Notes under the pieces: generated by a model
What the model was told of the DNA's origin: nothing
The model's input: the letters and a program-made list of their open reading frames with translations, nothing else
Databases searched by the model: none
In this document: positions 1 through 64,000 of the stretch, in pieces
How positions within the stretch are numbered: position 1 is the stretch's first letter
How the letters are laid out: each line of letters starts with the position of its first letter
Source of the DNA: Alphaproteobacteria bacterium
GTDB lineage: Bacteria > Pseudomonadota > Alphaproteobacteria > Rs-D84
DNA length: 64,000 bases
NCBI GenBank assembly: GCA_017535105.1
Contig: JAFXUI010000001.1
Span: forward strand, 80,945 to 144,944
Direction: 5' to 3'
Position numbers and translations under genes: made by a program

Positions 1-424
1 CTTGCATATCGCGTGCCGGGTGATATGGCGGTGTATTTAATGCAGTAAAGTTGTGCCAATCATCTTCGACCTCTGGTCCGGTCCAAACTGTAAAACCAAA
101 AGATTCCAAAATAGTTGATAATTCATAAAGTGCCATTGTTAATGGGTGCAACGTTCCACGATTTTCCGGCATCGGATTAAGCGATGGGTCCAATTTTTCG
201 CCTTTTAATGCCGCCATTAAAACCGCGTTTTCAATTTCTGACTGGCGTTGACGGAACAATTCGCGCAGTTCGGTATTTTCAACATTTAACGCCGCACGTT
301 CATCATTACTTAAATCTTTCATTTGTTTAAGGCGCGCCGTCATTGTACCGTTTTTACCGAAAGTCGCGGTATACAACGCCTGGAGTTCTTCCAAAGTTTT
401 AATATTTTTTATCTTTTCCTGCAT
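1..424 (-). CDS. pheS: Phenylalanine--tRNA ligase alpha subunit, N-terminal part (gene runs off window start)
   Basis: Reverse-strand translation from ATG at 424-422 gives MQEKIKNIKTLEELQALYTATFGKNGTMTARLKQMKDLSNDERAALNVE...HPARDMQ, typical PheS N-terminus; canonical position downstream of rpmI-rplT. Confidence 0.8.
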   Translation of the reverse strand, partial: MQEKIKNIKTLEELQALYTATFGKNGTMTARLKQMKDLSNDERAALNVENTELRELFRQRQSEIENAVLMAALKGEKLDPSLNPMPENRGTLHPLTMALYELSTILESFGFTVWTGPEVEDDWHNFTALNTPPYHPARDMQ

Positions 425-436
425 CATTTACACCTT

Positions 437-475
437 TATAAAAAAACAAGACCGTCCTTGGACGGTCTTATTATT
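437..475 (-). terminator. Rho-independent terminator/attenuator between rplT and pheS
   Basis: Inverted repeat AAGACCGTCC-TTGG-GGACGGTCTT followed on minus strand by GTTTTTTTAT. Confidence 0.6.
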
Positions 476-502
476 ACAAAACAAAATACGTCCGCCAAGG
501 GT

Positions 503-871
503 TTATTTATTATCCCCTGCGCTAAATCGTTTTGCTGTATCAACCAATTTGATGAAGTTTTCGTCTGAATCATAGGCCATTTGTGCCAAAACCTTGCGGT
601 CCAGGGCAACACCCGCCTTTTTCAAACCATTCATAAATTGGCTGTATGTAAGTCCTTGTGAACGTACCGCGGCATTGATACGAACAATCCACAAACCACG
701 AAATTCACGTTTTTTAACGCGACGATCGCGATATGCGTATTGACCCGCTTTTTCGGTTTTTTCACGGGCGGCACGATATGTTGTGCTGTGACGACCCAGA
801 TAACCTTTGGCACGTGCCAAGATTTTATTGTGTTTTTGTTTAACGGTTGTTCCGCGTTTTACTCTTGCCAT
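503..871 (-). CDS. rplT: 50S ribosomal protein L20
   Basis: 122-aa [27 protein letters not shown]...; strong L20 signature, basic. Confidence 0.95.
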
Positions 872-887
872 AACTTGCCCCCTTTAC

Positions 888-1091
888 TTATTTCAAACCA
901 TACGGGGCCAAGATTTTTGCCTGACCGACCATGTTTTCGTTCAAATACTGTGGTTTCGAACCCGCGTTATTCGCACGTTTCGATTTATTACGCAGCAGTT
1001 TTTTGTGAGCATTTCTGGCAACGCGAATTTTTCCCGTCGCAGTCATAGATGCGCGCTTTTTCAAGTACGACTTTGTTTTTAATTTTGGCAT
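888..1091 (-). CDS. rpmI: 50S ribosomal protein L35
   Basis: 67 aa MPKLKTKSYLKKRASMTATGKIRVARNAHKK...; start ATG at 1091-1089 preceded by AGAGG; the ORF-track entry 888..1364 is an upstream over-extension. Confidence 0.9.
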   Translation of the reverse strand: MPKLKTKSYLKKRASMTATGKIRVARNAHKKLLRNKSKRANNAGSKPQYLNENMVGQAKILAPYGLK

Positions 1092-1229
1092 TTTAACCTC
1101 TTTTTTTAACAATCCTGGTGGCAGCCAATTGCCACTTTGGACATTCAACGGCTTGTATTTTGGCATAATAAAACAAAAAATCAAGTTTTTATTGAATGTT
1201 CGATTTTTAGTGTATAAACTGAAAAAACA

Positions 1230-2051
1230 ATGATAGAAAAATCGACATCTTCCAAAATGCTGACCCTTATAAAGTCTGCGATTGCGGCGGCTGTCCTTCC
1301 GATTTTGTTTATCTATATTATGATTGCCAAACCCGATTATCGCATTATGAACGGGCTGGCACACATTGTTTTACCGGTCGCAAATGTCGTTGGCGATATT
1401 ATCACGTGGCCCGTACGCATTGTTGGCAACACAATCGCCGATATTCACGAAATGTCCATATTGCGTTCTGAAAATGCCGAGTTGCGCGTACGTCTGGACG
1501 AAGCGATGAACCGCAACAATGCTTGCGATATTGCGATTGCCGAAAATGACTCTCTTGTACATCAAATTGGTATCGCACGTCAGATTCCACACCGAACAAT
1601 CATCGCCGATGTTATTCATGATAATCGCACACTGCACCACAATACCTTTATAATAAATCGTGGTAAAACAGATGGGGTTGATTCTGGAATGGTGGTTGTT
1701 TCGCCATCAAATCAATTTGCGGGGGTTGTTATTGATGCGGGTGAAAACTTTGCGCGGGTGCGTTCTGTCACAGATTCCGAAACAAACATCGCAATTCATA
1801 TCGCCGGGTACGAGGTTTATGGTTTTCTAACTGGTAATGCCTCACGTACACCAACGGTCGGACTGTTCAGTGACCCACAATTCAAACCCGCGAAAGACTT
1901 AACTTTGGTGACAAGTGGTATCAGTGGTGTTTTACCGTCTGGTATTTTTGTTGGAAAAATGAAAAACTCAACCGATGTTGATGTATTACAACCGGGTCGC
2001 TTGTCGCGTGTAATTGTATTAAAATTTGATACACCTTTGGAATACAGATGA
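1230..2051 (+). CDS. mreC: Rod shape-determining protein MreC
   Basis: 273 aa, N-terminal TM, coiled region ENAELRVRLDEA, C-terminal beta domain typical of MreC; followed by mreD-mrdA-rodA. Confidence 0.8.
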   Translation: MIEKSTSSKMLTLIKSAIAAAVLPILFIYIMIAKPDYRIMNGLAHIVLPVANVVGDIITWPVRIVGNTIADIHEMSILRSENAELRVRLDEAMNRNNACDIAIAENDSLVHQIGIARQIPHRTIIADVIHDNRTLHHNTFIINRGKTDGVDSGMVVVSPSNQFAGVVIDAGENFARVRSVTDSETNIAIHIAGYEVYGFLTGNASRTPTVGLFSDPQFKPAKDLTLVTSGISGVLPSGIFVGKMKNSTDVDVLQPGRLSRVIVLKFDTPLEYR

Positions 2052-2506
2052 AAGAAAACATTATAAAATCTTTGCGCACATTATTCCCGTTTTTGTCGGT
2101 GATATTTTTGTGGCGTTTAAGTATTCCGTTTTGGAACCCCGGTGGCATCTTGGCCATCATACCAATATTTTATTGTACCTTCATAAAACCAACACCGTGG
2201 TTTATGCCGTTTGGTTTAATCTTTTCTTTTTTGCTTGATTATAATTTGGGCGCACTGTGCTATTGGACAGCGCTGTATTGCCTGTGCTATGCGTTAAACG
2301 GATTTCAAAGTTTTATTGATATCCAGCATCGCGATTTTAATTCAATCGATATGTTTATGATATACATTGGTTTGGGGTTGGTGTTTTTTGTAATTGCCAA
2401 TCTGAACTGGACCACGTTTGGTCGAACAATTTGGTTGTTTATCTATATGACTGTGTTATATATGCCAATAACAAGAACCATTGACAGGGTAAAAAATGAT
2501 AGATAA
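2048..2506 (+). CDS. mreD: Rod shape-determining protein MreD (polytopic membrane protein)
   Basis: 152-aa hydrophobic ORF overlapping mreC stop (ATGA) and positioned between mreC and mrdA. Confidence 0.6.
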   Translation: MKENIIKSLRTLFPFLSVIFLWRLSIPFWNPGGILAIIPIFYCTFIKPTPWFMPFGLIFSFLLDYNLGALCYWTALYCLCYALNGFQSFIDIQHRDFNSIDMFMIYIGLGLVFFVIANLNWTTFGRTIWLFIYMTVLYMPITRTIDRVKNDR

Positions 2507-4271
2507 AGAAGTCGCCCGCACTTTTGATCGCCGCAGTGCCCTGTTTTTATCAGGGGGTGCGATTTTAACATCATTACTTGTTTTGCGTATGTTACAAATG
2601 CAGGTTTTTAACTATCGCGACTTCTTGAAAAAAAGCGAAAACAATTCTTTTCGTATTCAAATAAATATGCCGCAACGCGGAAGAATATTAGCAAATGATA
2701 ATTCACCAATATCGCGCGATGTGGCTATTTACCGCATATACATCGTTCCCGAAGAATCTGAAAACGTTGATGAATTGGTTGATATTGTCGCAAATGAATT
2801 ACACCTGCGCGAAAAAAGAATTAAACGCATCAGGGAAAAAATCGCAAAACAACCTGCGTTTCAACCGGTATTGGTGACACAAACAACCGATTGGAACAGA
2901 CTTGCGAAAATCCAGGCGAAAAACTTGCCGGGCCTGCGTGTTGCAAATGGATATTCACGCATATATGAATTGGGGGCGGCCGGTTCGCAATTTTTTGGAT
3001 ATGTTGGTGAACCCGCAAAGCCAATCGCCGCGGCACCATTTTATACAACGGGTATTTCGGGTCTTGAAAAAAGATATAACAATGATTTGGCGGGAACACC
3101 CGGACAAACCGTTATGATAACAAACGCACTTGGGCGTGTTACCGGCGAAGACAAAACACAATTTGTTGATTCAATTCCGGGCCTGGACGTAAAAACAACA
3201 ATCAATATGAATGTCCAACGGACATTATACACCGAATTAAATAAACATCGTTCGGGGTGTGGCGTTGTGCTGAATATCGAAAACGGCGATATATTGGCAA
3301 TGGTTTCGACCCCCAGTTTTGATCCGAACCTTTTTACATCGGACGATGGCGATGATTATATCGCCGCATTGCGTGATGATATTGCAAAACCATTTATGAA
3401 CAAAGCGGTCGAAGGTTTATATCCACCCGGCTCAACATTCAAAATTGTCGTTGCGTTGGCAGCGTTGGAATCGGGCGCTATATCGCCGAAAAAGTCTGTA
3501 TTTTGTCCGGGTCATTGGGACTATGGTGACCGCCGTTATCATTGCTGGGAACAAAAGGGTCACGGTTGGGTTGACTTGGCGCACGCCCTTAAACATTCTT
3601 GCGACATATATTTTTATCAATTGGCATTAAAGATTGGTATTGATGCGATTAAACGTATGGCGGTCAAACTGGGATTCACAGAAAAATATATGGGCGACAT
3701 TATTGCGCGCGAAATGCCGGGCGTTATCCCAGACAGACGGTGGAAAGAACGCAATGTTGGTGCAACATGGGTGAACGGCGATACGGTTATTTCCGGTATT
3801 GGCCAGGGATTTATCTTAACAAATTGTCTGCAACTGGCGACTATGCTGGCGCGCGTCACCACAAATCGCAAGGTTAAACCCCGCCTTATATGGTCTGAAA
3901 AAACACCTTCGTTTTCATCATTGAATATCAAAGAACAAAATATCAAGGCTGTTTTGACCGGATTGGAAGAAGTGTTAAAACCCGGTGGTACCGCATCTGG
4001 CAGCGCAATAAATGTTAAAGGGCTACGCATGGGCGGAAAAACTGGAACGTCCCAGGTGCGTACGATTTCCAAGGCCGAACGTAAAACAGGTGTTTTGACC
4101 AACGAGCAATTAAAATGGAGTATGCGTAACCACGGACTTTTTGTTGGATACGCACCAACGAACAATCCACGTTATGTTGTCGCGGTTATTACCGAACATT
4201 CGGGCGGATCGGGTCCGGCGGCAAAAACAACCGCGGCGGTTATGCGCGAATTATTAAAGACGGGGGCATAA
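2496..4271 (+). CDS. mrdA: Penicillin-binding protein 2 (peptidoglycan D,D-transpeptidase MrdA)
   Basis: 591 aa; TM anchor, STFK (SxxK), SCD (SxD as in PBP2 SAD), KTGT motifs. Confidence 0.9.
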   Translation: MIDKEVARTFDRRSALFLSGGAILTSLLVLRMLQMQVFNYRDFLKKSENNSFRIQINMPQRGRILANDNSPISRDVAIYRIYIVPEESENVDELVDIVANELHLREKRIKRIREKIAKQPAFQPVLVTQTTDWNRLAKIQAKNLPGLRVANGYSRIYELGAAGSQFFGYVGEPAKPIAAAPFYTTGISGLEKRYNNDLAGTPGQTVMITNALGRVTGEDKTQFVDSIPGLDVKTTINMNVQRTLYTELNKHRSGCGVVLNIENGDILAMVSTPSFDPNLFTSDDGDDYIAALRDDIAKPFMNKAVEGLYPPGSTFKIVVALAALESGAISPKKSVFCPGHWDYGDRRYHCWEQKGHGWVDLAHALKHSCDIYFYQLALKIGIDAIKRMAVKLGFTEKYMGDIIAREMPGVIPDRRWKERNVGATWVNGDTVISGIGQGFILTNCLQLATMLARVTTNRKVKPRLIWSEKTPSFSSLNIKEQNIKAVLTGLEEVLKPGGTASGSAINVKGLRMGGKTGTSQVRTISKAERKTGVLTNEQLKWSMRNHGLFVGYAPTNNPRYVVAVITEHSGGSGPAAKTTAAVMRELLKTGA

Positions 4272-4272
4272 A

Positions 4273-5421
4273 ATGCAACACGCTCAGACACGCGTTTCTA
4301 ATGCAGATATGATGCGGTTATCTGAAAAGATGTCGCGTTTTTCGTGGGCATTATTTGCGCCGGTATGTATTGTTTTGGCAATGTCCATTGTCGTGCTGTA
4401 TTCTGCGGGACACGGGTCGTGGCAACCGTTTGCTTTTTCACAACTGATGAAAATACTTTTGGGGTTGGTTGTATTTTTCTTTGTCTCATTATCAAATATT
4501 AAACCGTGGATAAAGTCTGCGTATCTTATATATGCCATTGCACTTATTATGATTATTCTTGTGACATTTGTCGGGCACACGGGTATGGGGGCGCAACGTT
4601 GGCTAAACCTTGGATTTATACACATACAGCCGTCCGAATTTATTAAAATCGCACTTGTTATGGCGTTGGCACGATATTTTGCGTGGATGAATTCCACCGA
4701 ACTTACCCAGATTAAACATTATATCATACCCGTATTTTTATTGCTTGTTCCGTTTGGTTTAATTGTAGCCCAACCCGATTTAGGAACCGCATTGTCATTG
4801 GCACTTATTACCGTTGGTGTATTTTATATTGTTGGTGCACCAAAAAAATGGTTTGCAATTGCGTTAATACTTGGGATATTGGCGGCGCCAGCGGTTTGGT
4901 TTGGCGGTATGCACGATTACCAGCGTGACCGAATAATTACATTTATCAACCCCGATTATGATGCGCGCGGAGTGGGGTACCAAATAACCCAGGCAAAAAT
5001 CGCATTTGGCAGTGGCGGCTTTACAGGCAAGGGTTATATGCAAGGCTCACAATCACAGCAATCGTTTTTACCAGAAAAACAAACAGATTTTATCTTCACA
5101 ATGCTTGGGGAAGAGTTTGGTTTTATCGGCGCATTATCACTGCTTATTTTGTACAGTTGGATAATCATTATACTGTTCTGGTGCGCCAAAACGTGCCGAA
5201 ATCGGTTTGGTCAATTAATGTGTTTCGGTTTTATGTTGAACTTTTTTATTTATTACTTTATAAATATTGCCATGGTTTTGGGACTGATGCCAACTGTGGG
5301 CGTGCCATTACCGCTTATGTCGTTCGGCGGCAGCAGTTTGCTTTCAATTATGTTTGGATTCGGACTTGCCCAAAACGCACATATTCATAAAGACCAACAA
5401 TTGTCTGCCAAAGGAAGTTAA
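4273..5421 (+). CDS. rodA: Peptidoglycan glycosyltransferase RodA (SEDS family)
   Basis: 382-aa polytopic protein of FtsW/RodA/SpoVE family immediately after mrdA. Confidence 0.9.
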   Translation: MQHAQTRVSNADMMRLSEKMSRFSWALFAPVCIVLAMSIVVLYSAGHGSWQPFAFSQLMKILLGLVVFFFVSLSNIKPWIKSAYLIYAIALIMIILVTFVGHTGMGAQRWLNLGFIHIQPSEFIKIALVMALARYFAWMNSTELTQIKHYIIPVFLLLVPFGLIVAQPDLGTALSLALITVGVFYIVGAPKKWFAIALILGILAAPAVWFGGMHDYQRDRIITFINPDYDARGVGYQITQAKIAFGSGGFTGKGYMQGSQSQQSFLPEKQTDFIFTMLGEEFGFIGALSLLILYSWIIIILFWCAKTCRNRFGQLMCFGFMLNFFIYYFINIAMVLGLMPTVGVPLPLMSFGGSSLLSIMFGFGLAQNAHIHKDQQLSAKGS

Positions 5422-5423
5422 AT

Positions 5424-7688
5424 ATGAATTTAATGATTGTTGAATCCCCATCAAAAGCAAAAACAATTGAAAAGTACCTGGGCAGCGGTTGGCGTGTTAT
5501 TGCATCGGTCGGTCATGTTCGTGATTTGGTACCCGAAAACGGTAGTGTTGATACCGAACACGACTTTCAAATGCGTTGGCAAATTATGCCGGGCAAAGAA
5601 AAACAATTAAAACTTATTACCGATGAATTGAAAAAAGCAGATGCAGTATATTTGGCATCCGATCCTGACCGTGAAGGAGAGGCAATTGCCTGGCACATTC
5701 TGGATATTTTGACATCTAAAAAATTATTGGCGAACAAACGCGTTTATCGTGTCGCTTTTCACGAAATCACTAAAAAAGCGGTCCAGGCCGCAATTGAAAA
5801 CCCGCGTGAGATTGACACAAACCTTGTTGACGCATATTTGGTACGGCGCGCATTGGACTATTTAATCGGGTTTAGTATTTCGCCATTACTGTGGCGGCGC
5901 AATCTGGGTAAATCGGCCGGCCGTGTACAAAGTGTTGCGGTAAAATTAGTTGTTGATCGTGAACGCGAAATTGAAGCATTCAAACCAACAGAATATTGGT
6001 CTGTGGATGCTGTATGTGGCATAAATGGTGCAACATTTAAATCTGCACTTACCAAATTCAATGGTAACAAGGTTGAAAAAATGACCATTGAAAATAAAAC
6101 AATGGTCGATGATATTTTATCAAAAATCGGTACACCGATTATACTGGCACACGTTGTGAACATTGAACGCAAGAAAACAACACGTCACAGCGCGGCACCA
6201 TTTACCACCAGCACGTTACAACAGGAAGCCGCCCGTAAATTATACTTTTCATCAAAGCGCACAATGGCTGCGGCCCAGAAGTTGTATGAAGCAGGCTTTA
6301 TTACATATATGCGTACGGACGCGACAAATTTGTCGGTGGACGCAGTGAACGACATTCGTACATACATAAATAATACATACGGTGAAAAGTTTGTTCCAAA
6401 ATCACCAAATGTTTATGTCACCAAATCTAAAAACGCCCAAGAAGCACACGAAGCAATCCGTCCAACCCATTTTGATAATGATGCGCCTAATTTGTCTGGG
6501 GACGAAGCAAAATTGTATGACTTAATCTGGAAGCGCACAATTGCGTGCCAAATGACAATGGCCGAATTTGATTCTGTCACCGCCGATATTGAAACAGATA
6601 ACAGGGTGGCGATTTTCCATGCGGTTGGTACAACCCGTACATTTGACGGCTTTATGCGTGTTTATATCGAAGATACCGATGATGAAGAATCTGATGGCGA
6701 AACGAAATTACCACCAATGAATATCGGTGATGAAATTGCAATATCGGAACTTCTTCACGAACAACACTTTACTCAACCGCCGGCAAGATATACCGAAGCG
6801 TCCCTGGTTAAAAAATTGGAAGAATTGGGTATTGGTCGTCCATCAACATACGCAACAATTATGTCAACGATTGTTGACCGCGACTATGTTGAACAGGATA
6901 AACAACACCGTTTTCACGCAACACCGGGTGGCTGGGTAATCGCATCTTATCTGGATAAATACTTTAACGAATTGGTTGATGTGAACTTTACCGCAAAAAC
7001 CGAAGATACCTTGGACGATGTTTCCAACGGAAAAACAGACAAATTGGACGCACTTACGGCTTTCTGGAATCCGACAAAAACAATGATTGATGGCGCGCGT
7101 GGCATAACCACAACCGAAATCATTGATCAAATAAACCACTTTATGCATGAACACCTGTTCAATGACGGTAATGACAAATGCCCATTGTGTGGTGGCAAAC
7201 TGGGAATTAAATTATCAAAGTTTGGCGCGTTCATCGGTTGTGAAAATTATCCGAAATGTAATTACACTAAAAAATTGGGCGTATCTGAAAATACCACGCA
7301 CAGCGATGAACAAGAAACTAAAAAACCACAGTTTACTAATGTTGATTTGGGCGATGGTATTTCGTTCCGCGTTGGAAAATTTGGCCCATACGTCACAAAC
7401 GGTGTAAAAAATGTATCGGCGAAAAAATATACGGCTGACACAATGACACTGGAAATAGCGCGCGAATTGTTATCGGCCGACACTAAAAAGGCTGAACCCG
7501 AAAAATTGGGTAAAAACCCAGTAACGAATGCGGAAATATATTATTACCCAACAGGTCGCTATGGCGCATACATATCATCAAATCGTGTAAATGTTTCGGT
7601 CAACGATAAACCAGACCTGGAAACCGCGATTGATTTGATAAACAACAAAAAACCAAGTTCACGTAAATTTATCCGGCACAAAAAATAA
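5424..7688 (+). CDS. topA: DNA topoisomerase I
   Basis: 754 aa; MNLMIVESPSKAKTIEKYLG Toprim start, active-site region, C-terminal C4 zinc ribbon CPLCGG...CENYPKC. Confidence 0.95.
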   Translation: MNLMIVESPSKAKTIEKYLGSGWRVIASVGHVRDLVPENGSVDTEHDFQMRWQIMPGKEKQLKLITDELKKADAVYLASDPDREGEAIAWHILDILTSKKLLANKRVYRVAFHEITKKAVQAAIENPREIDTNLVDAYLVRRALDYLIGFSISPLLWRRNLGKSAGRVQSVAVKLVVDREREIEAFKPTEYWSVDAVCGINGATFKSALTKFNGNKVEKMTIENKTMVDDILSKIGTPIILAHVVNIERKKTTRHSAAPFTTSTLQQEAARKLYFSSKRTMAAAQKLYEAGFITYMRTDATNLSVDAVNDIRTYINNTYGEKFVPKSPNVYVTKSKNAQEAHEAIRPTHFDNDAPNLSGDEAKLYDLIWKRTIACQMTMAEFDSVTADIETDNRVAIFHAVGTTRTFDGFMRVYIEDTDDEESDGETKLPPMNIGDEIAISELLHEQHFTQPPARYTEASLVKKLEELGIGRPSTYATIMSTIVDRDYVEQDKQHRFHATPGGWVIASYLDKYFNELVDVNFTAKTEDTLDDVSNGKTDKLDALTAFWNPTKTMIDGARGITTTEIIDQINHFMHEHLFNDGNDKCPLCGGKLGIKLSKFGAFIGCENYPKCNYTKKLGVSENTTHSDEQETKKPQFTNVDLGDGISFRVGKFGPYVTNGVKNVSAKKYTADTMTLEIARELLSADTKKAEPEKLGKNPVTNAEIYYYPTGRYGAYISSNRVNVSVNDKPDLETAIDLINNKKPSSRKFIRHKK

Positions 7689-7692
7689 GTAA

Positions 7693-9324
7693 ATGGCAAA
7701 GACATATAACAACAACTTCACAGATGAATTGCGGCAACGTTTATCAATTGTCGATGTTATATCACGCCGCGTGCCACTTACGAAAAAAGGCCAAAATTTT
7801 TGGGGCTGCTGCCCATTTCATAGTGAAAAAACCCCGTCTTTTTCAGTAAGTGAAGATAAGGGTTTTTACCATTGCTTTGGTTGTGGTGAACATGGCGACA
7901 TTATTTCATTCACAATGAAATCTGAAAATGTCGATTTCAAAACAGCAATTCGCGAATTGGCCGATATGGCTGGAATAAAGGTTCCAGAATACAAACCAAA
8001 AGATGCGGCAACCGTTGCACGCGAAGAATCTTATGTAAAAATCACAGATGATGCCGCAACTGCTTTCCAGAAAAAATTATTTGAGCCCGCAGGCACGCAC
8101 GCACTGGAATACATTCGTGGTCGTGGCTTTACCGACGAAATGATTAAAAAGTACAGACTCGGTTATGCGCCAAAGAATAATTTGATATCCGGTACATTCA
8201 CGAACGTAAAGCCTGATGCCTTGATTGCAACTGGACTTGTCCGCCGTGGCGATTATGGGCTGTATGATTTCTTTCGTGATAAATTAATGTTCCCGATTTT
8301 TAATGCGCACGGCCAGGTTGTCGCGTTTTCAGGCCGGTCATTGGACGGTTCGGAACCAAAATATATCAACACGACCGATACCGAAATGTTTCACAAGCGG
8401 CAAACAATATTTGGCTTTAACTTTGCGCGTGAGGCTATCCACCGTGCAAATCGCTCTATTGTGGTTGAGGGGCAAATAGACGCAATCCAAATGCAATGTA
8501 ACGGTTTTGGTGAAACTGTCGCGCCATTGGGCACGGCACTGACCGAAGATCACATCGCGCTTTTGTGCAAGGCGAACCGTAATATCACATTTTGCTTTGA
8601 TGGTGATGCCGCCGGACAAAAGGCGGCGGTGCGCGCCTGTAATATAGTGTTGCCATTTTTGCGCGATAACTCGGACGTTCGGTTTGCATTTGTGACGGGT
8701 GGCAAAGACCCCGATGAAGTGTTAAAGACGGGTGGGGCGATTGCCATGCGCAAAATTATTGACGGCGCAACACCAATAATCGACTTTTTATGGGACACAA
8801 CTAATAAAAGTTATTTAATATCTACACCGGGCGGACGGACCCAGGCTGAAAAGTTCCTTAAATCCCAGATTGAAAAAATCACTGACATTGAATTCCGGCG
8901 CGAAATTGAAAACGAATACAACTCTCGCAAGTTCAATCAATGGCACAAATGGAAAAAGAACGCCGACACAACGCCGGCGGTCGATTTACCCGCGGTTGAC
9001 GACATAACAAAAAACACCCTTATATATATTGTCGCACATTTCCCAGACGTTGTTGAAAAATACGGCGACTTTTTATCATCATTAAACATTGACTTTGATA
9101 CGGACGCGGGCGCGGAATTAAAATTTGATGCGATGGCGGCTGAACGATATGTCGTGTCACTTAAACTGCAACGTTATATACAAAAATTAAATAATGACAA
9201 AAAAGCGGCGGTGCAATCTATGCTGGCCGGCGATGTTGGCGCGGGTGCGTTGGTTGACAAAATAAATGTCGATATTGCCACCGCAAATGACAAACTTGAA
9301 CAACTTTTAAATGCCGACTTGTAA
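7693..9324 (+). CDS. dnaG: DNA primase
   Basis: 543 aa; CHC2 zinc finger CCPFHSEKTPSFSV...YHCFGCGEHGD, Toprim domain. Confidence 0.95.
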   Translation: MAKTYNNNFTDELRQRLSIVDVISRRVPLTKKGQNFWGCCPFHSEKTPSFSVSEDKGFYHCFGCGEHGDIISFTMKSENVDFKTAIRELADMAGIKVPEYKPKDAATVAREESYVKITDDAATAFQKKLFEPAGTHALEYIRGRGFTDEMIKKYRLGYAPKNNLISGTFTNVKPDALIATGLVRRGDYGLYDFFRDKLMFPIFNAHGQVVAFSGRSLDGSEPKYINTTDTEMFHKRQTIFGFNFAREAIHRANRSIVVEGQIDAIQMQCNGFGETVAPLGTALTEDHIALLCKANRNITFCFDGDAAGQKAAVRACNIVLPFLRDNSDVRFAFVTGGKDPDEVLKTGGAIAMRKIIDGATPIIDFLWDTTNKSYLISTPGGRTQAEKFLKSQIEKITDIEFRREIENEYNSRKFNQWHKWKKNADTTPAVDLPAVDDITKNTLIYIVAHFPDVVEKYGDFLSSLNIDFDTDAGAELKFDAMAAERYVVSLKLQRYIQKLNNDKKAAVQSMLAGDVGAGALVDKINVDIATANDKLEQLLNADL

Positions 9325-9353
9325 TTTTTTCTTTTTCCCCCTTAATTTTTTTC

Positions 9354-9383
9354 TTGTACAAGTGGCGCTTTTTATGGTATAAT
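9354..9383 (+). promoter_or_regulatory. Sigma70-like promoter with extended -10 (TTGTAC -35, TGgTATAAT)
   Basis: TTGTAC at 9354-9359, 18-nt spacer, TGg+TATAAT at 9375-9383; AAGGAG RBS at 9397-9402. Confidence 0.5.
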
Positions 9384-9409
9384 GAATAACAATTGAAAGG
9401 AGAATGTCG

Positions 9410-11611
9410 ATGAAATCGCTTTTCACGCTTGTTATTGCGCTATTTTTGGTGGCACCGGTTCACGCCGAAACTGACGTGTCTTCGCGTGGCACATCACGTG
9501 TTTTACCATCGGGGGCAACTGCGATTGGTTCTGGGCGTGCGTCTGGAACGGTTGCAACTTCTCGTGGTGCACGTACTGCGACGGCGAATGTTGCGCGTCG
9601 TGCTACAACCGCCCGTACGGCTACACAAACCCCGGGTGTTGTTGCGCGTGTTGGAACGCAAACTGTTGCCGTAACGGAAAGTGGATCTTCCACCCGTATC
9701 GGTTCACGCGTACCGGGTGTTGCACGTGCCCCATCGATCAGTGTTTCATCATCGACAACGACTATTACTAAACCAACAGTCGAAGAAACAATTTCCACAA
9801 TGGAATCTGTTGCGGAATTGTCCGATCACTGCAAGGCACAATATATGGCGTGTATGGATAACTTCTGTAACGTCTTGGACGATAACCAGGGTCGTTGCAC
9901 ATGTAGTAAGAATGTCCGTAACTATGAAAAGACCGAAGAAGCATTGAAAACAGCAACCGAAGAATTGCAAGATGTTGCACAAAAGATTCAATACATCGGT
10001 TTGACAAGTGAAGAAATTGTTACATTGTTCACTCAGACAGAGGCTGAATTGGCAATGCAAAACAATTCGGACAGCACGAAACTTAAAAATGACCTTGATC
10101 GTATTAAAAATATGATTGTTGGTGTTAAAAGTGGTTCCGCCAGTTCAATTGGTGATACTACTTCGGGCATCAGTTTGGACTTGTCCAATCTGTTAAGTTT
10201 CAATATCGACAGTACTGGCTTTGATATCACATCATTGTTCACAACAACAACAAACAACAACACTGCAGCAATCACCAATCAACGTGGTGAAGCATTATAT
10301 AAAAGTGCTGCGGCACGTTGTAAAGCGGCTGTGTTGAACAGTTGTGCGTCCCAAGGTGTTGAAATTGGTGTTATCGTCAATTACTATGATATGGAAATTG
10401 ATAAACAGTGCATCTTGTACGAACGTGCGTTGACCGATGCAAATGATCAAATGGTTGCAACGGTGCGTAATGCAAAGACCGTTTTACAAAAGGCACGTTT
10501 GATGGTTGCACAGCAAAAGAATCAATATGACCTGCGTGGTTGTATCAGTGCGCTTGATTCATGTATGCAAGACGACTATGTCTGTGGCACTGATTACGAA
10601 GATTGTGTTGACCCATCTGGTAAATATATCGTAGATGGCGAAGTCGTAGCTGGTTCGATGCCTGGTATATCTGGTGGTATGTGGAAAAAGACAACCACCT
10701 CAGGATCAGGCTCCAGTGCCACCACAACGACAACCACTGAAGCCAACGCACAAAAGGGTTTATATATGACATGGAATCATGGTTCAAGTGGTTCTGAGAA
10801 AAACATTTGGTCACCAAAGGAAGCAGCAACTGGATATATCCCCTATACGATACAACAGTATATTGCTGATACCGTGTCATTAAGCAGTGCGACAAATGGT
10901 GCGACATCATCTGAAATGTCAGTGTATCTGCAGAACAAGCTGGGTTATCATGATGATGCGACCGGCCGTAACTATGGTATGTGCATATCGGTATTGAATA
11001 AATGCCAAGATTACACATACAGCGGTGGTAAATATACACCAGAAGGTAGTGCTGTGATTGCCGGATGGATGGAACGTGCATTACGTCAGATTAAGGTAAC
11101 TCAAGATACTATCTTGTCAAAGTATGCTCAGAGCTGTATTTCCGACGTAACATCATGCTTAAGCCAGAATAACTATTCATTCTATGCATCATCGTCTGCA
11201 TCAGCGGCATCTTCGTCTAATCCGACAAATATGGCGATTAGAGCTTGCTTGCCGGTTATCAATACTTGCCGTTCGGTTACATTAGGCCTTACCGACAAAG
11301 ACGTGACTATTGATGATTTGGATCCGATTTATAAATGGTTGGATGCTGCTATCGCAACATCGTTCAAAGATTCTTGTCAAAAGACTGGTGGAACATGGAC
11401 AGACGCAACTGGTGTGTGTGCATGTGCAACGGGATCAACATTGTCAAATGGTGCTTGTACTCCTCCTGCATTACCAAAGACACAAGCCGCGTGTAGTGGT
11501 ATAGCCAATGCAGAATGGAAAAACAGTGCATGTGCTTGTAAGTCTAATTATACTCCTGACTACAGTGGTTCAGTGGCAGCGTGTGTTGCGACAACGACAT
11601 CAGGCACCTAA
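9410..11611 (+). CDS. Large secreted cysteine-rich protein (signal peptide, R/T/A-rich low-complexity N-region, about 40 Cys in C-terminal two-thirds); function unknown
   Basis: ORF 9404..11611; ATG at 9410 has better RBS spacing; MKSLFTLVIALFLVAPVHA signal peptide; repeated CxC and CxxC motifs to the C-terminus. Confidence 0.7.
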   Translation: MKSLFTLVIALFLVAPVHAETDVSSRGTSRVLPSGATAIGSGRASGTVATSRGARTATANVARRATTARTATQTPGVVARVGTQTVAVTESGSSTRIGSRVPGVARAPSISVSSSTTTITKPTVEETISTMESVAELSDHCKAQYMACMDNFCNVLDDNQGRCTCSKNVRNYEKTEEALKTATEELQDVAQKIQYIGLTSEEIVTLFTQTEAELAMQNNSDSTKLKNDLDRIKNMIVGVKSGSASSIGDTTSGISLDLSNLLSFNIDSTGFDITSLFTTTTNNNTAAITNQRGEALYKSAAARCKAAVLNSCASQGVEIGVIVNYYDMEIDKQCILYERALTDANDQMVATVRNAKTVLQKARLMVAQQKNQYDLRGCISALDSCMQDDYVCGTDYEDCVDPSGKYIVDGEVVAGSMPGISGGMWKKTTTSGSGSSATTTTTTEANAQKGLYMTWNHGSSGSEKNIWSPKEAATGYIPYTIQQYIADTVSLSSATNGATSSEMSVYLQNKLGYHDDATGRNYGMCISVLNKCQDYTYSGGKYTPEGSAVIAGWMERALRQIKVTQDTILSKYAQSCISDVTSCLSQNNYSFYASSSASAASSSNPTNMAIRACLPVINTCRSVTLGLTDKDVTIDDLDPIYKWLDAAIATSFKDSCQKTGGTWTDATGVCACATGSTLSNGACTPPALPKTQAACSGIANAEWKNSACACKSNYTPDYSGSVAACVATTTSGT

Positions 11612-11631
11612 TGCCTTGGTTTAACAAATCA

Positions 11632-11660
11632 ACCGCCCAATCGGGCGGTTTTTTGTTTTG
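11632..11660 (+). terminator. Rho-independent terminator
   Basis: AACCGCCCAATCGGGCGGTTTTTTGTTTT. Confidence 0.6.
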
Positions 11661-11713
11661 GTATTCTTACTTGTGTCATTCCCGCGAAGGCGGGAATCTA
11701 TTGCCCCGCAGGG
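11660..11713 (+). repeat. Palindromic interspersed repeat, copy A (TGTCATYCCCGCGAAGGCGGGRATCYANTGCCCCRCAGGG family)
   Basis: 46-nt identity with copy B at 11829; internal hairpin TTCCCGC-GAAG-GCGGGAA. Confidence 0.7.
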
Positions 11714-11828
11714 TTTATTATGCTTACATGCGGCGCATCGTTCGCAACATTGTTGCTCACTTTAGATACCCACCTGCGTGGGTATGACGACTTTTTTGAT
11801 TATTCTTATACTATATTTTTCTTGTCGC

Positions 11829-11880
11829 GGTATTCTTACTTGTGTCATTCCCGCGAAGGCGGGAATCTATTGCCACGCAG
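11829..11880 (+). repeat. Palindromic interspersed repeat, copy B (direct repeat of copy A, 169 bp downstream)
   Basis: ggtattcttacttgtgtcattcccgcgaaggcgggaatctattgcc identical to copy A. Confidence 0.7.
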
Positions 11881-11888
11881 TGACCACT

Positions 11889-12209
11889 TTACATATTATG
11901 ATCATATCCAAAAGCTTCTAAAACTTCTGGATATAAATCTTTCCAATCAGGATTTTTCTGAATAATCAACCGTAATTTCCAATTACGATTCCATTTTTTC
12001 AATTCTCTCTCACGATAAACCATATTATTCATATCATCAATTTGTTCATAATATACCAGAATATTACAATTATATTTCGCAGTGAAAGAGTTCGGATAAA
12101 CTTTGTTTTTATGCTCAAATACACGACCAACTAAATCAGATGTTGAACCAATGTATAATGTTCCCATTGGTGCACTTGCCATAATATAAATATAACCGTG
12201 TTTTTCCAT
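11889..12209 (-). CDS. GIY-YIG nuclease family protein (UPF0213-like)
   Basis: MEKHGYIYIMASAPMGTLYIGSTSDLVGRVFEHK... GIY...YIG motif with conserved R and E; ORF-track start 12233 is a TTG extension, ATG at 12209. Confidence 0.75.
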   Translation of the reverse strand: MEKHGYIYIMASAPMGTLYIGSTSDLVGRVFEHKNKVYPNSFTAKYNCNILVYYEQIDDMNNMVYRERELKKWNRNWKLRLIIQKNPDWKDLYPEVLEAFGYDHNM

Positions 12210-12250
12210 ACTGAAAATTTTAACAATAACCAATTATTATTGCAAGTTGA

Positions 12251-12290
12251 CCCTGTGGGGCAGTGGATCCCCGCCTTCGCGGGGATGACA
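12251..12290 (-). repeat. Palindromic interspersed repeat, copy C (inverted orientation)
   Basis: Reverse complement tgtcatccccgcgaaggcggggatccactgccccacaggg matches family consensus and copy D nearly exactly. Confidence 0.7.
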
Positions 12291-12354
12291 ATAAAACGAA
12301 ATATGCGTAGAAATCACTGTTTTTGTATCACAACAGGATAATGTGTCACACCAC

Positions 12355-13434
12355 TTAATTATTAAACAGGAAGTGGCATATATCACCGTCCGCCATTACG
12401 TAATCACGACCAACTGTACGCATTTTACCGGCTTCTTTGACCGCTAATTCACCGCCTAATTCCAACCAATCAGATGGTGATATAATTTCCGCACGAATAA
12501 AACCCTTTTCGAAATCTGTATGAATCTTACCCGCGGCTTGGGGTGCCGTCATACCGCGCGTTATTGTCCATGCGTGTGCTTCCTTTGGCCCCACAGTATA
12601 GAACGTTTGTAAACCCAACGTGTCATAACCGGTTTTTATAACCTGGTCCAAACCAGATTCATTTAACCCCAGTTCCGTTAAAAACATCTTTCTTTCGTCC
12701 ACGTCTACAATTTGCGCGATTTCCATTTCTATTTTTGATGAAATTATTAGTACTGGCGCATCATTTCCGATTTTATTTTTAACCATATCGGAATATTTAT
12801 TGCCCGTTGCCGCAGATTCTTCATCAACATTACATACATAAATTACCGGCTTTGCAGTTAATAAATTAAATGGCGCGGCATTTACACCCGACTTTCGTGC
12901 CGGTGTGCCAGATTCCAGACCCGATTTAATTGTATTTGCGTCTGCCAATAATTTTATCGCATCTTTATCCAGGCCGTGCGCTTTTTTCTCAAGATTTTTT
13001 ATTTGTTTTTCAATACTTTCAAGGTCGGCCAATGCAAGTTCTGTTTCAATTGTATCAATATCCGCAAGTGGATCAATTTTACCGTTTACGTGTACAATAT
13101 CATCATTTTCAAAGCAACGTACCACGTGAATTATCGCGTCCGTAGATAATATATTCCCAAGGAATTTATTACCCAAACCTTCACCGGTTGATGCACCACG
13201 AACAAGCCCCGCAATATCAACAATTTCAAGTTGTGTTGGTATAATTTTCGCCGCGTTCACTGTTTTTGCCAATTCCAATAAAGTCGCATCCGGTACAACC
13301 ACGTGACCGGTATTTGGCTCAATGGTACAAAACGGATAATTTTGCGCGTCCGCCGCGGCGCTTTGTGTCAGCGCATTAAACAGTGTTGATTTTCCAACAT
13401 TCGGCAACCCAACAATTCCACAATTGAATCCCAT
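12355..13434 (-). CDS. ychF: Ribosome-binding ATPase YchF (Obg-family GTPase-like)
   Basis: 359 aa; MGFNCGIVGLPNVGKSTLFNALT G1 motif, TGS C-terminal domain. Confidence 0.95.
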   Translation of the reverse strand: MGFNCGIVGLPNVGKSTLFNALTQSAAADAQNYPFCTIEPNTGHVVVPDATLLELAKTVNAAKIIPTQLEIVDIAGLVRGASTGEGLGNKFLGNILSTDAIIHVVRCFENDDIVHVNGKIDPLADIDTIETELALADLESIEKQIKNLEKKAHGLDKDAIKLLADANTIKSGLESGTPARKSGVNAAPFNLLTAKPVIYVCNVDEESAATGNKYSDMVKNKIGNDAPVLIISSKIEMEIAQIVDVDERKMFLTELGLNESGLDQVIKTGYDTLGLQTFYTVGPKEAHAWTITRGMTAPQAAGKIHTDFEKGFIRAEIISPSDWLELGGELAVKEAGKMRTVGRDYVMADGDICHFLFNN

Positions 13435-13454
13435 ATAAAAATCCTTTATAATTT

Positions 13455-14144
13455 ATGCGTAATATGTCATACATGTGGGAAAATTTCAATATAAAACCAA
13501 TGCCCGCGGAAACAATTGTTTACCGCGATGGTGAATATTGCGCCGAACTTTCTACAATAAAAAATGGCCCGATAAATAAAAATTATGTTTTACCAGTTCA
13601 TATTATTTATGTTGGTGAAATTGCCGGTAAAAAAGAATTAAATATCGATGTAAATATCGATAATCAACCGGTCTTTTTATCGGTAAATATAAAAAATAAA
13701 TTACCGGCCTTTTTTAATATTTTTATCAAAAACACCGGTAAAAATTCTGAAATTCGTGGGCATATTATTTTGGATAATAATGGTTCATTGGAATATAATT
13801 GTACCGCCGAACATTTGTCGGCAAATACCGGTGTTTTTTTACAAAATAAACTTATTGCTAATAAAAATTCTGTATCTAAATTATCGGGTGTCGCAATTAT
13901 AAATAAAGATTGTCCGGAATGTAATTCAGATATATCTTTTTCAGCCATCGCTGATAAAGATGCAAAAATTGAATTTTTACCGGCGCAGCGCATTTCGTCC
14001 GTACCACAAAATGCGGGGCACAGTGCATCGATTTATTCACCTAAACCAATCCAGATTCAATTTTTACGTTCAGCCGGTTTATCATCAACTGAAATTACTG
14101 ACGTTATGCGTGAAGCATTTATAAACGATTTTTCATTATTTTAA
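13455..14144 (+). CDS. SufB/SufD-family protein, short form (SufD-like C-terminal beta-helix)
   Basis: C-terminal HSASIYSPKPIQIQFLRSAGLSSTEITDVMREAFINDF aligns with the SufD C-terminus (HGATVGQLDDEALFYLRSRGISQQDAQQMIIYAF); only 229 aa and no sufB/sufC neighbours; start uncertain because the divergent gap to ychF is only 20 bp. Confidence 0.45.
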   Translation: MRNMSYMWENFNIKPMPAETIVYRDGEYCAELSTIKNGPINKNYVLPVHIIYVGEIAGKKELNIDVNIDNQPVFLSVNIKNKLPAFFNIFIKNTGKNSEIRGHIILDNNGSLEYNCTAEHLSANTGVFLQNKLIANKNSVSKLSGVAIINKDCPECNSDISFSAIADKDAKIEFLPAQRISSVPQNAGHSASIYSPKPIQIQFLRSAGLSSTEITDVMREAFINDFSLF

Positions 14145-14149
14145 TAAAA

Positions 14150-14181
14150 AAAGTATTCATAAGAAAATATCCTTATGAATA
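14150..14181 (-). terminator. Rho-independent terminator downstream of rpmJ (bidirectional hairpin)
   Basis: GTATTCATAAG-aaaatatc-CTTATGAATAC, followed on minus strand by TTTTTTTA. Confidence 0.55.
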
Positions 14182-14218
14182 CATAAAAATACCGTTATGC
14201 ATAATGCATAATTCAGAT

Positions 14219-14353
14219 TTATTTTTTCTTAAAGCCTTGTTTTGCTTTTAACTTTGGATTATCAGGATCAATCAAGATAACCTGTTTACCACGACGAATT
14301 TGTTTAATATTGCCGCGTTTTTTCCAAGCCTTTAATGAACTTAAAAATTTCAT
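14219..14353 (-). CDS. rpmJ: 50S ribosomal protein L36 (alpha/mitochondrial type, cysteine-free)
   Basis: 44-aa ORF absent from the ORF track: MKFLSSLKAWKKRGNIKQIRRGKQVILIDPDNPKLKAKQGFKKK; matches alphaproteobacterial L36 pattern MKxxxSLKxxKxRxxxxxxVRRxGxxYVINKxNPRxKARQG. Confidence 0.75.
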   Translation of the reverse strand: MKFLSSLKAWKKRGNIKQIRRGKQVILIDPDNPKLKAKQGFKKK

Positions 14354-14448
14354 ATCTAAATCCTTTTTGCAGGGGTGATTATACATGCTTTTTCTAAAAA
14401 ATCAAATAATTATTATATTTTTTGTTGTTTTTATTGTACCTGTTTATA

Positions 14449-14643
14449 TTGTTGAAAAAAGTTATTAGTAATTTTTTAACAAGTTTTTAACAATTTTTTC
14501 CCAGAAATCTAATATTTTTTAACAAATTGTTGAAAAAATAATCATTATTTTAACATGTTGAAAAATACCTATTTTTGAACCAAATAAACTTTTTCATAAA
14601 AACACTTTTTATACTTGTTAAAAATTGTTGAAATTATTATAAT
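14449..14643 (+). promoter_or_regulatory. AT-rich control region upstream of virB3: four copies of TTGTTGAAAAA (14449, 14527, 14555, 14625), interleaved TTAACAA motifs, promoter TTGTTA(14616)-16 nt-TATAAT(14638)
   Basis: Direct repeats seen in sequence; -35/-10 spacing 16; GGAGAG RBS before ATG 14663. Confidence 0.45.
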
Positions 14644-14662
14644 TCAATCATTCGGAGAGAAA

Positions 14663-14959
14663 ATGAAACAGCAAGTATTGAAAGCTTTGGCAAATCCTGC
14701 GCGCATATTTTACGTGCCGTATAATTTGGCCGTGCTTAATTTTGCCGTACAATTCATTGTTTTTATGATATTTTTTATGATTGATTTATTTATAAACCAG
14801 GCGAATATGACAATTTCACCATTGTATTTTTTAATATCGGTGATAATTGTTCATTCTGTGTTGGGTGTGTTTTGTAAAAGGGATCCGCAACTGGGTCAGA
14901 TTGTGGTGGCCAAGATTCAGTTGTTTAAAAGAAAAATACCGGGAAAATTGGTGGCGTAA
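14663..14959 (+). CDS. virB3: Type IV secretion system protein VirB3/TrbD family
   Basis: About 99 aa from ATG 14663 (ORF track starts earlier at 14615); LKALANPARIFYVPYNLAVLNF matches VirB3 motif (LxKGLTRPxMxxGVPy), two TM helices; stop overlaps virB4 start. Confidence 0.7.
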   Translation: MKQQVLKALANPARIFYVPYNLAVLNFAVQFIVFMIFFMIDLFINQANMTISPLYFLISVIIVHSVLGVFCKRDPQLGQIVVAKIQLFKRKIPGKLVA

Positions 14960-17380
14960 ATGAACGAATTTTTTAATTATTTTGCCGGTGGTGGATATTC
15001 TATAACCATGACGATTTTGGTTATGGCGGTTATTTTCGTATTTATTGTTTTAATGCTTTATATCCCATCATTGTCGCGCCGCATATTCCCAAGTTTTGGT
15101 TATCGTCATTATGCGAATTATTTGCCGTTCAAAAATGTCTATAATGATAACACGATATCTTTGACCGATGGGTCACTGTTGCGTGTGTATCGTGTGTCTG
15201 GTGTCCAGACCAGTATGCAAGATGACGCGACCCGCGAAAAATTCTTGGATTTACGTGCGCAATTATTTAATCAAATTCGTGATCCAAATGTGACGTTACG
15301 TTTTTACATGGTGCGTGATGCGGCGGCGGATAATGAAAACTATGAATTTGATAATCAGGTTTTACAGGGTATTTATAACAAATGGCGCGCCCAGGGTTTA
15401 CGTATATTTATAAATAATTATTATATTGTGATTTCTGTGGCTGGTGGTGGCGCGCGTGAAAAATTAAATCAATATTGTAATTATATTGAATCAATATTGG
15501 CGGCGTATAAACCAAAGGTATTGAATAATAATACACGTGATAATATGGCGCGATTCTTTGGTCGTATTTTATCACCGATAAGCAAGCCCGCCCCGGTCGT
15601 TGCCGATAATAAAATTGCAGAGGCAGTGACGGTTGACGATGTTATATTTGAACGTGATGGAATTGTCCGCTATGTCAGTGGGGGCGCGCAAATGTTTGCG
15701 GCGGCGTTATCTTTCCGTATATCGCCAGATTATCTGGACGAAGATTTCTTTAATTCAATATCAACCATACAAACAGAAATGATTTGTATGAATGGTTTTC
15801 ATATCATGGGAACGGCGGATATTGAATCAACATTTCGTCAACGTAAATCAACCGCAGACGAAAATGAAACATCTACATTGGCCCAGGTGTCGGCGGCGCA
15901 AAGTGCGATGGACGAAAACATTTCTGGAAACCAGAGTTTGGTAAATTACTATCCGCTGTTTGTGATATTTGGTGCGACCGTTGAAGAATTAAACAAGTAT
16001 GTTGATGAGTTCAAAAAGATATCGGCATCGTTTGGTGTATCGCCAATTGTTGAAACATTTGCGTCAAAGGTTTCTTGGTTTTCACAAATACCGGGATTTG
16101 ATGTTTTCCCACGCAGTTTCAAGTTGCTGTCAAAAACGGCGGCGGTTTGTATCCCGATGTCCAGCACGCCACGCGGAATTGAAAATTCTGATTGGGGTCC
16201 GGGACCATTGGTTGTTTTCCCAACGGCCCAGGGTACACCATATATGTTCCAATTCCATGTTTCAGACAAACCAACCGCGGTGGGACATACATTAACAATC
16301 GGTCCAACCGGTGGTGGTAAAACAACTTTGTTCAGTTTTTTAATCGCGCAATCGTTGCGTCACCCAAAACTGAAAGCGTTTTTCTTTGACAGAAACAAGG
16401 GTGCCGAAATATTCACTTTGGCGGTTGGTGGAAAATATATCACTATGCGGGGCAAGGAAAAGAATACCGATCCAATGGCGAAAACTTTTGAAACGCGGTT
16501 GAATCCATTAAAGATGCCGGATACACCGGAAAATCGCGCGTTTTTGCGTCGTTGGTTTGCGATTATATCGGGACAAAATGACGCGGCGTCCGCCGATGAA
16601 ATTGCACGTGCGGTTTCGGTCAACTTTGATTATTTGTCGGACAAGGATAGGGTGCTGAAAAACCTTTGGGAAAGTTGTTTTTCGTCCAGTGGCGAAATGC
16701 GTGCGCCATTAAAGAAGTGGGTTGACCCATTACAATATGGCGATATGTTTAATGAAGACAGCGATACACTTGATTTGGGTGCGCGTCTTACAACATTTGA
16801 TTTTACCGATATTTTACAGGACGAGGTTTTATCGCCTGCGGTTATTTCATACATATTGCACCGTATAAACACGACAACGGTATCTGGTGGAAATCCATCA
16901 CTTATTATGATTGATGAAACAGCGCCAATGTTGGAAAACAAAATGTTCCGCGATAACTTTATTGCCGGCTTACAAGAAGGGCGCAAAAACCGTCAGGCAT
17001 ATATGGTCGCGTTCCAGCGCGCAAACGTTTTGGATAAACTTGGTATTGGTGATGTTGTTCGTGGCCAGGCGCAAACGGTATTATTCTTCCGTAATCCAGC
17101 CGCCGATGCGGGCGACTATGCACATTGGAATCTGAACCCGTTGGAAATGGCATTTATCCAGGGCAAGGCATATCCAAACTTGAAACGTGCGGTATTGTTG
17201 TCGCGTCCGGTAAATGGGGAATCGGTCATATTAAATACGGAACTTGGTGGGCTGGGCAATTTATTGCGCCTGTTTGAATCGGGTCGTCCATCGGTATTAC
17301 TGGCCGAAGAATTGTATAAAATGTATGGCGCGAATTTTGTTGCGGAATATCTGAAAAAGCAATCTGGCGGAAATGTTTAA
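14960..17380 (+). CDS. virB4: Type IV secretion system ATPase VirB4/TrbE/CagE family
   Basis: 806 aa; Walker A GPTGGGKTTL, Walker B LIMIDETAP; size and architecture of VirB4. Confidence 0.9.
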   Translation: MNEFFNYFAGGGYSITMTILVMAVIFVFIVLMLYIPSLSRRIFPSFGYRHYANYLPFKNVYNDNTISLTDGSLLRVYRVSGVQTSMQDDATREKFLDLRAQLFNQIRDPNVTLRFYMVRDAAADNENYEFDNQVLQGIYNKWRAQGLRIFINNYYIVISVAGGGAREKLNQYCNYIESILAAYKPKVLNNNTRDNMARFFGRILSPISKPAPVVADNKIAEAVTVDDVIFERDGIVRYVSGGAQMFAAALSFRISPDYLDEDFFNSISTIQTEMICMNGFHIMGTADIESTFRQRKSTADENETSTLAQVSAAQSAMDENISGNQSLVNYYPLFVIFGATVEELNKYVDEFKKISASFGVSPIVETFASKVSWFSQIPGFDVFPRSFKLLSKTAAVCIPMSSTPRGIENSDWGPGPLVVFPTAQGTPYMFQFHVSDKPTAVGHTLTIGPTGGGKTTLFSFLIAQSLRHPKLKAFFFDRNKGAEIFTLAVGGKYITMRGKEKNTDPMAKTFETRLNPLKMPDTPENRAFLRRWFAIISGQNDAASADEIARAVSVNFDYLSDKDRVLKNLWESCFSSSGEMRAPLKKWVDPLQYGDMFNEDSDTLDLGARLTTFDFTDILQDEVLSPAVISYILHRINTTTVSGGNPSLIMIDETAPMLENKMFRDNFIAGLQEGRKNRQAYMVAFQRANVLDKLGIGDVVRGQAQTVLFFRNPAADAGDYAHWNLNPLEMAFIQGKAYPNLKRAVLLSRPVNGESVILNTELGGLGNLLRLFESGRPSVLLAEELYKMYGANFVAEYLKKQSGGNV

Positions 17381-17984
17381 GAAAATCTTTATTTTGCCGA
17401 TAATGTTTTTTTGCTTTTCTGCAAATGCCAATGAATGTATGGCGTATAAAATAAAACCAAAAATCACAATCACAACCCCCGAATATGAAAAGCACGTTGT
17501 CCAATCAAAAAAGCCAATGAATCTGCTGCATGGCAACGTTGTTGCAACATTGGTTGATAACTATGATATTGTCGTGGAAATTAGCAAAATAAAAGATGGT
17601 TATTGTGTTGGTTTGAAATCGGTTGCGGCAACAATAGGGTACACCGATTTTATGGTAAAAATAGATTCCCGACATGGTGTAAATACTTGTTCGTACAAGG
17701 CGATATTAAATCACGAAAACCGGCACATAGACGCATACATATCGGTAATTGACGATAATAAACAAGATTTATACGATGCGATTTATTCGGCGGCAGACAG
17801 TATAATGCCGATATTTGTAAAGTCGCAAATGGACGCGGACAGCGCCGTTGAAAAAATGAACAGCGAATTACAAACACACCCCGATGTTGTTCTGGCGATA
17901 CAAAAGATTCACGCAGATGAAGAGATAAAAAATAAAAATATAGATAAACAAGAAAACTATTCTGAATTGAAAAGTTGTTTATAA
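17373..17984 (+). CDS. Secreted protein with HENRH (HExxH) motif; possible DUF922-like zinc metallopeptidase; co-transcribed with virB4
   Basis: Signal peptide MFKKIFILPIMFFCFSANA; NHENRHIDAY motif; 8-nt overlap with virB4 end. Confidence 0.55.
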   Translation: MFKKIFILPIMFFCFSANANECMAYKIKPKITITTPEYEKHVVQSKKPMNLLHGNVVATLVDNYDIVVEISKIKDGYCVGLKSVAATIGYTDFMVKIDSRHGVNTCSYKAILNHENRHIDAYISVIDDNKQDLYDAIYSAADSIMPIFVKSQMDADSAVEKMNSELQTHPDVVLAIQKIHADEEIKNKNIDKQENYSELKSCL

Positions 17985-17988
17985 CAAA

Positions 17989-18010
17989 AACCGCCAAGAT
18001 GGCGGTTTTT
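17989..18010 (+). terminator. Bidirectional rho-independent terminator
   Basis: AAAAACCGCCAAGATGGCGGTTTTT. Confidence 0.65.
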
Positions 18011-18027
18011 ATGTACATAGCGACTTT

Positions 18028-18282
18028 TTATTTTTGATTATCTGGGTTATTTGGGTCATCGTGAATATATTTTACAAAGTCATCAATCTTTTGTCCGGTC
18101 GAAGATAAAATCTTGGCAATACTGCCGGTTGATGGCCAACGTGGTTGACCAAATTTTGACCAGCGTTTGCTTTTATTAAATGTTGTTGGGTCTAAACCAC
18201 TTGACCGCGCAAGGCCCGAACAAGACATTCCGTGTTCGCACGCAAATTTTTCAATTGCCAACCATATCTGATCATGTGTCAT
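18028..18282 (-). CDS. Small HTH DNA-binding protein, phage CI/LexA-N-terminal-like family (paralog 1)
   Basis: 84 aa from ATG 18282 with GGGGAGAG RBS: MTHDQIWLAIEKFACEHGMSCSGLARSSGLDPTTFNKSKRWSKFGQPRWPSTGSIAKIL...; no peptidase S24 domain. Confidence 0.7.
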   Translation of the reverse strand: MTHDQIWLAIEKFACEHGMSCSGLARSSGLDPTTFNKSKRWSKFGQPRWPSTGSIAKILSSTGQKIDDFVKYIHDDPNNPDNQK

Positions 18283-18359
18283 TTTTCTCTCCCCGTTTTT
18301 GTTTTTCGGAACAGTTGAATTATGTGGCAAAAAAAGGCTTATTTTCAATAGGTTGGTTA

Positions 18360-18367
18360 TCCTAGGA
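18360..18367. promoter_or_regulatory. Palindromic motif TCCTAGGA (CCYAGGAA half-site family) upstream of paralog 1
   Basis: Perfect 8-nt palindrome about 78 bp upstream of the minus-strand HTH gene start. Confidence 0.3.
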
Positions 18368-18541
18368 AATATTAGAACAAATAAAAATGATGATATGTTT
18401 TTATAAAAATACATAAAATATATTAGGAAAAATTGTCAATTTATAATAGATATTTATGTGCTGTATGTACCTGTTTTCCAAGTTTTTTTAATATAACGAT
18501 TCCTTTTTTAGAAACCCATTACATAAAAATGGGATAACAAA

Positions 18542-18565
18542 AATTCCCAGGAATTAAAATATAAT
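18542..18565 (+). promoter_or_regulatory. Operator-like palindrome AATTCCcaGGAATT abutting -10 TATAAT (18560-18565) of paralog 2
   Basis: 6-nt perfect arms with 2-nt centre, immediately upstream of TATAAT and 32 nt before AAGGAG-ATG of gene 18597. Confidence 0.4.
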
Positions 18566-18596
18566 GGACCGCGGTCATACAAAAAAGGAGATTAAA

Positions 18597-18824
18597 ATGA
18601 CTCATCAAGAGATCTGGCAAGCCATTGATAATTTCGCTTTTCAGCAAAAGATGTCTTGTTCTGGATTAGCAAAATTTGCAGGTTTAGATGCGACAACATT
18701 TAACAAAAGCAAACGTTGGTCTAAATATGGACAACCGCGGTGGCCGTCCACAGGCAGTATTGCCAAAATATTAAACTCTACGGGGAAAACAATAAGCGAT
18801 TTTATAAAATGTATTTGTGACTGA
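18597..18824 (+). CDS. Small HTH DNA-binding protein, paralog 2 of 18028..18282 (divergently oriented)
   Basis: 75 aa from ATG 18597 (AAGGAG 6 nt upstream): MTHQEIWQAIDNFAFQQKMSCSGLAKFAGLDATTFNKSKRWSKYGQPRWPSTGSIAKIL...; about 75% identical to paralog 1. Confidence 0.7.
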   Translation: MTHQEIWQAIDNFAFQQKMSCSGLAKFAGLDATTFNKSKRWSKYGQPRWPSTGSIAKILNSTGKTISDFIKCICD

Positions 18825-18868
18825 TATATTTTTATTTACAACAATATTTATGTGTATAAGATAAGAAT

Positions 18869-19627
18869 ATGTCTACATTAAAATCAAAAATACTTTTATT
18901 GAAAGAACTATTGGCACTGAAGGAAGTTGTTGATAAGGGTAGTATCCAAACCGCCGCTGGTGAAAACGGCATTAAAAATTCTAATCTATCCACTTTGATT
19001 AAAAATTTGGAAGATAGATTTAATACTAAACTTATCAACCGTGGTGTCGGTGGCAGTCAACCGACAAATTCAACCCAGATGATATACAACGATATTTGTG
19101 CCATAGAAGAAATACTTAACAAAATCACAGAAAACTTTGTTGATATGGACTCTTTGTCTGGGTCTGTTTCTGTCTGGACAGAAGAGGGCTTAATCGGCAG
19201 TTTTATTCTTAAAGATTTGTCAGAGTTTTATGCGAAATATCCAAAAATTCGTCTTGAATTGTTGATGAAGCAAGAACCCGATATTTCCACAATGGATATT
19301 TTGATTATCAAATCAAAAATTCACCCAAATATTCATGGGCATATTTTGTTCAAGTTCAAGACATCGCTGAAATTCTATGCAAGTAAAAAATACCTTAATG
19401 AACGCGGCGTTCCGAAAAACATAAACGATTTATTGGAAAATCACGATTTGTGTATGTCAAGTCGCTATATGAATTTACCGGAATACAAGGGGTTGATGAA
19501 ACGGGCAAAGCACCTGAATACCACATCAGATTCACTGGCGTTGATATACCGACTTGTTAATGATGGTGATGGTATAACGTTTTCCCATCGTGGTTTGAAG
19601 AATGCAGTAAAGAACTTGTGTGTTTAG
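18869..19627 (+). CDS. LysR-family transcriptional regulator, apparently frameshifted (C-terminal about 45 aa continue in another frame to 19770)
   Basis: N-terminal HTH LKELLALKEVVDKGSIQTAAGENGIKNSNLSTLIKNLEDRFNTKLINR; LysR substrate-binding domain; downstream frame encodes ...ELVCLEDLDFNFETEIQCICRTEIAESPKVQAFVNFFIDF, a typical LysR C-terminus. Confidence 0.65.
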   Translation: MSTLKSKILLLKELLALKEVVDKGSIQTAAGENGIKNSNLSTLIKNLEDRFNTKLINRGVGGSQPTNSTQMIYNDICAIEEILNKITENFVDMDSLSGSVSVWTEEGLIGSFILKDLSEFYAKYPKIRLELLMKQEPDISTMDILIIKSKIHPNIHGHILFKFKTSLKFYASKKYLNERGVPKNINDLLENHDLCMSSRYMNLPEYKGLMKRAKHLNTTSDSLALIYRLVNDGDGITFSHRGLKNAVKNLCV

Positions 19628-19787
19628 AAGATTTAGATTTTAATTTTGAAACTGAAATTCAGTGTATTTGCCGAACGGAAATCGCCGAATCACCAAAGGT
19701 CCAGGCATTTGTGAATTTCTTTATAGATTTCTGCACCGGCCACAATGTTCCAATTGATATTTATTATTGATGGAAAAAGGAAAATAA

Positions 19788-20324
19788 ATGAAAATATATT
19801 TTGATATGGACGGAGTGTTGGCGCATTTTGATGCTATGCGTCCAAACGATAAAGATTTGAATCATCCAAGTGAAGATTTATCGCCAGAAAAACGTATTGC
19901 AAAGAAGTTATTCTGGCAGGAAATAGAAAAACAACCGAATTTTTGGCGCGATATCCCAGTGATGCCGAATACTGAAAATTTGTTAACGACCGCGTTTGAT
20001 ATGGGGGAAATATTTGTTCTTAGTAAAACACCAGGGGCTAAAAAGTTTATTGGTGGTCAAAAATATGTTGACTTTGTTGCAAATGAAAAACGTAAATGGA
20101 TAGCAAAACATTTAAATAAATTTTTTGATGAAAAACATGTGATTATTTGTGATGGATATAAGGGTGAATTAATGCATCCTCTGAAAACAGATATATTGGT
20201 TGATGATAGACAAGAAAATATAAAAGAGTGGGAATCATACGGTGGAGTTGGTGTTTTGTTTACCAATGCGGTTGATACAGCAAAAAGGTTGCTTTTACTA
20301 AAAAGTCGTACAAACATAAAATAA
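19788..20324 (+). CDS. HAD-superfamily 5'(3')-deoxyribonucleotidase (NT5C family, phage-associated type)
   Basis: MKIYFDMDGVLAHFD motif I (DxDGV), 178 aa, AAAAAGGAAAA RBS. Confidence 0.7.
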   Translation: MKIYFDMDGVLAHFDAMRPNDKDLNHPSEDLSPEKRIAKKLFWQEIEKQPNFWRDIPVMPNTENLLTTAFDMGEIFVLSKTPGAKKFIGGQKYVDFVANEKRKWIAKHLNKFFDEKHVIICDGYKGELMHPLKTDILVDDRQENIKEWESYGGVGVLFTNAVDTAKRLLLLKSRTNIK

Positions 20325-20341
20325 GATTCTTTAACTAATTC

Positions 20342-20372
20342 AAAAGTGGTGAAAATCGCCACTTTTATTTTT
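20342..20372 (+). terminator. Rho-independent terminator after NT5C gene
   Basis: AAAAGTGGTGAAAATCGCCACTTTTATTTTTAG. Confidence 0.6.
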
Positions 20373-20373
20373 A

Positions 20374-20390
20374 GGGTGGAGAGTGGATTT
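20374..20390. repeat. Duplicate of tRNA-fMet 3'-end segment (13-nt exact match GGAGAGTGGATTT to 20562-20574); att-like scar
   Basis: GGGTGGAGAGTGGATTT versus tRNA region TGGTTGCGGAGAGTGGATTT; a chance 13-mer match in 64 kb is expected about 0.002 times. Confidence 0.5.
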
Positions 20391-20524
20391 CCCTCGGCAT
20401 AAATGCCTGCGGGCAAATTTGTAGTTGCTTGAACTTCGCTTGCGCTTGTTCTCGCATACAAATTTTGAACCGGCAACTGCGTTGCGGGTCGCAAACCACG
20501 TCCAACAACAAATTAAATAAAAAA

Positions 20525-20547
20525 CACGCCACAAGGGCGTTTTTTTA
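20525..20547 (-). terminator. Terminator downstream of tRNA-fMet (bidirectional hairpin)
   Basis: ACGCCACAAGGGCGT flanked by A-run and T-run. Confidence 0.6.
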
Positions 20548-20554
20548 TTTAAAC

Positions 20555-20631
<77 letters not shown>

Positions 20632-20644
20632 ATAAGTGCTGTTT

Positions 20645-20672
20645 ATTATATACTAAAATCACCAAGTGTCAA
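20645..20672 (-). promoter_or_regulatory. Consensus sigma70 promoter for tRNA-fMet (TTGACA-16 nt-TATAAT on minus strand)
   Basis: Reverse complement catTTGACActtggtgattttagtaTATAATaaacagcacttat then tRNA 5' end. Confidence 0.65.
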
Positions 20673-20706
20673 ATGAAATGTGGAAAATATGTCCGTGCTT
20701 TTCGGT

Positions 20707-20746
20707 TGTCATCCCCGCGAAGGCGGGGATCCAGTGCCCCGCAGGG
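20707..20746 (+). repeat. Palindromic interspersed repeat, copy D
   Basis: tgtcatccccgcgaaggcggggatccagtgccccgcaggg. Confidence 0.7.
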
Positions 20747-20799
20747 AATTTATAATTGTGTCGCGACAAAGTCGCGTGCATTGTTATTTACTGTCTGCG

Positions 20800-20835
20800 A
20801 CGCAGTGGATACCGGCCTTCGCCGGTATGACGAGT
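20800..20835 (-). repeat. Palindromic interspersed repeat, diverged copy E (inverted)
   Basis: Reverse complement cactcgtcataccggcgaaggccggtatccactgcg; same architecture with CCGGCGAAGGCCGG core. Confidence 0.5.
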
Positions 20836-20909
20836 GTGATGTATTCTTTGTACCGGTCACTAACGTCGCACCCTTGCATATTGCTTTTTTTATTGCTAAA
20901 CTTGTGAAC

Positions 20910-21713
20910 ATGGCAAAAAAGAAAAGTTTGTTTAGACGGGTATGGAAGGGGTTTTGGGACATTGTTTTAAGCATTGGGCTTATACAATGGCTGATTGCCG
21001 TACTTATTGCGACACCAATTTGGTTTGTATATTTGACAAGTCGTATAAAAATTACGGGCTATGAAATATTTAAGCAATACCGGAAAAAACCGGCCATATT
21101 TGTATTCTGGCATGGGCGCAGTATGATGTTATCGCCAATTATTGCGGTTGGTGGTATGCGGGCGTATGCAATATCCAGCAAGCATCACGATGGGCGCATA
21201 ATGGCCAAGGTGCAACGTTTATTCGGTTTGCGTCCGATTTACGGGTCAACAACGGACGGTGGGTTGTCGGTGTTGCGTGGCGGTTTGCGCGTGTTGGCGG
21301 ACGGTCGCTATTCGTTGTGTATTTCACCAGACGGGCCGGGGGGACCATCGTTGCGTGTTCAAGACGGCGCGTTATATTTTGCTAAAATGAGTGGTGCGCC
21401 AATTATTCCAGTGTGTTATTCTGCATCGCGTGCATGGTTTATGAATCGCTGGGACCGGTATTTAATTGTGAAACCTTTTTCACGTGTAAAGTGTGTTTTG
21501 GGTGATCCGATTTTTGTGCCACGTCGTGCGACTGAAACAGAGTTTAATGAAATCAAAAATTCGCTTGAAAAATATATGGTTGATATGGTCCATAAAATGG
21601 ACGGCGAATTTAATCATAAAATGGTAGAGCAAGATTACAAGGCGGGTCGGTTCAAGCGGGAATTGCGTGCGGCACGTGCCGAACGCCGCAATAAAAAGAA
21701 AGGGTTGATATAA
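20910..21713 (+). CDS. DUF374-domain lysophospholipid acyltransferase-family protein (classically linked to kdtA/lpxK)
   Basis: 267 aa from ATG 20910 (ORF-track N-extension overlaps the tRNA and repeats and is spurious); TM anchor then IFVFWHGRSMM...; TAATG overlap with lpxK. Confidence 0.7.
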   Translation: MAKKKSLFRRVWKGFWDIVLSIGLIQWLIAVLIATPIWFVYLTSRIKITGYEIFKQYRKKPAIFVFWHGRSMMLSPIIAVGGMRAYAISSKHHDGRIMAKVQRLFGLRPIYGSTTDGGLSVLRGGLRVLADGRYSLCISPDGPGGPSLRVQDGALYFAKMSGAPIIPVCYSASRAWFMNRWDRYLIVKPFSRVKCVLGDPIFVPRRATETEFNEIKNSLEKYMVDMVHKMDGEFNHKMVEQDYKAGRFKRELRAARAERRNKKKGLI

Positions 21714-22615
21714 TGAAAACGCCATATTGGTTTATGCATAAAACTTTGCTGGCTTTTATTTTGGTGCCGTTTTCATGGGTATATTATGGCGTATCGCGCG
21801 CGGTGTTCGGTGTTCGTAAAATGCGTGCCTATAAATCAAAACGACCGGTTATTTGTATTGGAAATATTTTGGCGGGTGGGGTTGGTAAAACACCAATTGT
21901 TCGTGAAATTGCGACATATTTAGACGCACCGGTGGTTATGCGTGGATACAAGAAATCGGCGCATACAGGAAATATTGGGGACGAGGCGACAATGCTTTCG
22001 CGTGCCGGTTTAATTGTTCATACGGGTAATCGCAAAAGTAATGTTATGCTGCTGGATCGTCAGCGCGATAAATCGCCAATAGTTATGGACGATGGATTAC
22101 AAAACCCAACGGTTGAAAAAAATATTTCAATAGTGGTGTTTGATGAATCTATTGGTTTTGGAAATGGGTTTTTATTGCCGGCGGGTCCATTACGCGAACC
22201 GCGTGATCATATTGCAAATGCCGATGCGATTATGATTGTACGTTCCAAGAATCGCAAAAAAAACTTTACGATTCCAACGGGTGTGCCGGTATTCTATGCG
22301 ACAAATCAAACCATATCGCCGTATGATGAAAAAACACCGATTGTTGCGTTTGCGGGAATTGGTTACCCAAAAAAGTTTTTTGCGTGCTTAAATAACGTTG
22401 TTGCGCGTCGCGCGTTTCCAGACCATTATCAGTACACAGATGCCGATATTGAAAAACTGTTAAAGTTGGCGAAAAGCAAAAAAGCAAAATTAGTCACGAC
22501 TGAAAAAGACTGGGTGCGGTTGCCAGAAAGCGTACGTGATAAAATAAAGTTCGCGACACTGAAAACAGAGATTCAAGGCGACTTTTGGAATTGGTTGGGG
22601 GAGAAATTAAAATGA
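21713..22615 (+). CDS. lpxK: Tetraacyldisaccharide 4'-kinase
   Basis: 300 aa; CIGNILAGGVGKTP P-loop signature of LpxK. Confidence 0.9.
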   Translation: MKTPYWFMHKTLLAFILVPFSWVYYGVSRAVFGVRKMRAYKSKRPVICIGNILAGGVGKTPIVREIATYLDAPVVMRGYKKSAHTGNIGDEATMLSRAGLIVHTGNRKSNVMLLDRQRDKSPIVMDDGLQNPTVEKNISIVVFDESIGFGNGFLLPAGPLREPRDHIANADAIMIVRSKNRKKNFTIPTGVPVFYATNQTISPYDEKTPIVAFAGIGYPKKFFACLNNVVARRAFPDHYQYTDADIEKLLKLAKSKKAKLVTTEKDWVRLPESVRDKIKFATLKTEIQGDFWNWLGEKLK

Positions 22616-23553
22616 CCACATTATTAAAAACTATAAAATTAGTGGGCAAAGGTATTCATTCGGGGTTGTCAGTTGAAATAAAAATCAAACCGTCAAAAAA
22701 GCCGGGTATTTTCTTTCAGCGCGTTGACATCGCAGGGTCAAAACCGATGCCCGCAAAATACGATAATGTGGGTGAGGCGAAAATGCGCAACACCACGATT
22801 GGCGCTGTATCGGGCGCGCATGTACAAACAGTTGAACATTTAATGGCGGCATTATTTATTTGTGGTGTGGACAGTGCGTTGGTTGAAATAAATGGGGCGG
22901 AAACACCAATTATGGACGGCAGTGCGTTTTTGTTCATAAATGAAATTATGCGGGCCGGTGTGACGCGCGGAAAAATGCGTAAGATTATTGTTAAAAAGCC
23001 GGTTGTCGCCTATACACGTGAAGTGCGACGTGAATTACCAAAACTGTTTCGGTTGAAATTATGGATTGCTGACAAAATCGCGCATCGTAAAAGTGATGGT
23101 TTTGTAAAACTTTCGCCAAATGATGGAAAATCATTGGATATAACTGCGACACTGGTTTATCCAGAAAAAATTATTGGTTCACAAACATATTCTTATGCTT
23201 TTGACGGAACAAAAAAGTCTGCGAACACGTTTATAAAGCAAATTGCACGTGCGCGTACTTTTGGAAAATATTCCGAATGGGAATACCTTAAAAAACACGG
23301 TATGGGGCGGGGCGCAGACGAAACAAATGTAATCGCGCTGAATAACGCAGGTGATGGAACATTAAACAAACTTATGTGGCCGGACGAATTTGTGCGACAC
23401 AAGATAATTGATGCGGTTGGCGATATGGCAACATCGGGTGGTATCATTTGTGGAAAACTGGAATCATATAAGGGAAGTCATGCACTGAATAATATCGTGT
23501 TGAAAAAGTTGTTCAGTGATGTTGAAAATTATGATATAGTTGAAGAGAAATAA
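22612..23553 (+). CDS. lpxC: UDP-3-O-acyl-N-acetylglucosamine deacetylase
   Basis: 313 aa from ATG 22612 (GGGAGA RBS): MTTLLKTIKLVGKGIHSG...HVQTVEHLMAAL..., LpxC hallmarks; ATGA overlap with lpxK. Confidence 0.9.
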   Translation: MTTLLKTIKLVGKGIHSGLSVEIKIKPSKKPGIFFQRVDIAGSKPMPAKYDNVGEAKMRNTTIGAVSGAHVQTVEHLMAALFICGVDSALVEINGAETPIMDGSAFLFINEIMRAGVTRGKMRKIIVKKPVVAYTREVRRELPKLFRLKLWIADKIAHRKSDGFVKLSPNDGKSLDITATLVYPEKIIGSQTYSYAFDGTKKSANTFIKQIARARTFGKYSEWEYLKKHGMGRGADETNVIALNNAGDGTLNKLMWPDEFVRHKIIDAVGDMATSGGIICGKLESYKGSHALNNIVLKKLFSDVENYDIVEEK

Positions 23554-23569
23554 AAATACGGGGGAAACT

Positions 23570-23950
23570 ATGAAGAAAATATTTGCTTTATTGGGAATTC
23601 TTGCACTGGCGGCATGTGGCGGTATGATTAAAAATGAAAACGGCAGTGAATTTATCACCCAATTAGACGCGGAACCAATCGGTTGTACATTTTTGTATAA
23701 ATTGGAAACAGAGGTCAGTGTTTATGATGCCGAAGATGCACGCCGGTATATGGAAAACCGTATCGCAGACCAGGCACGTCCGGGTAATGCGTACTGGATT
23801 GTTTCCCAACGTACAAAACCAAATGAATGGGTAATATTTGGCCCAGAACGTTCGTTTGTCTTGGTTGCAAACGTGTATGATTGTCCACACCCAAGTAATA
23901 TGCGCACTGCGCGTGACGGTGGGTCGGCGACAGCATCGTATGGGTATTAA
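23570..23950 (+). CDS. Lipoprotein of unknown function
   Basis: MKKIFALLGILALAACGG lipobox; GGGGGA RBS; 126 aa. Confidence 0.6.
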   Translation: MKKIFALLGILALAACGGMIKNENGSEFITQLDAEPIGCTFLYKLETEVSVYDAEDARRYMENRIADQARPGNAYWIVSQRTKPNEWVIFGPERSFVLVANVYDCPHPSNMRTARDGGSATASYGY

Positions 23951-23976
23951 TAAATCTGGTTTTTTTATAAGATTTT

Positions 23977-24012
23977 GTCCCGTCAATAAAAATGACGGGA
24001 TTTTTTATTCTG
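23977..24012 (+). terminator. Strong rho-independent terminator
   Basis: GTCCCGTCAATAAAAATGACGGGATTTTTTATT. Confidence 0.75.
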
Positions 24013-24025
24013 TGTTTGCCAAGGC

Positions 24026-25330
24026 GTGTTATTTTGTGTTATAATTACACAAAAGCAGAGAGAGAAATTGACAAATCAAACAGTAACGGTTCGTAAAAGG
24101 AAGTATGCCGTTGATCTTTTTTGGCAACCGGTGTCTTCGCGTGGGGGTGGGCGCAGTGGCGCGCACCGTCTTGCGCATGAAATTGATGGCCGTTACAGCC
24201 TGTATATCGAATACAACCAAATGATTGGCCTTGCCATGCGCAAGAGCGGCGCACGGCGCGGAATGGCATCTGCGGCAGCCGAGGTTGTAGAAGCAATGTC
24301 GGAACATTCGACATTTTTGGCGGCGTTTGAAATAAATGGCGGTTTTTATATTGTTGCGGTTCGTAACGGTATTATTTTACAAGATAAATTTTATGATTCT
24401 GAATCTGCGGCACGAAATGAATATTCGGCACTTGCGGAAATGCCTGATTGGGCGGCCTTTATCGCGCCAAGTGCATGGGGAATGCCACGTGCGGTTGAAT
24501 ATAAATTGGAAGATGTTATAACCGGCCATTCGCATGCGACATTGCGGTCGATAAGTTTATATGGTTCGCTGATTGTTTCGGTTGGTTTAATTGTTTTGTT
24601 TGTCGGAACAATGCTCTGGATTTTCAGTGACCCGATTGTACAAACGGTTTCACCACGTTCAGAAATTGGAAAGGTTGATTCTGAATTGGCTGCGGAATAT
24701 AAACGCCAGGTTGAACAGAAAAACAAACAGTTAGATGCGGAATATAACATCGAAAAGAAATTACCCCCAGAACCGATTGTTTTGCCGTACGAAATTTTGC
24801 CGGATATGATGGGGCGGGCCGATGTTTGCTATCGTGCGATTGGATTTTTAATGCAACAGATTCCGGGTTGGATTCAAACACGTGTAAAGTGTGACGAAAC
24901 ACACGCAACGGCACAAATTCGTCGTTCGTTTGGAACGTTGGGTGATTTTTATACTGTGGCATCTGATTTGATGCCGGGCGCATACGTTCAAGAATTGTCT
25001 GATGATTTGGTTTCTGTGCGTGTTAAATTGCCAGACGTTGATATTGTCCCAAGTCAAGATGAACGTGATGCGGATACAATTGTTCGTGATGTGACAACAC
25101 TGTTCCAGGGTATAAATACATCGGCGGAAATTCACGCGGTCACAGACACGGTGACAAATGGTGTTGATACTGAAAACTTTGATATCGTTGAAATTGCAGC
25201 ATCGTCAAAAATGGTGCCAATGCAGTTTATGCAAATATTTGCAGATTTCGGCGGTGTTTATTTGACGGCGTGTGATTGGAATTATTCTAATCGCACATGG
25301 AACTATGAGGTGATAATCTATGCTAAATAA
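24026..25330 (+). CDS. Bitopic inner-membrane assembly protein, GspL/BfpC/PilO(R64)-like (cytoplasmic about 180 aa, one TM, periplasmic about 220 aa); first gene of orphan T2SS/T4bP-like cluster
   Basis: Single TM LYGSLIVSVGLIVLFVGTMLWIF mid-protein; architecture and position before PilP-like protein, GspE ATPase and GspF platform; likely real start TTG 24068 after TGtTATAAT (24037-24045) and GAGAGAGA RBS. Confidence 0.45.
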   Translation: MLFCVIITQKQREKLTNQTVTVRKRKYAVDLFWQPVSSRGGGRSGAHRLAHEIDGRYSLYIEYNQMIGLAMRKSGARRGMASAAAEVVEAMSEHSTFLAAFEINGGFYIVAVRNGIILQDKFYDSESAARNEYSALAEMPDWAAFIAPSAWGMPRAVEYKLEDVITGHSHATLRSISLYGSLIVSVGLIVLFVGTMLWIFSDPIVQTVSPRSEIGKVDSELAAEYKRQVEQKNKQLDAEYNIEKKLPPEPIVLPYEILPDMMGRADVCYRAIGFLMQQIPGWIQTRVKCDETHATAQIRRSFGTLGDFYTVASDLMPGAYVQELSDDLVSVRVKLPDVDIVPSQDERDADTIVRDVTTLFQGINTSAEIHAVTDTVTNGVDTENFDIVEIAASSKMVPMQFMQIFADFGGVYLTACDWNYSNRTWNYEVIIYAK

Positions 25331-26015
25331 AATAAAAATGTTTATGGTGTGTGTGCTTGTTGGTGGCATGTTTGCAACCACAGCGTCATATTCCGCGACC
25401 GAAGAAATATTGGTTGATGATGTTGATATGGAAGAAGTTTCGGCCGATGCGGTTGCGAACTATGATGTTTCGGGCAGTGTGTTCCAACAAATAACCGATT
25501 TGGAACAAGAAAAAGTTTTAATGCAACTTGAAAAAGAACGCGCACAACTGGATTTAGATTTAGACAGATTGGCCGCAGAAAAAATAAAACTGCACATGGA
25601 AATTGATGCGTTGTCTGGCCGCGCAGATGTACAACAGCAAGAACTGGAAACCCAAATGGCAAAATTGGAAGCAGAAGCCGTACGTTTGGAAAAAGAAAGA
25701 GAAAAATTAGAAGCCGAAGATGAAAAACCAACTGCGTCTTCAAAATCATCATCGGGTTCTTCGTCCAGTTTGTTTGCCGAAGAAGAAAAGAAAGACAATC
25801 CTATTTCCAAAAAATATAAATTGGTGAATGTTATTGGTGCGGGTTCCCAACTTCAGGCAACAATTGCAGATTTGGCAACCGGTCAAAACAAACGTATTTC
25901 AGCAGGACGTGTTTTAGATGGATATGTTGTTAAATCTATATCGCTGGACGAAGGTGTTGTGTTGGTCAAAGGTTCCGACACACAAACATTAAACGTGAAC
26001 AACAACTCAAAATAA
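25320..26015 (+). CDS. PilP/GspC-like periplasmic protein (N-terminal anchor, coiled coil, Ser-rich linker, C-terminal beta domain)
   Basis: MLNKIKMFMVCVLVGGMFATTASYSA; coiled coil LEQEKVLMQLEKERAQLDLDLDRLAAEKIKL...; C-terminal KYKLVNVIGAGSQLQATIADLATGQNKRISAGRVLDGYVVKSISLDEGVVLVKG resembles PilP/GspC HR domain. Confidence 0.45.
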   Translation: MLNKIKMFMVCVLVGGMFATTASYSATEEILVDDVDMEEVSADAVANYDVSGSVFQQITDLEQEKVLMQLEKERAQLDLDLDRLAAEKIKLHMEIDALSGRADVQQQELETQMAKLEAEAVRLEKEREKLEAEDEKPTASSKSSSGSSSSLFAEEEKKDNPISKKYKLVNVIGAGSQLQATIADLATGQNKRISAGRVLDGYVVKSISLDEGVVLVKGSDTQTLNVNNNSK

Positions 26016-26028
26016 TTTAAGTGAAAAA

Positions 26029-27669
26029 ATGAAAAATCAAGAAGACGATTTTTTTGGTAATGTTGGCGCACAAGATCAAAAACCATCTGTTCCAGCAGGG
26101 TTGGAAAACGCCGAAAATAAAGATATCATAGAATATCTGTTTTCCAACGGTAATCGTCTGTTGACTGCGACGGGTGGGACAATGGAATTGTCCCGTGATA
26201 TGCAGAGTTTCATTGCCTATTTTTCGGGTGGTGAAATTATTATTTCACGTACACACCAATATGATGGTCGTGTGTTGGCGTTCATAGATTTATTAAAACG
26301 GCGTTCACATGTTGTACGCAAACCATTCTATTCTGATTTGGGTTTGGTTTCTGGTATTTATAAGGCATACGAAGGGCACATCGGCAGTAGTGCGCGTGGC
26401 GGTCACGAATATGACAACCAGATGCAGAAAGATTTTGTCGATATTATCGCCAAAGCAGCAGCTCAAAAAGTTTCGGATATTCATATTGAGGTTGGTGACC
26501 AAACAACAATATATTTCCGTATTGATGGCAGTATGCAACCAGTATTGGAATATAACGCGGCGTGGGGTGAAGCTTTTGTTCGTGCCGCATTTGCATCGGC
26601 GGATATGTCGAACGCGAACTATGCGCAAAATGAATATCAATCTGCACAAAAAGACGGTCGTACACCGTTGCGCGGAACGCGTGATTTATATTTGCCGGCC
26701 GGTATTTTAAGTATTCGTATGCAGTTTAATCCGATTGCATTTGGGTCGCGTTATGTTGTCATGCGACTGTTATACGATAACCCAACCGAAGGAATTAAAA
26801 CCGAACAGGAATTCAGTCCGTATGAACAAAAATTATTGATGCGTATGCGTTCATTTCCAACGGGTTTGGTAATTGTTGCGGGTCCAACAAGTTCTGGTAA
26901 ATCAACGACATTGGTACGCAATATGTCAATGATGTTAAAGGAACGTAATTATGAAATAAATATGATTACGGTGGAAAATCCTGTTGAACAAAAAATTTTC
27001 GGTGCACACCAAATGCCCGTTACAAACGCAATGAACGAAGAGCAACGTGACGAAGCGTACACCGAAGCATTGGCGGCCGCATTGCGCAGTGACCCCGATA
27101 CATTGATGGTTGGTGAAATTCGAACGCTGGCGGCGGCACAATTAACTTTGCGTGGTGCATTGTCGGGTCACAATGTTTGGACAACATTACATGCTAATTC
27201 GGCAATGGCGGCATTGACGCGACTGCTTGATATGGGTATCGAAAGTTTCAAGTTAAAAGAAGAAACGTTGATGCGTGGTTTAATATCAATGCGTTTATTC
27301 AAAAAGGTTTGTCCGCATTGTCATGAACCTTTGATTAATCACCCAGAAAATCCGGCGTATAAACGTGTTCTGGACGCATTCGGCGAAATAGGATTAAAGC
27401 AAGTGTATATTCGTGGTCCGGGCTGTGATTTGTGTAAAGGCACAGGTACACTGGGGCGTATCAAGGCGGGTGAGGTTATTATTACCAACAGTGAATTTTT
27501 ATCACTTGCGTTGTCGGGTAAAACAGATGAGGCAGTGAAATACTGGCTTGAAGAAATGGACGGTCGTACGTTGAAAGAAGCCGCATCAGAATTGATGTTG
27601 TTGGGTGTAATTAGTGTTGATGAACTGGAACGTTGGGTTGGATTGCTTGACAGACCGGGGGTGTATTAA
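26029..27669 (+). CDS. GspE/PilB-family secretion ATPase (T2SS E / type IVb pilus assembly ATPase; R64 PilQ / BfpD / TcpT-like)
   Basis: 546 aa; Walker A GPTSSGKSTT, Walker B DTLMVGEIR, His box TTLHANSA, tetracysteine CPHC...CDLC zinc motif. Confidence 0.85.
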   Translation: MKNQEDDFFGNVGAQDQKPSVPAGLENAENKDIIEYLFSNGNRLLTATGGTMELSRDMQSFIAYFSGGEIIISRTHQYDGRVLAFIDLLKRRSHVVRKPFYSDLGLVSGIYKAYEGHIGSSARGGHEYDNQMQKDFVDIIAKAAAQKVSDIHIEVGDQTTIYFRIDGSMQPVLEYNAAWGEAFVRAAFASADMSNANYAQNEYQSAQKDGRTPLRGTRDLYLPAGILSIRMQFNPIAFGSRYVVMRLLYDNPTEGIKTEQEFSPYEQKLLMRMRSFPTGLVIVAGPTSSGKSTTLVRNMSMMLKERNYEINMITVENPVEQKIFGAHQMPVTNAMNEEQRDEAYTEALAAALRSDPDTLMVGEIRTLAAAQLTLRGALSGHNVWTTLHANSAMAALTRLLDMGIESFKLKEETLMRGLISMRLFKKVCPHCHEPLINHPENPAYKRVLDAFGEIGLKQVYIRGPGCDLCKGTGTLGRIKAGEVIITNSEFLSLALSGKTDEAVKYWLEEMDGRTLKEAASELMLLGVISVDELERWVGLLDRPGVY

Positions 27670-27670
27670 T

Positions 27671-28741
27671 ATGAGTCGTTTGGACCTTTGGTATGCACGT
27701 TTAGTTTTTCGTATGAATACGGAAAAACGTATGGCGACACTTCGTAAGTTGGCGTCACTGTTGCGTAACGACTTTACATTAATGGACGCATTAAACCGTA
27801 TTGAAATGATTGAATCGCACGGTGGCACAAAACCCAATGAACCGTTCGCGATTGTTATGCGCCAGTGGCAGAAAAACCTTGAACGTGGTATGAGTTTTTC
27901 CGATACGACGCGCGGTTGGTTGCCAGATGATGAAACACTTTTGGTGACAAGTGGTAATATTTCTAATTTGGTTGTTGCACTTGAAAACACAACACGTGTG
28001 GTCGAAGGCGCAGAACGTATCCGCCGTGCTATGCGTAATGCGTTGGCGTACCCGTTGTTTTTGTTAGCATTAACATTTGGTATAATCGTTATGGTTGGAT
28101 TGTACCTTGTTCCGCCATTGATTGAGGTTGCCGGTAACGGTATTATATGGCGTGGTGTTGCCGGTGGCTTGATTTCTTTATCTGACTTTATGGTGGTAAG
28201 TTGGTATTGGTTTGTTATAGGTATGTTCTTGCTGTTCGTGTTTGTCGGTCTGTCTTTGGAAAATTGGTCGGGCCGTTTGCGTGCCAAGTTCGATAAAATA
28301 CCACCATGGAACATTTATAAAATTCGTATATCGGTTGGTTGGTTGATGTCATTATCATCAATGGTTGCGGCGGGTATTACAATGCCGGACGCAATGCGTA
28401 TGTTGGCGGATAATTCAAGCAAGTATTTGCGCGATATATTGGAAGAAACATTACACAATATCGCAAACGGTGAAAACTTGGGCCAGGCATTGTTAAATAC
28501 TGGACGTGATTTTCCAAACTCTGAAATCATCGGTGACTTGATGATTTACGCAGATATGAATGATTTTGATAAAAACTTAACAGCCATAGCCAATGACTAT
28601 CTGAATGATTCTGTGCGCAAAATGGAAGCAATATCGAATGTGTTAAACAGTATCGGTATTTTAATGGTTTCTGGAATAATCGCATGGGTGGTTTTGGGAA
28701 CGTTCCAGATGCAAGATCAAATCACAGCGGCATTAAGTTAA
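27671..28741 (+). CDS. GspF/PilC-family inner-membrane platform protein
   Basis: 356 aa from ATG 27671 (TAATATG overlap with the ATPase gene); two cytoplasmic repeats and three TMs, typical GspF architecture. Confidence 0.8.
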   Translation: MSRLDLWYARLVFRMNTEKRMATLRKLASLLRNDFTLMDALNRIEMIESHGGTKPNEPFAIVMRQWQKNLERGMSFSDTTRGWLPDDETLLVTSGNISNLVVALENTTRVVEGAERIRRAMRNALAYPLFLLALTFGIIVMVGLYLVPPLIEVAGNGIIWRGVAGGLISLSDFMVVSWYWFVIGMFLLFVFVGLSLENWSGRLRAKFDKIPPWNIYKIRISVGWLMSLSSMVAAGITMPDAMRMLADNSSKYLRDILEETLHNIANGENLGQALLNTGRDFPNSEIIGDLMIYADMNDFDKNLTAIANDYLNDSVRKMEAISNVLNSIGILMVSGIIAWVVLGTFQMQDQITAALS

Positions 28742-28757
28742 AGTTGAAATAAAAAAA

Positions 28758-28782
28758 TACCGGCAAATGCCGGTATTTTTTA
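28758..28782 (+). terminator. Bidirectional rho-independent terminator (CCGGCAAATGCCGG family)
   Basis: AAAAAAATACCGGCAAATGCCGGTATTTTTTATT. Confidence 0.7.
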
Positions 28783-28793
28783 TTGTTTTTTTA

Positions 28794-29363
28794 TTACACC
28801 ATAAATGGCAGATTTTCCAAAGTTCCTTCGGCCACACGGACGTTTACGTCAATCATCATAAACACTGAATCTGGTGTTTTTGGAAAGTCGCCAGAAAAGA
28901 GCGAAGTGTCCAACAAGTGCGAAGTGTTGACCGATATTTTGGTTATTAAATGGTCATCGTCCAGAAGTGTATAAATTGGCCCAATATCACGTGGTGTGTT
29001 TTCGCCAATTTCGTGTTCATTTTGCGGACAACGCAAACCATCAAACAATGTTTTAATGCGGTTATCAATATCAGAACGTGAAACGCCGACAATTTCGGGG
29101 TGTAACATTTGGATATCCAGTTCCGCAATAAGTTTCAAACTGGGGGTTATAATTGGGTTCCAATCAATTCCGCCAATATGCCGGGTAATAATCGGGCTTT
29201 TTGTTGGATTTGGCATCATAAATTGGGTCAATTTGTCCCATGGGCTGTGTTCAATCAGTTTCTTTAATTGTGGGTGAAACTGCATACGAATATCAGATAT
29301 ATGCTGGGCGCGCTTTTTTGGGTTCACCAAAATGTCGCCAAAGTATAATAACTTGAATTTCAT
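28794..29363 (-). CDS. Hypothetical protein (189 aa), second gene of a two-gene overlapping module
   Basis: ORF MKFKLLYFGDILVNPKKRAQHISDIRMQF...; ATGA overlap with the upstream 86-aa gene; no recognisable motif. Confidence 0.55.
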   Translation of the reverse strand: MKFKLLYFGDILVNPKKRAQHISDIRMQFHPQLKKLIEHSPWDKLTQFMMPNPTKSPIITRHIGGIDWNPIITPSLKLIAELDIQMLHPEIVGVSRSDIDNRIKTLFDGLRCPQNEHEIGENTPRDIGPIYTLLDDDHLITKISVNTSHLLDTSLFSGDFPKTPDSVFMMIDVNVRVAEGTLENLPFMV

Positions 29364-29620
29364 TTGTTCTTTCCTTTGATTTCGTTCAATATTTCAATGA
29401 ATTTTTGTTGGGCGGGTTCTTCTGGGCGCAGATGAAGCCGGCCGTGGTCAGACGTAATTATTTCGTATAATCTGTTACTTACCTTTACTGTGGCGCGCCG
29501 CAAATATGCCTTTTTCATTGCTTTTTCAACAAGTTCGCGTTCTTCTTCGTGCTTTTTCGCATATTGCGGACCGGTCAAAAAATCGGCCTTTGTAAAGTAT
29601 TGAGATTTTGCTGCTGGCAT
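29360..29620 (-). CDS. Hypothetical small protein (86 aa), first gene of the two-gene module
   Basis: MPAAKSQYFTKADFLTGPQYAKKHEEERELVEKAMKKAYLRRATVKVSNRLYEIITSDHGRLHLRPEE...; 4-nt overlap with downstream gene. Confidence 0.5.
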   Translation of the reverse strand: MPAAKSQYFTKADFLTGPQYAKKHEEERELVEKAMKKAYLRRATVKVSNRLYEIITSDHGRLHLRPEEPAQQKFIEILNEIKGKNK

Positions 29621-29693
29621 AGTGTTTTTCCCCTTAGTTTTTTGTTATTTTCCTTGAAAATTATACCATAAATTGCTATCTTTTACACGTTAA

Positions 29694-32111
<2,418 letters not shown>

Positions 32112-32132
32112 AACACAACAAAGGGGTGGGGG

Positions 32133-32459
32133 ATGGCAGAATACAAAATCTCGGACGATGGAACGATTGTCTATGAAGATAGGGTGTCATTATCGTCCGA
32201 GAAAACGCCAGAAGAAGAGATGTATGCGGAATACAATAAACTGGTGTACGATGTAATTGATCACCCCGAACGTTTTACCACCGCAGAAATTGTCGCAAAA
32301 AAACAGCGTATGAAGGAAATAGAAGCAAGCGGTGTAAAACTGAACAATGACAAAGCCTTAAAATTCAAAATGGCGCGTATTCCAATTAAACAACAACCGG
32401 TTGATGGCGCAAATGTTTTGACAGCGCATATAGCAAAGTTTAAAAAAGAAAATGATTAG
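32133..32459 (+). CDS. Hypothetical protein (108 aa)
   Basis: AAAGGGGTGGGGG RBS; ORF overlaps next gene by 8 nt. Confidence 0.5.
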   Translation: MAEYKISDDGTIVYEDRVSLSSEKTPEEEMYAEYNKLVYDVIDHPERFTTAEIVAKKQRMKEIEASGVKLNNDKALKFKMARIPIKQQPVDGANVLTAHIAKFKKEND

Positions 32460-33096
32460 TTTTTCAAAAGATTGGTTTATAAATCTGGAATCACAAATTC
32501 GTGAAATGCACGCCGATTCTGATGCCCAAAGTTTTGATGAAATAAAAAACAATTTATCACACCCGAAAAAATTTAACCCGACCGAATTTGCCGATATGTG
32601 TGCTTATGTGATTTTGGCGGGTGGCTTTTCACAAAAAACAGCGAAAAAGATTCATTCGAAAATTACCGAACACTTACATAAAAATGGTTCGGATGTTGAT
32701 GGGTTGTTGGCGCTGTTTAATAACAAAAATAAAATAAATGCGATTGTGAAAATCTGGAACGATAAAGACGCGCTGTGCCGCGCATATTACGGCATAGACG
32801 GTTTAGATGAAAAGTTAGATTTTTTATCAAAATTGCCACATGTTGGAAAAATTACAGCAAATCATTTGGCGCGCAACTTGGGTGAAAATGTTGTGAAATA
32901 TGATATCTGGATTCAGCGTCTGGGGGGCGCATACGCAAACAAAAGTTTTAATGTTGATAATGGAAAATTAAATCCAGAAATAAAAAAAGCGTGCGATGAG
33001 ATGTTTGCGAAATTGTCGCGCGAAACGGGTTTGCCAATCGGCTATATTGATGTGGTATTATGGAAAGCATGTCAAATTGGTTTGGTAAAATTATAG
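32452..33096 (+). CDS. HhH-GPD superfamily DNA glycosylase (3-methyladenine glycosylase MagIII/AlkA-like)
   Basis: Helix-hairpin-helix LPHVGKITANHLARNLG; 214 aa. Confidence 0.6.
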   Translation: MISFSKDWFINLESQIREMHADSDAQSFDEIKNNLSHPKKFNPTEFADMCAYVILAGGFSQKTAKKIHSKITEHLHKNGSDVDGLLALFNNKNKINAIVKIWNDKDALCRAYYGIDGLDEKLDFLSKLPHVGKITANHLARNLGENVVKYDIWIQRLGGAYANKSFNVDNGKLNPEIKKACDEMFAKLSRETGLPIGYIDVVLWKACQIGLVKL

Positions 33097-33099
33097 GAC

Positions 33100-33768
33100 T
33101 TGGATATGGACGTAAAAATAGAACAATCTTGGAAAGATGCACTGTCAGCGGAATTTGATAAAGATTATTTTATCAAATTGACCGACTTTGTCCGCAACGA
33201 ATATAAATCTGGCAAACAGATTTTTCCGGCGGCAAAAAACATCTTTAATGCGTTCAACCTGTGTCCGCTTTCCGATGTGCGCGTTGTGATAATCGGTCAA
33301 GACCCGTATCATGAACCCGGCCAAGCGCACGGCTTGTGTTTTTCTGTATTGCCACCAACACCAATTCCGCCATCGTTGCAAAATATTTATAAAGAAATAG
33401 AAAATGATTTGGGGCGACCATCATCAACACATGGTGATTTGACCCATTGGGCAGAGCAGGGTGTGCTGTTATTAAATGCAACATTGACTGTTCGGGCACA
33501 CGCGGCGGCATCACACGCGGGAATGGGCTGGGAGCAATTTACCGATGCGGTAATCGCGGAATGCGCAAAGCGTGAAAACATTGTTTATATGCTGTGGGGC
33601 AGTTATGCGCAACGCAAGGCGCAAATTGTTGATGCAAATAAAAACCTTGTCCTGAAAAGTGTTCACCCGTCACCATTATCGGCATATCACGGATTTTTTG
33701 GTAATCATCATTTCAGCCAGGCAAATGAATATCTGGTTGCGCATGGCAAACAACCGATAGATTGGTAA
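33100..33768 (+). CDS. ung: Uracil-DNA glycosylase (family 1)
   Basis: VIIGQDPYHEPGQAHGL water-activating loop, HPSPLS, 222 aa. Confidence 0.9.
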   Translation: MDMDVKIEQSWKDALSAEFDKDYFIKLTDFVRNEYKSGKQIFPAAKNIFNAFNLCPLSDVRVVIIGQDPYHEPGQAHGLCFSVLPPTPIPPSLQNIYKEIENDLGRPSSTHGDLTHWAEQGVLLLNATLTVRAHAAASHAGMGWEQFTDAVIAECAKRENIVYMLWGSYAQRKAQIVDANKNLVLKSVHPSPLSAYHGFFGNHHFSQANEYLVAHGKQPIDW

Positions 33769-33775
33769 TTGTTGC

Positions 33776-33803
33776 TTGCAATCGCAAAAATGTCTGTTAT
33801 AAT
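33776..33803 (+). promoter_or_regulatory. Promoter for tRNA-Met: TTGCAA-16 nt-TGtTATAAT
   Basis: -35 33776-33781, extended -10 33795-33803, tRNA 5' end at 33815. Confidence 0.55.
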
Positions 33804-33814
33804 GCGTACGCTTT

Positions 33815-33891
33815 GGCGGGATAGCTCAGCTGGTTAGAGCAGTGGAATCATAATCCACGTGTCGGGGGTCCGAGTCCCTCTCCCGCTACCA
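33815..33891 (+). tRNA. tRNA with anticodon CAT (elongator Met or lysidine-modified Ile2)
   Basis: GGCGGGATAGCTCAGCTGGTTAGAGCAGTGGAATCATAATCCACGTGTCGGGGGTCCGAGTCCCTCTCCCGCTACCA; cloverleaf with G1:T72 and one T-stem wobble; T-loop TCCGAGT (C at position 55). Confidence 0.8.
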
Positions 33892-33905
33892 CTAATTTAA
33901 AAAAA

Positions 33906-33928
33906 CACCGGCATTTGCCGGTGTTTTT
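33906..33928 (+). terminator. Bidirectional terminator (CCGGCATTTGCCGG family)
   Basis: AAAAACACCGGCATTTGCCGGTGTTTTTAC. Confidence 0.7.
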
Positions 33929-34289
33929 ACATAAGGAATATCAGGTATATCCACAATAACACAACAGATGTGATTGTTATAAAGACAATCGCACTGCCGA
34001 TGTCTTTGGCGCGTTTAGACAGTTTGTTCTTTTCCGGACCAATACGATCAACAACCGTTTCAATCGCGGTGTTGATAAGTTCTGCAAGTATGATAAAGAC
34101 CAAAGAAAATATCATCAAAATATGCGATATTGTTGGCACGTCTATGAAGAACTGTATTGCGATACCAATAATACAAAGAATTAAATCTTGGCGAAAGGCA
34201 GCCTCGGTCCTAAAAACAGAGGCAAGGCCACTGAAAGAATAGCCAAAAGCGTGAATTATGCGGTTTATTCCGGTATATTTTGATTTCAT
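33927..34289 (-). CDS. dgkA: Diacylglycerol kinase (prokaryotic DgkA)
   Basis: 120 aa, three TMs, EAAFRQDL.. DgkA signature. Confidence 0.85.
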   Translation of the reverse strand: MKSKYTGINRIIHAFGYSFSGLASVFRTEAAFRQDLILCIIGIAIQFFIDVPTISHILMIFSLVFIILAELINTAIETVVDRIGPEKNKLSKRAKDIGSAIVFITITSVVLLWIYLIFLM

Positions 34290-35704
34290 TTCTTTTTCCC
34301 CGATGCAAGATAGTAATACAAATCGTTCTTTTGTTCCATATTTTGTTGTAATTCTGAATCGTTATAGCGTTCGCGCAGGGTTTGTATGTTTTCGCACCGC
34401 TTGGTCAGTGATACCCCCAAACCTAAACGGCAACCGTCAATTATGCCACCCGCAGATTCGATAACGGTTGGAAAGAAATCCATTGCGGTTATCGGGCGAT
34501 TAAAGTTGGCACCATCAAAAACGTTTGTGTTGATAAATACGTTTGATAATGTGCGATTGTCAATCTTGGTCAATGTTTCCATAAGTGTACCAGCGCTTTG
34601 TGCATGATCATCGACAAGAATAATGACTGCGGTTGGGTCGGCCTTGCGAAACCATTTTACAAAGTCGCCAATAATTTTATCGTCGCACATTGTGATATCC
34701 GCCATTGTTTCTTGGGGAAAACCAAGTTTACGACAATATTCGGTTGGATAACCTTTTAAATGGGTGTTTACCGTTTCCATAAATATAAAATAGGGCTTTT
34801 TAGATTTTATAATGTCTTGGATAATTGGTTTAGAATATTCAAACAATGTGCCATCATCAACACCACCAAATAAACGTTCGGGTGTTCCCATATTCTTCTG
34901 GACAATATCGGCATATATTTTTTCGCCGTCCAGTATTGTTTCAAAACCCATACGTCGCATAAAGTTTTCTTTTAATGAAAAGCGACCGGTTGCCGGAAAT
35001 ATAGACCACGTTTGATAGCCATTGTTTTGGAATATTGTGCCAATGCCGTCTTTGACACCAAGCATTTTTTCAATCTTTCTTATTCGGGTATAGAATAATG
35101 GCAGTCCAGTTGTAAAACCGGTTATCGCCGCGATTGTATGTGACAAACCAGATATAGAATTATAATTGTTGAAAGATATATTTTTCTTTTCAAGTTCGGT
35201 TATTTCGGGTGTCAGTATTGGGTTAAATACATCTGGGTTGCCGTATGCCTTTTCAATACTTTCAAGTGCGATAAACAAAACATTACGTTTTTTTGACCAC
35301 GTTATATTTACCATGTCGGGCGCAACATATTCTGATTCATAAAAGTTAGATTTATGAAAATTGAAAAAACTGCCCAGTTCTATTTTGCTGACCGACATTT
35401 CAAATATCAACCAGACAAAACACAGTCCAAGCAATATTGGCGCAACAAAACGTTTGGAACGAAAGATGTGGCAAATTATCATAATCGCGGCTGCAATTCC
35501 CAATGCTGGCATAAAACAATCTTTGATAAAAGACATAAGAAGTTCAGAATCAGTGCCGGTTGCACCGGTGCTTAATACAATTGCGATTTCGTCGAAATTT
35601 ACACGCTTGAACATGTGTTGAACCCAATGAATAGACCGCGTTAAAAACAAAACAAAAAATGATGTCGCGAATATTGCTGAAAGCCTTGATAGTGTCGTTT
35701 TCAT
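34286..35704 (-). CDS. Sulfatase/LTA-synthase-family membrane transferase (phosphoglycerol or phosphoethanolamine transferase-like); generates DAG for DgkA
   Basis: 472 aa; N-terminal TMs then alkaline-phosphatase-superfamily domain (LFIALESIE..., VDDHAQSAG); ATGA overlap with dgkA. Confidence 0.75.
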   Translation of the reverse strand: MKTTLSRLSAIFATSFFVLFLTRSIHWVQHMFKRVNFDEIAIVLSTGATGTDSELLMSFIKDCFMPALGIAAAIMIICHIFRSKRFVAPILLGLCFVWLIFEMSVSKIELGSFFNFHKSNFYESEYVAPDMVNITWSKKRNVLFIALESIEKAYGNPDVFNPILTPEITELEKKNISFNNYNSISGLSHTIAAITGFTTGLPLFYTRIRKIEKMLGVKDGIGTIFQNNGYQTWSIFPATGRFSLKENFMRRMGFETILDGEKIYADIVQKNMGTPERLFGGVDDGTLFEYSKPIIQDIIKSKKPYFIFMETVNTHLKGYPTEYCRKLGFPQETMADITMCDDKIIGDFVKWFRKADPTAVIILVDDHAQSAGTLMETLTKIDNRTLSNVFINTNVFDGANFNRPITAMDFFPTVIESAGGIIDGCRLGLGVSLTKRCENIQTLRERYNDSELQQNMEQKNDLYYYLASGKKK

Positions 35705-35853
35705 AATTCTTTTCTCTTAGGTTTAAGTATACAAGGATTTTAGTCATAAAACGCGCAATAAACAAATAAAAAATAATGCATATAAACAATTTCCAAAAAA
35801 TAATAGAATTTGATAAAATATGTACTAACATACCAATATCAAATGTGAGAGAG

Positions 35854-36597
35854 ATGAAACAAACACCAGTTGTATCTTTGGATAAAATTAATAAAAGTTT
35901 TCCACTGGAAGTGGGTGGTGAACAACAGGTGCTTTTCAATATCAACATTAAAATATATCCCGGTGAATTTGTTGCAATTATGGGGCCGTCTGGTTCGGGT
36001 AAGTCAACTTGTATGAATCTTATTGGTGCGTTGGATACCGCAACATCTGGGGTGTATGAATTATATGGGCGCGATATTACGACAATGTCACCGGACGAAT
36101 TGGCGACGGTTCGTAATGAATATATCGGCTTTGTGTTCCAGAACTTTAATTTATTACCAAAGCGCAGTGTGTTGGACAATGTTATGTTGCCATTGATGTA
36201 TCGCGGTTTGCCCATGACCGAACGTGTGCGGCGTGCGCGTGAAATGCTGAAACTTGTTGATTTGGAAAAGTTCGAAACATATTTACCAACACAACTTTCT
36301 GGTGGTATGAAACAGCGTGTTGCGATTGCGCGTGCGTTGGCGGGTGATCCGAAAATTATTTTGGCTGACGAACCAACTGGTGCATTGGACAGTAAAATGG
36401 GGAATGAAATTTTACGGTTTTTTAAGAAATTAAATAAAGAAATGGGTATAACGATTATTATGATTACGCACGAATTTGATATTGCCAGTTATGCTAATCG
36501 TATTATTCATATCTATGACGGACATATCGTCTATGATGGGCCGGTGCCGAAAAATGAATCTGTGTTAATCAAGGCGGAACAAAAGGTACGCAAGTAA
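35854..36597 (+). CDS. ABC transporter ATP-binding protein (MacB/LolD/FtsE-like)
   Basis: Walker A GPSGSGKST, signature LSGGMKQRVAIARAL, Walker B ILADEPTGALD; start ATG 35854 after GAGAGAG. Confidence 0.9.
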   Translation: MKQTPVVSLDKINKSFPLEVGGEQQVLFNINIKIYPGEFVAIMGPSGSGKSTCMNLIGALDTATSGVYELYGRDITTMSPDELATVRNEYIGFVFQNFNLLPKRSVLDNVMLPLMYRGLPMTERVRRAREMLKLVDLEKFETYLPTQLSGGMKQRVAIARALAGDPKIILADEPTGALDSKMGNEILRFFKKLNKEMGITIIMITHEFDIASYANRIIHIYDGHIVYDGPVPKNESVLIKAEQKVRK

Positions 36598-37814
36598 TGA
36601 CATTTTATGATGTTATGAAAGAATCTTGGTTGTCAATCAGTGGGAATAAAATCCGTTCTTTCCTGACGGTGTTGGGTATTGTCATTGGTGTTATGGCGGT
36701 TGTGATTATGGTTGCGGTTGGCGAAACGGTGCAACAATCAATTACAGAACAATTTTCATCACTTGGTACAAATACAATTATGATTCGTGCCGGTGCGGCA
36801 CAAAGTGCCGGTGTGCGTACGGGAAATCGTATGACACTTACGATGGACGATGCAGAGGCACTTGCGCGGTTGCCCGATGTTGCGGCGGTAAGTCCGGTTG
36901 AAAACAGTGGTGCCCAGGTTGTATATGGAAATAAAAACTGGTCAACGTCAATGGTGGGTGTATATCCGGGATATCAAACCGTCCAAAATATCGAAATGAA
37001 ATATGGGGCGTTCTTTACACAGTCGGCGGTTCGTAATGCATCAACGTATGCTGTGATTGGACCAGATACCGCCGAAGAATTGGGAATGCCGGAAAATCCA
37101 GTGGGCGAGGTTATCCGTGTTCGTAATACACCACTGACGGTTATTGGTGTGACAAAGGCCAAGGGTGATTCTGGAATGGGGTCCCAGGACGATATGGTTA
37201 TTGTTCCAATCACGACATTAAAGAAAAGATTGTCCGGAAGTCGTTTTCCAAACTCTGTGAATATGATAAGTATTAAATTATATGCGGATGCGGATAACGA
37301 TATTGTGACCGAACAAATCACGGCACTTTTGCGTGAACAGCATAAATTAAAAGAAACGGCTGTTGATGATTTTCAAATTACAGATATGAAACAAGTGCTG
37401 GAAACAATGGAAACAGTCAGCGGTTACTTGAAACTGTTGTTGGTTGCGATTGCGGCGGTGTCACTGTTGGTTGGTGCGATTGGTATTATGAATATGATGT
37501 TGGTATCGGTGACCGAACGTACACACGAAATTGGTATACGCAAGGCAATAGGTGCCCAGGAAAAAATCATAATAATTCAGTTCTTGTCTGAATCGGTGTT
37601 GATATCTTTTATCGGTTCAATGGTTGGGCTTCTTTTGGGGGTTGGTTTGTCCCAGGGGGTCGGTCGTTTTGTTTTGGAATATAATGTCCCGTTCAGTATT
37701 TGGCCAGTTGTGTTATCGGTGACGGTGGCGGTTGTTGTGGGCCTGACGTCGGGGGTTATGCCGGCGATTAAGGCAGCAAAATTAAACCCAATCGACAGTT
37801 TGCGATATGAATAA
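36597..37814 (+). CDS. ABC transporter permease, FtsX/MacB family with periplasmic MacB_PCD domain
   Basis: 405 aa; N-terminal TM, large periplasmic domain, C-terminal three TMs; ATGA overlap with ATPase gene. Confidence 0.85.
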   Translation: MTFYDVMKESWLSISGNKIRSFLTVLGIVIGVMAVVIMVAVGETVQQSITEQFSSLGTNTIMIRAGAAQSAGVRTGNRMTLTMDDAEALARLPDVAAVSPVENSGAQVVYGNKNWSTSMVGVYPGYQTVQNIEMKYGAFFTQSAVRNASTYAVIGPDTAEELGMPENPVGEVIRVRNTPLTVIGVTKAKGDSGMGSQDDMVIVPITTLKKRLSGSRFPNSVNMISIKLYADADNDIVTEQITALLREQHKLKETAVDDFQITDMKQVLETMETVSGYLKLLLVAIAAVSLLVGAIGIMNMMLVSVTERTHEIGIRKAIGAQEKIIIIQFLSESVLISFIGSMVGLLLGVGLSQGVGRFVLEYNVPFSIWPVVLSVTVAVVVGLTSGVMPAIKAAKLNPIDSLRYE

Positions 37815-37826
37815 ATATTGAAAAAG

Positions 37827-37846
37827 CCGGCAAATGCCGGTTTTTT
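37827..37846 (+). terminator. Terminator (CCGGCAAATGCCGG family)
   Basis: AAAAAGCCGGCAAATGCCGGTTTTTTATT. Confidence 0.7.
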
Positions 37847-37933
37847 ATTATGCCTAAATACATATTGATTTTTGGGCAACCGTCTATTAAAATGAAATCA
37901 CTTTAATTATAAGAAAAGTCAAGGAATACCGAA

Positions 37934-38554
37934 ATGGCAGATAAAGAAGATATGAAAAAATTGTCAATGGAAGAAATGATTGAACAAATGGATGCGGCAA
38001 AAAAAGTCAATCCGCTTGATTTGTCGTCTGATCAAGATTTGTCGATTGCATTGATGAACCTTATTTCATTGGAAGAACATTTCTTTTTCAGTGGCGCGAA
38101 AACAGGCAAGCCTGGTTTTTACGATTTAATCAACACCGTTCGCGAAATGCGTAAAACATTGATGACGCGTATTGTTGATAAATCATCGGCCGAAGGTGGC
38201 GAAGTATGGTGTATATCAAAACACTTGTTGGCCGCATCAATGCGTTTGATGGAGGTTGGAACCAAGGCACTGGGCGCCGGCAATAAAGAAGATGCCTATG
38301 CGATGTTCGAAAAATCATACGATTTGTATTCTCTGTTTTGGGGATTGAATATGCACCTGATTGATTTGGGTGGCGTTCATGAACAAATCCCAGAGTTTTA
38401 TGAGGCGGTAATTGTTAAAAAAGATGACGATAAATCGGCCGAAACAAAAGACGAAAAAAAGCCGGCAAATACTGGTGAAAAAAGTGGTGAAAAGTCTGCG
38501 GTTAAACGTCTTGGGGCTTGGGTCAAAAACAAGGTGAATTGTTGTTTGGAATAA
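37934..38554 (+). CDS. Hypothetical protein (206 aa, acidic/Lys-rich C-terminal tail)
   Basis: ORF with AAGGAATACC RBS region; no recognisable family. Confidence 0.5.
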   Translation: MADKEDMKKLSMEEMIEQMDAAKKVNPLDLSSDQDLSIALMNLISLEEHFFFSGAKTGKPGFYDLINTVREMRKTLMTRIVDKSSAEGGEVWCISKHLLAASMRLMEVGTKALGAGNKEDAYAMFEKSYDLYSLFWGLNMHLIDLGGVHEQIPEFYEAVIVKKDDDKSAETKDEKKPANTGEKSGEKSAVKRLGAWVKNKVNCCLE

Positions 38555-38574
38555 ACAGGTACAAGAAATAAAAA

Positions 38575-38598
38575 CACCGGCGATTGCCGGTGTTTTTT
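38575..38598 (+). terminator. Bidirectional terminator (CCGGCGATTGCCGG family)
   Basis: AAAAACACCGGCGATTGCCGGTGTTTTTTGA. Confidence 0.7.
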
Positions 38599-38604
38599 GA
38601 TTAA

Positions 38605-39009
38605 TTATCTTTGCTTGTTTTTATACTTTTCCGCAAAGAACTTTTTACAAACATGTTTTATCATAAATGGGTCGGTGCAATTGCCGGCTTCTATATTTTT
38701 AAGACAATCTTCGCGTTTGCATTTGCATTCTTGTTCTGGTTTATATCTTAAATCCAGATGCAAAGAATTGTACAAATATTGTAAATCGTGTTGTTCGGTT
38801 TGTGAAATGGCGATCTTACCACTGTTGAAAAAACACGCTTCGATACTTTCGATACATGAATCTTGTGGAATGTTCTTTATTTTATACAAGTGCTTTAAGT
38901 ATCTTTTAAGTTTGCGTTCAGACAAAGTTCCACAGTGCAATGGCTTTTTGCCGTCCAACCACGTGCCCATAAAGTCGATTAATTCAATATCGTTTTGTAT
39001 TTTTTTCAT
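38605..39009 (-). CDS. Hypothetical Cys-containing protein (about 134 aa from internal ATG; ORF track 38605..39054)
   Basis: MKKIQNDIELIDFMGTWLDGKKPLHCG...CKCKREDCLKNIEAGNC...; starting at 39009 avoids overlap with upstream small gene. Confidence 0.4.
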   Translation of the reverse strand: MKKIQNDIELIDFMGTWLDGKKPLHCGTLSERKLKRYLKHLYKIKNIPQDSCIESIEACFFNSGKIAISQTEQHDLQYLYNSLHLDLRYKPEQECKCKREDCLKNIEAGNCTDPFMIKHVCKKFFAEKYKNKQR

Positions 39010-39014
39010 TTTCT

Positions 39015-39260
39015 TTAGCGTTGTTTGTTCATTTGTTGAGATTTGCGTGCGCATGCAAGTGTCGCGGCAAGTGACAATAAGCCCGTGCCATATACTGCGC
39101 CTGTGGTGGCACGACTTGGAATATTCAGGTGTGCGCGTTCTTCGGCGGTTGCGAATTCACGTGCGTCATCGCTGCCTGCGCCACCAAGTATTAAAAAGAA
39201 ACTAATAGCGCCAAAAACCAATGCGCGTTTGTCCCATTTATTCATTTTTAATTTTTCCAT
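39015..39260 (-). CDS. Small membrane protein (81 aa, two hydrophobic segments)
   Basis: MEKLKMNKWDKRALVFGAISFFLILGGAG...TTGAVYGTGLLSLAATLACA. Confidence 0.4.
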   Translation of the reverse strand: MEKLKMNKWDKRALVFGAISFFLILGGAGSDDAREFATAEERAHLNIPSRATTGAVYGTGLLSLAATLACARKSQQMNKQR

Positions 39261-39370
39261 GGTTTTATCCTTTGGTTAGATTGTACATAATATAACACAA
39301 AACACAGGTTTGTCAACCTAATATTGAAAAATCAAATTGACTTAAAATCGGGGTGTGGCAAAATCAAATT

Positions 39371-40090
39371 ATGAGAATTGATGTTGTGCTTGTTGATTTG
39401 GGGTTGTTTGAATCGCGGACGCGTGCAGCAAATGCTGTGCGGGACGGGGCGGTGTTCTATGGCGATGTGGCGGTGACTAAACCCAGTTTTGATGTCGAAA
39501 ACCCCGATTTAATCTCGGTTCGGGGGGCGGTTATGCCCTATGTTTCGCGCGGCGGGTTAAAGTTAGAGCATGCGCTGGATATTTTCCATATTGATATGGC
39601 GGGTCGCAATATGATTGATATTGGCTCGTCCACTGGGGGCTTTTGTGATGTTGCGTTGCACCGTGGGGTCGGGCATATTTTGGCGGTCGATACTGGCACC
39701 GACCAGATGCATAAATCTTTACGCGATAACCCAAAAATAGATTTACACGAACAGACCGATTTTCGCGTCTTGGACGATTCTTTGTTGCGCGATATCGACA
39801 TTGCTACGATTGATGTTTCGTTTATTTCGGTGACGAAAATCTTGGACAAATTGGCAACTTTGCCGAAATTACGCGATGTTGTATGCCTTATAAAGCCACA
39901 ATTTGAGTGCGGACCCGAAATATCGGCAAAATATCGCGGTGTAATTCGGGACGCGGCGGTTCATAAAGCCGTTGTGGAAAATGTGGTTGCGGCGTTTAGC
40001 ACACATGGCTTTACGTGCCGTGGTACGACCCTGTCACCAATTGCCGGCGGATCTGGTAATACCGAGTTTTTAGCCCATTTTGTAAAATAA
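39371..40090 (+). CDS. tlyA: TlyA-family 23S/16S rRNA (cytidine-2'-O)-methyltransferase (hemolysin A-like)
   Basis: MRIDVVLVDLGLFESRTRA (S4 domain), YVSRGGLKLEHAL, FtsJ-like MTase GSSTGGF; ORF track starts at GTG 39353. Confidence 0.85.
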   Translation: MRIDVVLVDLGLFESRTRAANAVRDGAVFYGDVAVTKPSFDVENPDLISVRGAVMPYVSRGGLKLEHALDIFHIDMAGRNMIDIGSSTGGFCDVALHRGVGHILAVDTGTDQMHKSLRDNPKIDLHEQTDFRVLDDSLLRDIDIATIDVSFISVTKILDKLATLPKLRDVVCLIKPQFECGPEISAKYRGVIRDAAVHKAVVENVVAAFSTHGFTCRGTTLSPIAGGSGNTEFLAHFVK

Positions 40091-40100
40091 CACTAACAAC

Positions 40101-40129
40101 TTGATTATTTGGAAAGTGCGGTTTATAAT
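40101..40129 (+). promoter_or_regulatory. Promoter for tRNA-Thr: TTGATT-17 nt-TATAAT
   Basis: -35 40101-40106, -10 40124-40129, tRNA 5' end 40141. Confidence 0.55.
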
Positions 40130-40140
40130 GGCCGAGCGTT

Positions 40141-40214
40141 GCCCTAATAGTCTAGTGGTAAAACACGTCCTTGGTAAGGACGAGTCGCAAGTCCGATTCT
40201 TGCTTAGGGCACCA
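40141..40214 (+). tRNA. tRNA-Thr (anticodon GGT)
   Basis: GCCCTAATAGTCTAGTGGTAAAACACGTCCTTGGTAAGGACGAGTCGCAAGTCCGATTCTTGCTTAGGGCACCA; perfect acceptor and anticodon stems; T-loop TCCGATT (C55). Confidence 0.8.
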
Positions 40215-40231
40215 CGAATGTATAATCTGGC

Positions 40232-40256
40232 TGGCGCTTTTGCCCGCCATTTTTTT
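40232..40256 (+). terminator. Terminator after tRNA-Thr
   Basis: TGGCGCTTTTGCCCGCCATTTTTTTATTT. Confidence 0.55.
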
Positions 40257-40275
40257 ATTTATTTATTGTTTTTTG

Positions 40276-40284
40276 TGGTATAAT
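40276..40284 (+). promoter_or_regulatory. Extended -10 promoter element TGgTATAAT for gene 40310
   Basis: TGgTATAAT 40276-40284, AAAAAGGAG RBS 40295-40303. Confidence 0.45.
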
Positions 40285-40309
40285 TACCGCGATAAAAAAG
40301 GAGATTTGT

Positions 40310-40870
40310 ATGCCAAAAGTAAGTGAGAAAAAAATGTTGGCAGAGATTTTGAACGCGATGTTCAGTGGTGAAAAAATTATTGTTGAAACAACTGGGGTTA
40401 AGTTTTTTAACCTTTATAAAGTGTTCGTCAAAGAACCACAAATACTTACCAAAGAGGGTTCCAAACATTACGGATTGGAACATTCTAACAATGTTTTTGC
40501 TGCTAAAAGCATCAAGGTTGGTCGTGATATAATGATTAAGCGCAATGGTAAAAACTTTATTATACGCACATCAAATGGCGAATTGATATTGCCGTATGCG
40601 CTGAATTCCGATATGGGTTATATTTGGGTCGCACTGGGCAGTATTTACCAAAATGGTCAAGATGATATGGTACGTGTTGCCAGTGTTTTAACAAGACAGT
40701 TGCGCGATATTGATTTGCGCGCACTTACGCGTAGCGTTGCTTTACATGGTGCAAATGTGAAAGAAAAACCAAATAAGTATGAAGAAGCGATTGCGCAATT
40801 AAAAGAAATGGGTATCCAGCCAAAACGATTGATGGCATATATCCAAAAGAAACAAAAAGAAAACGATTAA
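40310..40870 (+). CDS. Hypothetical protein (186 aa)
   Basis: Good promoter, RBS and terminator (40873-40905); no recognisable family. Confidence 0.55.
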   Translation: MPKVSEKKMLAEILNAMFSGEKIIVETTGVKFFNLYKVFVKEPQILTKEGSKHYGLEHSNNVFAAKSIKVGRDIMIKRNGKNFIIRTSNGELILPYALNSDMGYIWVALGSIYQNGQDDMVRVASVLTRQLRDIDLRALTRSVALHGANVKEKPNKYEEAIAQLKEMGIQPKRLMAYIQKKQKEND

Positions 40871-41120
40871 AAAAAAGACGGGTAACCCCCGGTTTTTTTA
40901 TATTACTTGCAAATCTGATTTTTTGGGTTTATTATGTGTCTACAAAATTTTTCGGGGGCGGGGCGTTGACGTGTCTGACAATCACAGAGTCCTTGAACCC
41001 ATAAAAAGTAATAAATGCGGGGTGGCACCGCGCAAAGATTTGCGCCCCTGCGAATGAATTAAAATAGGGTGCCGAAATCCAATTTTGAATTTTTGTGCCC
41101 GAAATTTAAAAGGGGTCAAA

Positions 41121-42893
41121 ATGTTATCGTTAAAATCAAAGTATCGTACACATACTTGTGGCGAACTGAATGAAAAAAACGTTGGTGAAACTGTAACTCT
41201 GTCGGGGTGGGTACATCGTAAGCGCGACCATGGGTCATTGTTGTTCGTGGACTTGCGCGATAATTATGGTGTTACCCAGATTGTTTTTGATGGTGGTAAT
41301 GAAGCGTTGGAACGTGTTCATCCGGAATCAGTGATTCAAATTACAGGTATGGTTGTCGCGCGTGACGCAGAACAAATAAATGACAAAATTCCAACGGGTC
41401 ATATTGAAATTCAGGCAACTGACTGGCGTGTTTTAACTGCGGCTGCTGCATTACCATTCCCAGTATTTGGTGATGAAGATATTGGCGAAGAATTGCGCTA
41501 TAAATATCGTTTCTTGGACTTGCGTCGTGAAAAATTACACAAAACAATTTTGACACGCAACAAGATGATGAAGTGGTTGCGTGATAAAATGTGGGATTTG
41601 GGATTTTCAGAATTCCAAACACCATTGCTTACCGCTGATTCACCAGAAGGGGCGCGTTGCTTCTTGGTTCCATCGCGTTTGCATCATGGTAAATTCTATG
41701 CGTTGCCCCAGGCACCACAGATGTTTAAACAGTTGTTACAGGTTGCGGGCTTTGATAGGTATTTCCAAATCGCACCATGTTTTCGTGATGAAGATTTGCG
41801 TGCCGACAGATTGTTGGAATTTTATCAGTTAGATATTGAAATGTCTTTTGTCGACCAGGGTGATATCCAGGCGGTTGGTGAAGCGGTTATGCCAGAATTG
41901 GTTCGTGCCTTTGCGCCAGACGCAAATATCTATCCGGAAATTCCACATATTTCATACGATGAAGCAATGTTGAAATATGGGTCGGATAAACCAGATTTGC
42001 GTAACCCGATTTTAATTTCAGATGTAAGTGAAATATTCCGCGGTTCTGATTTTGGAATCTTTGCGAACGCGGTTGAAAACGGCAGTGTTGTTCGTGCAAT
42101 TCCCGCACCAAATACCGCCGATAAGCCACGTTCATGGTTTGATAAATTGGGCGAGTACGCGACCAAGGAATTAGGCCTGGGCGGTTTGGGATATATCGTT
42201 TTCGCAGAAGAAGCCAAGGGCCCAGTTGCGAAAAAGTTAGACCCAGAACGTATCGCAAAATTACATGAAATTGCGGGCGACAGTGCATCGTTGTTCTTTA
42301 TTTGCGATGGCCAAGAAAACGCGTCCAAGGCCGCCGGCAAATTGCGTAATAAACTTGGGGCAGATTTGGGTTTGGTCAAAGAACGCGACTTTGCATTTTG
42401 TTGGGTTGATAACTTCCCATTCTTTGAACCAGATGAAGATCGTGGTGGTGCACCAAAGTTCACACACAACCCATTTTCATACCCGATTGTCGATTCAATC
42501 GAAGAATTATCAACGCGCGATCCGTTTACAATCAAGGCAGCGCAGTTCGATATGGTTTTGAACGGTTTGGAAATCTGCAGTGGTGGGCTTCGTAACTATA
42601 ACCCAGAAATTATGAAAAAGTGCTTTGATATCGCTGGCTATCCGATTGAAGCGGTTGAAAAGAACTTTTCAGCATTGTACACCGCCTTCCAATATGGCGC
42701 GCCACCGCACGGCGGATGCGCATTTGGTATTGACCGGTTGGTTTCAGAAATAACCGGATTTGGCGACAGTGTCCGTGATACTGTTGCGTTCCCGGCCAAC
42801 CAACGTGGACAAGATTTGTTGATGGGTTCACCGAATGAGGTTACCGAACAACAATTACGTGATGTTCATATCCAGGTCAGAAAAAAGAACTAA
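41121..42893 (+). CDS. aspS: Aspartate--tRNA ligase
   Basis: 590 aa from ATG 41121 (AAAAGGGG RBS); OB-fold N domain, class II motifs (FRDEDLRADR, GGAPPHGG...). Confidence 0.95.
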   Translation: MLSLKSKYRTHTCGELNEKNVGETVTLSGWVHRKRDHGSLLFVDLRDNYGVTQIVFDGGNEALERVHPESVIQITGMVVARDAEQINDKIPTGHIEIQATDWRVLTAAAALPFPVFGDEDIGEELRYKYRFLDLRREKLHKTILTRNKMMKWLRDKMWDLGFSEFQTPLLTADSPEGARCFLVPSRLHHGKFYALPQAPQMFKQLLQVAGFDRYFQIAPCFRDEDLRADRLLEFYQLDIEMSFVDQGDIQAVGEAVMPELVRAFAPDANIYPEIPHISYDEAMLKYGSDKPDLRNPILISDVSEIFRGSDFGIFANAVENGSVVRAIPAPNTADKPRSWFDKLGEYATKELGLGGLGYIVFAEEAKGPVAKKLDPERIAKLHEIAGDSASLFFICDGQENASKAAGKLRNKLGADLGLVKERDFAFCWVDNFPFFEPDEDRGGAPKFTHNPFSYPIVDSIEELSTRDPFTIKAAQFDMVLNGLEICSGGLRNYNPEIMKKCFDIAGYPIEAVEKNFSALYTAFQYGAPPHGGCAFGIDRLVSEITGFGDSVRDTVAFPANQRGQDLLMGSPNEVTEQQLRDVHIQVRKKN

Positions 42894-42899
42894 GAAAAA

Positions 42900-42922
42900 G
42901 CCGGTATTTACCGGCTTTTTTT
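42900..42922 (+). terminator. Bidirectional terminator (CCGGTATTTACCGG family)
   Basis: AAAAAGCCGGTATTTACCGGCTTTTTTTATAC. Confidence 0.7.
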
Positions 42923-42925
42923 ATA

Positions 42926-45400
42926 CTAAAATCTGTCGTGATTTTTCACAAATTGTCGCATATATGACGGGTCAAAGTTTTGCATAATTTCCGACAATGA
43001 ATAGATGCGTTCACCATTTGGTTGAATTGTTAAATCAATTGGTGCGGGCTCTGGTGCAGTGCCACGCATAACGATATAGAATTGTGCGGACATTGCGCCG
43101 TCATCTATCTTTAATGCGCCGGTTGCGTCAACGTGCGGAAGCGAAAGTTCCATCGCCTTGGTCGTGTGGAAATTGCCACGATCAAAATGTCCGACCAAAT
43201 GTAATGATTTCAATTTTGTTTTACCATCGTTCAATGCATCAGATAACGCATATTCTGCATTTAATATCGTTATGTTTTCTGCCGAGGCAAAGAAATTGTC
43301 TGTGCCAATGCCATAGATATATCCGCCGGTAAATGTTAAATCAATATCGCCGTTCAGGTTGTATTCGATATCGTGCGCAATACGGCCCGATGTTGTCATA
43401 GATATATCACCAGTGATGTAGGCGGTTTCAATATTTAATGGCATTGTATCGCGCAATAACAAACCACGTGTTTCGAATTTATTTAATTGTAATGTTATAT
43501 CATAATTTGTTCCGTCACGTATAATAGATGCAAGTATATTGCCACGTGCGTTATCGGTAATTGAAAACGTTTGTTTGTTTTTCTTTAGTGAATAAACAAA
43601 ATTATTATATTCGACATTGTCAAAAATCATTTTATCCGTAGATAAAGATATATTCATTCCAATATCAAACGGAATCATCAATGGGTGCATTGATAAAAAC
43701 GACAATTCTTCGTATTTATCCATATATGATGGTTGCAACAAGGAATCGATATTTAACACATCTGATTTTAATGTGATGTTATTACCAACGGCCGACCCCG
43801 TAAATACGTGATTTGCAACATTAATTGTTAAATCGGATATAACCTTGTTTTTATATTCGCCAGATACAGTATAAACAGAATCACGCAGGAAACTTAAATC
43901 GACGTTCGGAAACCATACCTTGTAATTATCGCCATAGATATAAAAGAATCCGTTTTGTATTGCCATTTGCCATGTTTTGTTGTGTGGACGAAATACAACC
44001 GCACCAGATTCCCACTCAACATCACCAACGGCATTTGCCATTTGTTCTGGTAAAAATGGTAGTTTTACACCCAACCAATCAAGTGTTTTATTGCGTGCGA
44101 ATTTGAATTCTGGACGCACTTTGTCGCCGTCAATGTATAGTGTTCCGGCAGCGTCAGCAAATTCAAAATCTACAACACCATGTGTACCGAATTGCATTGC
44201 GTATTTTTGTACAGTGTCCATGTCCGGCATTTTTATATTTGCGCGGGCGGTGATATCAAACTCGTCGCCTTTGACAAATAACGACCCGGATAAATTGCCA
44301 TGGGTATATTCGCTGCATTGCCAACTTTTTGGTCCGCCACTGAACAGGCAAGATGTGGTTTTATTATGTAACGGCACAACCAACATAACATTGTGTGCGC
44401 CGTCCGAATCAATATAGCCACCAGTTATTGCGATGTCATCTGCGATAATGTTTTTTATCTGTAATTTATCATCGGTTCCAACCGCAGAAATTTTTATATG
44501 ATTAAAAGTGTCTTTACCAAATTTCAAGTTGCCATAAAAATCAACGTTTACATTTGTATTGTGTAAAAGTTTTGGGGAATCGGCCAAAAAAGATAAATCA
44601 TAATCAAAATCATCGGAATATAACTGGACATCACGGTGACCATCGGGGGCCAGTTTAATATTACCAGTCACATTATTTACGACAATATTTCTGAAATTAA
44701 AACCGCGACCACCGTCCCATTGAAGATCCATTGTGATGTTTACAGGAAAATCTATTCTGGGTTTAGAAAATTCGAACCAATCATTTATGTTGTCTGTTTC
44801 AATAGCAAGTTGGCCTGCCGCCGAACCATCATCAAATAATTTACCGATTATTTCCAGATTGACGTTTTTGTTGCGAATTATAAATTCATCATTTTCAAAA
44901 GTGACATCATACTTATGTTGCGGTGTACGTACAGTGCCGTTAAAACGTCCGTTCATCAATTCACCACGTATAATGTCATAATCGTGCGACATAAATTCAA
45001 TGCGTGAATTATAAAGAGTGACCGGAACATGAAAGTCAACGGTATACAAACTGTCCACTTTGAACTTTGCGCCATATATCGAAATTGGCCCAGTCAGGCG
45101 AGCGTGGTGCGGGTGAATAATGCTGTGAAAAGACGCATCAAATGCGCCGGCATCGATTGTTCCAAACGGCAAAACAATATCATGGGCGACAACAGTTGCG
45201 CGTCCCAATAAACTGAAGTTTATATCGCCACGAATATCAATGGTAAGGCCGGTCTGGGCCTTGACCGCCGATTCCAGTTCGGTTTTAAGGTTATTTAATG
45301 TAAATGCGGTGGGAATAAATATGATGGCAAGAGCGGCGGCAACGACAATGCCGACGACCGTCCAACCGAACCTGCGCTTATATCTGGGCTTGATTGCCAT
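42926..45400 (-). CDS. AsmA-family outer-membrane biogenesis protein (AsmA/TamB-like, N-terminal TM anchor)
   Basis: About 824 aa from ATG 45400 (GGGGAAGAGAGAG RBS): MAIKPRYKRRFGWTVVGIVVAAALAIIFIP...; long beta-rich repetitive periplasmic domain; ORF-track N-extension overlaps uvrB and is spurious. Confidence 0.75.
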   Translation of the reverse strand: MAIKPRYKRRFGWTVVGIVVAAALAIIFIPTAFTLNNLKTELESAVKAQTGLTIDIRGDINFSLLGRATVVAHDIVLPFGTIDAGAFDASFHSIIHPHHARLTGPISIYGAKFKVDSLYTVDFHVPVTLYNSRIEFMSHDYDIIRGELMNGRFNGTVRTPQHKYDVTFENDEFIIRNKNVNLEIIGKLFDDGSAAGQLAIETDNINDWFEFSKPRIDFPVNITMDLQWDGGRGFNFRNIVVNNVTGNIKLAPDGHRDVQLYSDDFDYDLSFLADSPKLLHNTNVNVDFYGNLKFGKDTFNHIKISAVGTDDKLQIKNIIADDIAITGGYIDSDGAHNVMLVVPLHNKTTSCLFSGGPKSWQCSEYTHGNLSGSLFVKGDEFDITARANIKMPDMDTVQKYAMQFGTHGVVDFEFADAAGTLYIDGDKVRPEFKFARNKTLDWLGVKLPFLPEQMANAVGDVEWESGAVVFRPHNKTWQMAIQNGFFYIYGDNYKVWFPNVDLSFLRDSVYTVSGEYKNKVISDLTINVANHVFTGSAVGNNITLKSDVLNIDSLLQPSYMDKYEELSFLSMHPLMIPFDIGMNISLSTDKMIFDNVEYNNFVYSLKKNKQTFSITDNARGNILASIIRDGTNYDITLQLNKFETRGLLLRDTMPLNIETAYITGDISMTTSGRIAHDIEYNLNGDIDLTFTGGYIYGIGTDNFFASAENITILNAEYALSDALNDGKTKLKSLHLVGHFDRGNFHTTKAMELSLPHVDATGALKIDDGAMSAQFYIVMRGTAPEPAPIDLTIQPNGERIYSLSEIMQNFDPSYMRQFVKNHDRF

Positions 45401-45461
45401 ACTCTCTCTTCCCCTTGTTTTTTGATTATAATAGATTATATTGTTATTTGTGAATAAAAAA

Positions 45462-47453
45462 ATGGCGAAAAAAGTATTTAATCTTGAAAGTTCGTACGCC
45501 CCCATGGGCGACCAGCCTAACGCGATTTCTGAATTGGTGGCGGGGGTGCGTTCTGGCCGGAAATCCCAGGTTTTGCTGGGGGTGACGGGTTCGGGCAAAA
45601 CGTTTACAATGGCGAACGTGATTGCAGAATTGGGGCGGCCGGCACTTATTATGGCACCAAACAAGATTTTGGCGGCGCAACTTTATACCGAAATGAAATC
45701 GTTTTTTCCGCACAATCATGTCGAATATTTTGTGTCTTACTATGATTATTATCAGCCAGAAGCATACTTGCCGACAACCGATACATATATCGATAAAGAC
45801 GCATCAATAAATGACCAATTGGACCGTATGCGTCACAGTGCAACGCGCGCAATGTTAGAAGAACGTGATGTTATCGTTGTTTCATCGGTATCTTCTATTT
45901 ATGGTATGGGATCGCCCGAACAATATTCGTCTATGAAATTGTCATTACATACTGGTGACAAAATAGGGGTCGGTGACGTTATGCATGCGCTGGTCGATAT
46001 TCAATACAAGCGTAATGATATGGCACCAGAACGTGGTGATTTTCGTGTGCGCGGTGATACACTGGATATTTTCCCATCGCATTCGGTTGATCGTGGGTGG
46101 AAACTGTCTTTCTTTGGTGACGAAATTGATGAGATATGGGAGTTTGATACATTAACAGGCGCCAAACTTGGAAAACTTGATTATGTTGCGGTGTACCCAA
46201 ATACACACTATGCAACCCCAATGCCCAGTATTGTCAGTGCGATTGGTGAAATTAGACACGACTTGGACGAACGGTTGAAATATTTTCATGACAATATGAA
46301 ATATATTGAAGAACAACGTTTGCGCGAACGTGTGAACTTTGATATTGAAATGATGGAATCAACCGGAACATGTCGCGGAATTGAAAATTATTCGCGTTAT
46401 TTGTCGGGGCGCGCGCCTGGTGAACCGCCACCAACATTGTTTGAATATTTACCACGTGATGCGATTTTGTTTATTGATGAAAGCCATGTGACTGTTCCGC
46501 AAATTGGCGCAATGTCGCGTGGGGACAGGGCGCGCAAGGAAACGTTGTCGCAATATGGTTTTCGGTTGCCGGCATGTGTGGATAATCGACCGTTGACATT
46601 TGAAGAGTGGGATAAACTGCGTCCGCAAACAATTTTTGTTTCGGCAACACCTGCAGAATGGGAATTAAACCAGTCGGGTGGAATTGTTTCCGAACAGGTT
46701 ATTCGACCAACGGGGCTGCTTGATCCAATGTGTGATGTGCGACCAACCGAACACCAGGTTGATGATTTGCTGGATACATTAAAAACAATATCGGGGCGTG
46801 CGCTGGTCACAACGCTTACCAAAAAAATGGCGGAACAATTAACGGACTATTTAAATGAAAATGGTGTTCGTGCGCGATACCTGCACAGCGATATTGAAAC
46901 GTTGGAACGTATTGATTTGTTGCGTGATTTGCGTATGGGTAAATATGATGTGTTGGTTGGAATCAATTTATTGCGTGAAGGATTGGACGTACCCGAATGT
47001 GAATTGGTCGCAATTATGGACGCGGATAAAGAGGGGTTCTTGCGTTCAACTCGTTCACTGATTCAGACAATTGGACGTGCGGCGCGAAACGCAAATGGTC
47101 GCGTAATTTTATATGGCGATACAATAACCGATTCAATGCGCGCAGCGCTTTCTGAAACGGCGCGTCGTCGTGAAAAACAAATGGCATATAACACGGAACA
47201 CAACATTATACCACAGACGATATCCAAAGCGATATTTGATGAGGTTGGGGCAAAAGAAACCAAAACAGACAAAGCGCGCAAGTTTATATATGATAAATCT
47301 GGTGGTGTTATGGACGCGGAAAGTTTGCGTGATGAAATTAAGAAATTGACGAAACAGATGCGTAAGGCCGCCGAAGATTTAGAGTTTGAAACGGCCGCCG
47401 AATTGCGCGATACTATACACAAGTTGGAAGACGATTTGTTATTGTTGGAGTAA
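45462..47453 (+). CDS. uvrB: Excinuclease ABC subunit B
   Basis: MAKKVFNLESSYAPMGDQPNAI..., GVTGSGKTFT Walker A, helicase motifs, C-terminal UvrC-interaction coil. Confidence 0.97.
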   Translation: MAKKVFNLESSYAPMGDQPNAISELVAGVRSGRKSQVLLGVTGSGKTFTMANVIAELGRPALIMAPNKILAAQLYTEMKSFFPHNHVEYFVSYYDYYQPEAYLPTTDTYIDKDASINDQLDRMRHSATRAMLEERDVIVVSSVSSIYGMGSPEQYSSMKLSLHTGDKIGVGDVMHALVDIQYKRNDMAPERGDFRVRGDTLDIFPSHSVDRGWKLSFFGDEIDEIWEFDTLTGAKLGKLDYVAVYPNTHYATPMPSIVSAIGEIRHDLDERLKYFHDNMKYIEEQRLRERVNFDIEMMESTGTCRGIENYSRYLSGRAPGEPPPTLFEYLPRDAILFIDESHVTVPQIGAMSRGDRARKETLSQYGFRLPACVDNRPLTFEEWDKLRPQTIFVSATPAEWELNQSGGIVSEQVIRPTGLLDPMCDVRPTEHQVDDLLDTLKTISGRALVTTLTKKMAEQLTDYLNENGVRARYLHSDIETLERIDLLRDLRMGKYDVLVGINLLREGLDVPECELVAIMDADKEGFLRSTRSLIQTIGRAARNANGRVILYGDTITDSMRAALSETARRREKQMAYNTEHNIIPQTISKAIFDEVGAKETKTDKARKFIYDKSGGVMDAESLRDEIKKLTKQMRKAAEDLEFETAAELRDTIHKLEDDLLLLE

Positions 47454-47456
47454 AAA

Positions 47457-47852
47457 ATGGAATACATATTAAATAATATTGATGAAACACGTGCGTGGGC
47501 GCGCGAATTTGCGAAAACTTTACATGCACCGGTTTGTGTTGCGTTGCACGGTGATTTGGGTATGGGAAAGTCCGAGATTGCACGTACAGTAATACAAACA
47601 CTGCGTGGTGCAGATACGATTGTGCCAAGTCCGACATTTACAATTGTACAATCATATGATGGTATTTCGCATTTCGATTTATACCGCATAAATGATAGGT
47701 CAGAATTGGTTGAAATTGGTTTGCCGTATGCAATTGCAAATGACATTACACTTATTGAATGGCCCAATATTGCGTCCGATATGTTGCCCGAAAATACGAT
47801 ACATGTTTATATCACAGAACACGGTTCCGGCCGCAAAATTGTTGTAAAATAA
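47457..47852 (+). CDS. tsaE: tRNA threonylcarbamoyladenosine biosynthesis protein TsaE (YjeE)
   Basis: 131 aa; VALHGDLGMGKSEIAR P-loop, typical TsaE. Confidence 0.85.
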   Translation: MEYILNNIDETRAWAREFAKTLHAPVCVALHGDLGMGKSEIARTVIQTLRGADTIVPSPTFTIVQSYDGISHFDLYRINDRSELVEIGLPYAIANDITLIEWPNIASDMLPENTIHVYITEHGSGRKIVVK

Positions 47853-47854
47853 AA

Positions 47855-47876
47855 GCCGGCATTTACCGGCTTTTTT
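47855..47876 (+). terminator. Bidirectional terminator (CCGGCATTTACCGG family)
   Basis: AAAAGCCGGCATTTACCGGCTTTTTTATT. Confidence 0.7.
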
Positions 47877-49650
47877 ATTGTTTTTTTAACAGTGATTGTA
47901 CGGCGACCGGAAAATCATTACTGCGGGCAAGGTATGCGCCCGATATCAATAAATCAGCTCCAGCTTCCCAACAACGTTGCGCTGTTTTTTCGTTTATTCC
48001 GCCGTCCACAGAAATTGTGAATTTTAATCCATATTTTTTACGTGTCGCCGCCAAGACAGAAATTTTATGTAAGCATGCCGGCATAAATTCTTGACCCGTC
48101 GCACCGGGTTCAACGGCCATTACCATCACTTCATCTAAATCACGCAAAATAGGTTTCAATATAGTTGGTGATGTATCTGGATTTAACGCAACACCCGCGC
48201 GCCGCCCAGATGCTTTGATTGTGCGTATCGCGCTTTTTACACCTGATGTGTTTGTTGAAACAATTACCGTATCGGCACCCGCCGCAATTGCGTCTGCCGC
48301 CCATGCGTTCGGACTTTCGGTCATTAAATGTACGTGCAGATGGGCGGTTGTTCGTGCGCGAATTGCGCGCAGTTGTTCAATACTGCCCGTGATTTTATTT
48401 ACATATAATCCATCCATTATATCAACGTGCAACATTGATATACCCGCCGCATCGAAAGTCGTGTATGTGGTTGCATCGTTCATGTTAAAGCACATCGTGC
48501 TTGGCAAAATCGGAACAAATATATGACGTTTTTTGGGCTTCTTATGAAACAATTTTAATATGCCGTCCATGCGATGTGAAATGCGTTCATTGCGTGCGAT
48601 AATTTTTGCCCGCGCATCGGCAGTTTGATTCCATATATGTTCACTTAAAGATTGGACAATCGCATCAACGTGTGCGCTTTCGGTTGGTACACCAAATGAA
48701 CTTGATATAAAGTCAACAACCCCATCGGCATCTGATGCGCCGCCCGTCACGATAATTTTTGTTGGTTGATGTTTTTCGATTGTCTGGGCTGCTGCGTATT
48801 TAATGTCTTCGATAATATTTGTCATATATGGCACGACAATATCATTTATATCGGCACGTGAAAAATCATATGCAACATCGGCGGGGGCAAAACGGTCGGT
48901 TTCTTTTGGTAACATGGTGAACACGGCACGTTTAATACGGTCGGCATCTATAAACGGTACATCAAACTTTTCAGATATGGCCGTTGTTATATTTGTGCCA
49001 CCATTTTTTGTTTTATAGTGCCAAAGGGGGCCACGGTCTGACCAAATGGACGCGGTTGTGAACATCGCGCCCAAATCAATAAACATTATTGTTTCGTGTG
49101 GCTTATGAAATGCAGAGTTTAATACAAATTGTGAATCATAAAAACCATTTGGCTGGATAAGCGCGTGACGCAAGAATGTATTTATTTCCTCAACACTGGC
49201 ACGGTTATAAAATATTGCGCCGAATACAGAAATCAATTGATTATCAATATGTCCAATTGGGGTCAACATATTATGCATATGTGGCGATGTATATTGTAAT
49301 GGAATAATATGCATCGCAAAGTGGCCGTCGGGTGTTGTGATTTGTGCCGCCTGGTGTCGGACATCGCCAGCGGTTATTTTGTGTTCGTTCGACCATATTG
49401 TGTTTTTCGCAACAATGCTGAATACAGATTCACCAAAATTGCCAGTGATATATGCGTTATCAAAATGGCGACCGATTTGTGATTCCAGTTCATCAACCAC
49501 AGATTTTATCGCATAAACAGTATCTGTTGATTCGGCGACAAACATTGCCGACTTTACAATTCGCGCATTACGAACGCGGTGCGCAATACCATGTACCGCC
49601 GATGATCCAATATCCAAACACAAAAAAGCAGAATCAATAAGATGGTTCAT
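47875..49650 (-). CDS. ftsA: FtsA-like actin-family ATPase (about 370 aa) continuing in frame into a complete ribulose-phosphate 3-epimerase domain (about 220 aa); apparent FtsA-Rpe fusion
   Basis: N-part LCLDIGSSAVHGIA (phosphate 1), IMFIDLGAMFTTASIW (phosphate 2), IIVTGGASDADGV (adenosine); basic ILKLFHKKPKKRH tail; C-part ILPS...MLHVDIMDG...VMAVEPGATGQEF...ISVDGGIN = Rpe signatures; positioned after ftsQ where ftsA then ftsZ are expected. Confidence 0.7.
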   Translation of the reverse strand: MNHLIDSAFLCLDIGSSAVHGIAHRVRNARIVKSAMFVAESTDTVYAIKSVVDELESQIGRHFDNAYITGNFGESVFSIVAKNTIWSNEHKITAGDVRHQAAQITTPDGHFAMHIIPLQYTSPHMHNMLTPIGHIDNQLISVFGAIFYNRASVEEINTFLRHALIQPNGFYDSQFVLNSAFHKPHETIMFIDLGAMFTTASIWSDRGPLWHYKTKNGGTNITTAISEKFDVPFIDADRIKRAVFTMLPKETDRFAPADVAYDFSRADINDIVVPYMTNIIEDIKYAAAQTIEKHQPTKIIVTGGASDADGVVDFISSSFGVPTESAHVDAIVQSLSEHIWNQTADARAKIIARNERISHRMDGILKLFHKKPKKRHIFVPILPSTMCFNMNDATTYTTFDAAGISMLHVDIMDGLYVNKITGSIEQLRAIRARTTAHLHVHLMTESPNAWAADAIAAGADTVIVSTNTSGVKSAIRTIKASGRRAGVALNPDTSPTILKPILRDLDEVMVMAVEPGATGQEFMPACLHKISVLAATRKKYGLKFTISVDGGINEKTAQRCWEAGADLLISGAYLARSNDFPVAVQSLLKKQ

Positions 49651-49660
49651 TTTGTTGCTT

Positions 49661-50350
49661 TTATTTTATTAGTACACGTGCCGCATCACGCATATCAATT
49701 ACTTTTATATTCTTGGATAAAATATTCTGTTTTTCGTTCATTGTGTGTAAACCGTGAATCGCGCCAATCGGGTTGTTTTCGGGCAACATAATCGTAATTC
49801 CGTCATTTGTAACGATGTTCCAGCGGCGATTTTCAATCCATTCCATATAGTTTATTTTGTCGGCCAAAACGTGTGCCGCAGATGTGATTTCGGTGATGTT
49901 GTCGGGTAATGTTCCACGAAACACGATTGCGGTTGAATCATGCGCATCAAGTGGTGTATGAACAATGGTTCCATCACCAGATAATGGATAAAAATATTCA
50001 CCGTCGGTCCATTGTGCAACCGCGCGATACAGGCGCACATGTATACGTAATGTGCCATTTGGCATACGGCGTGTAGCGGAATATTGAACGGTTGGAACCT
50101 CATCAATACGGCGGTTTAAGGAATCAATGCTTAATGAATTTGTACGTGCGCCCAATGCCGATTTTGCAACCATTTCAATTTGGGACAAATCATCACCGTC
50201 TGTGGCATCGGCCGCGATAGAAATGTTATGAATGGTCGCAAGTTTTCCGTGACCCAATCCGGTCATAATTATTCGGGTCGCAAAATACACCCCAAACGCA
50301 ATTGCGCACACAAAATACAGCCAAAACAACAAGGAACGTTTCATGGCCAT
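49661..50350 (-). CDS. ftsQ: Cell division protein FtsQ (POTRA domain)
   Basis: 229 aa; N-terminal TM MAMKRSLLFWLYFVCAIAFGVYFATRI, POTRA-like region, ...RDAARVLIK end. Confidence 0.75.
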   Translation of the reverse strand: MAMKRSLLFWLYFVCAIAFGVYFATRIIMTGLGHGKLATIHNISIAADATDGDDLSQIEMVAKSALGARTNSLSIDSLNRRIDEVPTVQYSATRRMPNGTLRIHVRLYRAVAQWTDGEYFYPLSGDGTIVHTPLDAHDSTAIVFRGTLPDNITEITSAAHVLADKINYMEWIENRRWNIVTNDGITIMLPENNPIGAIHGLHTMNEKQNILSKNIKVIDMRDAARVLIK

Positions 50351-50382
50351 AATTATATCATAAAATTACGTGATTACAAAAA

Positions 50383-50763
50383 TTATCTTGCCCGAAGCAA
50401 ATATCCGCGCCGAAACATACATTTACGGTACGAGCCAACCGACTTTGACGTGGTGTTGCGTGGAACAGACAGTAAGCACCGTTGTCCAATGTCACGGTAT
50501 TCATTTGATTGGAACGTGACCCACAGACCGTCCCAGTCGGGCATCATACTGCTCTGATTTGGGGCAAGCAGTTTCGCGATTCTTGACCGGGTTTGATACG
50601 GTTTTGTTTCAATGCCCAGGCATGCCTTGTGATCGCGGACGAATTGTTCGGTGGTTACCGCCTCATTTTCCCAATTCAGAATAGTTGCGTCATCAAGTGA
50701 CCCACTGTTGATTGATGCACATGCCCCCAAAAGCAAAAATAAACATAAAAATTTTATTCTCAT
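50383..50763 (-). CDS. Lipoprotein of unknown function
   Basis: MRIKFLCLFLLLGACAS lipobox. Confidence 0.5.
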   Translation of the reverse strand: MRIKFLCLFLLLGACASINSGSLDDATILNWENEAVTTEQFVRDHKACLGIETKPYQTRSRIAKLLAPNQSSMMPDWDGLWVTFQSNEYRDIGQRCLLSVPRNTTSKSVGSYRKCMFRRGYLLRAR

Positions 50764-50833
50764 AATTCTTATTATAATTTATTTGCGTTATGGGGGCAAT
50801 AGTTTTTATAATACATAAAACAAGGAAGGATTT

Positions 50834-51166
50834 TTGCACATGGCATTATCGGTTCAGAACTTTATAAAGTTGGCAAATTATTACAACCAGACAACGATGG
50901 TAATGTCGGCAATTTGCGTGCAAAAGGGCGGAATTCCAATGGAAAATTATGTCGGCCGTATGTATGCCGCCGATGTTTTAGAGTTTATTGTTGAATATGC
51001 ACGGCGGTTAAAATCTGATTCAAAAATCGCGATACCGGCGGACGTAGCAAAAGTGATTGAACGGTTTAATGTCGAATATGAACGGGTAAAAAATTTAACA
51101 ACCCCGTCACAAAAACCAATTTATGAGATGACTTTGGAAGAGTTTGAAAAGTTTATGAATATCTGA
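50834..51166 (+). CDS. Hypothetical protein (110 aa)
   Basis: ORF only. Confidence 0.4.
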   Translation: MHMALSVQNFIKLANYYNQTTMVMSAICVQKGGIPMENYVGRMYAADVLEFIVEYARRLKSDSKIAIPADVAKVIERFNVEYERVKNLTTPSQKPIYEMTLEEFEKFMNI

Positions 51167-51182
51167 AACAAGAGGGAAACAG

Positions 51183-52520
51183 ATGATAAAGCGTATAAGG
51201 TTTTTAATTTTTGGTCTTGTTATTATCGGCCTGTGCGGGTGTCAGATGGTAAAGCAAAACCAAGAAGTTGAACCAGAATATGATACGGTCACGGTTGTGA
51301 ACAATTTGGTCATTGACGAAAACTCTGTGCCAATCTTTCCGAAAAAAGCCGCGCTGACCACCGATACGGCACGCCGTTTTTCAATTGAATTGCCAAAACG
51401 GTGCAGTGTTGATTGGAATAATCAAAATGTTGTTTCTGTGGTGCCCGAAGAAAAAATAGAAATAGTGCGCTTGGATATGGGCGATGAATTGCCGGCACTG
51501 AAAGTTTCTGATTATGAATTTAAGCAGTTGACGGTGCGTCAAGCACTGGAAAAACTGTTGGACGGTACAGACATTGATGTTGTCGAAGATAGTACAATGA
51601 CCGAAAAAATATCGGGAACAATATCTTCGGGCGCATTGTCGGACGCGGTTGAATTAATGGCAAAAATGGGTCATGTGTATTATTCATATGACGAAGATGA
51701 GGGTGCAATTCATTTAAATCATCGCGCAAAGTGGCTTATTAAAATGCCACAAAATGAAACGATAATTATGGCATTGCTGGACGCGATGCATGGTGCCGAT
51801 ATGCGTAATTTGCTTGTTGACTGGAATGACAAGACAATTGGATTTGAGGGGAATTATCAAACTGAACGCGAAGTGTCCAAAATAATTGCGGATATTGCGT
51901 CCAAGAAATATATGATTGCGTGGGATATAGATGTGTACCGCGTATATCCACGTACAGACAATCCGATTATCTGGATGAATTTGTTCCCGGCATTTGGTGA
52001 CAAGAATATAAAAATGTCTATCCCAGGTGTTGTTGGACGTACGGTTGTTGTTGGACCGGAAATAAACACAAAAACATTACAAGAATTTATGTATCAACAG
52101 GCAAACGTTGTTCTGATATCCCAGGGGACATTTGCAATTCCAAATGGTTGGCAATCACGATTTGATATTGGCCAATGTGGCAAAGAAGAAAGATTGGAAA
52201 CCGATTTGATTATTGGTGCAACAGCGAAATATGGCGACTATGGTGGCCGTGACAAAATTGATGCGAAAATCGTATTGCGTACATCAAATGGCGAATTGTC
52301 TTCATTTACAATTCCGTCCAGTATTGGTGACAATTACATAATCGTTGGTATTCCGACACACTCGTTCGTAACAACACCGGAAACGTTGATAAGTCCGTTT
52401 GCAGAACTTGTTGTGTTTATGTCGCCACGTTTGATATCGATTGTTGATGCGGCAACGGCTAAAAAATCTGGGACGGGTGCGCTGGTCGGTGATGCGTTAC
52501 GGGCGTTCTTGAACGAATAG
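51183..52520 (+). CDS. Outer-membrane lipoprotein, possibly a divergent secretin-like protein (STN/N0-like segment and C-terminal ELVVFMSPRLI motif); directly upstream of lolC/E-lolD
   Basis: Signal and lipobox MIKRIRFLIFGLVIIGLCGC; QLTVRQALEKLLDGTDIDVVED resembles secretin/TonB N-terminal STN domain; C-terminal ...NYIIVGIP...AELVVFMSPRLISI resembles secretin C-terminal motif; weak overall. Confidence 0.3.
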   Translation: MIKRIRFLIFGLVIIGLCGCQMVKQNQEVEPEYDTVTVVNNLVIDENSVPIFPKKAALTTDTARRFSIELPKRCSVDWNNQNVVSVVPEEKIEIVRLDMGDELPALKVSDYEFKQLTVRQALEKLLDGTDIDVVEDSTMTEKISGTISSGALSDAVELMAKMGHVYYSYDEDEGAIHLNHRAKWLIKMPQNETIIMALLDAMHGADMRNLLVDWNDKTIGFEGNYQTEREVSKIIADIASKKYMIAWDIDVYRVYPRTDNPIIWMNLFPAFGDKNIKMSIPGVVGRTVVVGPEINTKTLQEFMYQQANVVLISQGTFAIPNGWQSRFDIGQCGKEERLETDLIIGATAKYGDYGGRDKIDAKIVLRTSNGELSSFTIPSSIGDNYIIVGIPTHSFVTTPETLISPFAELVVFMSPRLISIVDAATAKKSGTGALVGDALRAFLNE

Positions 52521-52523
52521 GGT

Positions 52524-53783
52524 ATGAATATGTTTTCCAAAATCGAAAAGAAAATTGCATTTCGTTATTTGGCGATGAAAAAGCGCGGATTTGGTTCCGT
52601 TGTTTCGTGGGTGTCGTTGATTGGTATAACATTGGGGGTTGCGACACTTATTGTTGTTATGTCGGTTATGGGTGGATTTCATGACACATTACTTTCACGT
52701 ATTGTCGGAATGAACGGGCATGTTGTTGTTTATCATCAAGATGGCGCGATAAAAGATTATGATTTCTTGATCGAAAAAATAGCCCAGAACAAAATTGTGA
52801 ATTCATACACAACGTCAATCGTTCCGATTGCCGAAGGCCAGGTTATGGCGACCGCAAATGGTAATAATACCGGCGCGATGATACGTGGTATTCGTATGTC
52901 TGATTTGGCCCAGAAAGCATCAACTGGGACACGTATGTATGGAAAACCACTGGACCAGATTGCAGACGGCGAATTGGTTGCGGGCGCATCACTGACACGT
53001 GCGTTAAACGTCACAATGGGTGATAATATATCGTTGGTTTCGGCAAATGGCGCGACCCCAACACCATTTGGAACAATGCCACGTATTATGGCATATCCGG
53101 TTATGACATCGTTTTTTATGGGAATGTATGAGTATGATTCTGGATATATCTTTATGCCGCTTGAAACCGCGCAAAAATATCTGAACATTGGTGATGCGGT
53201 GACACATATTGATTTATTCCTTAAAAATCCCGAAGATACAAGTCGCGTTTTGGACGCGTTGGTGCGTTTATTACCGGACGGTTTTATTGTGCGCGATTGG
53301 CGTGATTTAAATCGTGGGTTTGTTGGTGCGTTACAAGTTGAATCAAACGTAATGTTTTTGATTCTTTTGCTTATCGTGATTGTTGCGGCATTTAATATCG
53401 TGTCAAGTTTGGTTATGTTGGTAAAAGATAAAAATAAAGACATCGCGGTGTTACGCACATTTGGTGTTTCGCGTAAATCAATGATGAAGATATTTATTTT
53501 GTCGGGAACCAGTATTGGTGTAATTGGTGCGTTCTTTGGAATGATATTTGGAATCATTGTCGCAATTTATATCGAACCAATAAGACAATTTTTCCAATGG
53601 GCAACTGGGCGCGATTTGTTCCCAGCGGAATTATATTATTTGTCGGAATTGCCGTCCAAGTTGGTGGCAAGCCAGGTTATCGGCATTGTTGTCTTGGCAA
53701 TTGCGTTGGCGTTTTTGGCAACATTGTACCCGGCGTGGAAGGCGGCAAACACAGATCCAGTCGAAGTATTGCGTAATGAATAG
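52524..53783 (+). CDS. lolE: Lipoprotein-releasing system permease LolC/LolE (FtsX family)
   Basis: 419 aa; MacB/FtsX topology; followed by lolD. Confidence 0.85.
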   Translation: MNMFSKIEKKIAFRYLAMKKRGFGSVVSWVSLIGITLGVATLIVVMSVMGGFHDTLLSRIVGMNGHVVVYHQDGAIKDYDFLIEKIAQNKIVNSYTTSIVPIAEGQVMATANGNNTGAMIRGIRMSDLAQKASTGTRMYGKPLDQIADGELVAGASLTRALNVTMGDNISLVSANGATPTPFGTMPRIMAYPVMTSFFMGMYEYDSGYIFMPLETAQKYLNIGDAVTHIDLFLKNPEDTSRVLDALVRLLPDGFIVRDWRDLNRGFVGALQVESNVMFLILLLIVIVAAFNIVSSLVMLVKDKNKDIAVLRTFGVSRKSMMKIFILSGTSIGVIGAFFGMIFGIIVAIYIEPIRQFFQWATGRDLFPAELYYLSELPSKLVASQVIGIVVLAIALAFLATLYPAWKAANTDPVEVLRNE

Positions 53784-53791
53784 GGGTTAAA

Positions 53792-54502
53792 ATGGCAAGT
53801 ATTCTGAATTCTTTATCAAGGGTTAAACGCGGTGACGTGGTTATGTCGGTGCGCGATATTAAAAAGACCTTTATTGAAGGAGGACAACCATTACACATCT
53901 TACGCGGGGGCGGGTTTGATTTGCACCGTGGGGAAATTATCGCATTGGTTGGGCCATCGGGTTCTGGTAAATCGACATTATTACAATGTGTTGGGTTGCT
54001 GGATAAACCAACATCGGGCAGTATTATTATTTCCGGTACCCCGGTTCAGAAAATGAGTGAAGATGCACGTACCATTGTTCGCCGTAAAAAGATTGGCTTT
54101 GTATATCAACGTCATAATTTATTATCAGATTTTACGGCGGTTGAAAATGTTGAATTGCCAATGTTGGCAAATGGTGTTGAACCCGATATCGCACATCGGC
54201 GTGCATTAAAGTTGTTGCGTGCGGCGGGTGTTGCACATCGTGCGGAACATGTTCCTGGTGAAATGTCTGGTGGTGAGCAACAGCGTACGGCGGTTGCGCG
54301 TGCCTTGGCGAACGAGCCAGAAATATTACTTGCGGACGAACCAACGGGCAGTCTGGACCCGGCGCATGCGACCGCGGTATTTGATCAATTACTTGCGTTG
54401 GTGCGTAAGAATAATATGGCAATGTTGTTCGTTACACACGATATGGGATTGGCAACACGCGCCGACCGAAAAATTACCATTGCAAATGGTATAGTAAAAT
54501 AG
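53792..54502 (+). CDS. lolD: Lipoprotein-releasing system ATP-binding protein LolD
   Basis: Walker A GPSGSGKSTLL, signature MSGGEQQRTAVARAL, Walker B LLADEPTGSLD. Confidence 0.9.
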   Translation: MASILNSLSRVKRGDVVMSVRDIKKTFIEGGQPLHILRGGGFDLHRGEIIALVGPSGSGKSTLLQCVGLLDKPTSGSIIISGTPVQKMSEDARTIVRRKKIGFVYQRHNLLSDFTAVENVELPMLANGVEPDIAHRRALKLLRAAGVAHRAEHVPGEMSGGEQQRTAVARALANEPEILLADEPTGSLDPAHATAVFDQLLALVRKNNMAMLFVTHDMGLATRADRKITIANGIVK

Positions 54503-54537
54503 TTACAATATATAAAAAGAGGACAGAGGAGAGAGAA

Positions 54538-55110
54538 ATGAAAAAGCAAACAAAATCAAAAAAAGCCAGTTCAACCAAGATGGCGAAAGCAATGACGCAC
54601 GCGGTTGTTGTGCACAGTCGTCGCCAGCGTATATATGCGTTTATTGCATTGGCTGGTCTGTTTTTATGTGGTTTGTTTGTTGGTATGGACGTTAAATCGC
54701 GTTCATGTAATATGCCACAAAATGCCGAACCGATTTCCGTAGACGCAATGAATGTTAATGGACCCGAAGATGTTTGTGGCGAAGTCGAACGTTTGTTGGC
54801 GCGTCATTTGCCGGCGGCATCGGATAATGTCGAAGATCGTATTGAACGTGCCAAGATTTATACCAGTATGGCTGAACGCGGTTGCGTTGAAAATATGGAT
54901 ACATATGTTGAATTAGCAGCCCAAGAATTAGATATTGCGCGCGCAATTGATGATGATAATTTTAATCGCCAAGAAACAATCGATATTGTGGAAACATATA
55001 AACGCTTGAATATGAAAGCGGCCGCACAAGAAATTTTCGAAAAGGCGAAAAAATTAACCGACCCAGCGATTGACTTTATTATCCAGGTTGAAAAAATTAT
55101 AAATGAATAA
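54538..55110 (+). CDS. Membrane-anchored hypothetical protein (190 aa)
   Basis: Basic N-terminus, TM IYAFIALAGLFLCGLFVGM, acidic C-domain. Confidence 0.5.
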   Translation: MKKQTKSKKASSTKMAKAMTHAVVVHSRRQRIYAFIALAGLFLCGLFVGMDVKSRSCNMPQNAEPISVDAMNVNGPEDVCGEVERLLARHLPAASDNVEDRIERAKIYTSMAERGCVENMDTYVELAAQELDIARAIDDDNFNRQETIDIVETYKRLNMKAAAQEIFEKAKKLTDPAIDFIIQVEKIINE

Positions 55111-55127
55111 ATAAAAAGGAAAGCAAA

Positions 55128-55823
55128 ATGAAATTGCGGATATTGCTTTTGTGTACATTTGCACTGATTGGAAATGCATTTGCAGACGACGGTGCAAAAA
55201 TTATGGAACGCAAAACGTGCGAGCAGATAAATGGTGAAATCGCATATTTGTCGGGTCTGGACAGTTTAAGTGCAGATGAACAAGCGCAATTGAAGCAATT
55301 GAATCAACAACAACGTTCCTATTGTACGACCAAGGGTGGTGGTCGTCGTGCAATTGCGCGTTCGATGCCATCGCAAGGTACCGCAGAATCAAACCAAATG
55401 ATAATGATAACATCGGACGTGCTGTCGGAATATATCGCGACCAAAAAATCAAATTGTGAAAAGTTGGGCGCGGAAATGGAAAAATTAGCATCTGATACGA
55501 CCAAGGCATATTTGGTTACGGAAATGCACCGCTATTATGATGTTGATTGTGTTGACCACAAAGATGCGGCCGGCACGCCAGCGGCGGTTACAGAAACTGG
55601 CTCTGTGGCGGTGGCTGCCGCGGCGACACCAACCAAGACCGATGAAGAAATCGCGGCTGAATTTGACGCAAATTTGGCGGCGGGGCTTTGTGGTGACGGA
55701 TCAAAACCAAGTCGTTTTGGTTGCTGTGCGGGTGAAACCTTTAAAGATTTGGGTGATTTAGGATTTGCGTGCTGTCCACGTACGGGAAATGTATGCTATC
55801 CGCCAGTAACACCGATAATGTAG
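55128..55823 (+). CDS. Secreted Cys-containing protein of unknown function
   Basis: Signal peptide MKLRILLLCTFALIGNAFA; C-terminal GLCGDGSKPSRFGCCAGE...FACCPRTGNVCYPP. Confidence 0.55.
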   Translation: MKLRILLLCTFALIGNAFADDGAKIMERKTCEQINGEIAYLSGLDSLSADEQAQLKQLNQQQRSYCTTKGGGRRAIARSMPSQGTAESNQMIMITSDVLSEYIATKKSNCEKLGAEMEKLASDTTKAYLVTEMHRYYDVDCVDHKDAAGTPAAVTETGSVAVAAAATPTKTDEEIAAEFDANLAAGLCGDGSKPSRFGCCAGETFKDLGDLGFACCPRTGNVCYPPVTPIM

Positions 55824-55839
55824 TTGGTGGAATATTCAC

Positions 55840-55867
55840 TTGATTTTCATCTGAATTAAGATATAAT
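55840..55867 (+). promoter_or_regulatory. Promoter for tRNA-Gly/Tyr: TTGATT-16 nt-TATAAT
   Basis: -35 55840-55845, -10 55862-55867; tRNA-Gly 5' end at 55888. Confidence 0.55.
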
Positions 55868-55887
55868 CGCCTTGCTTACGAATTATC

Positions 55888-55962
55888 GCGGGCATAGTAC
55901 AAGGGCTAGTACGCAAGCCTTCCAAGCTTGATGTGCGGGTTCGAGTCCCGCTGCCCGCACCA
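55888..55962 (+). tRNA. tRNA-Gly (anticodon TCC)
   Basis: GCGGGCATAGTACAAGGGCTAGTACGCAAGCCTTCCAAGCTTGATGTGCGGGTTCGAGTCCCGCTGCCCGCACCA; all stems perfect. Confidence 0.9.
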
Positions 55963-56046
55963 AGTGAATAGCTGGGTGCCAGTGAATTGGGTAACCTTAC
56001 GCGGCGGACATCAATTCGTTGCTAATAACGCAACTCATTGTGTCCT

Positions 56047-56076
56047 TGGACGTGCGGTTTCCCGCTACCCGCACCA
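56047..56076 (+). repeat. Degenerate duplicate of the tRNA-Gly 3' half (pseudo-tRNA fragment / att-like scar)
   Basis: gacgtgcggtttcccgctacccgcaccaaagt versus tRNA-Gly 3' end gatgtgcgggttcgagtcccgctgcccgcaccaagt. Confidence 0.5.
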
Positions 56077-56090
56077 AAGTTGATAGTTCT

Positions 56091-56177
56091 GGGCGTGCGC
56101 CGGAGTTGGAGAGCCGGGGCAGACTGTAAATCTGTTGGCTTAAGCCTGAGGTGGTTCGAATCCACCCACTCCCACCA
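56091..56177 (+). tRNA. tRNA-Tyr (anticodon GTA, long variable arm)
   Basis: GGGCGTGCGCCGGAGTTGGAGAGCCGGGGCAGACTGTAAATCTGTTGGCTTAAGCCTGAGGTGGTTCGAATCCACCCACTCCCACCA; one acceptor mismatch (C4:T69). Confidence 0.75.
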
Positions 56178-56185
56178 AAAGATAC

Positions 56186-56214
56186 ACCGCACCATAAAGG
56201 TGCGGTTTTTCTTT
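56186..56214 (+). terminator. Terminator after tRNA-Tyr
   Basis: ACACCGCACCATAAAGGTGCGGTTTTTCTTT. Confidence 0.65.
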
Positions 56215-56220
56215 GGATTT

Positions 56221-56335
56221 TATACTGTTCGGGTGGTTTGAAAATAGCATGTCTATAAAACACTAAAAATTACCAATCTTCGAACAGTCAAGATTTTCAA
56301 GGGGTTGCCCCGTTCGAACCCACCGAGGCGGTTTC
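56221..56335. repeat. Two degenerate fragments resembling the tRNA-Tyr T-arm/3' region (one direct CGGGTGGTTTGAAAAT, one inverted CCGTTCGAACCCACCGAGG)
   Basis: Compare tRNA-Tyr CCTGAGGTGGTTCGAATCCACC; located at the boundary of the low-GC segment. Confidence 0.35.
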
Positions 56336-56400
56336 ATTTTATAATTTATATTTTCTGTGGTATAATTTAACATATAAGAATAGAACTTAAAGGATAAAGA

Positions 56401-56649
56401 ATGAAAAAACAAAAAATACAAAATAATTCTCTTAAAGAAGTAGAAGAAGAGTATGCACAAGAACGGAAGCAAAATATATGGTCTGATATAGATGTTGTAA
56501 ATAATACGTTATCAGATATCGACTTAAATGTTGGAAATTTTTATAATGATACAGATGAAAAATTAGAAGAACTTAAAAAATTATTAAAATCTATATATGG
56601 ATTATTGTGGATTGGTTTGATATTGCTCGGTTTTATGGCATTTAAATAA
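56401..56649 (+). CDS. Small hypothetical protein (82 aa, very low GC, C-terminal TM)
   Basis: TGgTATAAT extended -10 at 56358-56366, AAGGA RBS, ORF MKKQKIQNNSLKEVEEEYAQ...LLWIGLILLGFMAFK. Confidence 0.4.
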   Translation: MKKQKIQNNSLKEVEEEYAQERKQNIWSDIDVVNNTLSDIDLNVGNFYNDTDEKLEELKKLLKSIYGLLWIGLILLGFMAFK

Positions 56650-56798
56650 TTATAAAAATTTTAGGTTATATGTTTTAAACATGTACTACAGTTGTTTAAC
56701 CATTTATCTTTAAATTCTTTTATCTGTTGCATTAAATCGGTAAATTCTTGTTTGTTTTCTGCTCGATTAGTGCAAGCTGATTCCCACCAAAAACACAA

Positions 56799-56830
56799 AC
56801 ACCCACGATATGTGGGTGTTTTTGTTTTTG
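56799..56830 (-). terminator. Bidirectional terminator ending the SemiSWEET operon
   Basis: ACACCCACGATATGTGGGTGTTTTTGTTTTT. Confidence 0.55.
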
Positions 56831-56842
56831 GCTATGTATAAA

Positions 56843-57124
56843 TTATCTTTTCTTTCGTTTCTTGTTTTTCAAGTTTATTATCATACACAATATTATCACA
56901 TTGAATACTAAACTGATGCTGTTGAACAATATTATTTGGAATGAATGTAAATATATGCCGTAAGTGAACCAGCATATTAAGCCCAAGCAATATATGATAT
57001 ACATATACAATGAAAGGCCAGATACATTTTTGGTAACAATGGATTTTATTATTTGTGGTAAAAACGCCAAGGTTGTGAAAATGCCGGCCAAATAACCAAT
57101 GATTTCAAATATAACATTGTTCAT
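56843..57124 (-). CDS. SemiSWEET / PQ-loop family small sugar transporter (3-TM)
   Basis: 93 aa; LAFLPQIIKS PQ-loop motif, three hydrophobic helices; AAAGGGG RBS. Confidence 0.6.
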   Translation of the reverse strand: MNNVIFEIIGYLAGIFTTLAFLPQIIKSIVTKNVSGLSLYMYIIYCLGLICWFTYGIYLHSFQIILFNSISLVFNVIILCMIINLKNKKRKKR

Positions 57125-57135
57125 ACAAAACCCCT

Positions 57136-57447
57136 TTATTTCTTTTTCTTGTCGGGTAATTCGGGATAGATGGCGGGGAATAGGGCCGATAAAAATTCGC
57201 GGTTTTCAATATCGGGAATCATTATCATTGGACTTCCGCCCGGATATGGTATTTCCATTTGTGCGTTTGGAATCATTTTGCGCGCGGTGGCGGTTGGCTT
57301 TATCAGAAAACGATTGTCATAGATTCCACCAATAACACGTCCGCGATAGTAAATGATAAATTCGCCCATCATCGCACGATAGTCAATGTCCGGAATGTTG
57401 GACAATTGTTCCAAAACAAAATCTAAAAAATCTTTACTTGATGCCAT
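57136..57447 (-). CDS. TfoX N-terminal domain-like protein
   Basis: 103 aa; FLDFVLEQLSNIPDIDYRAMMGEFIIYYRGRVIGGIYDNRFLIK resembles TfoX_N (Sxy N-domain) pattern. Confidence 0.4.
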   Translation of the reverse strand: MASSKDFLDFVLEQLSNIPDIDYRAMMGEFIIYYRGRVIGGIYDNRFLIKPTATARKMIPNAQMEIPYPGGSPMIMIPDIENREFLSALFPAIYPELPDKKKK

Positions 57448-57452
57448 GGTGT

Positions 57453-57830
57453 TTACTTTGAACGGATTATCACATGCTTAAACCATTGTTCTTGGAACTT
57501 GGTTTGTTCTTCGATTTCTTTATCGGTTATATTTTTTTCATTATCTGGAACGACAACCAATTTGTCATCGTTATCGTCTGTGCGGTGTATTATCGCGCAT
57601 ACGCGACCGGTAAAAGTTTCCAGTGGTGATTTGGGTCCCAAAACATATGCATCTAATTCTTCGCCATCGCCAGATATGGTGTTTGGTATAAATCCATAAT
57701 TTACCAGATATGTGAAACCGTGCTTTGGATGTTTTGTGCCCAATGGTCGATCCATTTTAACAGTGACGGTTTTACCAAGAAAATCGATTGATTGTGTTTG
57801 TTTTGTCATTTTGAACCCCTGTTTATTCAA
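57453..57830 (-). CDS. Inorganic pyrophosphatase-like protein, N- and C-terminally truncated relative to family I PPases
   Basis: YLVNYGFIPNTISGDGEELDAYVLGPKSP...VCAIIHRTDDNDDKLVVVP aligns with E. coli Ppa [24 protein letters not shown]...DEAGEDAKLVAVP; lacks N-terminal E20/K29/R43 region. Confidence 0.55.
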   Translation of the reverse strand: MNKQGFKMTKQTQSIDFLGKTVTVKMDRPLGTKHPKHGFTYLVNYGFIPNTISGDGEELDAYVLGPKSPLETFTGRVCAIIHRTDDNDDKLVVVPDNEKNITDKEIEEQTKFQEQWFKHVIIRSK

Positions 57831-57868
57831 TTATAGTCGTTATTTTGGCGAATAAACAACTAAAAAAA

Positions 57869-57893
57869 CACCGGCATTTACCGGTGTTTTTTT
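57869..57893 (+). terminator. Bidirectional terminator (CCGGCATTTACCGG family)
   Basis: AAAAAAACACCGGCATTTACCGGTGTTTTTTTAT. Confidence 0.7.
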
Positions 57894-57927
57894 ATATTCT
57901 TTTGTTCGTTTTTTCGCAACAAATGAA

Positions 57928-58500
57928 TTACAGCCATTCGTCCGCCCATGTTTTCAATTCGTCTGCGGTTACATCAACTGGGAAACGCGCGCCATTTGGA
58001 ATTGATACATTCGGTGCTAATGGACGCATGTTTTCAGCCGCTTCGGCGGTTGATGGAGTGCTGCCGGACGTAGCAAATGGAATAATTGTTTTTCCAGTAA
58101 AGTCATAAGATGTTAAGAATGTATCAACAATTGATGGTTCGCGACCCCACCAAATTGGAAAACCCAAGAATATGGTGTCGTATTTCGATATGTCGTCAAT
58201 GGTGTTTGCGATAACTGGGCGTGAATCTTTATTGCCCATTTCAATCGAAGAACGGCTTTTGTCATTACGCCAGTTCAAGTCGTCATCGGTATAAAGTATT
58301 TCGGGTTGAATTTCGAATAAATCAGCGCCTGTTGCGGTTGCCAAACGTTCGGCAACCCCACGTGTGTTGCCAGTTGCACTGAAATACGCGACAAGTACAT
58401 TATTATTTGTCATTGTTTTTTCCTTTGCGTTAATGTGTGAAATTGCGAAAAGACCAGCAATAACAATAATCGCGGCGGCGATATAGATAAGTTTTTTCAT
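57928..58500 (-). CDS. Flavodoxin-family protein with N-terminal signal/anchor (exported flavodoxin-like)
   Basis: MKKLIYIAAAIIVIAGLFAISHINA then VLVAYFSATGNTRGVAE flavodoxin FMN-binding loop. Confidence 0.7.
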   Translation of the reverse strand: MKKLIYIAAAIIVIAGLFAISHINAKEKTMTNNNVLVAYFSATGNTRGVAERLATATGADLFEIQPEILYTDDDLNWRNDKSRSSIEMGNKDSRPVIANTIDDISKYDTIFLGFPIWWGREPSIVDTFLTSYDFTGKTIIPFATSGSTPSTAEAAENMRPLAPNVSIPNGARFPVDVTADELKTWADEWL

Positions 58501-58590
58501 GGGGGCTCCTTTTTGTTTTTACCTGTGTTTTATCGTATTGAATTTGATATGTTTTTGCAATAATATAATTGGCATACAAAGGAGTCAAAA

Positions 58591-58842
58591 ATGGCGAATA
58601 TATGTCAAAGTTGCGCAATGCCAATGGAAGACGAAAAACTGTACGGAACAAATGCGGACGGGTCGCAAAACCCAGATTATTGTATCTATTGCTATAAAAA
58701 TGGCGAATTTTTACAGAAAGCGACAATGGAAGAATATATCGAAATGATGGTTCCGTTTGCAGCCCAAGCAGGCATGACGGGCGACCAAATGCGCGAATAT
58801 TGTGCGGCGGTTTATCCAACACTGAAACGGTGGAAAAAATAG
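58591..58842 (+). CDS. Zinc-ribbon domain protein (83 aa)
   Basis: CQSCAMPM...CIYCYKNG two CxxC pairs. Confidence 0.5.
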   Translation: MANICQSCAMPMEDEKLYGTNADGSQNPDYCIYCYKNGEFLQKATMEEYIEMMVPFAAQAGMTGDQMREYCAAVYPTLKRWKK

Positions 58843-58958
58843 GGCGTGTATAATATTTTTTCAGATTGATATTTGGGGCTTTAATGCTTGAAAATCGGGA
58901 AAATATCGACTAACATACAGTACCACAAATAATACAAAAAAATGATTTTGGGGGAATA

Positions 58959-59813
58959 ATGCAAAAAAGTCCACGTGTGTCTGTTTTGACGCCAATTTAT
59001 AATACGAATCCGTCGCATTTATGCGAAATGGTTGAATCTATATTGAATCAGACGTTTACGGATTTTGAATTTTTGATTCTGAATGATTCACCAGACAATA
59101 AAGAGATTGAAAAAATTGTTTTGGGGTACGCGAAAAAAGATAAACGCGTTAAATATTTCAAAAATGACAAAAATATGGGTATTACACCATCGCGTAATAA
59201 ATTGCTTAAAATGGCGCGTGGGGAATATATCGCGATTTTTGATCATGATGATATTTCGGTGCCGAACCGTTTGAAGTTAGAGGTAGATTTTCTTGATAAA
59301 AACCCAAGTATTGGTGTTGTATCGGGCTTTATGCAGAATTTTGGTGCAAAAAACACAATTCGTACGACACCCGAATATGATGTAGATATAAAAATTGCAT
59401 TAACCGATAATTGTGTGTTTTGGCATACGGCGGCAATGATACGTAAATCGGTCTTGGTTGATAATGATATTGAATATGAAGAATATTACAGCCCGTGTGA
59501 AGATTATCGGTTGTTTTCACGTTTGATGAATGTAACGCTTTTTCATGCGTTGCAGACTGTGTTGGTTAATTATCGTATGTCTGAAAATCAAACGTCTGTG
59601 CGTCAAAAGGCGCGTATGAACATTATGCATCATACAATTCAGATGGATATTATTAATCGGTTTCCGGCATATCGCAAGGCGTGGTGTGATTCAGATGCAT
59701 ATACAACACGATTCAGATTACGTTTATTCGGAAAAATTCCATTGTTGAAAATTAAACACAATTGGGTTTTGTTGTTTGAATTTATCCCATTGTTCAAAAT
59801 TAAGTGGAAATAG
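58959..59813 (+). CDS. Glycosyltransferase family 2
   Basis: VSVLTPIYNTNPSHLCEMVESILNQTFTDFEFLILNDSPDN... GT-A DxD-type; GGGGGA RBS. Confidence 0.85.
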   Translation: MQKSPRVSVLTPIYNTNPSHLCEMVESILNQTFTDFEFLILNDSPDNKEIEKIVLGYAKKDKRVKYFKNDKNMGITPSRNKLLKMARGEYIAIFDHDDISVPNRLKLEVDFLDKNPSIGVVSGFMQNFGAKNTIRTTPEYDVDIKIALTDNCVFWHTAAMIRKSVLVDNDIEYEEYYSPCEDYRLFSRLMNVTLFHALQTVLVNYRMSENQTSVRQKARMNIMHHTIQMDIINRFPAYRKAWCDSDAYTTRFRLRLFGKIPLLKIKHNWVLLFEFIPLFKIKWK

Positions 59814-59815
59814 TA

Positions 59816-61060
59816 ATGACGGGTTTGACATATAACACATTAAAGTTATTGTGCGGGCTTATTCCAATAAGTGGATATCGTCGTCTTGCGCGCAGAAAAA
59901 TTCAATCGCGATATATAGCGCCCGAATATGCAAAATGGATTGATGATTTACATAATAACAAATCAAATTTTGTCCCGATTACCGATAAACCATTTAAAAG
60001 AAAATCAGATACGCCAAAAGTATTTGCATATTATTTAACACAATATCATGCGGTGCCAGAAAATGATGCTGCACACGGCAAGGGGTTCACAGAATGGACA
60101 AATGTTGCCGCGGCAACACCGCAATTTGTCGGACACTATCAACCGAAGATACCGTATGATTTGGGATTCTATAATTTGCTGGATATTAATGTTATGCGAC
60201 GCCAGGCCGAATTGGCAAAAATGTATGGCATTTATGGTTGGTGTTTTTATTTTTACTGGTTTTCTGGGAAACAAGTATTGGAAAAACCATTGTATAATTT
60301 TTTGGAATCAGATATAGATATGCATTTCCATTTGTGTTGGGCTAATGAGAATTGGTCAAAGTTGTGGGACGGTGGCAACAAAGAAGTTGTTTTGGAACAA
60401 AAGTTATCAGATGGTGATGCGGAAAAATTCTTTGCAGATATTTTGCCATTTATTCAAGACAAACGTTATGAAAAAATTGATAACAAACCAATATTGATGA
60501 TTTATCGTCCATCGTTGTTTGATTGTGATAAAATAAAATCGTTTTTGGATACGTTGGACAAGTTGGCGCGTGAAAATGGGTTTGATGGTTTTTGGTTTAT
60601 GGCAAGTAATGCGTTCAATTTTAATACCCCCATCGAATATGGTTTTCGTGGTATTATCGAATTCCCACCACATGGATTTGGTAAAAATGTAGATTTTGTA
60701 AAGTGTTTGTGTTTCCCGACAACAACTACATTTTCTGTGGTAAGCCTTTCTCGTTTTATCGGGGACAGGTTGTATATAACAAAACCAAATTACACAGTGT
60801 TTAAGACGGTGTTTCCATCGTGGGACAACACACCGCGCAAGGCTTATTCAAATGGCAAATGTTTCAATATATCTGGGCAAGAATATAAACAATGGTTGTC
60901 TGGGGTTATAAAATGGACCCGTGAAAACAACCCAGAAAATCAACAATACATTTATATCAATGCGTGGAACGAATGGGGCGAAGGCGCAATATTGGAACCA
61001 ACAACACGTTATGGATACAAAAATTTGGAATTAACCAAACAATGTTTAGAAGAAGAATAA
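59816..61060 (+). CDS. WbsX-family polysaccharide biosynthesis glycosyl hydrolase/transferase (Glyco_tran_WbsX)
   Basis: VFAYYLTQYHAVPENDAAHGKGFTEWTNV... family pattern; ORF track starts at GTG 59804. Confidence 0.65.
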   Translation: MTGLTYNTLKLLCGLIPISGYRRLARRKIQSRYIAPEYAKWIDDLHNNKSNFVPITDKPFKRKSDTPKVFAYYLTQYHAVPENDAAHGKGFTEWTNVAAATPQFVGHYQPKIPYDLGFYNLLDINVMRRQAELAKMYGIYGWCFYFYWFSGKQVLEKPLYNFLESDIDMHFHLCWANENWSKLWDGGNKEVVLEQKLSDGDAEKFFADILPFIQDKRYEKIDNKPILMIYRPSLFDCDKIKSFLDTLDKLARENGFDGFWFMASNAFNFNTPIEYGFRGIIEFPPHGFGKNVDFVKCLCFPTTTTFSVVSLSRFIGDRLYITKPNYTVFKTVFPSWDNTPRKAYSNGKCFNISGQEYKQWLSGVIKWTRENNPENQQYIYINAWNEWGEGAILEPTTRYGYKNLELTKQCLEEE

Positions 61061-61081
61061 TTAAAATTAGGCGGAGACAAT

Positions 61082-62176
61082 ATGATAAAGTTTTTAGATC
61101 TTGAAAAAATAAATAATCGTTTTCGTGACGAAATCGACGGGCGTATTGCAAATGTTTTAGATCGTGGGTGGTATTTACTGGGTGGCGAAAATGATAATTT
61201 TTGCGATCATTTTGCAGAATATGTTGGCACGAAATATTGTTTGGGTGTTGCGAATGGTCTGGACGCATTAACATTGATTATTAAAGCATATGATTTTGCG
61301 CCAGGGGACGAAATAATCGTTCCGGCAAATACATATATTGCGACAATTTTATCGATTTCTGAAAATGGTTTAACACCGGTGTTGGTTGAACCAGATATAA
61401 ACACATATAATATCGACCCAAAAAAGATAGAAGAAAAAATTACAGAACGCACGCGCGCAATAATGGTGGTGCATTTATATGGTCGCGCGGTTGAAATGAA
61501 AGAAATTTGGGATTTGGCAAAAAAATATAATCTGAAAGTGTTTGAAGATTGCGCCCAAGCGCATGGTGCAATTTATGATGGTCATCGGGTTGGCAATTTA
61601 AGTGATGCGGCCGCGTTTTCGTTTTATCCTGGTAAAAACCTTGGGGCGTTCGGTGATGCGGGTGCGATAACGACAAATGATGAAGATATTTATAAAAAAG
61701 TGAAAACATTGGCGAACTATGGTTCGGATAAAAAGTATCATTTTCAATATCGCGGTAAAAATAGCCGACTTGATGAAATACACGCAGCTGTTTTAGATGT
61801 AAAGTTGAAATATTTGGACGCCGACAATGAACGTCGTCGGGAAATTGCGCGGTACTATATTGAACATATAACAAATCCAAAAATCGTATTGCCCACGCTT
61901 AATGGTATGGACGAAAAATCGTGTGTTTGGCATGTGTTTCCGGTGCGTACTGAAAACCGCAACGCGTTTCAACAATATTTGACCGATAATGAAATTCAGA
62001 CAATCATTCATTATCCAATTGCGCCGCATAAGCAACCAGCGTATGCGGAATGGAATAATCTGTCATATCCAATTACCGAAGAAATTCACGATACGATAAT
62101 TTCGTTACCTATATCACCAGTAATGACTGATGAAGAGGTAAAAAAAGTAGTGGAGGTTGTAAATGCGTTCAATTAA
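61082..62176 (+). CDS. DegT/DnrJ/EryC1/StrS-family PLP-dependent sugar aminotransferase
   Basis: 364 aa; conserved fold motifs ([23 protein letters not shown]). Confidence 0.9.
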
Positions 62177-63701
62177 CGAGATGTATTTTTCGCACCGTAT
62201 CAAAAACAATCAGCGTGCTTTCTTGCGTATGGAACGCGCGGTTGCGCGTGAACGCGATTTGGCGAAACGTTGCGTGTTGGCAAAACAGGCGGCTGATTTT
62301 GCCGTTATGCATACGACCGATATTTTTTCATCACCGATTGTCGAAGAACCATTTATAACATTGGCGCAAAAAATAAAAATTCCATTATCAAAAAAATACA
62401 CACCAAAAACCACATTGCATGTTATGACGGAATCTTATACCAGCGGTGGTCATACGCGTTGTGTGGAACGTTGGGCGCAACAAATGACAAAATATAAACA
62501 TTCGTGTGTGATTTTGCGCCAACATGCCGACATTCCAAAACAACTTGGGCAAATTATGCGTGATTCGGGTGGTGAATTGATAGTGTTTAATCCGAATGAA
62601 ACAATTGTGCAAAGCGCGATGCGTTTGCGGGAATTGGCATCAAAATATGAATAGATTGTTTTGCATATTCATATGAATGACCCAATCGCGTTGGTTGCAT
62701 TTGGCACAACCGAATTTACACGACCGGTAATATTCTTTAATCATGCTGATCACGCATTTTGGGTGGGTGTTTCAATATCGGACTGGGTTGCTGATTTGAA
62801 TTACAATCGTAATCAACTGACATTAAAAAGTCGTGGTACCAATCGGGCAAGTGTTTTGGGTATTCCGGCGGACAACACGAAATTGTTAAAAATCAGTAAA
62901 ACGGATGCGCGGAAAAAATTGGGATTGCCGTTGGATAAAAAAATTATATTTTCATCGGGTCAGCCGACCAAATATGATCCGCTTGGGCACCCTGATTTCT
63001 CAGACTTGATTCAAGATGTAATAAAGCAAGATAAAAACATTTTGTTCTATATCGCGGGCGCAAATAAAAATGCGATATTTTGGCCAAAAATGTTAAGGAA
63101 ATATCCAAACAATTTGTTTTTGACGGGTCGACTTGATTATGCAACCGAATATCCGATGTATTTGGCGGCATCTGATTTGGTCATAGACAGTTTTCCGGTT
63201 GGTGGTGAAACGGCGGTCATAGATGCTGTAAAGGCGGGGAAACCGGTGTTGACATCGAATCATTTATTCCAGGAAGATTTTTTGACCGAATCCATTGGTT
63301 CTTGTCATGATTACACAGAGTTATTAGAAAAAACTCATAAAATATCAAACGACAGGGCGTTTGCAAAAAAAGTATATCAAGATATATATTCGCGATTCAT
63401 TGATGCCACAGATACAAAAAAATGGACTGATCGGTGCAATAAAATTATCAGCAAACTGCCAAAACAACACAAGGTTTATAAAGTCAAATCTTGTGCCCCA
63501 ACAAAGGATATAACGGTTTATTCTTGGTCGACAACACGTTGGACGGAACCAATTGATAAAGTGTTTTCTTTATCCAGATTTCGTAAATGGCTGATATCGG
63601 TTCATTTAAGCCGACACAGCAGTTTAATACGTATTTGTGGAATATATCTTTTAAACAAACGGAGAAAAAATGAATACAACACCAAAAATTTTACAATTTG
63701 A
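62163..63701 (+). pseudogene. GT-B (GT4-like) glycosyltransferase interrupted by a single in-frame TAG at 62652-62654 (pseudogene or error)
   Basis: ORFs 62163..62654 and 62661..63701 are in the same frame separated by ...SKYE-TAG-IV-LHIHMNDP...; N-part and C-part (DSFPVGGETAVIDAVKAGKPVL) together form one GT-B enzyme. Confidence 0.55.
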
Positions 63702-64000
63702 TATTATGGGTGATGAACGCGGTTGGTTGTGTGTAGCAAATGGTGCAAAGCAGATACCATTTGATATAAAACGCGTATATTGGATATATGGAACTGAACC
63801 CGGGGTTGCACGTGGTAAACATGCGCATCATAAATTGTCGCAAGTTTTGGTTTGTGTTTCTGGGTCTGTTGATATTTATTGTGAATGGGGTGATAAATCA
63901 GAAACATTCACTTTATCAAATGCAAATACAGGTCTGTTGTTAAATGGTTTGTGTTGGCACGAAATGCGTAATTTTTCACCAGACGCTGTTTTGTTGGTAA
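63670..64000 (+). CDS. Cupin-type sugar 3,4-ketoisomerase (FdtA/WxcM-like), 5' part; runs off window
   Basis: GGAG RBS then MNTTPKILQFDIMGDERGWLCVANGAKQIPFDIKRVYWIYG...HAHHKL; typical FdtA start. Confidence 0.6.
   Translation, partial: MNTTPKILQFDIMGDERGWLCVANGAKQIPFDIKRVYWIYGTEPGVARGKHAHHKLSQVLVCVSGSVDIYCEWGDKSETFTLSNANTGLLLNGLCWHEMRNFSPDAVLLV

Follow-up and report, generated by a model that had tools for sequence, protein, structure and literature searches.

The closest described counterpart of the locus analysed here is the Ssn family of GIY-YIG nucleases with its NTS/SRM repeats, reported by Chenal et al. (Nat Commun 2025; PMC11893778), whose founding member is SsnA of Neisseria meningitidis (NMV_0044, CAX49033.1). 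The Ssn nucleases are the first site-specific nucleases that cut single-stranded DNA (ssDNA) only (PMC11893778). SsnA binds its hairpin solely as ssDNA and nicks it a few nucleotides 5', and mutation of Y6, Y17 and E64 abolished cleavage (PMC11893778). In Neisseria transformation, cleavage of incoming motif-bearing ssDNA lowers its recombination (PMC11893778). The same authors remarked on the IS-like architecture of NTS-ssnA-NTS and suggested a present or past mobile element (PMC11893778).

The CGTC-tagged REPs form a second body of literature. Family 1 of these repeats (CGTC-1; Di Nocera et al., BMC Genomics 2013; PMC3733652) includes Neisseria dRS3 (NTS) and Rickettsia RPE-6, and is defined by a CGTC or TGTC tag, an 8-bp stem starting from AT, a 4-nt loop and a CCA-type tail, with most copies arranged as inverted dimers (PMC3733652). 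CGTC REPs were described as repeats that 'apparently lack a dedicated transposase' (PMC3733652). The CGTC-REP paper is not mentioned in the main text or the reference list of the Ssn paper (PMC11893778), and thus the equivalence of SRMs and CGTC REPs appears not to have been stated previously. A literature search on GIY-YIG together with REP, MITE, RAYT or COG2827 found nothing relevant, whereas dRS3/CGTC led to the Ssn paper.

Hairpin repeats and the nuclease cassette

We analysed a 64-kb stretch of DNA (the window, meaning the whole of that stretch) from an uncultured gut/rumen alphaproteobacterium close to 'Candidatus Enterousia'. A nuclease and repeat system of this kind is already known (2025, PMC11893778), and the window locus is a new example; on the sequence comparisons given below, it very probably belongs to the Ssn/SRM system of Chenal et al. 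(PMC11893778). The features of the locus are as follows.

11649-11673, plus strand: flank outside the tag, duplicated at 11818-11842, 14 nt identical (GGTATTCTTACTTG)
11674-11713, plus strand: SRM repeat, the left one of two inverted copies without a gene (partner 11763-11789); 0 mismatches to the 40-nt consensus, SRM motif at 11674-11701, hairpin -10.8 kcal/mol
11763-11789, minus strand: diverged hairpin copy, right member of the gene-less pair with 11674-11713; tag-plus-hairpin scan, -7.1 kcal/mol, z = -5.6
11843-12290, minus strand: entire 448-bp SRM-ssn-SRM cassette, with the outward-facing tags TGTCAT...ATGACA as its bounds
11843-11882, plus strand: SRM repeat on the stop-codon side of the cassette; two consensus mismatches, SRM motif at 11843-11870, hairpin -9.7 kcal/mol
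11889-12209, minus strand: ssn, GIY-YIG nuclease gene, 106 aa, single domain; PF01541, E = 2.6e-13
12217-12245, minus strand: promoter-like site within the cassette; TTGCAA, 17 nt, TG-n-TAAAAT; 9/12 matches in the consensus scan plus the TG extension
12251-12290, minus strand: SRM repeat, promoter-side cassette end; 0 mismatches to the 40-nt consensus, SRM motif at 12263-12290, hairpin -11.6 kcal/mol
20707-20746, plus strand: SRM repeat at the left of an inverted pair (126 bp, no gene) in the tRNA-Met/DUF374 spacer; 0 mismatches, SRM motif match
20793-20832, minus strand: SRM repeat, right end of the 126-bp gene-less pair; SRM motif at 20805-20832, hairpin -11.2 kcal/mol

The window holds six copies of the repeat, arranged as three inverted pairs with their tags outward, and the repeat is built as (C/T)GTCAT, an 8-bp stem, a 4-nt loop and ATC(C/T)A. 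Four copies, 11674-11713(+), 11843-11882(+), 12251-12290(-) and 20707-20746(+), lie within two mismatches of the 40-nt consensus, for which the window scan gave a chance expectation of 0. The preliminary description of this DNA had reported a repeat family with a GC-rich hairpin, and the family is real, as are all five copies then listed. These include the fifth, called 'inverted-diverged', which is found at 20793-20832(-) (CGTCATACCGGCGAAGGCCGGTATCCAC) and shows the compensatory stem changes ACCGGC/GCCGGT; the sixth copy, at 11763-11789(-), had been missed. This sixth copy (CGTCATACCCACGCAGGTGGGTATC, parsed CGTCAT-ACCCAC-GCAG-GTGGGT-ATCTA) does not match the published SRM motif (scanned as HGTCWYN(0-2)YYVSBRHN(0-5)WNVSBRGN(0-2)RNCYNB), which the other five of the six match, with 0.045 matches expected per window. 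The strict Neisseria NTS motif is matched by none of the six.

All six copies are predicted to form ssDNA hairpins with an 8-bp stem and a 4-nt loop (-7.1 to -11.6 kcal/mol), and all six carry the tag, stem and loop of the CGTC-1 definition, with the tail reading CCA in three and CTA in three. The stem covaries: in the hairpin alignment 98.7% of the cells are paired and both-sided changes occur in five of the eight pairs, the observed value being reached in 0 of 500 shuffles. An Rfam scan of the whole window returned tRNAs only, with no family for the hairpin. Judged by their sequence, the window repeats are very probably the cognate SRMs of the nuclease and are at the same time CGTC-1 REPs, a mainly alphaproteobacterial family with which they share the tag, the AT-starting 8-bp stem, the 4-nt loop, the CCA-type tail, the intergenic position and, within the 64 kb analysed, the inverted dimers. 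That the repeats are akin to Rickettsia palindromic elements and to REPs had been raised earlier and is borne out, as CGTC-1 includes both RPE-6 and dRS3 (PMC3733652). Unlike the CGTC REPs as pictured in 2013, the window repeats, like those of the Ssn paper, enclose a nuclease gene of their own.

The ssn gene lies on the minus strand, with the 12251-12290 copy (TGTCAT-CCCCGC-GAAG-GCGGGG-ATCCAC followed by TGCCCCACAGGG) on its promoter side and the 11843 copy 6 nt past its stop codon, and the two arms form 40-nt terminal inverted repeats that are 88% complementary. The SRM motif matches stand 54 nt upstream of the ATG (12263-12290(-)) and 19 nt downstream of the stop (11843-11870(+)); the Ssn family calls for one or more SRMs no farther than 500 bp from the gene on each side, 5' and 3', and ssn has them. 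The architecture proposed earlier, a 106-aa GIY-YIG gene between inverted repeats, is confirmed at 11843-12290. The two direct copies placed before the gene and the inverted one placed after it also exist, but on the minus-strand gene the 12251 copy is the promoter-side one, and the 11674 copy belongs to the separate gene-less pair with 11763-11789 rather than to the cassette. The starts given for the direct copies, 11660 and 11829, were 14 nt too early, taking in the shared 5' stretch GGTATTCTTACTTG; with this flank, the 11674 and 11843 copies form a direct repeat of 63 nt, 92% identical, at a spacing of 169.

The hexamer columns of the promoter-like site are conserved in all five aligned cassettes. 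This site probably works as a promoter, by which ssn would be served from inside its own cassette, and since only 7 nt separate the -10 box from the ATG, the mRNA may have little or no leader.

The third pair, 20707-20832, occupies the spacer between tRNA-Met(CAT) at 20555-20631(-) and the DUF374 gene (ATG at 20911), and a 41-nt stretch at its 20707-20746(+) copy is 95% complementary to 12251-12291, one end of the cassette. The tRNA itself has a C1.A72 mismatch of the initiator type.

The nuclease and its association with the hairpin

The PF01541 domain covers residues 6-79 of the 106-aa protein, no second domain was found, and the length is under the Ssn-family limit of 150 aa for single-domain GIY-YIG proteins. 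As the reference for comparison we used the N. gonorrhoeae orthologue of SsnA rather than the N. meningitidis protein itself; it was taken for the orthologue because it is 94 aa long, carries Y6/Y17/E64 and lies in an NTS context (nine strict NTS repeats around the gene). The window protein is 46% identical to this 94-aa orthologue over 91 aa (E = 2e-30), with 90 of 94 residues (96%) covered, a level of identity that settles the fold. For the Ssn authors, a member is a protein that BLASTP aligns with Neisseria SsnA at E < 1e-10 over 75% or more of the SsnA length (PMC11893778), and the match to the gonococcal orthologue lies within both limits. They also expect cd10448 (GIY-YIG_unchar_3) as the best CDD match of a member (PMC11893778). 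By tblastn in a 7.3-Gb database, the match between the window Ssn and Neisseria SsnA has E = 3e-20. Y8, Y19 and E67 of the window protein align with Y6, Y17 and E64 of SsnA; among 26 homologues, Y19 and E67 are invariant and Y8 is nearly so.

A protein from a metagenome-assembled genome at NCBI ('GIY-YIG nuclease family protein [Alphaproteobacteria bacterium]') is 100% identical to the window protein. No NCBIfam model scored above its cutoff, PADLOC and PHROGs gave no family, and a PDB sequence search gave no match, so that sequence comparison reveals no solved Ssn structure.

The locus resembles the Ssn family in its single-domain GIY-YIG protein of about 100 aa, in the equivalents of Y6/Y17/E64, in the oriented SRMs on both sides and in the nearby gene-less copies. 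It differs from the Neisseria systems in its host, in a tag that is mostly TGTC and not CGTC, in a terminal repeat that reaches 40 nt through an added (C/T)TGCCCCGCAGGG, and in having six copies in 64 kb with no dense clusters.

Next to ssn genes of other bacteria, the same hairpin recurs. In a set of 80 species, convergent hairpins were present on both sides of the gene in 34, and at least one hairpin in 49 (more than 10 phyla); in the published survey, SRMs near ssn occurred on both sides in 42% and on at least one side in 71% (PMC11893778). Hairpin density in the 80-species set was 3.52/kb within 200 nt of ssn versus 0.108/kb beyond 500 nt, a 33-fold difference, and the tags were oriented convergently, at +43/-12 upstream and +14/-42 downstream of the gene (Fisher p = 2e-8). 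In the reverse test, in which 80 viral-contig loci were picked by the repeat alone, ssn was found in eight, each time within 250 nt of hairpins. The published association of ssn and hairpin (PMC11893778) is thus reproduced here. Whether other copies flank GIY-YIG genes had been posed as a check in the preliminary description, and they do, across bacterial phyla.

Cassettes in related genomes and alternative explanations

The SRM-ssn-SRM unit could be an autonomous IS-like mobile element, with the gene-less SRM pairs as its non-autonomous derivatives, comparable to REPINs and RAYTs; in this scheme Ssn would nick the outer borders and so set off copying or excision via host repair. This reading extends the Ssn/SRM explanation and is compatible with it, and we hold it tentatively, as a possibility that falls short of our expectation. 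Several observations argue for it. When five cassettes from four gene contexts were aligned, DNA similarity started exactly at YGTCAT and ended exactly at ATGACR between unrelated flanks, and in tblastx of the other cassette loci against the window, the cassette stretch was the sole match. The cassette proteins are 74-82% identical across these four unrelated contexts in related genomes, and Ssn is only 75% identical where YchF is 96% identical. Relatives with a 96%-identical YchF have neither the cassette nor the tRNA-Met/DUF374 pair. Even genomes that share an identical YchF protein differ, as ychF abuts dnaG in two of them (L100 and L101) and a cassette lies in between in a third (L102), and one contig has an empty ychF site and yet carries a cassette 90 kb away. 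Two relatives (L106 and L107) contain 19-21 kb syntenic to the window with zero hairpins, versus six in the window, and from their tRNA-Met/DUF374 spacer the whole 20707-20832 pair is missing. That pair has the full 40-nt terminal repeat of the cassette. The special link of the repeats to tRNA-fMet, read earlier from this position, does not hold up, as it comes down to a single intergenic pair that is absent in relatives. The IS-like architecture noted by the Ssn authors (PMC11893778) is also in line with a mobile element.

Other observations speak against this reading. Target-site duplications, for which a check had been proposed earlier, are present at none of the five cassette junction pairs. 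The search through YchF orthologues did find empty sites, but their breakpoints lie off the tags, and filled and empty sites differ beyond the cassette: some 600 bp, the last codons of dnaG among them, have taken the place of 38 bp, and at the gene-less pair about 177 bp stand against the 126-bp pair. Such differences look like segment replacement by recombination. Consequently, the mobility of the cassette is suggested only, because its junctions are not clean and no target-site duplication accompanies them. Furthermore, ssn is present in a single copy in the 64-kb window, the 14-25 nt outside the tag that are duplicated in the window are not predicted by a tag-bounded mechanism, and the nick sites of one pair would lie on opposite strands. 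The cassette contains no recognised transposase, its sole ORF being the GIY-YIG nuclease gene, and no prokaryotic IS family with a GIY-YIG fold is known. GIY-YIG nucleases act by hydrolysing DNA, and strand joining is not known of them, which also counts against a mobile element. The comparison with REPs, REPINs and RAYTs (IS200/IS605-like Y1 HUH) shows both likenesses and differences: a single-copy enzyme gene with flanking inverted hairpin repeats, repeats scattered as singlets and inverted doublets, and an enzyme that acts on ssDNA hairpins are common to both, whereas the window enzyme is a hydrolytic GIY-YIG nuclease and not an HUH tyrosine transposase with a covalent intermediate and strand rejoining, and the tag is CGTC rather than the GTAG of REPs.

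A classical GIY-YIG homing endonuclease, which would cut the duplex of an 'empty' allele and be copied in by double-strand-break repair, is very improbable. Such enzymes (I-TevI, the Seg proteins) share the catalytic fold and the presence/absence distribution with ssn, and the protein does match the group I intron endonuclease model TIGR01453 weakly (E = 2e-4, residues 6-40 only), at 21.3 bits against a cutoff of 56.05. However, a homing enzyme has a long DNA-binding domain and attacks the duplex DNA of intron-less or gene-less alleles, whereas the window protein, at 106 aa, consists of one domain and lacks a DNA-binding part; characterised Ssn members leave duplex DNA uncut (PMC11893778), so that by family no duplex-DNA activity is expected of it. 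In addition, tblastn against phage genomes gave no match to the window Ssn, and at the empty ychF-dnaG site there is no SRM that could be the target. The label 'homing-type' given to the gene earlier is wrong; the protein belongs to the Ssn family, the tested members of which cut ssDNA only.

Least probable of all is a housekeeping DNA-damage nuclease of the UPF0213/YhbQ type amid unrelated generic terminator or REP hairpins: the small size of the GIY-YIG protein, the placement of hairpins in spacers of convergent and divergent genes, where terminators are common, and a terminator hairpin in the empty ychF-dnaG site would fit it, but it is refuted by the identities to E. coli YhbQ (23%, E = 1e-5) and SsnA (46%, E = 2e-30) and by the 33-fold enrichment of hairpins, with oriented tags, at the gene, and ssn is moreover non-syntenic, missing from close relatives, and flanked by SRMs that lack the T-tract seen in the real terminators of the window. 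Neither of the two outcomes that the preliminary description had set against its own proposal occurred: the hairpin is specifically tied to the gene instead of being a generic terminator, and in place of a syntenic UPF0213 gene there is one that stands far from YhbQ and is absent from relatives with a 96%-identical YchF.

Predicted activity and significance of the window locus

For the favoured Ssn/SRM explanation, our model draws on the four enzymes tested in vitro. When single-stranded, (C/T)GTCAT-stem-loop-stem-ATCCA would fold into a hairpin, which Ssn would bind in a strand- and sequence-specific manner, nicking the same strand a few nucleotides 5' of the tag; no cutting of duplex DNA or RNA would be expected, by analogy with these enzymes. 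Nicks are predicted on the plus strand immediately to the left of 11674, 11843 and 20707, and on the minus strand immediately to the right of 11789, 12290 and 20832, which places them at the outer borders of each tag-outward pair. These exact positions are extrapolated, because the tested homologues (three from Neisseria, one from Wolbachia) vary in specificity and cut position. The role described in Neisseria transformation may not apply to a gut/rumen alphaproteobacterium. The same nicking activity could plausibly lie behind the gain, loss and exchange of SRM-bounded segments between close relatives.

The window locus adds to the Ssn family a member from an uncultured gut/rumen alphaproteobacterial lineage, and with its slightly different tag and longer, 40-nt terminal repeat it is a candidate for cutting with a new specificity. 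In two respects the results go somewhat beyond the literature. SRMs, by their sequence, correspond to the CGTC-tagged REP superfamily, previously without a known dedicated enzyme; and relatives differ in the presence of the cassette and of the gene-less pair, with similarity ending at the tags. Such presence/absence data are the type of evidence by which the authors' suggestion of NTS-ssnA-NTS as a mobile element can be tested (PMC11893778).

From the tag-bounded similarity in four contexts, the presence or absence of cassette and pair at 96-100% YchF identity, and the divergence of Ssn relative to YchF, we tentatively propose, while leaning against it on balance, that the cassette and the gene-less SRM pairs may be self-propagating, with a GIY-YIG ssDNA nickase driving their copying via host replication or repair. 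If so, the enzyme 'missing' from the CGTC-REP superfamily, to which dRS3, RPE-6 and their relatives belong, would be Ssn, and these cassettes would represent a new class of prokaryotic mobile element that uses a hydrolytic nickase instead of a transposase.

Hairpin pairs and the enclosed nuclease gene

We searched the window with the 40-nt consensus of the preliminary description, allowing two mismatches, and recovered four copies where chance predicts none. Two more came from scanning for the general form of the repeat, GTCAT followed by a stem that begins AT and is 8 bp or longer, with a loop of 3-8 nt. One is the inverted, diverged copy already noticed and the other a sixth member; the repeat family is real.

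Hairpin copies and the gene between them
11674-11713, plus strand: consensus copy
11763-11789, minus strand: sixth copy, previously overlooked; stem ACCCAC/GTGGGT
11843-11882, plus strand: consensus copy
11889-12209, minus strand: GIY-YIG ORF, 106 aa (PF01541, E = 2.6e-13)
12251-12290, minus strand: consensus copy
20707-20746, plus strand: consensus copy
20793-20832, minus strand: diverged copy; stem ACCGGC/GCCGGT in place of CCCCGC/GCGGGG

All six were predicted to fold in single-stranded DNA into an 8-bp stem with a 4-nt loop (-7.1 to -11.6 kcal/mol). They form three inverted pairs, whose tags, (C/T)GTCAT 5' of the stem, face outward. Pairs 11674...11789 and 20707...20832 are gene-less, the latter lying between an initiator-type tRNA-Met and a DUF374 gene, and pair 11843...12290 encloses the ORF, in agreement with the repeat-gene-repeat architecture first proposed. 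As the ORF is on the minus strand, the 12251-12290 copy is upstream, and the 11843 copy begins 6 nt past the stop codon. A conserved promoter-like element inside this cassette, TTGCAA-17-TGnTAAAAT, ends 7 nt before the ATG. The two leftmost plus-strand copies had been placed at 11660 and 11829; the copies are real, but those starts are 14 nt too early because both copies also have a common flank outside the tag. Segments 11649-11711 and 11818-11880 thus repeat each other directly over 63 nt at a spacing of 169 bp; of the nucleotides outside the tag, 14 are identical and 25 similar (GGTATTCTTACTTG).

These repeats belong to a described class. In CGTC-tagged REPs, a CGTC/TGTC tag precedes an 8-9 bp stem, which nearly always begins AT and is closed by a 4-5 nt loop, and a CCA tail follows. 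Most are inverted dimers and most come from Alphaproteobacteria, and according to Di Nocera et al. 2013 (PMC3733652) they "apparently lack a dedicated transposase". The window copies agree in each point with family CGTC-1, which takes in Neisseria dRS3 and Rickettsia RPE-6 (PMC3733652), so that the suspected kinship with Rickettsia palindromic and REP elements was borne out. NTS (oriented dRS3, CGTCATTCCCGCGMAVGCGGGAATCYRG) and its relatives, the Ssn-related motifs (SRMs), were later tied to a small GIY-YIG gene, ssnA, across phyla (Chenal et al. 2025, PMC11893778); that study neither lists the CGTC-REP paper among its references nor mentions it in its main text. The published SRM motif matched five of our six copies (0.045 expected per window), including one on either side of the window gene.

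SsnA recognizes the hairpin in single-stranded DNA alone, nicking a few nt 5' of it; it is inactive on duplex DNA, RNA and the complementary strand, and its cleavage is abolished by Y6A, Y17A and E64A. Each of the homologues tested from Wolbachia and two further Neisseria species shows a specificity of its own (PMC11893778). The window protein matched N. gonorrhoeae chromosomes in a plasmid collection (E = 3e-20), at a 94-aa ORF that carries Y6, Y17 and E64 amid nine strict NTS copies and that we take to be the gonococcal SsnA orthologue. In a BLASTP alignment of 91 aa the two are 46% identical (E = 2e-30; 90 of 94 residues covered), and window Y8, Y19 and E67 align with the three mutated residues. 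The plasmid records are two 2.17-Mb chromosomes filed as plasmids (PLSDB NZ_CP119140.1 and NZ_CP119142.1), and the orthologue (1489-1773 of the extracted locus) has no annotation in the accompanying table. E. coli YhbQ (UPF0213) is only 23% identical (E = 1e-5). On the group I intron endonuclease model the window protein fell far under the cutoff, and the label "homing-type" is not upheld. NCBI holds a 100% identical protein from a metagenome-assembled "Alphaproteobacteria bacterium", and YchF relatives suggest a gut/rumen group around "Candidatus Enterousia".

Association of gene and hairpin across bacteria

The repeats, convergent as in the window, also enclose an 81%-identical homologue whose gene context is entirely different. 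Scanning one genome per species gave at least 586 relatives, and we analyzed the best 80 loci, from Alpha-, Beta- and Gammaproteobacteria, Bdellovibrionales, Planctomycetota, Bacteroidota, Cyanobacteria, Patescibacteria, Zixibacteria, Chloroflexota and others. At least one hairpin was present in 49 of them, and 34 (42.5%) had a plus hairpin within 200 nt upstream together with a minus hairpin within 200 nt downstream; hairpins of this family also flank GIY-YIG genes elsewhere. This independently reproduces the published 42% with SRMs on both sides, where 71% of ssnA homologues had at least one nearby (PMC11893778). Hairpins were 33-fold denser adjoining the gene (3.52/kb) than more than 500 nt from it (0.108/kb), and orientation was skewed (upstream +43/-12, downstream +14/-42; p = 2e-8), which upholds the proposed functional link between gene and repeat and matches the Ssn system. 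The tag GTCAT and tail ATCCA were almost invariant between phyla. The stem varied with compensatory changes: 98.7% of cells were paired, both sides changed in five of eight pairs, and none of 500 shuffles reached the observed value.

In the reverse direction, among 80 viral-contig loci picked solely for the repeat core, eight had an ssn-like gene, flanked by the hairpins and in every case within 250 nt of them. At least 120 viral-classed contigs hold the exact core GTCATYCCCGCGAAGGCGGGRATCYA, these 80 IMG/VR loci (L109-L188) among them; no ssn homologue was found in the phage genome collection. Many ssn-flanking SRMs have, ~19-22 nt outside the tag, a partial copy comprising the tag and 5' stem arm alone, GTCATTCCCGC (homologue loci of other phyla L054, L075, L051, L018, L028, L022, L037 and L090), and Bdellovibrionales loci have it at both ends of one cassette. 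Such a copy might form an alternative hairpin with the 3' arm; none is present beside the window SRMs.

Probable turnover of the cassette

By analogy with the family, each SRM would fold when the region becomes single-stranded, and Ssn would bind the hairpin plus tag and tail (ATC(C/T)A) and then nick the same strand a few nt 5' of the tag. With tags outward, the nicks of a pair would fall at its outer borders, on opposite strands. We hypothesize that the nuclease could thereby mobilize the unit.

Several comparisons are in line with a mobile cassette. Cassettes of 74-82% protein identity occupy four unrelated gene contexts, and their DNA similarity starts at YGTCAT and stops at ATGACR, with unrelated flanks. 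Among contigs with an identical YchF protein, ychF and dnaG are adjacent and separated by no more than a terminator hairpin (L100, L101) or have a cassette in between (L102); a further relative also has the empty site, and a contig with the empty site carries a cassette 90 kb off. Two loci (L106, L107) are syntenic to the window over 19-21 kb without any hairpin, and their tRNA-Met/DUF374 spacer lacks the gene-less pair, so the suggested tie to tRNA-fMet does not hold. Ssn is 75% identical between relatives whose YchF is 96% identical. Against a simple transposon, we found no target-site duplication at the cassette junctions, the indels exceed the tag-bounded unit and take in the last dnaG codons, and only one ssn copy is present in 64 kb. 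The 14-25 nt duplicated outside the tag within the window would not be expected of a unit bounded by Ssn nicks. Moreover, GIY-YIG enzymes act on DNA by hydrolysis, and strand rejoining is not known from them. We read these comparisons as turnover of SRM-bounded segments, possibly by recombination between or beside nicked hairpins, and consider true transposition possible though less likely than not. An ssn cassette lies in the spacer downstream of ychF both in L102 (gene at 4435-4758) and in the window (gene at 11889-12209); the two Ssn proteins are only 75% identical against 96% for YchF, and the junction sequences differ, which suggests independent acquisition or allele replacement.

Neighborhood and possible role

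Other features of the window
9404-11611, plus strand: cassette neighbor, 735 aa, signal peptide, Cys-rich (3.5%), Ser/Thr-rich
13819-13848, 28750-28785, 33898-33933, 37817-37850, 38567-38602, 42891-42926, 47846-47881, 57861-57896: second hairpin family
14460-14536: four overlapping copies of a 23-nt unit, 11-nt periodicity, TTTTTTAACAA-like
18028-18414, minus strand: small gene, 128 aa
18564-18824, plus strand: divergently oriented paralogue, 86 aa

No Pfam domain was found in the 735-aa neighbor, whose gene is missing in relatives where ychF abuts dnaG. Similar large Cys-rich secreted ORFans lie beside ssn cassettes in two other contexts (L007 1635-4760 and 5440-7365; L091 4400-7360 and 638-2686), and the 986-aa L091 protein is 27% identical to the neighbor over 366 aa (E = 4e-16), echoing the published clustering of NTS around Neisseria surface-protein genes. 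The second hairpin family (A-tract, CACCGGCAWTTRCCGGTG, T-tract) looks like bidirectional intrinsic terminators; one occupies the empty ychF-dnaG spacer of L100 (5109-5135), and its stem ACCGGC/GCCGGT is identical to that of the diverged SRM (20805-20832). The paralogous genes have a common motif, ...CSGLA...TTFNKSKRWSK.GQPRWPSTGSIAKIL..., and no inverted repeat in the window is longer than the one they form, whose 135-nt arms are 77% complementary and separated by 482 nt.

In Neisseria, the demonstrated role is restriction of incoming motif-bearing ssDNA, and ssnA deletion gave ~five-fold more transformation with NTS-bearing DNA (PMC11893778). VirB3/VirB4 genes lie 2 kb from the window cassette, and the 14460-14536 array is in the spacer adjoining them. 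Conjugation too brings in ssDNA; to connect these genes with an Ssn role is speculation. Judged by its sequence, the window locus is a genuine, well-delimited Ssn/SRM locus, new as a member but of a kind already published in 2025. Our modest additions are the equation of the published SRM with the older CGTC-REP class and comparative evidence that the cassette and a gene-less pair have been gained or lost between close relatives.

Follow-up and report, generated by a model that had tools for sequence, protein, structure and literature searches.

Among known operators, the VirG vir boxes of Agrobacterium and the Pho/ArcA/CtrA-type direct repeats are bound by OmpR/PhoB-family response regulators, and regulators of the OmpR/PhoB/VirG type use tandem direct repeats placed on the -35 region plus upstream sites. 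The rvh type IV secretion genes of the Rickettsiales form an 'archipelago', islet A of which comprises virB3-virB4a-virB6a-e (PMC2653234). For the Anaplasmataceae, PMC9657007 and PMC3518464 describe the islets sodB-virB3-B6 (Ehrlichia/Anaplasma) and ribA-virB8-D4 (Wolbachia), in which virB genes share a transcript with an unrelated gene and are under the control of the small HTH regulators EcxR, ApxR and wBmxR. In PMC9657007 the sodB promoter tops the list of EcxR-bound virB-locus promoters, and in PMC3518464 ribA of Wolbachia is regulated together with the virB8 operon.

The locus described here comes from 'Candidatus Enterousia' (order Rs-D84), an uncultured gut alphaproteobacterium with a tiny, reduced genome, and lies in a stretch of 64,000 nucleotides that we refer to as the window. 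We propose a model for it that, taken jointly, we consider moderately probable. In this reduced-genome gut alphaproteobacterium the locus would be a single islet of a VirB-type type IV secretion system whose genes are dispersed, a designation taken from the Rickettsiales analogy because the other parts of the system were not located. The operon would have three genes: virB3, virB4 and the one for p203, a zincin-like HExxH protein of the periplasm. Transcription would start at a sigma-70 extended -10 promoter, with TATAAT at 14638..14643 and the -35 region taken up by two tandem 10-bp repeats, TTGTT(G/A)AAA(A/T), and would stop at a hairpin terminator at about 17986..18013. Roughly nine more copies of the 9-mer, in both orientations, would take up the 309-bp spacer as far as the divergent rpmJ promoter, and we infer that the repeats form an array of operator sites at which a sequence-specific DNA-binding regulator acts. 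p203 would be co-transcribed as a passenger, by analogy with sodB or ribA on Anaplasmataceae type IV secretion operons, and a 27-codon reading frame within the spacer would be there by chance. The operon and its surroundings are as follows.

14219..14353, minus strand: rpmJ, divergent gene on the far side of the shared spacer, encoding ribosomal protein L36 (44 aa); PF00444, E 1e-4
14654..14659, plus strand: GGAGAG, virB3 ribosome-binding site as read from the sequence
14663..14959, plus strand: virB3 (98 aa); PF05101, 37.1 bits against a cut-off of 23.9, E 3.9e-9
14960..17380, plus strand: virB4 (806 aa), VirB4-family ATPase; PF03135 and TIGR00929
17373..17984, plus strand: p203 (203 aa), secreted zincin-like HExxH protein of an unannotated family; open reading frame with signal peptide and HENRH motif
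17986..18013: predicted bidirectional intrinsic terminator, hairpin ACCGCCA-AGA-TGGCGGT with A-run and T-run flanks, read from the sequence

All three reading frames are real, and the unit runs from a predicted promoter through virB3, virB4 and p203 to the predicted terminator, beyond which the next gene (18028..18414) is convergent. VirB3 is a small membrane protein with a PF05101 match, encoded directly 5′ of virB4 and also called as a 98-aa gene in the source scaffold annotation; its stop codon, TAA, directly abuts the ATG of virB4. VirB4 matches PF03135 (E 1.7e-11, 44.9 bits against a cut-off of 21) and, across residues 173-799, TIGR00929 (E 2.3e-113), where its 380 bits fall below the cut-off of 643, so we regard it as a divergent family member; Walker A (GPTGGGKT) and Walker B (LIMIDE) are both intact, and the translation has a membrane segment at the N-terminus. 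p203, whose signal peptide, HENRH motif and 8-nt overlap with virB4 (ATGTTTAA) are as the preliminary description gave them, completes the operon. Co-transcription, also claimed at that stage, is predicted because the genes are adjacent or overlapping and have one predicted promoter upstream and one predicted terminator downstream. The isolation of the virB3-virB4 pair likewise holds: no other virB or virD4 gene was recognised in the 64-kb window, and no virB6, virB8, virB9, virB10, virB11 or virD4 either there or, out to 10 kb, in related loci, when ORFs of 120 aa or more were read over their first ~110 residues and the unassigned ones were scanned with Pfam and NCBIfam. Neither virB1 nor virB5 is present at the locus.

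The order virB3-virB4-p203 is kept in all 80 loci of related genomes, with VirB4 identity of 77-90% across the 80 genomes and p203 no more than ~90 nt from virB4 in 79 of them. It is also kept in L090 and in the distant, 54%-GC relative L087 (VirB4 59% identical), whose flanking genes are not the ones seen here. The HExxH protein that had been singled out as unusual next to virB4 stands beside it in all of these loci. rpmJ lies divergently upstream of virB3 in 77 of the 80 loci, which is every locus extending that far (89-100% identity by tblastn); the three loci without an rpmJ match have their start within virB3 or a short way before it. Six genomes have the block in another arrangement relative to ychF/sufBD, which we read as an inversion of the entire virB3-virB4-p203 block.

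H114, E115 and H118 of p203 are invariant among 32 Enterousia sequences, and the HExxH motif is also invariant in 73 distant relatives of ~20-25% identity. D191, within the helix 170-193, is invariant in Enterousia and has an invariant Asp equivalent in the 73 relatives, the four Cys are invariant in Enterousia, and H169 is invariant in Enterousia only; D191 and H169 are candidates for a third metal ligand. The predicted structure is confident, with an N-terminal beta-sheet, the HExxH helix (106-128) and helices downstream, and Foldseek returned no significant PDB match for it. The suggestion that p203 is DUF922-like fails at the level of HMM comparison: p203 itself gives no match to DUF922 (PF06037) even at E up to 10, no Enterousia member matches at E<0.1 (one of 32 does at E 0.2), and the matches found in 8 of the 73 distant relatives, best E 0.0023, are all below threshold (Pfam gathering threshold 27 bits). 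DUF922 is nevertheless the commonest sub-threshold Pfam match among these relatives, followed by eCIS_core, Tox-MPTase2, M56 and SprT-like. Judged by its sequences, the p203 family is a separate, unannotated zincin-like family, broad in alphaproteobacteria, with members of ~200-250 aa that are predicted to be secreted.

The preliminary description had spoken of a peptidase fusion. Among 14 distant-relative loci screened by tblastn (of 16 fetched), 13 have no virB4 near the p203 homologue, virB4 being adjacent only in L087, and in other lineages the homologues sit behind unrelated genes; therefore the arrangement stands as an operon and not as a functional fusion serving secretion. p203 is no canonical secretion component and is not specific to type IV secretion. 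It might instead be a genuine lineage-specific accessory that opens the peptidoglycan as a stand-in for VirB1, or that processes a pilin or channel subunit, and this alternative we entertain tentatively and think rather unlikely. It draws on the linkage to virB4 in 80 of 80 genomes and in distant L087, which persists despite rearranged flanks and the apparent whole-block inversion, and on the overlap of start and stop codons with virB4 both in the window (8 nt) and in L087; a linkage so tight and so long-lived, with overlap in two distant lineages, fits a functional partnership too, but the spread of the family without virB4 in those 13 loci, and the translational coupling of homologues to unrelated genes such as an adenylate cyclase or an amylase-family protein, speak against it. 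Although p203 follows virB4, the usual place of virB5, at a locus without virB1 or virB5, it matches no VirB5, TrbJ or VirB1 model at E up to 10, and its model does not have the helix bundle of the VirB5 type. A role in the cell wall is hinted at by the family member P0255, a fusion protein that carries Sel1 together with a peptidoglycan-binding domain (PF01471, E 1.5e-14), and by a lytic-transglycosylase-like gene two genes upstream of a p203 homologue at four distinct distant loci (five fetched), but P0255 has HExxQ in place of HExxH. We retain the passenger reading, in which p203 is most likely an ancestral, putative envelope metallopeptidase later co-transcribed with virB3-virB4 in the Rs-D84 lineage.

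Upstream of virB3 lies the control region, whose elements are listed below with the alignment sites numbered S2 to S11.

14354..14662: AT-rich (19% GC) control region, 309 bp, with an array of TGTTNAAAA / TTTTNAACA repeats
14378..14405, minus strand: predicted rpmJ promoter, TTGATT-16-TATAAT; consensus scan, 10/12 matches
14385..14468, plus strand: 27-codon ORF, not a gene, overlapping the rpmJ promoter
14449..14459, plus strand: repeat copy TTGTTGAAAAA (S2)
14472..14493, minus strand: two reverse-orientation copies 11 bp apart, TTTTTTAACAA and GTTTTTAACAA (S3-S4)
14515..14537: imperfect palindrome TTTTTTAACAA-A-TTGTTGAAAAA, formed by S5 and a reverse copy
14548..14565: imperfect palindrome TTTTAACA-TGTTGAAAAA (S6-S7)
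14615..14634, plus strand: tandem repeats TTGTTAAAAA-TTGTTGAAAT (S10-S11) with a 10-bp period on the -35 region, near-invariant in 71 genomes
14615..14643, plus strand: predicted virB3 promoter, TTGTTA-17-TATAAT; consensus scan, 10/12 matches

The region, first given as 260 bp, is 309 bp long here and 307-325 bp in 71 of 78 genomes. Against the four repeat copies originally reported, it has only two exact occurrences of TTGTTGAAAAA (14449 and 14527); near copies stand at 14555 (ATGTTGAAAAA), 14615 (TTGTTAAAAA) and 14625 (TTGTTGAAAT), and reverse-complement copies at 14472, 14483, 14515 and 14548. Two further exact copies are isolated in the window (9050, and 29522 on the minus strand), making 4 found against 0.44 expected, and the core TGTTGAAA has 4 of its 15 plus-strand matches in the spacer, which is 0.5% of the window. 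Some 11 motif positions are conserved in register among 71 aligned genomes, and the block CTTGTTGAAAATTGTTGAAATTGTTATAAT hardly varies between them. In 1.59 Mb of related sequence the density of TGTTNAAAA is 16.9 per kb in this spacer, 0.76 in other non-coding and 0.31 in coding DNA, a 22-fold enrichment over other non-coding DNA that AT-rich spacers in general do not share. The earlier view of the repeats as iterated sites resembling those of a regulator holds, and they are candidate sites enriched in this spacer. Tandem repeat pairs are almost confined to it. In L087 the array is kept upstream of virB3 though rpmJ is no longer the upstream neighbour, and in L085 no array precedes the p203 homologue, which lacks virB3/B4. 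A few genomes also carry the motif as part of a small dispersed repeat.

The layout at the promoter is that of OmpR/PhoB/VirG-type sites, with direct repeats, TTGTT(G/A)AAAA-TTGTTGAAAT, at a 10-bp period overlapping the -35 region, and the spacing, which varies between 9, 10 and 11 bp, is looser than in classical response-regulator boxes. The array probably binds a regulator and is a candidate operator; none of the genes in the window was recognised as encoding a response regulator. A CtrA box was considered and rejected: the S3-S4 copies double as TTAA-N7-TTAAC in the window genome, but no more than 34 of 78 genomes (44%) have TTAA-N7-TTAA, which is therefore not conserved, and at the key position 254 motif copies have C and 152 have T.

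At the predicted virB3 promoter, TATAAT (14638..14643) is invariant and the TG near-invariant in the alignment. Nearly all aligned relatives carry TGTTATAAT (or TG-G/A-TATAAT) and TTGTTG, and the predicted promoter is of the sigma-70 extended -10 type in that its TG-n-TATAAT form occurs in nearly all of them, being absent from the window and its two closest relatives. Both hexamers of the predicted rpmJ promoter fall within near-invariant alignment blocks. The letters of the 27-codon ORF are present as described, yet as a small-protein or leader-peptide gene it is rejected, neither start nor frame being conserved: ATG is found in 3 of 71 aligned genomes and ACA or ACG in 67, and indels shift the frame. 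The AGGGGTG taken earlier for a strong ribosome-binding site sits directly upstream of, and abuts, the -10 hexamer of the predicted divergent rpmJ promoter, and the ORF is a chance reading frame over that promoter.

Three other accounts of the array have to be weighed. There may be no dedicated regulator, the phased A/T tracts serving as UP-element, curved DNA or nucleoid-protein target that boosts or silences the divergent promoters. Such tracts do recur every ~10 bp beside the promoter, and the spacer is extremely AT-rich even in the 54%-GC relative, but curvature would not call for invariant TGTT and AACA cores or for copies that keep their orientation and register through 71 genomes, and other AT-rich spacers hold the repeat motif at a 22-fold lower density; we find this account improbable. 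A shade less credible still is that the array is a chromosomal replication origin or a cluster of DnaA sites with the virB3 promoter at its edge. TTTT(C/T)AACA is one mismatch from the relaxed DnaA box TTWTNCACA, but the altered position is the conserved C of that box, and the canonical box (TTATCCACA, up to 1 mismatch) has no match in 14354..14662 and 26 in the window against 25.3 expected. The copies in both orientations, the spacer of 19-30% GC and constant length, the rearrangement-prone surroundings and gidA ~34 kb to the left would suit an origin, whereas no dnaA, hemE or parAB is nearby and in L087 the array travels with virB3 and shows no skew switch. Third-codon-position GC skew steps at the spacer, with a replication-linked term of about +0.26 rightward for 50 kb and about -0.04 leftward (-0.1 to -0.17 further left), but there is no symmetric sign flip, and 74% of left-flank ORFs are on the plus strand, which would set them head-on to replication.

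That the repeats act as RNA, through leader or small-RNA hairpins or a 27-aa leader peptide coupling translation to operon expression, is highly improbable: inverted copies could pair, RNAalifold pairs S8/S9 with S10/S11, and a genome subset has a GC-rich mid-spacer hairpin with a T-run and apparently compensatory changes, but none of 14 predicted pairs has a compensatory change (covariation term -0.11), Rfam gives no match at E up to 1, the sole credible promoter comes after the array, the mid-spacer hairpin is missing from the window and many genomes, and the 27-aa ORF has no start codon in 68 of 71 genomes, which largely refutes the peptide version. With no covariation seen at the RNA level, a protein operator is the best reading of the array.

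Set against described systems, p203 differs from DUF922 (PF06037) and from minimal zincins (IrrE/PprI, CapP, SprT/Spartan, selecase) in that no family member reaches any family threshold, and it has features peculiar to its own family: a long N-terminal beta-hairpin, four conserved Cys and, in relatives, a C-terminal C-x-N-W. It resembles VirB5/TraC in being ~200 aa, secreted and encoded right after virB4, in the VirB5 position, and the VirB1 lytic transglycosylase in a putative cell-wall-remodelling role, but it shares no sequence or fold similarity with either and its homologues are widespread without secretion genes. Like vir-box and Pho-type operators, the array places short direct repeats, spaced by roughly a helical turn, over or instead of the -35 element of a virB-type promoter and has further copies upstream; unlike VirG, Pho, ArcA and CtrA sites, its TTGTTGAAA matches none of those boxes and its spacing ranges from 9 to 11 bp. 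No EcxR-type regulator was found linked to the locus, and the nearby small HTH ORFs have no PDB sequence match and are syntenic in closest relatives only. With the Anaplasmataceae islets of PMC9657007 and PMC3518464 the locus shares a non-secretion gene in a virB operon and, here as a prediction, a DNA-binding protein on AT-rich virB promoters; it differs in having its passenger gene, for a secreted HExxH protein, downstream and a repeat array much more regular than any described in the consulted passages of those papers. With rvh it shares chromosomal, vertically conserved VirB-type genes in scattered islets (islets here by analogy) of a reduced alphaproteobacterial genome, virB3 directly before virB4, and no virB5 (PMC2653234), whereas here the islet ends after virB4 without virB6 genes and is followed by the zincin-like gene, and the host is a gut Rs-D84 bacterium outside the Rickettsiales. 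The virB3-virB4-p203 operon is a lineage-specific variant of an already known pattern.

The islet of virB3 and virB4 in the window, preliminarily described as co-transcribed with the gene of a secreted HExxH protein, p203, is largely borne out by our analysis, and the three open reading frames are confirmed as follows:

14663..14959 (+), virB3, above the Pfam VirB3 threshold
14960..17380 (+), virB4, matching PF03135 and TIGR00929 (E 2e-113, score under the NCBIfam cut-off), Walker A and B intact
17373..17984 (+), p203, 203 aa, with an 8-nt overlap with the virB4 stop

As the TIGR00929 score falls under the cut-off, the second product appears to be a divergent VirB4. The virB3 stop codon directly adjoins the virB4 start, and p203 is followed by an A-run, the hairpin ACCGCCA/TGGCGGT and a T-run, the next gene being convergent; co-transcription is thus predicted from the abutting and overlapping genes and from the terminator-like hairpin behind p203. 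Upstream of virB3, on the opposite strand, lies rpmJ (L36), missed in the preliminary description. No further virB or virD4 gene was recognised within the 64-kb window, and its unassigned ORFs gave no secretion-system match apart from a separate type IVb pilus module at 24-28.7 kb. The window is chromosomal, with 41% GC, and its gene content includes mreCD-pbp2-rodA, topA, dnaG, ychF, gyrB, uvrB and tRNAs.

VirB4 from the window shares 77-90% identity with proteins of 80 species-level genomes from animal and human guts, labelled 'Candidatus Enterousia' or uncultured Alphaproteobacteria; the p203 sequence recurs unchanged on a metagenome scaffold of 166 kb. The order virB3-virB4-p203 is kept at every one of these 80 loci, p203 starts at most about 90 nt from the virB4 stop in 79 of them, and rpmJ is divergent upstream in the 77 that extend that far, while the genes beyond p203 vary from genome to genome and ychF/sufBD is inverted or relocated in several. 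The HExxH protein also stays next to virB4 in L087, a distant relative of 54% GC whose VirB4 is 59% and whose p203 homologue is about 32% identical; here the three genes are retained with start/stop overlap in other flanks, rpmJ coming after p203, and a tRNA and DUF374-lpxK-lpxC lying upstream. This retention despite the exchanged surroundings suggests that the triplet is old and closely linked. In six genomes (L019, L028, L029, L044, L045 and L049) ychF/sufBD lies downstream of p203 in inverted orientation, and we read the whole block rpmJ-spacer-virB3-virB4-p203 as inverted relative to both flanks; the GC3 skew of the operon, decayed at these loci from +0.33 to +0.06, is what an inversion predicts.

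The third gene belongs to a large, as yet unannotated family of alphaproteobacterial HExxH proteins, which this work defines. p203 carries a signal peptide, gives no hit to Pfam or NCBIfam models even when E values up to 10 are admitted, and has 220 close homologues, all unnamed; a profile search of 1.8 billion representatives found 540 relatives, counted as representative clusters at 50% identity with E<=0.001. Invariant in an alignment of 32 sequences are C22, C78, C106, C202, H53, H114-E115-x-x-H118, H169 and D191, and distant relatives of 200-280 aa keep the HExxH, the Asp and the Cys residues and end in C-x-N-W. The AlphaFold2 model is confident (pLDDT 90.4), with two short strands and a long beta-hairpin followed by the HExxH-bearing helix and four further helices; Foldseek against the PDB gave nothing significant and a PDB sequence search only noise. 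The protein had been put forward as a DUF922-like peptidase. Family HMM scans rule out membership, DUF922 being matched below threshold by 8 of 73 distant relatives scanned singly (best E 0.0023) and eCIS_core, Tox-MPTase2, M56 or SprT-like by a few. We conclude from these sequence comparisons that p203 represents a separate, unannotated, apparently zincin-like family whose closest Pfam neighbour is DUF922, yet which stands outside it. A role as VirB5 analogue is unsupported.

Whether p203 belongs to secretion was judged from the company that its homologues keep. Scanning metagenomes with 10 sequences of the family returned 9 loci. Among all the distant loci examined, five (four distinct: L081, L083/L096, L094 and L095), from GC-rich alphaproteobacteria of free-living type, share in order an FGase, an SLT-like transglycosylase gene, an adenylate/guanylate cyclase (716-728 aa, membrane), the p203 homologue and an ArfB-like RF-1 domain protein, with a 4-nt overlap of cyclase and p203 homologue where gene calls exist and, in L083, rpmJ 6 kb upstream. 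The 716-aa partner was considered as a VirB4-like protein and rejected, as the cyclase is unrelated to VirB4. One further homologue adjoins DUF374-kdtA-lpxK-lpxC and another comes after an amylase-family gene; virB4 is found only in L087, and in the remaining distant loci neither virB3 nor virB4 lies within 6 kb. This predominance of homologues lacking virB3 and virB4 suggests that the family is older than, and independent of, the association with virB4, which favours reading p203 as a passenger on the virB operon, as sodB and ribA are on virB operons in Anaplasmataceae (PMC9657007, PMC3518464).

The converse, that p203 is an accessory of the secretion system, draws on the very stable linkage to virB4, the absence of virB1, and P0255, a family member of 456 aa which joins a p203-family domain to a Sel1 repeat and a C-terminal peptidoglycan-binding domain (PF01471, E 1.5e-14); the motif of P0255, however, is degenerate, with HExxQ for HExxH. 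We hold this accessory role to be possible and rather doubtful, and on the evidence of context a part in secretion for the peptidase is the less probable case. A gene cluster of another kind lies 4-6 kb from the p203 homologue of L085 (12940..15050, minus strand; 40% GC, another reduced-genome relative), where two paralogous CagX/VirB9-like fragments of 146 and 268 aa stand with three small membrane ORFs; it may be a different secretion islet, and no homologue of it was found in the Enterousia loci examined.

The spacer between rpmJ and virB3 (309 bp, 19% GC) had been described as holding four copies of an 11-mer; the repeats are real, but the exact 11-mer occurs only twice in the spacer, and the underlying motif is TGTTNAAAA, its central base G or, less often, A. 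Its copies in the window lie at:

14449, 14527, 14555, 14615 and 14625 (+), array motif
14472, 14483, 14515 and 14548 (-), array motif

In 71 of 78 genomes the spacer measures 307-325 bp, and from genome to genome the motifs keep their positions in register. The strongest conserved block, CTTGTTGAAAATTGTTGAAATTGTTATAAT, holds an extended -10 (TG-n-TATAAT), of which the TG is absent in the window and its two closest relatives, and two tandem repeats with a 10-bp period sit on the predicted -35 region. Over 1.59 Mb the motif reaches 16.9 per kb in the spacer as compared with 0.76 for the remaining non-coding sequence and 0.31 for coding sequence, so that it is far from common in AT-rich intergenic DNA at large, and tandem pairs are essentially limited to the virB3 spacer. 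Since the array still stands upstream of virB3 in L087, there without rpmJ, and none was found in front of a p203 homologue without virB genes, we assign it to virB3.

An operator array for a sequence-specific protein is the best reading of these repeats. A known RNA or RNA structure was rejected, as the spacer gave no Rfam match and no compensatory pairs with RNAalifold. Some genomes do carry, in mid-spacer (alignment columns 158-176, about 14500..14520), a GC-rich hairpin with a T-run and apparently compensatory stems (GCCGG/CCGGC, CTTAG/CTAAG, CCTTG/TAAGG); it was not counted as RNA evidence because it is degenerate or missing in the window and many genomes and the alignment there is out of register. 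CtrA boxes were likewise rejected, the full box occurring in only 44% of genomes, as was the idea of a separate promoter for every upstream repeat, with the repeat as its -35, since no suitably spaced -10 accompanies them. A search of the 1.59 Mb for other regulon members by tandem, paired or clustered motifs found, beside the spacer, only a lone pair in the window, at the 3' end of lpxC, and a small dispersed repeat, CCGG-TTTTTTTAACA-TTTTTATTAAAAA-(G/C)ACCGG, which bears the same TTTT(T/C)AACA core and lies downstream of ychF or within a small ORF in a few genomes:

L039, 7162..7283, CCGG/T-run repeat
L036, 6268..7377, CCGG/T-run repeat
L015, L061 and L074, CCGG/T-run repeat also present

Two neighbouring small paralogous ORFs were considered as EcxR-type regulators and set aside, having no PDB sequence match and being found, in synteny, only in the two closest genomes (L001, L002); a LysR-type regulator gene (18869..19627) is next to them.

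18028..18414 (-), small HTH-like ORF
18564..18824 (+), small HTH-like ORF, sharing with the first the stretch SCSGLA..D.TTFNKSKRWSK.GQPRWPSTGSIAKIL

A more ambitious proposal would join both halves of the locus: a dedicated regulator would read about 11 TTGTTGAAA sites and switch on virB3-virB4 together with a new periplasmic zinc peptidase family, recruited as a secretion accessory for cell-wall opening instead of VirB1 or for subunit processing, and in a bolder variant the array would consist of altered DnaA boxes. We consider this unlikely; if true, it would be a lineage-specific module built by Rs-D84, and altered boxes would link the expression of the secretion ATPase with the start of replication. 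The motif is indeed one position off a relaxed DnaA box, and for this reason a strand switch was tested by GC3 skew in the window, the 80 loci, a 10-kb leftward extension and L087, together with a DnaA-box scan. With the skew taken in plus-strand sense, genes of both strands show a step exactly at the spacer, near 14400, from near zero on the left, slightly negative further out, to about +0.25 over 50 kb on the right; the replication-linked term at the 74 typical loci comes to about -0.04 left and +0.26 right. The step has the polarity of an origin, but the skew shows no symmetric sign flip, replication would meet most genes of the left flank head-on, canonical DnaA boxes are absent from the spacer and L087 has no skew switch, all of which makes oriC, or a DnaA-box cluster, a very improbable account of the array.

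The 27-codon ORF at 14385..14468, described as a possible peptide gene, is rejected: 68 of 71 genomes have no start codon there (ACA or ACG in 67), and indels shift the frame. Its ATG adjoins the -10 hexamer of a promoter predicted for rpmJ (14405..14378, minus strand), and the partial tblastn matches to it arise because the promoter is conserved.

Elsewhere in the window lies the separate pilus module:

23540..28741 (+), type IVb (R64 thin-pilus-like) assembly module, directly 3' of DUF374-lpxK-lpxC

It comprises a lipoprotein, a 434-aa PilO-like protein (PF06864 in the orthologue of the relative L090), PilP (TIGR03021, E 8e-9), a T2SSE ATPase (E 4e-63) and a T2SSF platform protein (E 6e-24), and no pilin or secretin was recognised nearby. 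Two copies of TGTTGAAAA (23498, 23520) stand about 50-75 bp upstream of the lipoprotein gene. Short dispersed repeats at about 12200..12330 and 20660..20900, translating as 'WIPAFAGMT' in several frames and on both strands, adjoin tRNA-Met (20555..20631) and the ychF 3' end and look like a family of palindromic repeat elements. The ORF at 9404..11611 (plus strand) encodes a secreted protein of 735 aa that matches no family and is rich in Ala, Thr and Arg towards its N-terminus; the close relative L093 has it, and L090 lacks it at this position.

Enterousia and other Rs-D84 are common, uncultured gut alphaproteobacteria. Enterousia genomes measure 0.75-1.0 Mb and lack a TCA cycle and respiratory chain (PMC12306168), and genomes under 1 Mb without respiration probably mean dependence on partners (PMC12306168); the literature searched held no description of their secretion systems. 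That VirB4 is conserved about as strongly as a housekeeping GTPase, and its regulatory region across species and even in the 54%-GC relative, is an argument for a central place of type IV secretion in their way of life. Two features merit further work, the operator-like array, deeply conserved and a handle for finding regulator and regulon, and the unannotated zincin-like family, whose confident predicted fold with no close solved relative makes it a target for structure and function with or without a role in secretion; neither overturns current understanding. The array is laid out like VirG vir boxes, Pho boxes, ArcA boxes and CtrA boxes, although its sequence matches none of these, and we regard the operon as a variant, specific to this lineage, of the dispersed virB islets described in Rickettsiales (PMC2653234).

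What the first reader, a model, noticed from the sequence alone, without database searches (positions are those of the whole stretch)
18028..18824. Divergent pair of paralogous small HTH regulators (about 75% identical) sharing CCYAGGAA-type palindromes in their common control region
Two proteins of 75 and 84 aa (MTHxxIWxAIxxFAxxxxMSCSGLAxxxGLDxTTFNKSKRWSKxGQPRWPSTGSIAKIL) are encoded head-to-head 315 bp apart. They resemble the N-terminal DNA-binding domain of CI/LexA-like repressors but lack the S24 peptidase domain. The intergenic region holds a perfect TCCTAGGA palindrome (18360-18367) and AATTCCcaGGAATT (18542-18555) abutting the -10 of the plus-strand gene, plausibly auto-operator sites. 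The pair lies between the virB3/B4 operon and the LysR/NT5C genes, so it may be the control switch of a decayed mobile element or of the T4SS genes.
Basis: partly seen in the sequence, partly recalled or inferred. Interest (0 to 1): 0.5.

Follow-up and report, generated by a model that had tools for sequence, protein, structure and literature searches.

The report
Two small CI-like regulators, shared operator
Two head-to-head genes in an uncultured gut alphaproteobacterium encode small DNA-binding proteins descended from phage-repressor-like regulators that have lost their self-cleaving domain, and each promoter carries a rare, widely conserved palindrome that most likely lets the proteins control their own expression; it is an ordinary kind of regulatory module and shows no sign of controlling the neighbouring secretion genes.

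Summary
A (18028-18282, minus strand, 84 aa) and B (18597-18824, plus strand, 75 aa) are 72% identical, sit head-to-head 314 bp apart, and both palindromes are present.

Both have a Cro/CI (XRE) helix-turn-helix fold. They belong to an alphaproteobacterial family whose typical member is about 210 aa with a C-terminal S24 peptidase domain. A and B lack that domain.

They are old paralogues, not a recent duplication. A falls in a stand-alone clade. B falls in a clade that always has a LysR gene immediately downstream. The head-to-head layout occurs only in this lineage.

The palindromes are conserved far beyond chance. TCCYRGGA occurs 45 times in 634 kb of related loci, about 38 of them within 120 bp upstream of a family gene. 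The half-site TAGGAA is 56-fold enriched there and is depleted genome-wide.

The site lies at about -50 in A-type promoters and between -35 and -10 in B-type promoters. The best reading is auto- and cross-regulation by A and B. Binding itself is inferred, not shown.

Control of the T4SS is not supported. The motif is absent upstream of virB3 in 48 related loci, and a bidirectional terminator separates A from the virB genes.

This is a new member of a known kind.

The parts
18028..18282 (-). Gene A: 84-aa S24-less CI-type HTH protein (stand-alone 'A' clade of the family)
   Evidence: ORF and translation. Weak HTH_26 match. AF2 model pLDDT 87.5 with an XRE fold. 85-90% identical orthologues. Clade placement. 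The 128-aa ORF from 18414 that some gene callers use is an over-extension: every homologue starts at MTH.
18597..18824 (+). Gene B: 75-aa paralogue (LysR-linked 'B' clade), probably co-transcribed with the LysR gene 44 bp downstream
   Evidence: B-clade orthologues are followed by a 75-89% identical LysR gene in every one of 13 independent loci.
18359..18368 (.). Operator-like palindrome O_A (aTCCTAGGAA), 11 nt upstream of the -35 of the A promoter, centre about -51
   Evidence: Conserved in L004/L005 and L009-L012. The same element, TTCCTAGGAA, lies 8 nt upstream of the -35 in about 30 species of the related G clade.
18319..18348 (-). Predicted sigma-70-type promoter of A: TTGAAA (18348-18343), 18-nt spacer, CATAAT (18324-18319)
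   Evidence: Consensus scan, 10 of 12 positions. The same architecture is seen in L009 and, as TTGTTG-N17/18-TAAAAT, across the G clade. No transcription start site data.
18424..18429 (+). Extra TAGGAA half-site in the middle of the spacer (TTAGGAAAAA)
   Evidence: One of only 4 TAGGAA in the 64 kb window. A TTTTAGGAAAAAA is also present in the otherwise diverged middle of the L004 spacer.
18504..18542 (+). Conserved block upstream of the B promoter: a degenerate copy (TTTTTAGAAAC...GGGATAACAAAA) of the TTTTATAC-N19-GTATAAAA dyad found only in LysR-linked (B and C clade) promoters. Candidate LysR site.
   Evidence: Alignments of B- and C-clade upstream regions and conservation against L004. 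Assigning it to LysR is inference from co-occurrence only.
18542..18555 (.). Operator-like palindrome O_B (AATTCCCAGGAATT), in the spacer between a poor -35 and the -10, centre about -24
   Evidence: TTCCYRGGAA is at the same position (-47 to -53 from the ATG, 4-6 nt before TATAAT) in 7 B-clade loci from different species.
18560..18565 (+). -10 hexamer TATAAT of the B (B-LysR) promoter
   Evidence: Invariant in all 11 B-clade upstream regions aligned. Not called by the scan tool because the -35 is poor.
18869..19770 (+). LysR-type regulator gene linked to B. Here it is frameshifted by a 1-nt deletion near 19579, giving 252 aa instead of 300.
   Evidence: HTH_1 and LysR_substrate matches. tblastn shows the C-terminal 63 aa continuing in another frame. 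Alignment with the intact allele. The truncated allele is in L093, L098 and L101; the intact allele is in L094 and L099.
17986..18010 (.). Bidirectional intrinsic-terminator hairpin between the virB3-virB4-203-aa operon and the 3' end of A
   Evidence: Fold energies -14.7 and -17.9 kcal/mol, z-scores -5.1 and -6.1, with U-runs on both strands. The simple scan did not call it.

Best explanation
A and B are two anciently diverged paralogues of a small (75-85 aa) Cro/CI-type helix-turn-helix regulator family of uncultured gut Alphaproteobacteria (Candidatus Enterousia and relatives). The family derives from the alphaproteobacterial HTH+S24 (lambda CI-like, COG2932) repressors by loss of the self-cleaving S24 domain.

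Their recognition region (GLDPTTFNKSKR) is nearly invariant. I infer that, as dimers, both read the same family-specific dyad TTCC-YR-GGAA (half-site TAGGAA), which marks the promoters of family genes and almost nothing else.

In this locus one dyad sits just upstream of the -35 of the A promoter (centre about -51), a position where bound protein could activate or mildly repress. The other sits between -35 and -10 of the B promoter (centre about -24), where bound protein should repress. The 314-bp spacer would then be an auto- and cross-regulatory node that sets the levels of A and of the B-LysR transcript.

B belongs to the subfamily permanently coupled to a LysR-type regulator. A second conserved dyad upstream of B is probably the LysR site, which would make B the signal-responsive copy. 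That LysR gene is frameshifted in this strain.

Shown: homology, fold, loss of S24, clade structure, and conservation, position and specificity of the motifs. Inferred: which protein binds which site, the sign of regulation, and dimerisation.
For: - **Fold and homology.** AF2 pLDDT 87.5 with XRE-family top matches. The exhaustive profile search finds 1183 cluster representatives, mostly 200-220 aa carrying Peptidase_S24. A is 52% identical to the N-terminus of a 218-aa S. meliloti protein.
- **Conservation of the DNA-reading residues.** T33, F35, N36, S38, K39, R40 and the RWPST loop are invariant.
- **Motif specificity.** 45 TCCYRGGA in 634 kb, about 38 of them within 120 bp upstream of a family gene. 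TAGGAA/TTCCTA occurs at 5.7 per kb in the 200 bp upstream of family genes against 0.10 per kb elsewhere, and 65 of 87 genes have at least one.
- **Depletion.** TAGGAA is depleted in the window: 4 observed, 15 expected.
- **Fixed positions relative to promoters**.
- **Phylogenetic footprint** in the orthologous spacer.
- **Wider family.** AGGAA/TTCCT dyads also lie upstream of S24-bearing members in Rhizobiaceae and in provirus-derived loci: 13 loci in 20 kb upstream sequence against 2 occurrences in 347 kb of background.
- **Paralogue clades and LysR linkage**.
- **The B/C-specific TTTTATAC-N19-GTATAAAA dyad**.
Against: - No binding data exist.
- A 10-bp palindrome puts the half-site centres only about 6 bp apart, which is tighter than classic CI/Cro operators. 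Some XRE proteins such as MqsA do use short-spaced dyads (from memory, not tested here).
- In about a third of related promoters only the right half (TAGGAAAT.GT.CTTGTTG) survives. That could mean an asymmetric promoter or activator element rather than a dimer operator.
- Without the S24/CTD dimerisation domain, dimer formation is unproven.
- LysR or another unseen factor could be the protein that binds.
- Only the neighbourhoods of family genes were sampled, so a wider regulon cannot be excluded.
Confidence: 0.6

Rival explanations
1. The TTCC-YR-GGAA dyads are bound by the linked LysR-type regulator, or by another global factor, rather than by A or B. The small HTH genes would then be its targets.
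For: B- and C-clade genes are always next to a LysR gene, in the classic divergent LTTR-target layout for most of clade C (9 of 12 loci; the other 3 have LysR downstream). Loss of the left half-site in many promoters fits an asymmetric site.
Against: The dyad is most regular upstream of G- and A-clade genes, which have no LysR neighbour. LysR-linked promoters carry their own separate dyad, absent from G and A promoters. The dyad persists in strains whose LysR is frameshifted. AGGAA/TTCCT dyads also accompany S24-bearing family members in unrelated genomes with no LysR nearby.
Confidence: 0.15
2. The pair is the control switch of the adjacent type IV secretion genes (virB3-virB4), analogous to EcxR/ApxR/wBmxR1-2 of Rickettsiales.
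For: A lies 44 bp from the end of the virB3-virB4-203-aa operon. This adjacency is kept in L004/L005 and in all strains of the species. A 1-mismatch site, TTCCCAGAAA, lies at 14498 upstream of virB3. wBmxR1 and wBmxR2 are a precedent for two paralogous small XRE factors that cross-bind each other's promoters and T4SS promoters (PMC3518464).
Against: No dyad with up to 1 mismatch lies within 400 bp upstream of virB3 in 48 related loci, including the 95%-identical L104. One-mismatch hits are at chance level in the window: 8 observed, 4.9 expected. A is convergent with the operon and separated from it by a bidirectional terminator. A-clade genes in L009-L012 and all other clades lie elsewhere. 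EcxR relatives are homologues of PDB 2o38, which the family profile does not detect even at E<=10.
Confidence: 0.07
3. The pair is the immunity region (a CI/Cro-like bistable switch) of a decayed prophage or other mobile element.
For: The layout is divergent, with operators in a shared control region. Elsewhere the family is tied to phage-derived genes: G-clade genes head a cluster with a T7-like scaffold and capsid in about 47 species, and 77 of 80 IMG/VR loci have an S24-bearing member next to a T7-like portal-scaffold-capsid module. An NT5C gene and tRNA-Met lie just downstream, and L003 has an integrase at the corresponding place.
Against: No phage, integrase or transposase genes flank the pair. 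The surroundings (dnaG, ychF, virB3/4, lpxK, lpxC, pilus genes) are syntenic core genes across strains and in L004/L005. No homologue of the scaffold, capsid or other cluster genes is present in the 64 kb window. A and B are each other's paralogues rather than a CI and an unrelated Cro, and they sit at separate loci in other genomes. No match in 50,697 GenBank phage genomes.
Confidence: 0.1

Closest known systems
Alphaproteobacterial HTH+S24 proteins (COG2932, 'phage repressor protein C with HTH and peptidase S24 domains'; lambda CI-like architecture)
   Same: Direct sequence homologues of the whole length of A and B. Identity is 52% to a 218-aa S. meliloti protein, with the same MxTHxxxWxAI...GLDPTTFNKSKR...RWPST motifs. 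AGGAA/TTCCT dyads lie in their own upstream regions.
   Different: A and B stop right after the HTH domain. They have no S24 autoprotease/dimerisation domain, so RecA-triggered self-cleavage is impossible. Half-site arrangement also differs: TTCC-N2-GGAA here, against AGGAA-N4..12-TTCCT or TTCCT-N6-AGGAA in S24-bearing members. As far as I could find, no member of this branch has been characterised experimentally.
Small stand-alone XRE/Cro-type autoregulators with solved structures (ClgR, restriction-modification controller C-proteins such as C.Esp1396I, HipB)
   Same: Best structural matches, TM about 0.6 over about 71 residues. They are 75-95 aa, bind palindromes in or next to their own promoters, and one site position can activate while another represses.
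   Different: Only 17-23% identity. A and B carry an insertion of about 8 residues (WSKxGQPRWPST) between the recognition helix and helix 4. No restriction-modification, clp or toxin genes are adjacent.
EcxR / ApxR / wBmxR1-wBmxR2 (Rickettsiales regulators of T4SS genes)
   Same: Small XRE-type proteins in reduced alphaproteobacterial genomes. In Wolbachia two paralogues bind each other's promoters (PMC3518464), which is the regulatory logic proposed here.
   Different: A different XRE branch: homologues of PDB 2o38, which the A/B family profile does not detect. No operator lies at virB promoters here.
SciP (Caulobacter CtrA antagonist, 93 aa HTH)
   Same: A small, highly conserved alphaproteobacterial HTH protein.
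   Different: No evidence of membership. The S. meliloti chromosome record has a single tblastn match to A, the 218-aa S24 form. The published SciP motifs (GTTAACCAT, TGTCGCG; PMC4083442) are unrelated to TTCCYRGGAA. The SciP sequence itself was not available to me.

Membership tests
CI-like HTH+S24 repressors (COG2932 branch of Alphaproteobacteria) | N-terminal Cro/CI-type (XRE) helix-turn-helix domain | tested here: met
   AF2 model pLDDT 87.5. Foldseek top hits are all XRE-fold proteins, probability 0.97-1.0 and TM about 0.6. HTH_26 matches at E 0.003 and 0.018 are below the gathering score.
CI-like HTH+S24 repressors (COG2932 branch of Alphaproteobacteria) | Sequence homology to bona fide HTH+S24 proteins | tested here: met
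   The profile search returns mostly 200-220 aa proteins at E 1e-26 to 1e-29. Several carry Peptidase_S24. 52% identity to a 218-aa S. meliloti protein.
CI-like HTH+S24 repressors (COG2932 branch of Alphaproteobacteria) | C-terminal S24 autopeptidase / dimerisation domain | tested here: not met
   A ends at residue 84 and B at residue 75, both directly after helix 5. No S24 match. The same holds for more than 500 close relatives of 75-90 aa.
CI-like HTH+S24 repressors (COG2932 branch of Alphaproteobacteria) | Binds dyad operators at its own promoter | tested here: inconclusive
   There is a conserved, family-specific dyad at fixed promoter positions. Protein-DNA binding cannot be tested with these tools.
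LexA | Winged-helix LexA_DNA_bind domain plus S24 domain | tested here: not met
   No LexA_DNA_bind or S24 match at E<=1. The fold is XRE, not winged helix.
EcxR/ApxR/wBmxR T4SS regulators | Homology to EcxR and PDB 2o38 (37-44% identity among members, PMC3518464) | tested here: not met
   phmmer and the family profile against all PDB sequences at E<=10 do not return 2o38.
EcxR/ApxR/wBmxR T4SS regulators | Target sites in virB promoter regions | tested here: not met
   The dyad (up to 1 mismatch) is absent within 400 bp upstream of virB3 in 48 related loci. This tests the cis-element only, not binding.
SciP | Orthology to Caulobacter CC_0903 (93 aa; chromosomal orthologues exist in Sinorhizobium) | tested here: inconclusive
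   Indirect test only. A 3.7-Mb S. meliloti chromosome record gives a single tblastn match, the 218-aa S24 form. No SciP sequence could be obtained for direct comparison.
Restriction-modification controller (C) proteins / toxin-antitoxin XRE antitoxins | Encoded next to the R-M genes or the toxin gene they control | tested here: not met
   The neighbours are virB4, a 203-aa protein with no Pfam match, LysR and NT5C.
LysR-type regulator (the gene downstream of B) | HTH_1 plus LysR_substrate domains, about 300 aa | tested here: met
   HTH_1 E 4e-10 and a weak LysR_substrate match. The intact 300-aa alleles in L094 and L099 carry both domains. The window allele is frameshifted.

The most novel reading that the evidence does not exclude
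The family may be the dedicated regulator of a vertically inherited, phage-derived T7-like portal/scaffold/capsid gene cluster. That cluster is widespread in Alphaproteobacteria and might be an unrecognised type of gene-transfer-agent-like element. S24-bearing members sit divergently next to it. In the 1-Mb gut lineages an S24-less member heads it. A and B would then be spun-off paralogues that read the same TAGGAA operator, which has been purged from the rest of the genome. Through the LysR-coupled copy they would feed an environmental signal into control of that element located elsewhere in the chromosome.
Probability: 0.2. Interest if true: 0.6.

Novelty: new member of a known kind. Interest (0 to 1): 0.33.

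Why it matters
The locus itself is a small autoregulatory module of a familiar type, so its direct importance is modest.

It does give a clean, testable handle on an uncharacterised and very conserved regulator family in abundant but uncultured gut and rumen Alphaproteobacteria with genomes of about 1 Mb. Family members are 65-90% identical across many species.
- There is a defined 10-bp operator that is almost exclusive to the family's own promoters.
- There are several paralogue clades per genome.
- One clade is hard-wired to a LysR regulator.

It also shows how a CI-type, damage-cleavable repressor can be converted into a non-cleavable housekeeping regulator. And it points to a conserved phage-derived capsid cluster that the family may control.

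Tried and rejected
**SciP hypothesis.** I suspected the family might be SciP.
- The two founding papers are not held, and PMC4083442 has no supplementary files held.
- A profile search seeded with high-GC short forms returned mostly partial fragments of S24 proteins and no SciP names.
- The S. meliloti chromosome gave only the 218-aa S24 form.
- Rejected as unsupported, though not directly disproved.

**EcxR/wBmxR identity.** Rejected because there is no link to PDB 2o38.

**T4SS control.** Rejected on motif absence and gene and terminator layout.

**Known RNA element in the spacer.** An Rfam scan found nothing near any gathering score. The fold of the B leader is only mildly stable (z -2.4).

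**Sigma-54 reading of TAGGAAATGGTGCTTGTTG.** The GG-to-GC spacing does not fit. The conserved TAAAAT 17-18 nt downstream fits a sigma-70 promoter.

**Other negatives.**
- NCBIfam has no model for the family.
- GenBank phage genomes have no homologue.
- PDB has no sequence relative.
- The literature search for a known T7-like GTA in Alphaproteobacteria was unproductive.

Full report
**1. What is in the sequence**

Gene A (18028-18282, minus strand, 84 aa) and gene B (18597-18824, plus strand, 75 aa) both begin MTH... and each has a GGAG-type ribosome-binding site 7-8 nt upstream. BLASTP gives 54/75 identities (72%), E 7e-41.

The 314-bp spacer holds TCCTAGGA at 18360-18367 and AATTCCCAGGAATT at 18542-18555. 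The second ends 4 nt before a TATAAT at 18560-18565.

TCCYRGGA occurs three times in 64 kb, two of them here; 0.94 are expected.

The locus is real and stable. The same pair with the same neighbours occurs on at least ten independent metagenome contigs up to 166 kb long.

**2. What the proteins are**

Pfam gives only sub-threshold HTH_26 (Cro/C1-type) matches. NCBIfam gives nothing and PDB sequences give nothing.

An AlphaFold2 model built on 41 homologues is confident (pLDDT 87.5). Its best structural matches are all XRE-fold proteins: ClgR, the restriction-modification controller C.Esp1396I, HipB and a prophage Lp1 protein (TM about 0.6). So the domain is Cro/CI-type, not the LexA winged helix.

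Relative to canonical XRE domains there is an insertion (WSKxGQPRWPST) between the recognition helix and helix 4.

A word-indexed search finds 566 close relatives, nearly all 75-90 aa and 65-90% identical. Where a source is named, they come from uncultured gut Alphaproteobacteria, 'Rickettsiales' or Candidatus Enterousia.

An exhaustive profile search finds 1183 cluster representatives. Most are 200-220 aa and carry a C-terminal Peptidase_S24 domain.

A 218-aa S. meliloti protein is 52% identical to A over its whole length and continues into an S24-like domain.

**3. Paralogy and gene context**

A scan of species-representative genomes returned 80 loci. All come from gut or rumen MAGs, and one is a closed 0.96-Mb chromosome.

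A neighbour-joining tree together with neighbour analysis resolves five clades.
- **Clade G** is the majority. It stands at the head of a conserved co-directional cluster: a 139-aa protein, a BirA-like ligase, a T7-like scaffold and a capsid.
- **Clade A** contains window A, L004 and L009. It stands alone.
- **Clade D** also stands alone.
- **Clade B** contains window B. It always has a 75-89% identical LysR gene 40-100 bp downstream, in 13 independent loci.
- **Clade C** has a 44-50% identical LysR gene, divergent or downstream.

Single MAGs often hold two or three clades on different contigs.

The head-to-head A/B layout is found only in this species and in L004/L005. A and B are old paralogues brought together here, not a local duplication.

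**4. The palindromes are conserved operators**

Aligning the spacer with L004/L005 shows two conserved blocks, each containing one palindrome, around a diverged middle.

Across 634 kb of non-redundant related loci there are 45 TCCYRGGA, about 38 of them within 120 bp upstream of a family gene.

The half-site TAGGAA/TTCCTA occurs at 5.7 per kb in the 200 bp upstream of family genes against 0.10 per kb elsewhere. Sixty-five of 87 genes have at least one. In the window it occurs 4 times against 15 expected, two of them in this spacer.

Positions are fixed.
- **G and A clades:** TTCCTAGGAA, then 8 or 11 nt, then TTGTTG or TTGAAA (-35), then 17-18 nt, then TAAAAT or CATAAT. The dyad centre is at about -48 to -51.
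- **B clade:** TTCCYRGGAA lies between a poor -35 and an invariant TATAAT, centre about -24.

Promoters lacking the full palindrome keep the right half, TAGGAAAT.GT.CTTGTTG.

S24-bearing members in Rhizobiaceae and in provirus-derived loci also have AGGAA/TTCCT dyads upstream: 13 loci in 20 kb of upstream sequence, against 2 occurrences in 347 kb of background.

The recognition region (T33, F35, N36, S38, K39, R40) is invariant.

Taken together, the most economical reading is that family proteins bind their own promoters. Binding itself is inferred, not shown.

**5. Likely logic at this locus**

A site centred near -51 can activate or weakly repress. A site inside the -35/-10 spacer should repress. 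I therefore propose auto- and cross-regulation of the A promoter and of the B-LysR promoter by A and B.

B- and C-clade promoters, and only those, carry a second dyad, TTTTATAC-N19-GTATAAAA, just upstream. By co-occurrence this is a candidate LysR site. In the window it is degenerate (18504-18542).

The window's LysR has a 1-nt deletion near 19579 that truncates it to 252 aa. The same allele is in three other assemblies, and two others have the intact 300-aa gene. The LysR input therefore seems dispensable or decaying in this species.

**6. T4SS and mobile-element ideas**

A is convergent with virB3-virB4-203aa, and a strong bidirectional terminator hairpin (17986-18010) separates them.

The only near-match upstream of virB3, TTCCCAGAAA at 14498, is within chance for 1-mismatch hits. 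No dyad with up to 1 mismatch occurs within 400 bp upstream of virB3 in 48 related loci, including the 95%-identical one.

EcxR, ApxR and wBmxR1/2 are the known small XRE regulators of Rickettsiales T4SS genes. They are homologues of PDB 2o38 (PMC3518464), which the family profile does not detect. They remain a useful analogy, since two paralogues bind each other's promoters, but A and B are not members.

The flanks are syntenic core genes (dnaG, ychF, lpxK, lpxC, pilus genes) without integrase or phage genes. No homologue of the G-clade cluster genes lies in the window. The pair is not a visible mobile-element remnant here.

**7. SciP**

I tested the idea that this conserved small HTH protein is SciP. 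I could not obtain the SciP sequence.

The S. meliloti chromosome record matches A at one place only, the 218-aa S24 form. Published SciP motifs are unrelated to the dyad found here. Membership is unsupported.

**8. Verdict**

This is a real, conserved regulatory module of a familiar kind: small XRE-type autoregulators with dyad operators. It belongs to an uncharacterised S24-less branch of CI-like repressors.

Interest is moderate to low for the locus itself.

The family-wide features are the more interesting leads.
- The operator is almost private to the family's own promoters.
- Several paralogue clades coexist in genomes of about 1 Mb.
- One clade is hard-wired to a LysR regulator.
- There is a recurrent association with a T7-like portal/scaffold/capsid module.

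Noticed in passing
window 18869-19770 (deletion near 19579): The LysR gene downstream of B carries a 1-nt deletion (GG to G) that shifts the frame, giving 252 aa instead of 300. The same truncated allele is in L093, L098 and L101, while L094 and L099 have the intact gene. It is therefore a real strain polymorphism, not a sequencing error.
   Followed up: yes
L006 6001-12246; L013-L066 and L073 (about +300 to +4200 from the family gene); L161-L165: In about 47 species-level genomes the G-clade family gene heads a conserved co-directional cluster. It holds a 139-aa protein with no Pfam match, a BirA-like ligase (PF03099), a 136-181-aa protein, a T7-type scaffold (PF05396) and a capsid (PF19821, 80-95% identical between species). 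The cluster looks vertically inherited, and IMG/VR flags it as viral. It is not present in the window.
   Followed up: partly
L166-L240 (IMG/VR loci): In 77 of 80 viral-collection loci, most of them (L166 onward) holding an S24-bearing family member, a T7-like scaffold is adjacent, with a portal (PF12236) in the 72 non-gut loci and a capsid in many (57-63% identical to the gut capsid). In the non-gut loci the module is transcribed divergently from the family gene. Many come from predicted proviruses of about 18 kb in isolate genomes, with the regulator at the edge. This may be a widespread phage-derived element with its own CI-like regulator. I found no literature on it.
   Followed up: partly
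window 18504-18542; L007, L053, L058, L063, L076, L087-L091 upstream regions: B- and C-clade (LysR-linked) promoters share a long dyad, TTTTATAC-N19-GTATAAAA, that is absent from the other clades. It is a candidate LysR binding site. It is degenerate in the window lineage, where LysR is decaying.
   Followed up: partly
whole window: The hexamer TAGGAA is strongly depleted: 4 occurrences on both strands against 15 expected from dinucleotide-preserving shuffles. Two of the four lie in the A/B spacer. This may reflect general CTAG avoidance or selection against off-target sites.
   Followed up: partly
window 14440-14640: The AT-rich region upstream of virB3 contains four direct copies of (T)TGTTGAAA(AA) spaced roughly 30-80 bp apart. 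Their function is unknown and I did not examine them in relatives.
   Followed up: no
window 19788-20631: An NT5C-type 5'-deoxynucleotidase gene and a tRNA-Met (20555-20631, minus strand) follow LysR. NT5C is absent at this place in L004/L005. In L001-L003 the B-LysR module borders integrase and defence-type genes (AAA_15/21, methyltransferase, SocA_Panacea). The site downstream of LysR looks like an insertion hot spot.
   Followed up: partly
window 18501-18509 and 18581-18589: TCCTTTTTT is perfectly complementary to the AAAAAAGGA that overlaps B's ribosome-binding site. The CCyTTTTT element is conserved in B-clade loci. It would matter only if a transcript starts upstream of the predicted promoter.
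   Followed up: no
L083 4001-4526; L091 4001-5043: L083 has two family genes in convergent orientation only about 50 bp apart. L091 has a second, much more diverged tandem copy (about 50% identity). The family therefore duplicates locally in other lineages too.
   Followed up: no
window 18028-18414; L093, L094: Automatic gene callers annotate gene A as a 128-aa protein starting at the upstream ATG (18414). That start would run through the A promoter and the palindrome. All homologues and the ribosome-binding site support the 84-aa form.
   Followed up: yes
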